Source: Selaginella moellendorffii (Eukaryota; Plantae; Lycopodiophyta). From it: DNA of 64,000 nt. Numbering within the stretch: the first letter of the stretch is position 1; the number at the start of each line of letters is the position of its first letter. Of this stretch, positions 1 to 64,000 are shown in pieces. The stretch is from NCBI RefSeq assembly GCF_000143415.4, contig NW_003314332.1, positions 248,001-312,000 of the forward strand, given 5' to 3'. Under the pieces are notes generated by a model, which did no database searches, was not told where the DNA came from, and saw nothing but the letters and a program-made list of their open reading frames with translations. A program made the translations under genes and the position numbers.

Positions 1-394
1 CTTGTTGACCATGTCTCTGGGGGCATCCCCCCACTTAGTAGTGTGCCTAAGTTAGCCTCCCCGGCCAAGAGCCCATGACAATGGAATATAGGTGTCCCTA
101 TACTCCTCACCTCACCACGCCCTAGTATGGGGTCAGGACTTGAACCCAGCCTTGCTTTACTAGGGGGTTGGGACTCGAACCCAACCTCCGTAGAATACGT
201 CTATGGATTTGACATCCCTGTGGGGAGTCGAGTTTAGTTCCCTATGCCTGGTTGACCTAGCTAACCCATGCTAATTAGCTTACCTTTGGCGCGCCTTTGG
301 GTCCCAACATATACCATTGCTCAACTTCACAAATTGATATTTTAATTGAACTTTGCATAAGTACATAGAGTTCTGCCTTGCAGAAATTCCTCCA

Positions 395-2626
395 CTAGAT
401 CTCGCGCTTCTCCTCCGGTTCCCATGTTGCTTCGCAGTGTGGAAATCCTTTCCACTTCATATGGAACTCTCTCACCTCGCGTCCTTGTCGCTTGCTCTTG
501 CGCGCATTGAGGATGGCCTCGACTTTATATTCCTCTTCCCCTTGGATAACCTCAGGTAAAGGTCTTATTTGGTCCTTGAGAAGCGGATCCTCAAAGTACG
601 GCTTGAGTAAGTTCATGTGAAACATTGGGTGCACTTCCCCATCTTTCGAGAAAGTCGGAGACAGTAAGCCACTTTACCGATTCGTGCCTCAATCTCGTAA
701 GGCCCCGTGAACTTGCTTAAAGAATTCAAGATCAATTCATTTACAGGAATACATGCATTTTTACCTTTGGGTCAACTTTTGGCTGATCCCACTTGGTAGC
801 CTGAGGTTCTTGGTGTTCAGCCACACCTTCTCCCCAGGTTGGAACTCTACATCTCGGCGCTTTTGGTTCATGTACTTGGTTTGCCTTTGTTGAGCCCGTT
901 CCAAGGAATCCCTCACGAGATTCCAAATGTTGAGTCTTTCCGCTGTGAATGCCTCCACTGCGGGTGACTCTCCATGATACTCGGCCATGCCAAGTTCCAC
1001 AGGACTTTCAATAGCTCGCCCATTGATGACTTTCCATGGACTCACTCCAATACTCGAATGTGGTGAGCTGTTATAACACATTTCGCAAGTCCCAAATGAC
1101 TTATCCAATCGGTCTAGTCTCTCGAGACATAGCCTCGCAAATAATCCTCTAGCTGCCTATTCACCCTTTCCGTTTGCCCGTCTGTCAAAAAGTGTTAGTG
1201 CCATCAAACTTGACTTACTACCCAATACCTGTCTATGGGTGATAGGCTGTCCTGAATTTCAACTTGGTGCGATACTGTTCCAGGAGAGTTCTCCAAAACC
1301 TACTGATGAAGATCTTATCTCAATCTGAGATAATCTCTTCTAGCCTTCCCTACACTCAAACCACTTGTTCAAAGAACAGCTTCGCCACACCTTCCGCATC
1401 CACTTCCATTGTGGTGGGTATGAAATGTGCCATCTTCGAAAATCGGTCCACCACCACAAATATCGCATCGAACCCCTCGCTTGGGAGGAGTCCCATAATG
1501 AAGTCCATCGTAAGATATTTCCACGGACGATTTGGAATTAGGATGCTATGTAACAAGCCCTCACTCGCTTTAGTCACAGCTTTGACATATTGACATGTTG
1601 GACATGTCTTTACATAGTCTTGGACGTCTTTAGCTATATCTGGTCAGTGATACTTCCTTTTGAGTAAGCCCATTGTTTTGGGCACTCCACCATGTCCTGC
1701 AAAAGGTTCGTCATGACACTCTTCTAAGGCTACCTTCCTTAGTTCCCCTTCTGGAATATACACCCGTGTTTGCTTATAATAGATGAGTCCGTTGCATTCT
1801 GCATAGCCCGTTTTCTCTTTCGTTGGTAGCTCACCTCTCTGATGAGCTTCCCGTGCCTCTAGATTCCTCAGCAACACTTCTTGTGCTAGACCATCGTTCT
1901 CATATACTGTCCGCACATCATCCCAAAAGGTTGCTATCGCGCTAGATATTGCTAACTTCAAGCTCGACTTAGTGCATCTGCCACGATGTTGCTCTTCCCA
2001 GGCTTGTACAGAATCTCGCAATCAAACTCGGCCAAAGCATTGGCCCACCGACTCTGTTTCCCTCTCAGGTCGGGTTGTGATAAGAAGTGTTTCATTGCCA
2101 CATTGTCCGTGTAAACCTTGAAGTGTCTCCCAAGGTAGTGTCGCCATTCCTTGAGTGCCTTGACCACCGCAAACAATTCTTTCTCATGGGTAGGCCATTT
2201 CCATTGAGCCTTGTCCAACTTCTTCGAGAAGAATGCTATTGGATGGTTGTCTTGCTTCAAAACTGCGCCCAACGCAAAGTCTAAAGCATCCGTTTCTACC
2301 TCAAAGTCCTTACCAAAGTTTGGTAATGCCAACACGGAAGCCTTCCTCAACTTCCCTTTGAGGTAAACAAATGCCGCCTCGCATTCCGCTATCCATACCA
2401 TCTTCCCTTTTCCCGTTTAGTCCATTAAGGGCAGAGTTACTCTCGAATAGTGTTTGATAAACTTTCGGTAGTAGTTGCATAGCCCCAAGAATGCCCTTAA
2501 CTCGTGTACATTCGATGGTCACTCCCAATCCTTGATCGCTTGGACCTTCTCAGGGTCCACTTTGAGCCCATCCTTGCTCACCACATGCCCGAGAAACTTT
2601 ACCTCTTGTTGAGCAAAGTCACTTTT
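395..2626 (-). mobile_element. Ty3/gypsy chromovirus pol 3' part (end of RT, RNase H, integrase, chromodomain), pseudogenised
   Basis: RNase H motifs FEVETDALDFALGAVL and HEKELFAVV..VYTDN; integrase zinc finger HDEPFAGHGG and core WKYLTMDFIMGL..VVVDRFSKMAHF; chromodomain YKVEAIL..MKWKGFPHCEATWEP; several stops and frameshifts. Confidence 0.95.
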
Positions 2627-3286
2627 AAACTCTATTTCGTTAAAGTGGGATTTATTCAGTAAAATAGGACTAGGTACAAATTTTCACGTATTTGAAAATA
2701 ACGTGAAATTATATGTTTTTTGTCTAGGGGCTAGACATGTCTGGGGCATGGTGACTAGCGCGGTGACTTTGTGTCTAGACTGAGTCCATCTGGTTGTATA
2801 ATAAATCTCATTGTCAAGGTGAACAAGCCGAATATGAAGCTAAAGAAGAGCGATGGCATGCGCGCACACACTATTTGTTTGTTCATTGAGCGTGTGGTGA
2901 GCTTTCCAAGATGAACGTCATTCCTATTAGCCAGACATATAACTTAATGGTGAGAACATTTAGATATTATTCAATGTTATCTTTTTCTAACGAATCTAAT
3001 TGTGAAGGTGTAGCAAGAGGCATTGCTAGTCTGGAGAAGTCATTTAACTCATTTGACCCTTAGTGTATTTTCATGAAACTAAATAACATTCATATTATTA
3101 AGGAATTTCTCTAGTACTTTTTTTTTACGACATAGAGGCTTGCATTTCTTTCAAAGGTGATTTAGTAAAAGGCCTGAGGGCACATGCCATTCTATTTCTC
3201 AGACCGGTATTAAGATATACTAGTGCAAAGGGAAAAAGGTATTTGGTGATCAAGTAAATGGCATGAGGGCACACGCCATTATAAGC

Positions 3287-3544
3287 CTAAGCGCTAGTGG
3301 ACACCTCCTTTTTGGTACTCTCAGCGGTACTATCATCCTTCTCCGGATCAGTTGTTTTGCTTTGGATTGTTGTCTTTGACGTTACTGGGGCATTCTCAAT
3401 AGTTGTTAATGTTGCCGTTTGTTCAGAAAAATGATCACCTGGAGTATAGTACGGGGAGTTTGGAAGACTTATATATTCTACATCTTCTCCTATCTCCTTC
3501 TCCGTCTCCTTTTCTGCCTCACTTACAGATTTTGTGCTTGCCAT
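3287..3544 (-). CDS. Small orphan ORF of element A (SLPxSPYYTPG family)
   Basis: MASTKSVSE..YISLPNSPYYTPG..NAPVTSKTTIQSK..ESTKK; homologous to the ORF at 28833-29147 in element B. Confidence 0.45.
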   Translation of the reverse strand: MASTKSVSEAEKETEKEIGEDVEYISLPNSPYYTPGDHFSEQTATLTTIENAPVTSKTTIQSKTTDPEKDDSTAESTKKEVSTSA

Positions 3545-4029
3545 GAGAACGCTCTTCACCCTAAAATATGGAGTTCGTTGTGTTATAAAAGGAAACCAAC
3601 ACACATGCTGCAAGGGAATGATGGTACATAAAGCACGTAAGCCCACAATATGGGTTTATGTGCCATTAATATGGGCCACACGCCATATTATTAGATTTAT
3701 GCACGTGTGATTGGTAAATGCATATGTCACATCATCTTTGTTTTACCTCACACACTATATCAGGCATAATGAACCATATCACATGTGCGCACATGCTATA
3801 TATATGGAGAAGTATTATGCAAGGATAGAAAAATTCAATGCATGATTGTGGAGAGCAATGGCATGAAGCCACATGCTAAATAACATTTTAGAGAAAGAAT
3901 TAAAATAGAAACATGCAAACAGTATTGAGTGGACCAAGACTTAGAAGTGCACAATTGAATGAGGTATTTCTAATAAATATTTCACTCACCTCATATAGGA
4001 ATGGCTACCACTCTATAATGGTGTATCAC

Positions 4030-7000
4030 TTAATGAATCTCACCTTGAACCCGGGTTATGAATGCTCTTGCTGCATCTCTTGCATGGTCTGGCAAGGTGA
4101 TGGTGGCACTCTGCTTCCGCATCCAACCATGCACAACATTATCCACCGACATGCTAATGCTGGGATCCCTTGGATTCAGCACCCATCTCTTTTCTAGACA
4201 ATCCTTCGTATATCCGGAACTTGGCTTGAACCACTCCACAGTTACATTGAAGGAGTTAGTTTCTGTGTCCTCCTCTGCATCAGTGATGCAGCGCCCCACC
4301 CATATCATTTGTTTTTTATTACTGGGTCTGACAAGCACAACCATTCCTTTGCAGACCTATACTGGATTGAATGCTGAATCCGACTTCTTATTCCTCGGCC
4401 CACAATAGTGATCCTCAACATCGTTATCTGTCACTGCATTTCCAGAGGACATTATTCCGCTACTATCTGGTGCTCTGGGTTCTGGCCAAAAGGACTCTTC
4501 CAATTCTTCATATACAACCGGCCCATTTTGGATAGCAGATATAATCTTCTCCCAGTATTCGAGCAAAGGCTTGCACCTCTTAAAATAGGATTCTCCACCA
4601 AACACCAACCCCCTCTTCCAGAAGGCAATATGCTATCTAATCCCGGCCACTATACTTTCCTGGTCTTTGAGTCCATCCGGGTGCATCGGCCATGGGGAAC
4701 CCTGAGGAATCATAGGTTCCCCAGTTATGGGATCTCTCTTGAAGAGTTCAATGCCGTCCACTGGCAGCCACACTATGTCCCATTCTCTCATCTTGTACCT
4801 CATCACTGGAGCACCGTCACGCATGCTGAAATGAAACTGAAGAGGCTTGGAGTGGCCAATCAGCGTTTCGGATCCATCCCTGATGTAGCCTCTTACAAAC
4901 CCCTTAAAGTCTGGAACCTCTGTCACAAGTGCAGCTTCAACAGTGCCTTTGATGCAATTTTGGAATTCATCGTAGAGATGTGGGAGGGTGAGGATATTGG
5001 ATCGCCAAAGGGACTCTGCCAGGTGACTGAACATGGCATCGACGTCTTCATGAGTGTGCCCAACCATGAGAAAGCCAAGTGTAACCGTTTCTAATATGCC
5101 TTTGGTAACAAGCATCGCCAAGTACGCGAAGACGTACATGTTTTTGTTCTCACTACCAGCATTGTCTGTTTGGAGCAGAAGATGGGGTGGAAGGCCACAT
5201 CGGCCGCAAGAACTTCCTTGAGATTCTGCTTCGTTTGGATGAGGCTGTGCATTCACCGGGCGACCACCCTCGTCGGAATGGCATGAGGCCTCACGTGATA
5301 ACCCTACAATCTGACAGCCAACATATTCACTGGGATGGCATGGGGCCCCACGCGATACTGCAAGCCTTTGCTCCTCCTCCAGCTGAACCCTGTATGGGGT
5401 TCGATCGACAAGGGCCTTATGCAAGGGTTGGCCGTTCAGCTCAGTCTGCGCACTTTGCAGAGACCTTAAGTGTTTTGCTAGGGACGCAATCATTATGTTT
5501 GCACCCCCGCCACCCCATAGAGGTACAAAGAAGTTCCCATAGTTCTGGGCACCATGCCCATGAGCGATTATGCCAAACAGAGACATAGGCAGCTGCATGG
5601 ATGAAGAGATTGCCTTGGGGGTAGGATTGAGTCGAGGTAAGCACGTCTTTTTCTGGTCCATTTTGTCGTGGATGATGCAGAGGTAAGAGTCAGGTCTCTC
5701 CATGGAGAGAATCCTGTTATGATAATATGCAGTCCTACAGCTTCTCTGCTCGATGTTGTGGTCGAGCCGCCTTCTAACCAACGTCTCTCGCTCTTGAGCG
5801 CTGCAAGAATTCTTCGACAAAGCCATTTTGATAGCAGTGCACTCGTCACACTTTGAAAAGCTGGAGTACTTTCCTATACTCACATCCCTGAACCTGTTGC
5901 TCCACAATCTACTAAATCTAGATTGGCTCAGCTTCCTGTAGCCATTACTCTGGAGTTCCCGATTCACATCTTCCAATATGGCCCCCTTGGTATACATGGA
6001 AGGGAGAACTCGTTGGGTGTCTCGTGTTCCATCTTCCAAGAGGCGGGTTTTATGTGGTTGCTGCTCGCTACATGTCTCGACAAACCTCTTGAAGATTGCC
6101 TCTCCATATACAACATGACCCCTGGTTTTGTGCGTACCGTCGTTCCCATGGACTGCCTGTTGAACCCTTTGTTCCTCGAACTCAGTTTTGATTCTGTAGA
6201 ATGTGGTTCGAGGGACTCCATAAATGATTCTCCATGCCTTCATGCAGACCAAACCCCTCTGGAAGACCATGCCCCCCACCTGATGTTCTGAAGCATCAAC
6301 AGATGACCGTAATGCCTCATACACAAAATTGCGAGCTGCCTTCCAGGACAATGTCTTGTATCTTGCTCTCTCCTCTTCAATAGCATCCCAATCAGCATGT
6401 TGACAGCACCTCCTCTTGCAACAAGCAACTGTCGAGACCATTTGAACCTCCATCGCCATTTTCTGCCTTTTCGGTTCGTTGCTCAAATCCCTTTGGCTGC
6501 GCTTTAGGAAGGTGTATTTTCTTTTCCCATGAAGAGATGTTCTATCATCAGTTATAGTGGTGTTTGATTGTGAATCCTTCACATTCTCAAACCCTAAGTG
6601 CCTCAATTTCCACCGCACAATGCTTCCAATAGTCAGACTGTTTTCTTCTGTGTCAACAACCTCTAAAATCGCAACTCCAATATCATCCCAGCCCAATTCT
6701 TGATTAGCAACCGCATCTCTTGGATCGACAACTGTGGCTAAGCCCTCAGCTACCACCTCCCCCTCGGGGTTGTTTAGAAACACCTTTGCCTGAATCCATG
6801 TAGCACGGTTCTTAAGATCCACGGAGGGAACATGCGTCGCACTTGCGCTGTCCCCAACATCTGCTTTCTTCTGAAGATTTTTCAAAGCAACAACAACATT
6901 TACCCCGACAACCATCTCTCCTTGTTCAATAGCGACCACATTCCTATCGAAGACAGTCTCTACTGACACAGCAGCATTGCCTTCCCCAAGCCTTTGACAG

Positions 7001-7098
7001 TGTATAACAAAGTTCCGATCCATAGACACAAGGGTCCCTTTTGCAACTCTCTTCCCACCATTCAAAATGTAAACCTTTTCCCCAACCCTGAAGGCCAT
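4030..7098 (-). pseudogene. Sola-like DDD transposase of about 1022 aa with two premature TAG stops; N-terminal tandem TNP1/En/Spm-like domains
   Basis: ORFs 4633-7098, 4357-4608 and 4030-4344 share one frame; catalytic-type motifs IIHDKMDQ, LLLQTDNAGSENKN and FLMVGHTHEDVDAMFS; Cys clusters CCKRRCC and KCDEC; N-terminal VAKGTL..H..LG..V.V repeated as VAEGL..LGWDDIGV. Confidence 0.8.
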
Positions 7099-7439
7099 TC
7101 TGAAAGTGCAGAAAAGAAGTTAAGACCATACAAAAAATGATTGGAGAATGGCCTAAATCATAACATACCAAACAACCTCAATAGCATGAGGCCACATGCC
7201 ATTATTCAAACATGCTATTGACACCCACGTGAAATTTCGCATTCACAAAATTGGCATGAGGCCTCATGCCATCTTGATATACACACAGCTATAGGCAAGT
7301 AAAAACATACATGACAATACACTAGCTATGAAGGGCCCAAGATGGCATGTGGCCTCATGCCATTTCTAAATGTGGTCCTAAGCCATTCCATGGTGAACAT
7401 ACTAGGAAGCACAAGTGCCGAATATAAAGAGGAAGTGGT

Positions 7440-7585
7440 AGCCACACCAAAGACAGTGCCACTCGCAACACCGCAACTACTCGTAGCGTCGCTCGCAACA
7501 CCGCAACTACTCGTAGTGCCGCTCGCACAAACTGCCACTCGCATAAACTGCCGCTCGCAATGGTGCTCGCAATGCCGCAACCGCT
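7440..7585. repeat. CpG-rich short tandem repeats (GCTCGCAACACCGCAACTACTCGTAG-like) upstream of the transposase
   Basis: Direct repeats visible in the sequence. Confidence 0.7.
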
Positions 7586-8386
7586 TGTAGACGCATAAAC
7601 CACAGCTCACAACGCCGCTTACACAAGCAGCGCTCACTGCGCTCAGCGGAACCAAGAACACGGCGCACAAAAATGATAGACCTAGGAATGAGTTCGAGAA
7701 TTCAAAAATAACACACGCTTGAACGTCACATCAAATCCTCTGACAAACCAAATCTTATGATTCCTCTGACAAATTTCAAACTGAGTAGCTTCTAGACTTT
7801 GCTGTCGGAGGTTGAACTTTGTCGCATCATGTCCTTGCCTCGATCCAGCTGTGCCATGTCAGTGATTCGAACTTTGCCATGCTGTGTCAGCGATCCGCGC
7901 CAAGATTATTCGCCGTGTAAAGGAATAATTATGCTGTGTGTGTACGTCCATTTATGGCAATATAAGGCCACACGCCATTCAAAGAATAATGCTAGTCGAG
8001 CATTTTTTGGTGCATTTTTGGGTTCAAAATTGCATGAGCCCACACGCTATAAAGTTTACCTGTACCAAAAATAGAAACAGCTTTATTTACTTGGGAATTT
8101 AAGTGGTTGAGGCATTTTTAAACTTACAAACACATGCCCTACTTACATTCCTTTGGTTGCTTAAAATTCAAAAATATTATAAACCTTTTTTTTTGCATTT
8201 TCAATGTTTTCAATTATGGTTTTTGATTTTCGCAGAACCAGCCTAGTAATCTATTTGCATCCCGTCATGTTTATAACTAGCTTTCGTTTGCCCCCTTCGC
8301 TAGCCTGAGATACATCTGCTCGGCATCTGCCTCTTACAGTAGTTGCCCAGAAAGGGCATCTTTCTTCACGCAGCATTTGCCACATG

Positions 8387-8412
8387 TTTAGGGTTTAGGG
8401 TTTAGGGTTTAG
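8387..8412 (+). repeat. Plant telomere-type repeat (TTTAGGG)3+TTTAG, telo-box-like, inside element A
   Basis: tttagggtttagggtttagggtttag; present in reverse in copy 2 at about 63742-63768. Confidence 0.85.
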
Positions 8413-9278
8413 CAATTCAATAGCTTGATAAACATGCAAATACAGAACTTGATGCAAAATCCTTTGATATGTCACAATGCCCCTAGGACCATAAACACAT
8501 TTCAATAGAGAGGGTCCTTTCATTTCATAACTCCTTACGTAGATCTTGGTGAAACCAGAGTTAGTGAAGTTAGTTTCTTGTGATCTTGCATCTGATTGTG
8601 ATGTCCCTTTGCAGTGTCGATAGAAAGGTCAATGCACACCAAACTGTAAAATCTTGGAGCAAAATAACGGTCAGATCTATGGCAAATGCCCCTGAAACAT
8701 TGTAAGGCTCGTGTGGTCTCATGTGGTGTCCGATCGAGATGCTTCTTTGTAGGGTCATCAAGAAAGACATTGTATACCATTCTGTAAAATCTAGTTGCGA
8801 TCTAACGGTTGGATCTCCAGAAAACTCAAAAAAAATCACGTGTCAGAATATTCTAGGAATATACTCCTATGTGCCCCTGAAAATGGCATGCGGCCCCACG
8901 CCATTCAAGAGATAACACCAGATGACGCCGAGCATTTTTTGGTGCATTTTTTGGGATTTGTATACCATTCTTTATTTAGCTGAACATCTGGCATTTTTGG
9001 AAATACAAGATGCTTTGGAATATCCAATCATGCATGGTATAAATATAGCGAGGGTATTAAATGATATCCCAATCATGATCTTTCTTTTGGATTTCGCGTG
9101 CATGCAGTCCGAGGAATGATGACATTGCGGATTTCTTTTGGATTTCACGTGCATGCATGCGCGCGGCGATCCAGAAATTAATGGTGGCGCCCAAGTCCGA
9201 GGAATGATGACGTGGCAGGATTACCAACCGTCATGACATTTCGCGCGTGTGAGGTTAGGTTTTGCATTTTGCTTTGTA

Positions 9279-9490
9279 CTCGCGCTCGCACACTCGCGCT
9301 CGCATCGTGCTCCCACACTCGCGCTCGCATCGCGCTCCCACACTCGCGCTTGCATCGTGCTCCCACTCGCGATCACGCTCACATTCGCGCTCATCTACCT
9401 TCTCTACAGGTTTCTCGTGTGCATCGGCCTCCACTCGCGCTTGCATCACACTCGCGCTCGCATCGCGCTCGTGTGCATCGGCGTCCACTT
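9279..9490. repeat. CpG-rich ~25-bp tandem repeat (CACACTCGCGCTCGCATCGTGCTCC) upstream of the cargo gene
   Basis: Multiple imperfect copies; partly deleted in copy 2. Confidence 0.8.
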
Positions 9491-9889
9491 CAAGACACAC
9501 CCAGTTTGTAACTTCGCCGCCAACTCCGCCGCCCACTCTGCCACCCACACGCAGCCCACTTGGCGTCCCAGGAGATTTCAGCGCCACTCTCCAACTGTAT
9601 GTGGCAAAGTAGCCTTGCTGCTAAGATCCGCTGCACACACAGTGCACATTCGCCAGCGAGTCCGGCCTCGATTGTCACGCCTCCATTCGGCTTCAAATGG
9701 TAAGTCTTTTAGGCCAAGTAGAAAATGGCATGAGGCCACATTCCATTCAGTAGCAACATTGGCATGCACCGATTGGGCTCTCGAGTGCAGTCCGGTTACA
9801 GATGGCGTGTAGCCTCACGCCATCTTAGGATGCAGTCTCAAGACATCTGATGCAGTGGTGAATGGCGTGTGGCCTTACGTTATTTCCAG

Positions 9890-12800
9890 CTGCTAGCTTT
9901 TCATCTGTCAGCTCTAATTGTTGTGGATTTCTGAACAGGCGAGGAATTGCGTTCTTCTTCCAGCCACTGTCAATGTGGATGCAGAGAAGGGGGAGGAGCT
10001 CACCAGTTGGACTTTCGGGATGGAAGGCGAGGATCTGAGGCTGTACAACACAGATGGTGGGAGAAAAGAATGCATGGGGATCCTCATCCAAGTGACAGAC
10101 ACTCCATGCAGTTCCATGCAAGAATATGGACTGGCACTTGTGGTAGAGACAACGTCTGCCTTCAAGATCCACCTTGTACATCCTAGCGGCTTCCCGGAGG
10201 GGGGCAGCGGCTATGAGGAATTCCTAGAGGGAGCTAGGGAGAGGTTGTCTAGGAGGCCCACAATTTCAAAGACGTTGCGGGTCTATGAAGATCACATGGA
10301 ATCCACGGACCTCACCTACGGCGATGTTCAAAAACTATATTTCAACATTGAGCCGTTGAGAGTGCCTCCAGTTCGTGAAGCGAAGGGGAAGGGGGTCGAT
10401 CTGGAAACTACCCCGAAGCAGAAAAGGGTGGTCAAGCTCAAGCCGACGTCCGACTCTCCTGCTCCAAAAAAGAAGCTACTCGGTGATGCTATTGGCTCGG
10501 GTTCGAACACTACACCCACCAAAAAGAAGAGCCGCAAAGAGCAGAACGAGCAAGAAGAGGCAGCAAAAATTGTCGCAGATAATAGTACTTGTTACTATTC
10601 CAACAAAGTATATACAATCGACGTGAGCCGTATCGACATCCAAAGCAAATACAACCACAGGCTAGTATCTGATGAGTGGGTGGAGAAACTGAAGCAGAAG
10701 ATGCTGGCAAGTCCAGTAACACCCGACATCGCAGACGTGATCCCCTACTACCGAACAATGAAGGGCGAGACGAGGTTTCTAGACTTGATCAATAGGAAGG
10801 TGTTGGACGATCAGAACATCCGGTTCTATGCCGTCTCCGGGCAGCATTCTAGCTTGGCGATGCAAGAGATAGTTGTGGATATTATGGTGGGCGAGGAGGT
10901 GAAGAAAGTCTTCAAGACAAGAGTTGTCCGCCTGATAAAAGGCAACTCGCCCCTCCGATCTATCATATACATCTCCCACGCGCAGAATGTCAAGCAAGAA
11001 ACATGCTACAAATCGGGTCTGCACGAGACATTGGTACGAACACGGAAGCTCTGGGTTCAACTGAAGAAGCCACAAAAACTAGGACAAGGACATGCACTAG
11101 CAACTAGCGCCTGGCAGGTAAGCCTCGTTGCATGTGGCATAGCATGTGGCCTCACGCCATTTCCATTGCAGGAATTCTCGAGTTTTCTCTCGAAAACACT
11201 GGGGGTCAATGACACACTCAGCATCCATAACATTCTACTCGCGACAAAAGTTGTTTTTGACAAATGAGTAGATGTGTTGAGGAGGTACCATGACGGGGAG
11301 TTACTAAACTCAATAGGTGTGGAGGACGGCCGGAAGCCCAATGATTTGAAGCTCAACGCCTTGCGTTTCTTGCGGTCTCTAGACGACGACGACCTTCTGA
11401 CAGTGGCTAATGCTCTTCTACGTGGTGAAGTAGTCTTCAACAAGACCAAAATGACTCCCGGCCATATTGTGACATACGAGGACTTGTGCACGACTCTGAG
11501 AGCTTGTGCGCTATTGAAGGATTGGATCTTCGAGCAAGTGGCCGTGGAGAGGGTGAGCATCGACACCACGCAAGAGATGATGGAAGCGCTGGATTTTTCA
11601 AATGAAGACATCGACGAGTACGTGAAGGGGGCCCCCAAGTTCATCGATCTGCTGCGGGATGCCACGAAAAGTAAAGCTGAGAAGTTGGATCAGTATCCAA
11701 ATTTCATTAAGAGGGATGTCGACCGCCGGCTTTAGAAACAGCTCGACCCCACAGTAGAGGCCTATCGAGAACTTTACCGGGTATACGTGAATTTGGATGA
11801 GGATCAAAGGTGGAGGAGCATCGTTTCCCGCGGAGATGAGCAGGTCAAGAACATCTTTTGTGTGATGGACTTCACAAACGAGGAGATCACTCATGCAGAC
11901 GAAGTCATCTCCATCATTGACTTAATGGTGGGACTTGCGGAGGTGGAATCTTCAGTCCACTATATGATCTACGACTCCGAATCCTATCACAAGTTCTGGA
12001 AGGCCTTGAATGAGGTGAAGGCTTGGTTGAAAGGCAAGGAGATGCGGGAGATCCATGGGATAATGGCTAAGAAGAAGATACCGACGAATGTCCGCATCTT
12101 CACACTCGCCCTTGTTATTAGTCCTGCAGCAGAGTGGGACTGGAGTGACTTCCCAGCTTCGTTCGACAAGGCCGATCGAATTGATCTGAGGGAGGTCAAT
12201 TTACCCGTGCCTGAGGAACTGAAGACGGCTATGGAGCTTTCGAATCCAAAGAAAGCTCCAGGTGCAGCATGGGAAATGCTCAGCTGGGTCTTCAACGCAA
12301 TAGCGGGTGGGTCACCTGCTTCTGACTCCAAGGGCAAATGCGTTGTCGAGTACAACTGCGGCAGACTATTCTTTCGAGCCGCACTACTCAAGGGTGTCCC
12401 GTGTGTTGCGGTGACAAACTCCATTGAAGAGGTGACTTCAATGGAGCATATAATTACAGTTGCCAAAGAAAAACAGTATCTTCTCTGCGAACCTGGTGAG
12501 TACGCACTTTAAGTTTAAATGTTATCTCACAAGCTCTGTATGCAGGAGCGTGGCCACCCCCAGATGCTGAAACGGCGTTAACAGCTACTGTTGAAGATAC
12601 CCATGTTGGGCCGAGCTCACAACCTGCACAAGGTAAGGTCACGTGAGGACTCGCGCCATTTTGATTATAGATCGTTGTGAATATTCAGACACGAGGACTG
12701 AAAAGCGCACTAGTGGCGCGTCGAAGAAGGACAAACAGACAAGCAATAGGAAAAAAGGAGGTACAAATTATATTTGCAATGGCGTGTGGTCTCATGCCAT

Positions 12801-15294
12801 TCCTTGCAGGAGACACTTCTTCAAAGGCAAAACAGGCAAGCACCAGCCAAGCTCAAACTGACAGTGGTCATAAAAAGCGAAAGCACGTTGGACAGTCGTC
12901 GGGATCGATTCGAAAAGGAAGAAGGGCAACGAAAAGATGATAGGTAATGCCTCGTGGTTATGGCGTGTGTGCTCATGCCATTCATTGCAGATCAAGGGCT
13001 GAGTGAAAGCAGCCAGTCACCACCTCCTGACTCAGATTCCTATGGCGGACTCCCCTTCCCCAATCTCAATGGAGAGGTACAATGGATGAGGGATGCTTTT
13101 CAAGTCAGGGCCACGTTTTTCTCATCTCGTCGTCTTCGAAGGGTGTAAGAACGTGCAGAAACCATGTTAAGACAGTGGGGTGAGGATACGGTCCTAGGTC
13201 ACGCACTAAAACAGGCTATGGATGTCTTGTATTTTGACATGGAGACTCGGCCAGATGATTTTCCCAAGATGGTCCTGGAAGAACAAGCCATCCAGCCTGA
13301 GCAGCCTATGGAAGAAATGCAGGAGGGGGATGAGAAGCCAGAGAAAGATAATGAGTAGGAAGAGCAGAAGGACGAAGAAGAGGACAAAGAAGAGGAGGAC
13401 GAAGAGGACTTGGATGGTCCTCACAATGGTGACGATCACAATAACGACGACGACGATGATGACGACGATGGCCAGCCTGAGGTGGCCAAAGAGCAGCGGA
13501 GGAAGGTCATACAAGACAAACCATCAGGTAAATAATAGTACATCCATTCCTAACCTTTTACCATTTCTAACATTGTCTATGTAGGTCGCAGAGCAAATGG
13601 TAAGTAGAGATTATTCAGTTGAATTTACAAACTCTAGCCTTTAGTGTCAAGGAAGGATAGTGCCAAGCAAGGGTCGAAACGTATGTCCAATCTTTCAGAA
13701 TCAGCAGTGCGCCCAAGTGATATCGGTCCTAGTTCCTCAATAGCAGTTGATGGTAAATACAGTATAGTCGATTCAATGTGCTAATGAGTTTGTTTTTAGT
13801 AGCACAGGAGGATACCATCTCAATCGAAGGGAGATATTTGGACATGCATATGGATCTGCCAGTGGACTCTACTTGCCTGCAAGAGTCATCAGAGCTGGTG
13901 GAGGCTACTATCCATATCAACGCCAAGCAAGCTGACCATGCTCCACTTGATGCTGCCCATACCACTGAGTCAATCTTGTCCACGTATCCAACTGACGGTG
14001 ACCAGGCGCCATTGGACCCGCATGAGGCCGCCCCAGCCACCGAGCCGGTCATATCCTCATTTCCAACGGACTCAACGTGTGCCCAATCGTCTGACTACGC
14101 ACCGTTGGAACCTCCCTACACCGCCCCTGCTGCCTGTTCGGTCATGTTCACTTTGCCAACGGAGGCACCAGCTGAAATGGCATGTGATCACACGCCATCG
14201 GAACCACCCCATGCCACTGTTGAGCCAGTTGTACCAGAGTCTACAGTTGAAATGGCATGTGCCCACATGCCATCGGATGCGATTGACCCCACATTGCAGA
14301 GGAGAGTATTTCCGCCCTTCACGTTTCCTCGACCAAAACCCTCTCAACGACCATCGGGAGCACCATTCGCTAATATTATAGATGGTAAAATTGACTTGCA
14401 CCATTTTTTATGCTGACGCATTTCATTTCAGAGTCACGGCGAAGGTACTGTATCGTTTTTTATCTGAACGGTGTCCTTTTCTCCCATGAGCGTGGCTCGT
14501 CCTCGAATGTCACTGCACCCTCCAAAGCCTGCGGTCGCAAGTTGGTCAAAAGAGACAAATTCACATTAATCACACGGGAGAAACTGCGGGATCTAATAAT
14601 GACCATGCGACACTTAAAACAGAGGGCCGGGTTCAATTTGCAATTGGGAGTTTGGACATCCATGATGCGCCACAATGCATTAACGTTGCTACAGATGATG
14701 CACGATCAGACGCGAGTAATATTACCATTTGACTTTCTCCTAACGCAGGAGGATTGCTTGACTATGGTCCATGTGAGGGGTAGCAAGCCCATCTTCGTCA
14801 AGCCAGAGGCTGTAGTGATGAACCGGACTACTAGGTCAAGTGAAATCCTCATCATCGATGACTCGCCGATTAAAACTGCAGTGAACACGCACACATATGC
14901 AGTGCACCCCATCTCTTGCAGTATGGAAACTAGGGAGAAGAAACCATATGTTCTGGGGGACCTTGCAAAACGGCTTAGAGCGATGGTGATAGAGAACCAG
15001 CCAGTCCAGGAGGTGGCTGCAGAAATCAACCAAATGGCAGATGGAATGGTATATCAGAAGCCATTTGATCGGACAGACACCAGTCATCATTTATGGCATG
15101 TATATTGTCTAGCCAAGCACTATCCGCATCTCCATAATCTGCTCAACCGGATGGGTTGTTCGACCACTAAACATGAGCATGGACGTATTAGAGAAGAGAT
15201 GGCATTACTATTGGGTTTAAATCCTGATAGTGTGGAGAGTGATGAAATTCCAAGATTATTGTATAGGCGTTGGAGGCAAAAAATAACAGTCTGA
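9890..15294 (+). pseudogene. Element A multi-exon cargo gene: ParB/Srx-like domain, degenerate amino-MTase fold, acidic linker, FCP1/NIF HAD phosphatase-like domain (about 1650 aa when spliced; true start uncertain)
   Basis: ParB-like VYTIDVSRIDI..NHRLVSDEWVEKLK..FYAVSGQHSSLA; MTase-like tail NPKKAP..MLSWVF..GKCVVEYNCG..FRAALLKGVPCVAV; HAD motifs IVF(D)LNGVL, LGVWTS, ILIIDDSPIK; GT-AG introns 11118-11171, 12496-12545, 12633-12670, 12761-12809, 12944-12990, 13528-13584, 13600-13644, 13753-13799 and 14385-14431 join in frame; copy-1 stops at 11265, 11733, 13146 and 13356 are sense codons in copy 2. Confidence 0.75.
14432..15294 (+). CDS. FCP1/NIF-like HAD phosphatase domain (last exon of the cargo gene)
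   Basis: YCIVFYLNGVL (FDLNG in copy 2), VWTSMMRHNA, LTQEDC, IFVKP and IIDDSPIK match the plant DLNGxL FCP1-homology family. Confidence 0.8.
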
Positions 15295-15736
15295 GATGGC
15301 ATGTATTTACTTAAAAATGTAACTTATTATGGCATGGGGTTCCATGCCATTGTATTAATATTAAAAGACAATTCTTTGAGAGGATTTGCATTATACTAGA
15401 AGTGTTACAACATGTTATTGGAAGTCTACGAAGTTGTTTTATTAATAAGGGGAAAGTAAGGATTGAATGGGGACTTGGGCTCCACCTAGACTCGGAGCAA
15501 CTGAGCCAATATTAAAAGGATGGAAAGAAATTGGACGACGATGACAAGGAGAAGAGAGAGGTGAAGCAGTGGCAGGGGGAGGAGAAGTGATTGAGTAGAC
15601 ATTTCCTTGTTTAAAATAAAATGGCATGTGCCTCAATGCAGTTGAATTTTGTTATATTTATATACTATATAAAGGTTTGGAAATCTTATTTTACAAGTGG
15701 GATAATGACAATTCCCACTTTAACGAAATAGAGCTT

Positions 15737-16915
15737 TTTTACTCTCTTTATCATACAGTTGGTGTTCTCTTAGTTTCTCAAACACTTTCGTCAAGTGTTC
15801 GGTATGCTCCTCTAGCATTTTGCTATAGATCAGAATGTCATCAATATAGATGACCACAAAGTGATCCAGATAGGGTACAAAAATGTGGTTCATCAATGCC
15901 GAAAATGTTGCTGGCTCATTGCAAACCCCAAAGGGCATCACTAGAAACTCAAAGCTCCCATACCTTGTTTGACAGGTTGTCTTCTCGACATCTTCCTCTA
16001 CTACCCTGAGCTGGTAGTATCCTGACCTTAGGTCAATCCTCAAGAAGTATTTTTCTTTTCCCAACCTATCGAACAGGTCCTCAAACCTTGGCAAAAGGTA
16101 TTTGTTCTTCTTTGTATACTTGTTGAGCAACCGGTAGTCTATGCACATGCGCATAGATCCATCTTTCTTTTTCACAAATAATACCGACGCCCTATATGGT
16201 GACTTACTCAACCTAACATACCCTTTGTCCACCAACTCCTCTAGTTGGCGCTCGAGCTCCTCAAGTTCTTTTTTGTTCAAACGATAGGGGGGACGAACCA
16301 TCGCCTCAGCACCCTCGACCAACTCAATTTTATATTCTATCGATCATGTGGGGGGCAACCCCGCCGGTAGCTCCTCTGGCATGGTATCCTGGAATTGGTC
16401 TAACACCTGCTGGATCACTAAAGGTACTTTTTCCATTCCCATCTTTTTGTCACTCTTCACTGAGAGTAAGCACAAAAATGCTGCCTTGGTTCCTTTAGTG
16501 AGTTGTCCTCTCATGGACACTAAGTTTAGGCAGGAATGTTTGGCCTTGCATTGCCCTACATTTAGATCTTGGGCCTCCACCCTGGATCTTCTTCCTTGGG
16601 CATTCGCTAATACCACAAGGTTCCTACCTTGTCTATGCAGGGCTACCACGAACCGATTGAACCAATCCATCCCGAAGATTACATCAAATCCCACTATATC
16701 TAACACGGTGAAATCCATATCTACTTTCCATGTCCCTACTTCAACTCTCGCTTGTCAAAGTACTTCATTGGTGCTTTGGCTGCCTTGCACAAACTCTATA
16801 GTCCTTGGTTCGCCTAGCCACTGCACTATTAGTCCGGCTTGCCGGACTATGTCTGCAGCCACAAAATTATCTGAAGCACCCGTGTCAATAAGGATCTTAA
16901 CAAAGCTACCTTCGA
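15737..16915 (-). mobile_element. Gypsy pol middle part (aspartic protease and RT) between elements A and B
   Basis: KILIDTGASDNFV protease motif; RT motifs [39 protein letters not shown]. Confidence 0.95.
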
Positions 16916-17593
16916 GGGGCGCGGAGTTGAAGAGTTGAGCTCACGAGTTGAGCTCAATTTTCAATTGTAATTTAGTACAAATATTATAAATTTTAAAATT
17001 TTAAGGTTATGGCGAACCTAATAATTTAATAACTCTCTATATATTATATAGATAAAAATGTTCTAAAGAACACTTTTTGTTCTAATAATTTAAATATTTA
17101 CTACATGCAATGATAGGGACATTTGTTAGAACATAAAATAAAATGTTTGCAAAAAGAGTATTCTTGTCACTTCTTTAAATTTGTACTCTATCCTTTCTAG
17201 CTAGTAAATGTTAGGTTTGTCAGAATTAAAAAATTATTAAATTTGAAATAAGATTATATGTAAAGCCATATAACCGTTTGAAAGGAAAAAAAATAACTGT
17301 TGATGTAAGCTTATTGCATATAAAAGAAAGACTTGGTTCTTTGTAGAATACATTCTTGAGGGGTTTGTCGTAGCATACTATCTAGAATTTATAGATCTTC
17401 ATTCACATTCTCATTCGAAAAAAGGAAAATACACCCACAAATGTCTATGGGTTTTAGTGCTGGTAATTTTAACTCTCACAATCTTTCTTCCTAGGGTTCA
17501 AGGGCTAGGAGATGCAATAACTATCCCATTGCACAGCATAACCAAATCACACAAGAGAATGAAAGAGAGGATAGTGATGATAGTGATCATGAG

Positions 17594-17893
17594 TTGGAGA
17601 TAAATGCAATGACAGAGGGTGCAACAAATTGGGTGAAAAAGAATGCCCTCTTACTTGTTTTAGAAAAGTGCAATTCTGCCACTTTCAAGAAGTGTCCCAT
17701 ATGTTTTCTAGCGTCTGGTGGAAACAATGGCAATGATCAGTATGATGGTATATATGCTCTTGCGACACATTGCAACATCACGCATCTGAAAGACTACCAT
17801 GAAATCTTTTTTGAGATGGTAAAGATAGAAATGGAGACACACGAGTACTATGGGCAGTATTGCGAGAAGAACACTCGGAAGCATATAAAATGA
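17594..17893 (+). CDS. Small zinc-finger protein, zf-XS (SGS3)-like
   Basis: KKCPIC..QYDGIYALATHCNITHLKDYHEIFFE resembles the SGS3 zinc finger pattern CPxC..YxGLxxLxTH..H. Confidence 0.55.
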   Translation: MEINAMTEGATNWVKKNALLLVLEKCNSATFKKCPICFLASGGNNGNDQYDGIYALATHCNITHLKDYHEIFFEMVKIEMETHEYYGQYCEKNTRKHIK

Positions 17894-17984
17894 AAAGTGA
17901 AATGAAAAAGCACATTTTTATTAATTATATCAAGTATAATAAGTTTTATTGATAGAGAATAAACATCGATAGTGTTGGAGAAAT

Positions 17985-20900
17985 CTAATTAGCTCCAAAA
18001 GTTTTCTGCAACTCAGCAATAGTAAGGCTTGCTTGGTATATATGAATATCCACTTTAGGATCCTGGTGCAAGATGTTGATGAAGATATAGTACATATGCT
18101 TGCAAGGAGCATATGCCTTCCCATGTTCCTCACGCTTCGTAAAGTCTAGATATGTGCAAGAAGGAAAGTCGTGAATGGGAATTGTGTACTCTCCACCTTC
18201 TGTTTTGACTGTGTACTCCTTTGCAGGCACAGTGATGTACTTCGTGGAGAGAATCTCACACTCAAGTGTTTGAGCCAAGTTTATTTTACCTTGCTTCTGC
18301 TTGGAGATGGTACCAATAAATTTAACTGCCTTACCTTTTCGTGTTGGCCTCCTGTGCATCTCTGTAGGAATAGTCCTGCTCTTGTCACTCATGTCTCCAA
18401 CTCTCCTCTCAAGATTAAAACCAGATTTCTCAAGGTTTTCAATCTCATCCGAGGTGAGTGCGACCCCATTAGCAACCGGCCATTCTTTAGGTACTGCATC
18501 AGGTTTAGTCACTATAGTGTCTTCAAGCTGCTTCGTATGGTTGGCATCGGTGTTGCAACAATATAGCCAACACCATCTTGAAAATCCTACTTGCTTTCGT
18601 TCCCCATAGAAATATGGGGCTGGAACAGAAGCAGATTTTTCACCACGAATCCAAGCCCAACACTTGCCCCTCGGAAGCATCCCCACACACCTTACATTCG
18701 ATTTTGCTGGCACGCGTCGGATTGCCCATTGCTTCGGCTCTACGCTACAGTAAGCAATTTCAACCTGTTGCAATGCACTCTCTTCATCAGCCACTTGAGG
18801 TGGCTCGGTCCGAGAGTGGTGTCTTGGAGCAGAATGGTACTCGACATCAGGCCTGTGAGAGCTTTTTGCTTCAAGGTCCATACCAACATCTTCCCCAACA
18901 AAGGAAAAACGACACTTTGAGCGGACAGTCTTCATATCACCAATAGAAGCTCGGGGAGTGTACTCCATAGATGTGCCACGGACCACTTCCTCAACTGCAA
19001 TTGCCACTATTCGGGCGGGTGGAGTTAATTTTCTCTTCATCCTATCATGTAACATCTCAATAGAAGGCCCTGTTCCCATGTATCTTCCTTCCCCGAATGC
19101 CAGTGCTTTTGAAGATTGCTCTATAGCACATATCAAATCTAATAGACAGGCTTCGTATAGACTCATCTTCCCTTTCCCTGCCTCAGAGGAACGCCAACTC
19201 CAATGCTTACTTTCAGAGAGATTCACAGTTGGGGTGTATGCGAGGTCCTCAAGTGGTTGATCCTAATGGAAAAGGCAATATTAAAAGGTAATAAAAGGAG
19301 AAGAAAAAATATAAACCAACCTGAAAAGAGTGATGTCCCCATTGGAACATCCTAACTTCCCACCATCCTAACCATGACTCAAGTTGTGGTAAGCAACTTA
19401 CGTCTGTATGGCCATCTTCACACCACCACATTCGGATCTCATTTGCTTTTGCCTCATGCTCTTCTTCAGAAGGTGCAATTTGCCATTCTTTGCACAACTC
19501 CTTAAATATTGATTGAAACTTTGGTTTGATAAGGTGGCAGTGCTGGTTTAGGCTTTGAGCCCAATGGAACTCACAAATCCTCTCACGACCTTCCAATGGT
19601 TGACCATTCCCAAAAACTGCTCGGATACCATTCTAGTTTGCACCAGCCCCATCTGCCATGAAACCATGAAAGTTTGCAGGTTTACCAGTCTGCTTTAGGA
19701 CAATATCAGAGAGGGACTTCCAAAATATTTCCTATGCTGTCTAGTCTTGTACTTTAAACTCTGCTGTCGCAATTGTTAAGTTACAACGTAGCCTATGAAA
19801 ACATAAATATTATAACAATTTCAATATAATGAGAATAAAAATTACCTTGGATCATACACATGAGCTCCCATGGTTGTCCAACCGGATACACGCTCCATAT
19901 GGTCAAAATGTACCCATGCATTTGCAAGGTCACTGGACCCAAACATGTCCATTCGGGAGACAAGATCTATGCCAGAGCCAGGGCCCATGGTAGACATTTT
20001 GAAGATGAAGGGGCGCTCTTGCTCATTCACAACTTAGTTTGGAAACAAACTTCCGTGGATGAACTCGTATGGACAGGTCTGTTTCAATTCAAGGATGGAG
20101 TCAATTTTTGATTGCAACTTCCCCTCTTGAGATTCACACATCCAAGATTTTATCCTAAACAATATAATGTAAAAAAAAATTATTATTATAACGTATGAAA
20201 AATAACGGATGTACCTCCTTAGGCTAGTAGCAGGTTGTACTCTTTGTAGTAAGTCCCGCAAGCTAGCCTCATTTAGTTGAGTCTTTTGGCAACCTAGATT
20301 GAGTAAAGTATTTGCGATAAAATCCTTGAGGACGGTCTTTTGAACATGCTTCGGAGTTGCAGATGAGTTTCTCATAGTCTCTTCCTGTACAACATCTTTG
20401 AAACGGTTGAGAGAACTCCTTTGTATCCCTTCCTGCATTGGATGCATATATGTGCTAACATGCACTGCAGCTCTTCTAGCCACTCCATCCCATGGAAGAA
20501 AGTAGTACATCTTGGCCTCGCAGATAGCATGACATAAAGGAGCATTTTTGCAGAATCGACATTTGAATCCAATAGCAATGGTGTCACAGGCTAGAGGATT
20601 GACTGCAGACCCTTCGAAAAATATAGAGTTTCTAGAGCGGTCTCGATTGCATGCTTCATCCACACAATCTAAATGCCCGCCACAATGAACTATAGACACT
20701 GTGCCTTCAAAATGGTGGACATCCTGCTTGGTTTCCATCCCCTTCCGTTTGGAACCTGTGCTGCTGACAAGAGGTGGTAGCTCGAAGAAAATGTTGCCAT
20801 TGTAGGAGGATGGAAGCTCACTCACAGGCCTATACAAAAACAAGTTCACGTCGATTGAGAGGTGTGAAAACTGGAAAGCATTGCTAACGGCTTTGAATAT

Positions 20901-21047
20901 TGCTGAAGTTGGAGTTGGAGTTGGAGCTGGAGCTAGTGAATTTTGCGCCGACACTAGCATGACATCTCCACTTGAACTAGAAGAGGACGAGTGGATAACG
21001 ACTGACTCTTGCTTCACATTCACTTTCGTTGGAGCGCATTTTGGCAT
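17985..21047 (-). pseudogene. MULE-type DDE transposase with GCM/WRKY-like N-terminal zinc domain and C-terminal SWIM finger; introns and stops present
   Basis: CGGHLDCVDEAC..CRFC..C..H; WVHFDH; GFMADGAGAN; CEFHWAQS (CxxH); NLSESKH; SWIM-like SCTYLDF..PCKHMYY. Confidence 0.85.
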
Positions 21048-22204
21048 TTTGACTGGAGATCCGAACACTCGAATCTCCTTCAACTTGGAATTTTGTAAAT
21101 CCCATTGTTGTCCACCCTCACCCACACTAGAAAGAAGAAACTCCAAGTATGCAACTATACCGGTGTCGTTGCGGATCACAGCCTCTAAAGAAATAGAGCT
21201 AAGATGAAGATCAAAACGCCGACATAAAAAACTTTCAGAAACAATACTTTGAGAAAATGAAAGAGGTGGGTGATCTCGAAAATGAAGAAGAAACCTCTCC
21301 ATCCTTCTCAATAGGTTTTGGATTTCTCTCTCTTTATGCTACTTGTAAAAATCTATAGTGAAACATAATTGAAATTTAAATAGAGTAATAAGAAGACAAC
21401 GTACAAAATGAATTTAAATTCTATAACAAATTTAACATGTGTAAGTGTGATAGTAATAATATTACTATCATCAATTATGATGTCTGATGCATGTATACAC
21501 ATAGATCCAAGGAAAGATTTTCAGCACGTGAAGTTTGATAGTTAATAATGATACAAGTAATGACATTCTGTTATAACATGTCAAACCAAGAGATCCAATC
21601 TAACTATCAGCACGTGTGATATGTCAAGTTGTCAAATTTTAAGTGGTAGATGATAATAAATCTTGTCAAATCTTATTCTTCAATGACAGATTTGATTCGT
21701 AGTACAACTCAAGTTTTATCTATAATTGTGAACACTGCTCAATGACATTTAAAGCACGTGCCTATTGTTTAGGATCTAATACAACACAAAATAAATTTCT
21801 GGATGAGGATTCATCCATTCATAGATGGATATGGTATAACATATTTTAATGTGCCTTATTTATACTCTTTAAAGTTCTTGTAACGATTCCAAAATATGTA
21901 CAAAATATTGATGAGAATGCATCCTTTCTAGATAATTTGTAAAATATAATATCATATCCCTAATAACAGAAATGTTGATAGGTGCTAGTTATACCATCAT
22001 TAAAATATACAAAATAAAGAAGCATAATTTACATATAATAATAATGATAAGATAAAATAAGATCAAAGATATTGTGATGGTTGAGATTTAGGTTATTCGG
22101 AATGAACGGCCAGGATTAGAGATTGGTTAGGGTTAGGGCAGCTGTCAGGATTAGGGTTATGGTAGCCGCCAAGATTAGGTTACTGTTCGCATCGTGAGTG
22201 GAGC

Positions 22205-22460
22205 ACGCGAGAGATCGAGAGATTGAGCGCGAAGGAGATCGAGGGATTGAGCGCGAAGGAGATCGAGGGATTGAGCACGAAGGAGATCGAGGGATTGAGC
22301 GTGCAAGAGATCGAGAGATTGAGCGCATGAGCGGGAGAGATTGAGCGCGCGAGCGGGAGAGATTGAGCACGCGAGCGGGAGAGATTGAGCGTGCGAGCCG
22401 GAGAGATTGAGTGCACGAGCAGGAGAGATTGAGTGCGCGAGCGGGAGAGATTGAGCACAC
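22205..22460. repeat. 22-24 bp tandem repeats (GAGATTGAGCGCGCGAGCGGGA and GAGGGATTGAGCGCGAAGGAGATC)
   Basis: About 11 imperfect copies visible. Confidence 0.9.
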
Positions 22461-22580
22461 AAGAAATCTAGAAATCAAGGGAGGAAAGATGCCACCAAGG
22501 GTGAGTTTCGATTTGATTGCTTCCACTTCCATTTTTTGAGTCCATTGCTTCCCTTTTTTTTTCTTGATTGCTTCTTTGCT

Positions 22581-23648
22581 GGCCGAGCTCGAGCTCGGGC
22601 TGGCCACCTCGGGCACTTTGGCTGCCCAGGGGGCCGAGGTTATTCAAATAACCTCGGCCCCTTAGCGAGCAAAACTGCCTGAGCTCAAGCTCGGGCCAGC
22701 CACCTCGGGCAGTTTTGCTTGCCGAGGGGCTGAGGTTATTTGAATAACCTCGGCCCCTCGGAGAGCAAAACTGCCCGAGCTCAAACTCGGGCCGGCCACC
22801 TCGGGAAGTTTTGCTTGCCGAGGGGCCAAGGTTATTCAAATAACCTCGGCCCCTCGGCAAGCAAAACTGCTCAAGCTTGAGCTCCGGCCGGCCACCTTGG
22901 GCACTTTGGCTGCCCAGGGGGCCCAGGTTATTCAAATAACGTCAGCCCCTCGGCAAGCAAAACTGCCCGAGCTCGAGCTCGGGCTGGCCACCTCGGGCAC
23001 TTTGGCTGCCCAAAGGGCCGAGGTTATTCAAATAACCTTGGCCCCTCGGCAAGCAAAACTGCTCAAGCTCGAGCTCGGGCTGGCCACCTCGGGCACTTTG
23101 GCTGCCCAGGGGGCCGAGGTTATTCAAATAACCTTAGCCCCTCGGCAAGCAAAACTGCCCGAGCTCGAGCTCAGGCCGGCCACCTCAGGCAGTTTTGCTT
23201 GTCGAGGGGCCGAGGTTATTCAAATAACCTCGGCCCCTCGGCGAGCAAAACTGCCCGAGGTCGAGCTCGGGCCGGCCACCTCGGGCAGATTTGCTTGCCG
23301 AGGGGCCGAGGTTATTTAAATAACCTCGACGCCTCGGCAAGCAAAACTGCTCAAGCTCGAGCTCGGGCCGGCCACCTTGGGCACTTTGGCTGCCCAGGGG
23401 GCCAAGGTTATTCAAATAACATTGGCCCCTCGGCAAGCAAAACTGCCCGAGCTCAAGCTCGGGCCGGCCACCTCGGGCACTTTGGCTGCCCAGGGGGCCA
23501 AGGTTATTCAAATAACCTCAGCCCCTCGGCAAGCAAAACTGCCCGAGCTTGAGCTCGGGCCGGCCACCTCGGGCACTTTGGCTGCCCAGGGGGCCGAGGT
23601 TATTTGAATAACCTCGGCCCCCTGGGCAACCAATGTGCCCGAGGTGGA
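22581..23648. repeat. 96-bp tandem array (about 11 units) built from palindromes
   Basis: GCCACCTC recurs every 96 bp; each unit contains CCGAGGTTATT-NN-AATAACCTCGG and GCCCGAGCTCGAGCTCGGGC. Confidence 0.95.
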
Positions 23649-23828
23649 GTCTAGGCCCACTTGATTTTTTTTTTCTCTTTGACTGTTTGAATTTCTCATT
23701 ATCTTTATTTAGTTTGACTAATAAAACTTTTTCTCTTGCAGAAAAGGAAAATTGTAACACATAAAAAGGTGGTTGGAGCCAAGACATGAGAAGTTCAATT
23801 TGGCACTAACGACAACATCACAATCGAC

Positions 23829-26800
23829 ATGTCCATTGGCACAACAAAGACACATTTAGTTAGAGATTCACCACCTCCACCACCATCACCTCCACTATCA
23901 CCACCTCCACCACCGCCATCGCCACCTCCACCACCTCCATCACCACCTCCACCACCTCCATCGCCACCGCCACCACCACCATTGCCACCACCACTGCCAC
24001 TATTGCCTCTGCCCCCGCTGCCACCGCCACCACCACCATTGCCACCACCACTACCACTATTGCCTCTGCCCCCACCACCACCGCCACCACCACCAACGCA
24101 AATCCCTAAAGTTGGGCAATCTAGTGGTGTTCACGATAGGGAACCTGAGGAACAGCTTGGAGCTGAAAGAGTTGCAGACCTTCCTGACAATGTGGTGGAC
24201 AAGCGCTTCCAAGAGACTATTATGTGGACAAGGGAAAAAGCAGTTCACCAAACACTTGAGGCGCTCAAGTGGCCAGGCCCTTGTGACTTGATCAGAGAAA
24301 TCCCCCTTTGCCATTTGCAGCAGACGAACCTTGTCCACAAAGCATCCAAGTATGTCAACCCGGATATATACAGCTTGTTCAAACAAAATGGCCTTGCAAC
24401 AAATATCGGTATGTTTCTAGTCTCTTTTTGCAAGCCAGGAACAACGAAGATCATTACTGTCACACCCAAGATTGTGAATAGCTGGGATCCTATTTGGAGG
24501 AGGAAGTCCCTAGAATTTGATGACATGCTTATCAGACATCCTGAGACTCGACAACTTGCGGGGACAATGTTTCAAATTATTGACGGTAACCACCGATATG
24601 GAGCTTGGATGAAGTGTATCGACGATCATTTTCACGATGATCCCGTCTACCATATCAACGTTCCAGTCGGCCATGTCTACGCGAGGGGACCTTTAGATGT
24701 CAACAGACTTATCTTGGCCTGCCAAAAGATCAATGCGTAAATTTTATAATTTTACCTCTAACTCCACTTTAACTTGTTTTGTTGTGTTTAAATGTAGGCT
24801 TGGGCAATTCGCTGTTCAAAAACAAAATCTTGTCCATGACATCGAGCAACTTCGATTTTTGGCAGACTTGAGTGAGGATGACATCCGCCTACATTATGGT
24901 GATGATCTCGCAACACTTGTTCGGCACTCACACACTCGAAATGACGGTACAACTTGGTTCAATAACCCAATCAGTTTTATGCTCATTGTATGGTGTAAGG
25001 TATGTCTTTCCTTTTTATTTTATAAAAGCCTCTTTTAATTGTTTTGGTTTTTAGCCTTTGGTGAAGGTCAAGCAAGATGCTTACGAACTTGCATATCTGG
25101 AGAAGAGTTGGGAAGAGCTCTCAGCTGAGTTTGTACAAATTGAGCACAAAATTCAGCATGCAAAGTCCTCAAAGTTGAAGAAACTAGTATGCATTGCAGA
25201 CAATCGCAGGCCGAAGGAGTGGCTAGAGACTATAGCCGAAATTTCTTCTCATGAATGTAAGTTATTTATCACACTTCATTTTTCTTAATTATGCATATGT
25301 TACTTTTGCAGTGAACAAAAGTCCAGATGACATGATTTACAATATTACAAAATCGAAGCTTCCATATAAGCAACAGATAGAGACTCTAGAGTTCCTCAAT
25401 GTCTGCTTGATGAACAGAGAGAAAGGACTGCCAGAACTATTTGAGAACATGATGAGAAGGGCTGTCTACATCACGCAAACTATAAGTGAAGGTGAGAAGT
25501 TCTTGGCACCACACATTGGTGACGATCTAGATGGCACATTCATGTCTTTCGACACCTACATCAACACATCATTGGAAGGGATCGAAGAGGGGTGGCTGCT
25601 AGAGAAGTCTACAAGCACAACAACTTATGATTGCTAACATGGTCAACCTTATTTCATGCGACGTGCAGCTTATAGGTATAATATGATTTCTAAGACTGTT
25701 TTTTAATATATATTGTTTATAGGTATCTTCGATATAGAGGCATGCCATTTGAGGCACTAGTTTGCACTCGACTTGTTGCAAAGGGTGTAAAAGATGGAGG
25801 AATGTACCCAACAATGTTTGCGAGAGTTTCGAAGGCACAGAAGATAGAATGCCCTTGGGAGTTGGAGCTCCTAGGGAAGGAGACCTCTACACTAGATCGC
25901 GAGGAAATTATCAATGCTAGCAACGATGGCAATGCAAATGACGATGGAGATGAGGATGAGGAAGCTCCAGATCAAGTTCATGTTCCACCACCAGACAGTC
26001 AGGAACAGGCTCCAATTCAACCATCAAACAACCAAGATCCAGATTAGGTTCTACCAGTAAATAACGATGATCAAGTGGTTCACAGAATATCACGTCGACC
26101 TCGAGGTAAGCAAAAGTGAATTTTACAAACTAAAGGTGGTAATACATGTTTTTTGCAGCAATGACTGTTGGTAGTAATTTCTTTCCAGCTCGATGAGATG
26201 CTCGTGAAGAGGAGTTGGAGGAACTCTCATTGACAACATGCCATATGACGGTATCATACTATTTATTACTTATTTCATTCACTTAGCTCTTTTATAGGTC
26301 CGTCCTATGTCCCCAATAACACAACGAGGCATTGTAGGTATCTTCATTGGCTCTTATAGTAGATTATTGACATCTTTCAGGGAAGACGACATCAACATGG
26401 ATATACGCCGCCAGTTCAACCGTTGGTGCTGAAAGATACAAAGGCCCGTGCTCCCAGTTGCGGACTTCATTCTCTTTGATTTTCCAAATGGTCTTTCAGA
26501 TATCAATGGGAAAGTTGAGGATTAGAACTTTTTCACACCTGACCACTTGCGCGATGCATTCCTATTGTCCAAAGCACTTATGCTCGAAGCTGGCCATGTC
26601 ATCTTCATCCTACCGAACAACCCCAACTAGATGTATGAGCTTATGATGTGCGCAGCAGAAGTTCATTTCAAGTCATTCTCTTCTGGGTGCATCATGGATC
26701 CTATTGGCGTTGATATGAGGGGCGTCTAAGGGAAGCTTGAAAAGGTGAGTATGTATTTTATATTTTTATCTAATTTCTAAACATTTTTATTTTCCAAGTT

Positions 26801-27370
26801 ATGATGTGGACCTATCATGCCTTTTGCAGAAACACACATGATGGGTTTCGTGGTAGCGAACATGCAGCATGTGTTTTGCCTGAGTACGACAGTTCCACTA
26901 ACATCATACCCAACCTTGTGGATGAGCAAATCCGCAATACATTTCCAAGGTACCGATTCCAAACTCCATCAGCAATGCAAGTCTTGCTTGAGCTCTATTG
27001 CCCACCAAATGGTGTTGTGATTGATTGCACAGCAGGTAGCGGTTTTATGGTGGAGGCAGCACGTGACTCTGGTAGGTCGGTGTTTGCTATTGAAGAACAT
27101 CATTTCTTCAAATGCCGGCTCAGAGGATTTCGTGAGTTGCCTTCAACCTCAAGGAGGTAAATTATGTTTATTAAAATTTCAATATATATTTCATTCTATT
27201 TTATAGATCACAGTCACCTGGAGCTCCTAGAATTGGAGGCTTTGGAAGTCTCCCTAACTATGCAGAAGCCATGGCTCAACATATGCAAACTGAATCTTCC
27301 CCACAATACCAATATAGGAGGAAGTATAAAAGAAATCATTATATTGATGATGAGGTAGAAGAAAGTTAAT
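23829..27370 (+). pseudogene. Element B multi-exon cargo gene: Pro-rich N-terminus, ParB/Srx domain, acidic linker, beta-class N6A/N4C DNA methyltransferase-like domain
   Basis: EIPLCHL..FQIIDGNHRYGA (GxxRxxA, about 24576-24605); VADFILFDFPNG (about 26460-26493, DPPY-equivalent position); YRFQTPSAMQVLLELYCPPNGVVIDCTAGSGFMVEAARDSGRSVFAIE (motif X/I); many short GT-AG introns; a few in-frame stops. Confidence 0.78.
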
Positions 27371-27409
27371 TGCATCCTTACATAAAATGGAAAGCTTGTT
27401 ATATATTAG

Positions 27410-27470
27410 ATGTCAGTGAAAGTGTCAGATGTCAGTAAAATTGTCAGATGTCAGTGTCAGTGTCAGATAC
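27410..27470. repeat. TGTCAG short-motif cluster downstream of the cargo gene
   Basis: About 7 TGTCAG copies in 60 bp. Confidence 0.7.
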
Positions 27471-27805
27471 CATAATTATAGATTATCATTCTCACCTGTC
27501 ACCATCACTTTGTAGCACTTGTGTGTTGCCATCTCCTCCTTCAACATTTTGTAAACAATTGTATGTGATATGATAGCACCTTCTAGAACAAGGTATGTTA
27601 CCTACAACTAATATCATTTTATTATATTTTTTCTTTTAATAGTGACAATACTATAGTATAGTAAAGTAATTCTAGATCTTATATTCCACTATAGGGTGGC
27701 CTAAAAACCCCATATTTTGCACTAGCCAATGCAGTGTTTCCCAAGGGGATGTTGTTCCTCACCATGAAGCAATAGTGGGTATGTGTCTGTAACTCATTCT
27801 TGAAT

Positions 27806-28220
27806 CTATTGTACATCCACACGTGCACATTTTCTAGACCTACCATAATTTTTACAGTGCTCAAGAAAAGTTTGTAAACCCATAGAGCCATTTGTCTTGT
27901 CCAAGAAAAAGTAGCATATTGGACACCGAATGTAATAGCGTTCTGTGCTTTCAAGTAGTCCTGCCATGTCAGGAGCAAGATCTTGCAAAAACATGTGGCA
28001 TTGCTCTTGAAGCGCTGGAGGCAATCCCTCTCTAGTAACAAGATCCGGAATTTCACATATAGGGAGCTCTAATTCAGCTTCACTATAGCCCTCAGCAGAA
28101 AAAGGATTGTTATGTGGAGGTGAAGGTGGAATGTTGGTAGAATTTAGGGATGGAGATGGAGATTGATATGAAATACTGGAGGGCCAAGTACGATTAGCAA
28201 TGGGTCTCCTTTGAGCCATT
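27806..28220 (-). CDS. Second small zf-XS-like zinc-finger ORF of element B
   Basis: YIRCPICYFF..GLQTFLEHCKNYG; Pro/Ser-rich N-terminus; relic of the 5' part at 51040-51155. Confidence 0.5.
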
Positions 28221-28832
28221 TCAATATAAACTTCTAAGGAGCTCAAGGAGAACAAAAAACCTATAATGACTATAACTTTTCTAGATAGTTTATATACTAA
28301 GTTTTAGTCTTGGGAATGAGGTTTATTTATTATGACACTGACAATACTCAGATTCTTTAAATGTCAGTCTTGGAAATGGGGCTTCATAATCATAGCTTTC
28401 TTGTAAACATAAGAGCTTCTAGAATTTTAGATTATCGTGTATACACATGCTCTATCATTATAATGAATCCTACTTTGCTACACATATATTCTTTTCTACA
28501 CACGCCAAATGTCTAAGGAAATAAATTGCAAGGAAATATAGACCACATTATAGTGGCAGAGCACATTGGCACGCTACCATTCTCTCATGTGAGATTGCCT
28601 TTTAGTCTTGGAAATGTAGATAAAGTTGATTCTTTGATGTGATATTACTTTTGAGTCTTTCGAAAGATTTTGATTTCTTTTATCATTATTTACAAAAAAT
28701 TCCAAAAAACTTTTAATGAGGATTCACTGCAAAATATACCTTGGTCTTATCATATGAGAGGATTGCAATATAGGCAAGCAATAGAGTTTTTAATATGAAT
28801 TAATATGTAAATTACAAATGTCATGGAAAGTT

Positions 28833-29082
28833 TTATGGAGTAGATTTCTTGGTGCTTTCCATTGTGTTGTTCATTTCTTCATTTCTCTTGCTCTGGACTG
28901 TTGTTTCAGAAGTAACAGGAGCATTTTTATCAATCGTGATACTGGTCTCCACATTCCCAAATGGGTAATAAAGACCAGGAGTGTAATATGGAGATTGTGG
29001 TAGTGAAACAAAATTAACATTCTCACATTCCTTTGCACTACAACTCTTACTCATAGATCTTGTATTTTCCTTGCTTCCCATC
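28833..29082 (-). CDS. Small orphan ORF of element B (SLPxSPYYTPG family)
   Basis: FVSLPQSPYYTPG..NAPVTSETTVQSK..ESTKK; homologous to 3287-3544. Confidence 0.45.
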
Positions 29083-29437
29083 TTCTCAAGAACCCTAAAA
29101 AATCTTTTGAATGAAGGAATAGTATCTACAGCTGTAAAAGTATTCAAAATATTAAGTAGTCAAATCAAATATGACAGCTGTAACAGTTGTCATAATAAAA
29201 TAATATAGTTTTATAAAAGATAGGTTCTCATGAACTTTGTCTTTTTTAAACAATTCAATCTTATAGAAACTTTTAACATAGATATTTACGTATTTTAATA
29301 TTTTAAAATTTGCTAGAACCTTCATTTGTTCAATTTAGATCTCCTTTGTAATATTTCTTATTGACTATGTTGACTTGAGTTGACTTGTGTTGAATTGAGC
29401 TCAACTCATGAGCTCAACTCAACTTTGGACCATCCCC

Positions 29438-30736
29438 CCTTCGAACTTCCCTCGGAGGGCTAGTAGATGTCGCAAACGACTCTCTACCAAAGTTGCTCAT
29501 GTAATGAGTAACTTTGAGTTAGGGACTGGATCACGTACCTCAACTTGGATTTCACCCAACTTAATGGCCATATTAGCTCTAGCCTTCTTCGGGTAGGGAC
29601 ATTCCCTCAATAAGTGTCCTGCTTCACCGCAGTTGTAGCATATGTTGTTTCCCACGCTACTAACCAACTTGCCCTTCTTATCCGTGGGTTTGTCTCTTTT
29701 TGTTTGACTCCCCCACGTACTCGCTCGCTGGCCACCAAATCTACCTTTCCGGAAACCCGAGGATTCATTCTTAGAGAAACTCTTCTTGAGTTTTCCTTTG
29801 CTATATGTTCCCCTTGGTTTGGCCCCTTTGCTAAACGTGGACCCCGACCTCGTCGTTCCCCTTTCGCAGGTTATCGTTGAAATGCACTTTGATAGCCGCA
29901 TCCAATGCTTCTTTGTAATTGTTCGGGTTCCAACACGTCACCTCGCCGCGAGCCCAGGTTTGCAAGCCTGATATGAAGGCATGGAACACATCCATATCAC
30001 CCATATCCATGACTACTATCCTCTTTGCCATAAATCCATTCACATACTCTTGAATGGTTCTGGTCTGCTTCAGCCTACTTAGCTCATCCTGTAGGTGCAG
30101 AGTAGCATTCAGAGGAACGTATGTCTCACAGATCCTCGCCTTCATCATTTCCCAAGTGGCCACCGGTCCTTTGTTGGCCTCTGTCGTTCTCCACCAAGAC
30201 TTGGCATTGTCTGCCAAGTATGGTTTTGCACATGGGACCTTCTCCGAGCTCGATAACTGCAACGCTCGGAAGTAGTCCTCCATATTGTAAAACCAATCTT
30301 CCACCACCTTATAGTCATTCACTCACTTGAAGACCAGTGGGGGCTTTGGTTTGTACTTGGGAACTGCCTGAGGGACTGATTTCACTTTAGTCTGTTCGAC
30401 CTTGTTTAGTTCTGCCTCAGTCCTTACTGAAGGGTCCGAACCTTCTGCGCTACGAGCATCCGTAGTCTTTCGCTTTTTCTTTCGCTTCTTGTCATGCTTT
30501 AGCTTGTGTACGAGAGTCTCCAGCAGGGCATTAGTCTGTGCCAATTATCCTTCTAAAATGTCCAATCGAGCCTTGGACGACCGAACCTCACCACTAGACT
30601 CCTGTTTGGAAGTTTCCTCACTTGAGTCCTCCTCATGCAAGGATTCCTCATCCATAGCCTCTTGTTCGACCGGAGGCTCCAGCTTTGGCAGAGGTTCTGT
30701 CTCCGTCTTGGCTCATTTATGCCCTGCCTTTGCCAT
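29438..30736 (-). mobile_element. Gypsy gag (capsid and CCHC zinc knuckle), with stops
   Basis: VEDWFYNMEDYF..AKSWW..LKQTRTIQEY; CYNCGEAGHLLRECP. Confidence 0.93.
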
Positions 30737-30780
30737 CTCCCAGCAATCTGCCTCTATCCTTCACTAGAACTGAGGAAAAG

Positions 30781-30792
30781 GCTCTGATACCA
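30781..30792 (-). promoter_or_regulatory. Primer-binding site (tRNA-iMet) of the gypsy element
   Basis: Reverse complement TGGTATCAGAGC, 3 nt from the LTR end. Confidence 0.92.
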
Positions 30793-30795
30793 AAT

Positions 30796-31774
30796 TGTAA
30801 GCCATAAATTTTTCCTTTCCAATTTGCCAGCTTACCTTGTCTATCTGACCAACACTGCTTTGGCTTTTGCTAAGTTCCCTCGCCAAGGTTCCCGCCTATG
30901 GTACTAGCTCCTACTTGGTCTTAGCTACTCACTACATGAGCAACAGAGCATTAGCCATCCATCCACGGATTCCTAAATCTCTCCCAATCCCTCTCCCCAA
31001 GTTAGACTGGACTTAAGGTTCGGCTACACTCCCGCAGGCATAAGCAGGCAAGCACACCAAGCCTCCAAGTTCCTAACATCCCTTGGTACAACAAGACTTG
31101 ATCATGGGACCCTCTAAATCCCAAACCCCTAGGAAGGGCAAGGACCAATAAGCCACTAGGTACTCAAGTGGGGCACCACTCCATATGAGCCGAGAGCACC
31201 GCAGTCGGTTTCCTTTTCGGGAGTGGGGGCTACTCTTGAGCACTTCCTTGGGTGGCCCCTCTGGCACCACTCGAGTCCATACTCACTCCCACCCAAGGCC
31301 CCTTAGCCCCAATCTCAACCTCAAGCTAGTTTGGAAGCACCACTGGAGAGTTCCTTTAAGACTGGTTCCTAGACCTCACTATCCCTACTATACTTTTGGA
31401 ACCCCCTGCAGCCCCCCCTCCTGGGAGACGCATGCTTTGGGATTTCACCCCTTGACCTATATTAGTACTCGGACTCGGTCTCGGACTCAATCTCAAACCC
31501 GACTTCGGATTCGGTCTCGGACTCAATCTCGGACTCGACCTCGGACTCAGTCTCGGACCCGATCTCAGATCTCGGACTCTGTCTTGAACTCGGTCTCGAA
31601 CTCGGTCTCCGAGTCAGCCTCGGACTCGATTCCGGACTCTATCTCGAACTCAGTCTCAGAGTTTGTCTTGGACTCGATCTCAGATTCGGTCCCATCCGAT
31701 GAACTCTTTGTTATTTTGGTCATGCTTTCAGAGATCCTTTAGCCTACAACACTTCAGGGAGTTGGTTCCTTACA
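30796..31774 (-). mobile_element. 5' LTR of the gypsy element (TGTAA...TTACA) containing (A/T)CTCGG hexamer repeats
   Basis: Inverted TGTAA/TTACA ends; adjacent PBS; repeat tract 31468-31695. Confidence 0.8.
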
Positions 31775-34700
31775 AGTACTTGTGTGTCTATATTTCTGTC
31801 TTTACCATCTCAAAAACTATTTTATAGTAGTCTTTTGGGTGTGTGATATTACAGTGTGCCGCAAGAGCATATATACCTTCATATTGATCGTCACCATTGT
31901 TTCCACTATAAGCCAGAAAACATATAAGGCATTTTTTGAAAGTCACAGAATTGCAATTTTCTAAAACAAGTAGGAAGGCATTCTATTTCATTCAATTTAT
32001 TACACCTTTTGTTATTACATTTATCTCTAACTCATGATCACTATCCTCATTAGTCTCTCTTTTTTTCTTTTATATAGTTTGGTTATGCTGTGCAATGGGA
32101 TATCTATTGCATCTCCTAGCCCTTGAACCCTAGGAAAAAAGATTGCAAGAGTTAAAATTACTAGCATTAGAACTTTAACATATTTATGTATATTTCCCTC
32201 TCTTTGAATAAAAGTGTGAGTGAAGATCTATAAATTTTAAATAATATGTTATAACAAACCCCTCAAAAATGTATTCTAGAAAAGAGCTCAATCTCTCTTT
32301 TATATGTAATAAGATTATATTAACAATTTTTTTTTTTTCCTTTCAAATGGTTGTATGGCCTTATATAGAACCTTATTTCAAATTTAATAATTTTAAAATT
32401 CTAACACACTCTACATTTAGTAGCTAGAAAGTACAAAGTATAGATTTAAGGAACTGACAAGGATCCTTTTTCTGCAAACATCTTAATTTATGTTCTAACA
32501 AACATCTCTATTATGGCATGTAGTAAATATTTAAATTGTTAGAAACAAGAAGTGTCCTTTAGAACATTTTTATCTATATAATGTATAGAGTTATGAAATT
32601 GTTAAGTTCACTACAACCTTAATATTTTAAATTTTATGATTTCTGTATTAAACTACAACTAAAACTTGAGCTCAACTCTTCAATTCGTGAGCTCAAGTAT
32701 AGTCTGTGCTCTTGACATCTATGGCATGAACCTCTAGGTCCCAAGCATAAGCAATAGAAAGTATTACACACAAGGAAGCAATTTAGCCACAAGAGAAGAA
32801 AACGCTAACTCCCTTCTAGCAAAATCCTTCATTGACCAAGCAAGCTTTAGATCTAGAGATGGACCCATCAATGTTGATTTACTGAAACAATATTATAGAG
32901 ATCTGAATTTATCAACCATCATTGTTATCCACTACTCTGAATCAAGTTACTCTATAGCTTCTTGTAATGTGGACGAGTCACCTAGCAATGTAATATTACT
33001 AGCTTGGTATTGTAATATATATCTTTTATTTCAACAAAGATGTTTCAATTTTGAGAAGAGAGTTGGAGACATGAGTGATAAAACCAAGACTATTCCTATA
33101 GAGATGCATAAAAGGCCAATAAGAAAAGGTAAGGCAATTAAATTTATTAGTAGTAGGGTAAAATAAGCTTGGCTCAAATGCTTAAGTGTGAGATTCTCTC
33201 CATAAAGTACATTATTGTGTTTGCAAAAGAGTACAAATCAAAACAAAAGGTGAAGAGTACACAATTACCATTCAAAACTTTCCTTTTTGCATATGTTTAA
33301 ACTTTATGAAGCATGAGGAATATAGAAAGGTATATACTCCTTGCAAGCATATGTACTACATTTTTATCAACACCTTACACCAAGATCCTAAAGTGGACAT
33401 TCATATATACTAAGCAAACTTTATTATTGCTAAATTGCAAAAGACTTTTGAAGCTAATTAGATTTGCTAAAACTACAAATGTTTATTCTCTATCAATAAT
33501 ATAAACTTATTGTACTTTAAATAATTAATAATTAAATATTTTTTCATTTCATTTATGTGTTCTTTTCGAAATACTTCTCATAGTACTTATGTGTCTCTAT
33601 TTTTGTCTTTACCATCTCAAAAAATATTTCATGGTAGTCTTTCGAGTGTGTGATATTACAGTATGTTATGAGAGCATATATACCTATATGATCATCACCA
33701 TTGTTTCCACTATAAACCAAAAAGCATAAGACATTTTTTGAAAGTCATAAAATTGCAATTTTCTAAAACAAGTAGGAGGGCATTTTGTTTCACCCAATTT
33801 GTTACACCCTCTGTCATTGCATTTATCTCCAACTCATGATCACTATCCTCATTAGTCTCTCTTTATTTTTTTTATATAGTTTGGTTATGCTATGCAATGA
33901 GATATCTATTGCATCTCCTAGCCCTTGAACCCTAGGAAGAAAGATTGTAAGAGTTAAAATTACAAGCATTAGAACCCAAAAACATTTATGTATATTTCTC
34001 TCTCTTCAAATGAAAGTGTGAGTGAAGATCCATAAATTTAGATAGTATGCTATGACAAACCCCTTGAGGGAACTTATTCAATTGCACTTGAAGTTGCAAA
34101 TGGAAGAACTTAACACCCCTCAAAATGAAGAAAAGGATTGTTGCATAGAGACGAAAGTGGATTATTGGTTGAGCTTGAAGATGAAGGTGGAAACTCATAT
34201 AAGAGGCATTTAGACTAAAAATAAACTTCTTTTGAACCATTACAACACACAAAAAGAATTAAACTTTTCAACAATAAAAATTCTCTGATTAATATACTAA
34301 ATTTTAATATCAGGAATGAGGTTTTATTATGACATGGCAATATATTGAATCTTAATTGTCAGTCTTGGTAATGGGACTACATATTAATTACAACTTATTG
34401 TTATAAACAAGTGGCTATAGGGTTCCAAAAGTTAAAAACTAGCACATAATTGATATGTAGCCTTATTTTATATAGCTGGCCTCCATATATAATAAGAGCA
34501 AACTCATACAAGCACGTAAGCATGCCTTTTTACAAAATTATCCTTCAATTTCAAATATATATATATAGATTTAACTCTTTGATTTAACCACATCATATTT
34601 ACTACACACTTATGCTCCTTGCAAAAATATAATATATCAAGAGGAATAGGATATATATAAAAAAAATTTAGTGGATTACAAAAGCCATAAAAAGCTCTAT

Positions 34701-35445
34701 AGAGTGGATTTGTTGGTGTTTTCCGTTGTATTGTTTATTTTTTCACTTATCTTGCTCTGGAATACTATTTTAGAAGTAATAGAAGCATTTTTATCAATAG
34801 TGATTATGGTTTTCACATTCTTAGATAAGTAATAAGGACCAAGAATGTAATATGGAGATTATGGTAGTGAAACAAAATTAATATTCTCATATTTCTGTAT
34901 ACTAAAGCTACTTACAGATTTTTTATCTTTCTTACTTCCCATCTCTATAAAACTAAAAAGNNNNNNNNNNNNNNNNNNNNNNNNNNNNNNNNNNNNNNNN
35001 NNNNNNNNNNNNNNNNNNNNNNNNNNNNNNNNNNNNNNNNNNNNNNNNNNNNNNNNNNNNTGTCAAATGTCAAAATATACAATAGAAATTTTAGTTTCAT
35101 GCAAACTTCAATATTCCCATTTTTATTTGGGACCAAAACAGCTGATTATAACCAAAATATTATAAATGCAAAAAATAACAACTCTGTGGGTTTAGATGAA
35201 CTTCTAATTCTAAAACCTACTCAATCAGTATTTTATTGTATAGGTTGCATTAAAAATTAAAAGTTTTCTCCATAAATAGATTAAAAAAATAGAAAGTTCT
35301 CTGAATCATTGACAATTAAATTCATGAATTTCAAGTTCATCAAAGAATAATATTTATTGACATTTCTTTATAACATTTATGGTTGACTATGTTGACTAGC
35401 ATTAACTTGAGCTAAATTTAGTTCAACTCAAGTTTGGACCATCCA
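31775..35445. mobile_element. Decayed, rearranged non-autonomous relics of element B
   Basis: 31775-32697 and 33040-34070 match the reverse complement of the B left arm (zf ORF, SWIM end, GAGCTCAACTC core); 34700-34940 and 35270-35445 match the B right arm ending TTTGGACCATCC; 100-N gap inside. Confidence 0.8.
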
Positions 35446-35599
35446 TGTGCTGGGTATCCAAGGGTATTAAAAATGTATATGTTGGTGAGGAAGCATTTCT
35501 TTTAGCCTAGGATGAAATCAGATATTGAGAAGTACACACATGGTTGTTTAACTTGCTAGGTAATCAAAGTTGAATATCTCTATCATTCTTTATGTGTAA

Positions 35600-36935
35600 G
35601 CCCATAGCTAGACATCACCATAAATAGAGACATACCAATATCTAATTAATAAGTGTTATTGTGAGCAAATTGAAGTAAAGGCAAATACTTCTCCTATACT
35701 CCTTGTCAAGTCAAGTTTCCTATAAAAGACTTTAGCATATCTTCTAACATTTGATTCATGCATTCTGTCTATCCATCTGATTGTAGATGCTCACCACTAT
35801 TTATGCTTAACTTAATTCCTAGCTTCTCAAAGATTGTTTGCCAAAACTTGGACATAAATTTGGGATCTTGATCACTCATAATATCACATGGCAAACCACA
35901 AAGACTGAATAACCAGTCTACAAAAACTAAGCAAGTTTAGAAGCTTTAATCATCAATTTCATTTTGAAAAAGTGAGCCATCTTTGTCAAATGATCCACAA
36001 CAACCTAAATAACATCATTTTCTCGAAAGATCTTAAGCAAACTAACGATAAAGTCCATCAAAATGCTATCCCACTTATTCTTGGATGAGGTCTCTCATAA
36101 GTTTGAGTTTAGCTTTGGTTCAAGTACCTTATGCTTGTAATTTTTTAGAGGATATGCAAGACAAGCTTGAGTTAGCAAAACTGAACATGAGACAAGTTCA
36201 ACATTGAGACAAAGATTAGCTGATAAGCATTATCATCATTAGGAGTACAAAGTTGGTGATAAGCTTTTTTAGCTATCAAGTGCACAATGGTATCTGAAAA
36301 AAGGTGGTAGTATTGTGGGCTTTACACAATTTTACAAATATTGGTTACATTTTAGACTTCCCAACTAGTTCAAAGATTCATCTAACATTCCATGTGAGCA
36401 AGCTTAAAGCATGTTTACACTCTAGTAATGTCATGGATCAATCCATCATCCAAATCTCAGACATTAATCCTAAGAAGGCTGGTCCAGCCAATATTCTTGT
36501 TAAAAGATTGGTAAAAACATGTCATAAGACAGTTTGGGAGTTTTTAATTTAGTGGAATCCATGGATGAAGTTATATAGGAAATTAAGGATGACATAAAAA
36601 GAGTGTTTCTGAGTTTTGGTTATGATTTAGATGACATTCTTATAGAAGGGGAAAATTAAGTTTTATATTCATATTGTTATATATTTTGAGTTGTTTGCTA
36701 TTCTTATTCTCTTGTTTTCATAACTGTATTATCATGTGAAAAAACTATATTGCTTTCTTTCTTTCGTGGCTATTTGTCACGACATTAGTGTTGTTATTTA
36801 CACACCTTTTCTCCATAACTATATTGCCTTGGACTCCCTTCATATGAGGCTTGTTTACTTCTTGAAGCTGCCATTCATGGCTAGGTCATGAAGGAGGGGA
36901 GAATAACACAGACCAAGAAATATTCTAACAATATT
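35600..36935. mobile_element. Degenerate gypsy integrase/chromodomain and LTR fragments with an internal inversion
   Basis: Minus-strand WDSILMDFI..VVVDHLTKMAHF; plus-strand YILDFPTSSKIHLTFHVSKLK; homologous to 41590-42790. Confidence 0.7.
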
Positions 36936-37081
36936 CCTTGACCTGTGCCATAACACTTTTAAAGGTTGGAAGGTTGGCATAGGGTTCACTCCTTGTTCAT
37001 TTCATGGATGTTCTTGTGAAGAGTGCTAGAGCTCCTATTACTCCATCCACACAACATGGCACTTTGCCCACAACAAGATGC

Positions 37082-64000: not shown

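Follow-up and report, generated by a model that had tools for sequence, protein, structure and literature searches.

Element A (positions 2627–15736 of the window, the whole 64-kb stretch of DNA analyzed here) is a complete 13.1-kb TIR DNA transposon that combines dispersed copies of a long palindrome, private to its lineage, with a cargo gene coding for a ParB-fold protein. Palindromes and cargo together look like a built-in self-recognition system. In the interpretation that we favor, with a confidence just short of even, the palindromes are lineage-private candidate binding sites read by a dimer of an element-encoded protein, most likely the cargo protein, and serve self-recognition. Its cis-motif system is specific to the lineage and in logic most like VANC/VANDAL and KorB/OB.

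The palindrome ATGGCRTG-N6-CAYGCCAT has 15 exact matches in the 64-kb window (nine in element A and six in a second copy, copy 2). The number of matches rises to 29 with up to two mismatches and to 34 with up to three; the expected counts from dinucleotide shuffles were 0.00 and 0.08. None of the 34 matches is located in the 43.5 kb of the window outside the two copies, other transposable elements included, and the density of half-sites is 1.1–1.6 per kb inside the copies versus 0.05 per kb outside. All 22 positions listed in the first-pass annotation were recovered, together with one additional site (3778) and two half-sites (3679 and 7971). Its claim that the palindrome is private to the element holds across the 64-kb window, where every site belongs to element A or copy 2. 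The unit is a perfect palindrome of 22–24 bp with one CpG per arm. No information content is left beyond the palindrome and one A/T flank per side (symmetrized consensus aAATGGCATGtGGCCaCATGCCATTt); with unconserved flanks around a conserved palindrome, what recurs is a site rather than a MITE or another longer repeat. The R and Y positions reflect decay of CpG to TpG/CpA in an ancestral ATGGCGTG...CACGCCAT. Between the copies the palindrome arms differ by 5.2%, nearly all of it transitions and mostly at CpG sites.

Element A is bordered by 24-nt TIRs, AAACTCTATTTCGTTAAAGTGGGA on the left (2627–2650, forward strand) and, on the right (15713–15736, reverse strand), a sequence with the reverse complement AAGCTCTATTTCGTTAAAGTGGGA that matches the left TIR in 23 of 24 positions. 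Neither resembles the 22-bp palindrome. Target-site duplications (TTTT) are found at positions 2623–2626 and 15737–15740, and TTTT also borders the visible end of copy 2. The element sits in a Ty3/gypsy pol gene. The flanking ORFs (15720–16322 and 1958–2401, both on the reverse strand) correspond to a reverse transcriptase with a YIDD motif and an RNase H-like part, and excision of element A plus one TTTT restores the reverse transcriptase frame (...KESKSDFAQQEVKFLGH), which confirms the borders proposed earlier. Copy 2 (56634–64000, reverse strand) is an inverted partial copy equivalent to positions 8155–15740 of element A and cut by the window end; it contains 12 palindromes and an intact cargo ORF of 863 amino acids. 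The two copies diverge by 2.6% in coding and non-coding DNA alike, and both decay neutrally. Expression of either copy was not seen in three RNA-seq libraries; both look silent and decaying.

The transposase gene (4030–7098, reverse strand) consists of a main ORF (4633–7098) with the C-terminal part in two further ORFs (4357–4608 and 4030–4344). Its product matches Pfam DUF7869 (5e-41) and is 34–38% identical over the full length to P0030–P0035. The DUF7869 core of the transposase, the TIRs and the target-site duplication of 4 bp place element A among the DUF7869-type, possibly Sola-like, DNA transposons. These transposons are a poorly described group; a full-text literature search found no paper on the Pfam DUF7869 transposon group.

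Homology-supported coding blocks make up about half of the element, and none of the approximately 23 sites lies within one of them. Instead, the palindromes are seeded through all of the non-coding DNA, from the subterminal regions and UTRs to the introns and the divergent promoter region. At the left end, site 2853–2874 (two mismatches) is subterminal and 3169–3190 (two mismatches) lies downstream of the transposase gene, followed by 3258–3279 (exact), 3778–3799 (three mismatches; the addition to the earlier list) and 3858–3879 (two mismatches). Sites 5278–5299 (two mismatches) and 5335–5356 (one mismatch) share a non-conserved linker of the transposase ORF, which is either an intron or tolerated coding sequence. 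Site 7181–7202 (one mismatch) is immediately upstream of the transposase ATG, and 7251–7272 (one mismatch), 7342–7363 (exact), 8029–8050 (two mismatches) and 8883–8904 (exact) are intergenic. Intron 1 of the cargo gene contains three sites (9725–9746, one mismatch; 9802–9823, exact; 9862–9883, three mismatches), and 11139–11160 (one mismatch) is found within a 54-nt mini-intron. A degenerate palindrome (12638–12659) directly follows a GTAAG donor; its counterpart in copy 2 (59729) has three mismatches. The exact sites 12779–12800 and 12960–12981 are located in candidate GT-AG mini-introns of 49 nt (12761–12809) and 47 nt (12944–12990). Two more exact sites (14177–14198 and 14252–14273) lie upstream of the NIF exon in one linker that is not conserved but compatible with an ORF, the latter with an acceptor-like TTGCAG 27 nt downstream. 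Site 15329–15350 (exact) lies 35 nt past the cargo stop codon and 15621–15642 (three mismatches) is subterminal on the right. At least one site, and probably three, is situated in a GT-AG mini-intron of 47–54 nt, 9–11 nt upstream of the acceptor, and two of the mini-introns share GTAA(T)GCCTCGT ahead of the palindrome.

The cargo gene (9697–15294, forward strand) is divergent from the transposase gene and comprises a ParB-fold domain, a methyltransferase-like remnant and a NIF-like domain. In element A it is interrupted by stop codons in frame at 11265 and 11733; at the latter position a contig from another copy has C, i.e. CAG in place of TAG. Splice signals and frame continuity point to an intron 1 (9700–9938, forward strand; GTAAGT...ACAG) straight after the ATG. 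It is followed by the ParB/Srx-fold exon (9939–11117, forward strand) with the core FYAVSGQHSS. The N-terminal domain was modeled with AF2 at a pLDDT of 81, and its 46 best PDB matches in Foldseek all have the ParB fold (ParB, Noc, KorB, PadC, Srx, SbnI and relatives). A superposition with ParB from M. xanthus (7bnk) resulted in a VIA-align Z of 11.7 and an r.m.s.d. of 1.9 Å over 94 residues. The ParB/Srx fold assigned in the first-pass annotation is supported by these structural comparisons. Searches for membership in ParB by sequence profile yielded no Pfam match at E ≤ 10, no relevant NCBIfam match and no PDB sequence match. The arginines of the ParB P-motif GxxRxxA are missing; the loop reads (S/D/N)GQH(S/T/L), with G-Q-H invariant in 15 family members and L009. 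A CTP-dependent clamp that loads and spreads, as had been suggested, is not indicated because GxxRxxA is replaced by the invariant SGQHS and no ParB profile matches. The conserved helical domain after the ParB domain was modeled at a pLDDT of 40–60, and a loose superposition of 129 residues on the N-terminal domain and HTH of ParB gave an r.m.s.d. of 6.4 Å. With a pLDDT below 60 beyond the ParB domain, a DNA-binding HTH was not demonstrable in the cargo model.

The 54-nt mini-intron (11118–11171, forward strand; CAG/GTAAGC...TTGCAG/G) is flanked by two homology-supported exons, and at the equivalent W(K/Q)|V position homologues either end or continue without a break. Downstream of it, a conserved middle domain with the methyltransferase-like remnant (11172–12495, forward strand; VVEYNCG(R/G)LFFRAALL) has jackhmmer matches in L001, L002, L003 and L004. 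Methyltransferase motif I reads VVEYNCG(G/R)LF in the window versus (I/V)LDFFSG(E/G) in orthologues, and the catalytic motif IV, (D/N/S)PP(Y/F), is absent from this region in the translations of the window, L001, L003 and L009. The N6_N4 DNA methyltransferase family (PF01555) matches the L001 orthologue with E = 0.0016 and 18.9 bits, below the cut-off of 26.7; an hhalign match to the methyltransferase of the MULE described below is weak (E = 0.07), and the Atlas feature matches, all to N6_N4_Mtase at 0.74–0.75, provide a lead only. The methyltransferase-like fold proposed earlier could not be confirmed, with a model pLDDT of 55, a degenerate motif I and no motif IV found; this part appears to be a degenerate remnant only. 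The window also contains an unrelated MULE with a ParB (DGNHR)/N6_N4_Mtase cargo and a palindromic array; that cargo retains the canonical motifs DGNHR and DCTAGSG.

The C-terminal NIF/FCP1-like domain (14410–15294, forward strand) matches PF03031 with 7.8e-6 and 26.1 bits in copy 2 (cut-off 21.8), with 5.3e-4 in copy 1 and with 29.2 bits in the L001 orthologue. It has F(Y/D)LNGV where DxDxT is expected. The catalytic DxDx(T/V) is not kept in copy 2 (FDLNGV), copy 1 (FYLNGV) or L001 (LDLNKI), the second Asp being an Asn, and the distant homologue P0015 retains DLDD.

Five related elements, from a liverwort and several environmental contigs, each possess their own highly over-represented palindrome (0 expected in each case) in the same kinds of places. 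These are GCCTCGAGA-N3-TCTCGAGGC in L001 from Calypogeia (13 sites), CRCAACGC-N-GCGTTGYG in L003 (26 sites), CCTATGGCC-N4-GGCCATAGG in L008 (10 sites), GGTATCGTCG-N3-CGACGATACC in L009 (10 sites), and arrays of GTTATCGTCG-N3-CGACGATAAC in L006 and L007. Five relatives with five different palindromes represent the co-variation among related families that the first-pass annotation had proposed to look for. The intron directly after the ParB exon contains a palindrome at the orthologous position in the window, L001, L003, L005 and L009. Linkage of the cargo gene to a DUF7869 transposase is seen both in the window and in L009, which are distant lineages with transposase identities of 28–45% over aligned segments.

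VANC21/VANDAL21 is a sequence-specific anti-silencing system of Arabidopsis (PMC5735166; PMC10398659). As in that system, element A is a DNA transposon that encodes an accessory, non-transposase protein (PMC5735166; PMC10398659), and short, lineage-specific motifs that turn over between related families are concentrated in its own non-coding DNA. VANC, in contrast to the cargo, lacks a ParB fold, and the motif that it binds, YAGTATTAY, is not palindromic. VANDALs are MULEs, whereas the transposase of element A is of the DUF7869 type, and binding and hypomethylation have been demonstrated for VANC but are putative for element A. ParB, KorB and Noc are dimers reading palindromes of 13–16 bp (KorB: PMC11790492), sites of the same kind in length and dyad symmetry as those of element A. 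In KorB-OB of plasmid RK2, as in ParB-parS and Noc-NBS, a mobile element likewise encodes a ParB-fold protein together with about a dozen dispersed palindromic operators (PMC11790492). [quoted passage not shown] Fusions of ParB_N with N6_N4 DNA methyltransferases in phages and prophages (PMC12704722; PMC4738411) share with the cargo the apparent order of a ParB fold followed by a beta-class methyltransferase with motif I at the C-terminus. Neither report (PMC12704722; PMC4738411) describes a link to a eukaryotic DNA transposon with cognate palindromes. Unlike the phage fusions, element A has a degenerate motif I (EYNCGG), no motif IV and an added NIF/FCP1-like domain. En/Spm TnpA is a non-catalytic, element-encoded protein that binds multiple copies of a motif, often in inverted pairs, and affects methylation and transcription of the element. 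Element A is similar in having an element-encoded, non-catalytic protein, with putative binding, and multiple motif copies, but the 12-bp motifs of TnpA are confined to subterminal regions and its protein family is unrelated to the cargo.

The palindromes could instead be read by the DUF7869 transposase via its N-terminal CxxC/HTH region, with internal and subterminal sites aiding synapsis or autoregulation and the cargo doing something else. We consider this rather unlikely. The AAACGG motif of Ac and the TnpA motifs of En/Spm are precedents for transposase-binding sites, and multi-copy subterminal binding motifs are usual in plant DNA transposons. L006 and L007 keep their arrays 0.5–2 kb upstream of the transposase with no ParB-like ORF within 10 kb. 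However, their transposases are 67% identical to that of the cargo-bearing L009 and the core motif is the same, so both may have arisen by deletion and be served in trans. L008, the nearest relative by transposase, has its 10 palindromes upstream of an intronless transposase, and their outer core ATGGC..GCCAT is that of the window; the motif thus follows the transposase no less closely than it follows the cargo, but the contig ends 1.6 kb upstream of the transposase, with room for a cargo gene beyond. Since the TIRs have nothing in common with the palindrome, a transposase that reads them would need a second specificity, and a spread over 13 kb with sites deep in the introns of both genes is unusual for transposase sites. 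Counted against the cargo as the reader are the L006/L007 arrays without cargo, the L008 core, the HTH and arginines that were not found, the neutral decay and the absence of expression in the libraries.

An action at the RNA level, in which hairpins of 8–11 bp in introns and UTRs help to splice very short introns or feed or evade small-RNA pathways, appears highly improbable. It would account for the mini-intron sites and their distance from the acceptor, where a yUnAy-like CTCAY in the right arm lies at branch-point distance, and the folds of intact palindromes are more stable than those of shuffled sequences (z = -2.5 and -1.8). The decayed site of the best-supported intron does not fold (z = +0.45), though, and CpG decay in the two arms shows all four combinations with no sign of compensation. 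Many sites are intergenic or in promoters, beside TIRs or, in L003 and L006, in tandem arrays ahead of genes, and a loopless perfect palindrome is less suited to a hairpin than to a dimeric DNA site. Captured sites of a host transcription factor, or neutral products of duplication or insertion (an 'intron cassette' or micro-MITE), are improbable as well. The GGCC spacer and CACG core presumably resemble common plant promoter elements, and the sequence shared ahead of the palindrome in two mini-introns hints at cassette duplication. A conserved host factor, on the other hand, would not explain different palindromes in five related lineages, and the lack of information in the flanks and the zero copies in the 43.5 kb outside the element also count against this interpretation.

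We propose the following mechanism for element A, with the cargo protein as the leading candidate reader. The palindromes would be cis-acting, dyad-symmetric protein-binding sites private to the transposon lineage, and a dimer of an element-encoded protein would read them, so that the element is recognized as 'self' wherever it is inserted. The cargo would descend from a phage-type fusion of ParB and an N6/N4-methyltransferase. It would have retained the ParB/Srx fold but neither the canonical motif for nucleotide binding nor those of the methyltransferase, and would have gained the NIF/FCP1-like domain, with a DxN variant of the active site. Through binding, the element would probably regulate its own chromatin or transcription locally, by anti-silencing as in VANC or by global autoregulation as in KorB. 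Because each half-site contains a CpG, binding could sense or oppose cytosine methylation. A bolder version, which we regard as doubtful, is that a clade of DUF7869 transposons in streptophytes and environmental eukaryotes recruited a phage-type ParB-methyltransferase and rewired it catalytically to serve as a sequence-specific self-reader, a eukaryotic counterpart of KorB and its operators. A dimer would act on 10–30 private palindromes, many of them in purpose-built mini-introns. The DxN FCP1/NIF-like domain would engage the CTD of RNA polymerase II or the chromatin machinery, so that both genes remain expressed or are protected against CpG methylation, and reader and palindrome would co-evolve, each lineage activating only itself.

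To our knowledge, few transposon-encoded systems for recognition of an element's own DNA are known, with VANC in Arabidopsis as the main example besides TnpA in maize. If the proposal is correct, element A would represent a second, independently evolved self-recognition system, built from a bacterial or phage ParB fold and long palindromes and distributed among non-seed plants and further eukaryotes. It would be a clean case of co-evolution between protein and motif in an arms race with silencing, and would add an example of eukaryotes employing the ParB fold on DNA as well as orthogonal pairs of 17–27-bp sites and readers. The sites within introns of 47–54 nt bear on intron gain by genes of transposable elements. 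If the reader proves to be the transposase, the DUF7869 transposon group would still gain a new defining trait in its lineage-specific palindromes spread over the whole element.

The window contains 15 exact matches to the 22-bp palindrome ATGGCRTG-N6-CAYGCCAT, 29 with up to two mismatches and 34 with up to three; dinucleotide-preserving shuffles gave expectations of 0.00 (≤2 mismatches) and 0.08 (≤3). All matches found in the window scan are confined to 2853–15642 or 56732–63269, within element A and its inverted copy 2. Both the array described in the first-pass annotation and its restriction to the element were thus confirmed for the window. The density of half-sites is 20–30x higher within the two copies than in the other 43.5 kb of the window. 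A position matrix of the 22 sites of element A resulted in the symmetrised consensus aAATGGCATGtGGCCaCATGCCATTt. Its information extends over the palindrome and one flanking base per side and nothing further, so conservation is limited to the site and does not take in a longer repeat. An origin from a MITE or a longer repeat was ruled out, since the flanks are without information. The R/Y positions correspond to the two CpGs present in an ancestral ATGGCGTG...CACGCCAT.

Element A (2627–15736) is bounded by 24-nt TIRs (23/24 positions matching), which do not resemble the palindrome, and by a duplicated TTTT (4 bp). The insertion splits a Ty3/gypsy RT; taking out the element together with one TTTT restores ...KESKSDFAQQEVKFLGH. 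Copy 2 is inverted and partial, is 96–98% identical to 8155–15740 and runs past the window end; its visible end is flanked by the same four bases, TTTT. The transposase, encoded on the minus strand of element A, comprises a Pfam DUF7869 core (5e-41) and shares 34–38% identity with environmental and NCBI proteins along its entire length. Downstream of it lies a 119-aa ORF without a Pfam match (3287–3646, minus strand). The accessory (cargo) gene is located on the plus strand, divergent from the transposase, and starts with an ATG at 9697. A putative intron of 239 nt directly after this ATG contains three palindromes. It is followed by the ParB exon (9939–11117, plus strand, 393 codons), a predicted 54-nt GT-AG mini-intron after 11117 and about 1.3 kb of further plus-strand coding sequence; the C-terminus of the protein is NIF/FCP1-like. 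The frames of 12.5–14.3 kb do not chain in copy 1, and the exon model is not closed there. A telomere-like, plant-type repeat, (TTTAGGG)x3, was observed in the intergenic region (8386–8412) and is kept in copy 2.

None of the palindromes falls into the homology-supported coding blocks (conserved transposase regions, ParB exon, middle/MTase-like exon and NIF exon), which make up about half of element A. The site starting at 11139 is the single palindrome of the mini-intron, between two conserved exons. Those at 12779 and 12960 are located in candidate GT-AG introns of 49 and 47 nt, 9 nt upstream of TTGCAG. Sites 5278 and 5335 lie in an ORF-compatible, non-conserved linker of the transposase, and sites 14177 and 14252 likewise in an ORF-compatible, non-conserved linker. 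The remaining palindromes of the element are intergenic, subterminal or in UTRs.

The N-terminal half of the cargo protein had no match in any profile library searched, and the ParB exon gave no hits in a word-indexed homologue search. A phmmer search of this exon against 1.8 billion representatives yielded 18 weak relatives (best 4e-10), including proteins of Selaginella and of the liverwort Calypogeia fissa. In their alignment G-Q-H is invariant within the loop (S/D)GQH(S/T/L). An AlphaFold model of the N-terminal domain calculated with this alignment reached a pLDDT of 81. Its 46 best Foldseek matches in the PDB are ParB-fold proteins (ParB, Noc, KorB, PadC, sulfiredoxin, SbnI and relatives), and a VIA-align superposition with Myxococcus ParB resulted in a Z of 11.7 and an rmsd of 1.9 Å over 94 residues. 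Matching AlphaFold-DB clusters consist of uncharacterised proteins from eukaryotes, several of which carry an N4/N6 DNA methylase annotation. The model and these matches support the ParB/Srx fold that had been suggested for the domain. The domain lacks the arginines of the GxxRxxA nucleotide motif, which disfavours a canonical CTP clamp and counts against the ParB-type loading and spreading inferred in the first-pass annotation.

Beyond the ParB domain, a 663-residue model (residues 190–852) was unreliable (pLDDT 55) and was kept out of the fold searches. Four weak lines hint at the proposed methyltransferase-like fold: a degenerate motif I (EYNCGG in element A, DFFSGG in orthologues), a below-threshold Pfam methyltransferase match of the Calypogeia orthologue, an hhalign E of 0.07 and language-model leads. 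No (D/N/S)PP(Y/F) motif was found in this region, and a PDB profile search with it gave low-complexity noise only. The NIF domain scores above the Pfam threshold; its active site is DLN instead of DxD in both element A and Calypogeia. A 451-aa protein homologous to the middle and MTase-like region is encoded elsewhere in S. moellendorffii (GL377575.1, locus L002, 10001–11425). It is adjoined by ordinary host genes (ArfGAP, VQ) and is not accompanied by recurrent palindromes, and may therefore be either domesticated or a relic.

Two stops interrupt the cargo reading frame of copy 1, at 11265–11267 (TGA) and 11733–11735 (TAG), where the intact 863-aa ORF of copy 2 has W and Q; a contig from another copy of the element has C at 11733. 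Relative to copy 1, other copies differ mostly by T>C or A>G, a pattern that fits deamination of methylated cytosines in copy 1. The two copies diverge by 2.6% in coding and non-coding DNA alike. In the palindrome arms the divergence is 5.2%, nearly all of it transitions and mostly at CpG positions. Purifying selection on the palindromes between copies was ruled out, because CpG decay makes the arms change faster, the behaviour expected of copies that are dead and methylated. Three raw RNA-seq runs (~12% of each) contained no reads on 9600–15400 except for a spurious 33-nt match at 9601–9633. The run X1 contigs show no splicing and resemble DNA or another copy of the element. Splicing of the cargo gene is thus a prediction. 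About 100–190 reads per library match the 33 nt only, with A>C at 9624, and on either side pass into unrelated sequence; the short stretch is shared by an abundant cellular RNA, and the reads do not reflect transcription of the element. Both copies appear silent, are neutrally decaying and are probably methylated. Function has to be deduced from the family and not from the two copies.

Six loci retrieved via cargo or transposase homologues each have a palindrome of their own, for which shuffling gave an expectation of 0. The Calypogeia locus (L001) contains 13 sites of GCCTCGAGA-N3-TCTCGAGGC, extendable to 27 bp, all between and after cargo exons. L003 has 26 sites of CRCAACGC-N-GCGTTGYG, both within the cargo gene and upstream of it, and L005 a single 27-bp palindrome immediately 3' of the ParB exon. 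L008, which encodes the closest full-length transposase (37% identical), carries 10 sites of CCTATGGCC-N4-GGCCATAGG within the 1.6 kb upstream of the transposase gene. In L009, 10 sites of GGTATCGTCG-N3-CGACGATACC are spread over 9.3 kb, and the locus also contains a DUF7869 transposase as well as a ParB-like gene in divergent orientation (INGQHS; HMM E 2e-6). L006 and L007, whose transposases are 67% identical to that of L009, contain tandem arrays of GTTATCGTCG-N3-CGACGATAAC and no ParB-like ORF within 10 kb. The comparison across related families suggested earlier thus revealed a different palindrome in each relative. The orthologous intron directly 3' of the ParB exon holds a palindrome in five lineages (window, L001, L003, L005 and L009). 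A separately called NIF-domain gene fragment in L009 (20740–21455, minus strand), about 8 kb downstream of the transposase, adjoins an rve integrase ORF and may represent the end of a cargo gene from a neighbouring element.

The window also contains an unrelated element, a MULE (16800–28500), with transposase-like ORFs at 17985–21311 on the minus strand. Its cargo comprises a ParB-like ORF (23829–24740; FQIIDGNHRYGAW) and an MTase C-terminus (26801–27160; DCTAGSG; N6_N4_Mtase, Pfam 4e-5), with motifs more canonical than those of the element A cargo; BLASTP found no similarity between the two. Between the divergent genes of the MULE, 11 copies of a 96-bp tandem unit (22483–23742) form nested palindromes, AGGTTATT-N2-AATAACCT and GCCCGAG-N6-CTCGGGC. 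The MULE is possibly an independent instance of a ParB cargo combined with palindromes. Long arrays of 12-nt period in GC-rich segments at two places about 22 kb apart (31439–31700 and 53345–53900; TCGGACTCCATC and TCGGTCTCGGTC types) probably represent a low-complexity repeat in the coding sequence of another retroelement.

A sequence-specific reader encoded by the element would be expected to bring about turnover, lineage by lineage, of a dyad-symmetric site present in many copies; neither a host factor nor a neutral repeat leads to this expectation. We propose that the cargo protein would read the palindromes of its own transposon, a tentative assignment to which we give somewhat less than an even chance. 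It is based on the ParB fold, the TIRs unrelated to the palindrome, the position of palindromes deep within genes, the linkage of cargo and transposase in two distant lineages, and the MULE, in which a canonical ParB (DGNHR)-N6_N4_Mtase cargo is independently combined with a 96-bp palindromic array. Binding by the transposase, named earlier as the refuting alternative, gains from L006 and L007, which keep their arrays seemingly without a cargo, and from the ATGGC..GCCAT core common to L008 and the window; we nevertheless regard it as doubtful and still rank the cargo ahead. All other readings taken together appear unlikely. Among them, a role as RNA hairpins is possible for the intronic palindromes (z -2.5 and -1.8), but it leaves the intergenic arrays and the uncompensated decay of the arms unexplained.

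In its logic the system of element A is closest to VANC/VANDAL (PMC5735166) and in its parts to KorB-OB (PMC11790492), with phage-type ParB-MTase fusions as the ancestry of the cargo (PMC12704722, PMC4738411). These two surveys of such fusions do not mention transposon-borne eukaryotic versions with cognate palindromes, and our literature searches on DUF7869, ParB + transposon and Sola found no earlier description. The main new result is the set of relatives, each with its own lineage-specific palindrome. The system of element A would be a self-recognition module of a transposable element, with reading of the sites by an element protein as our proposal.
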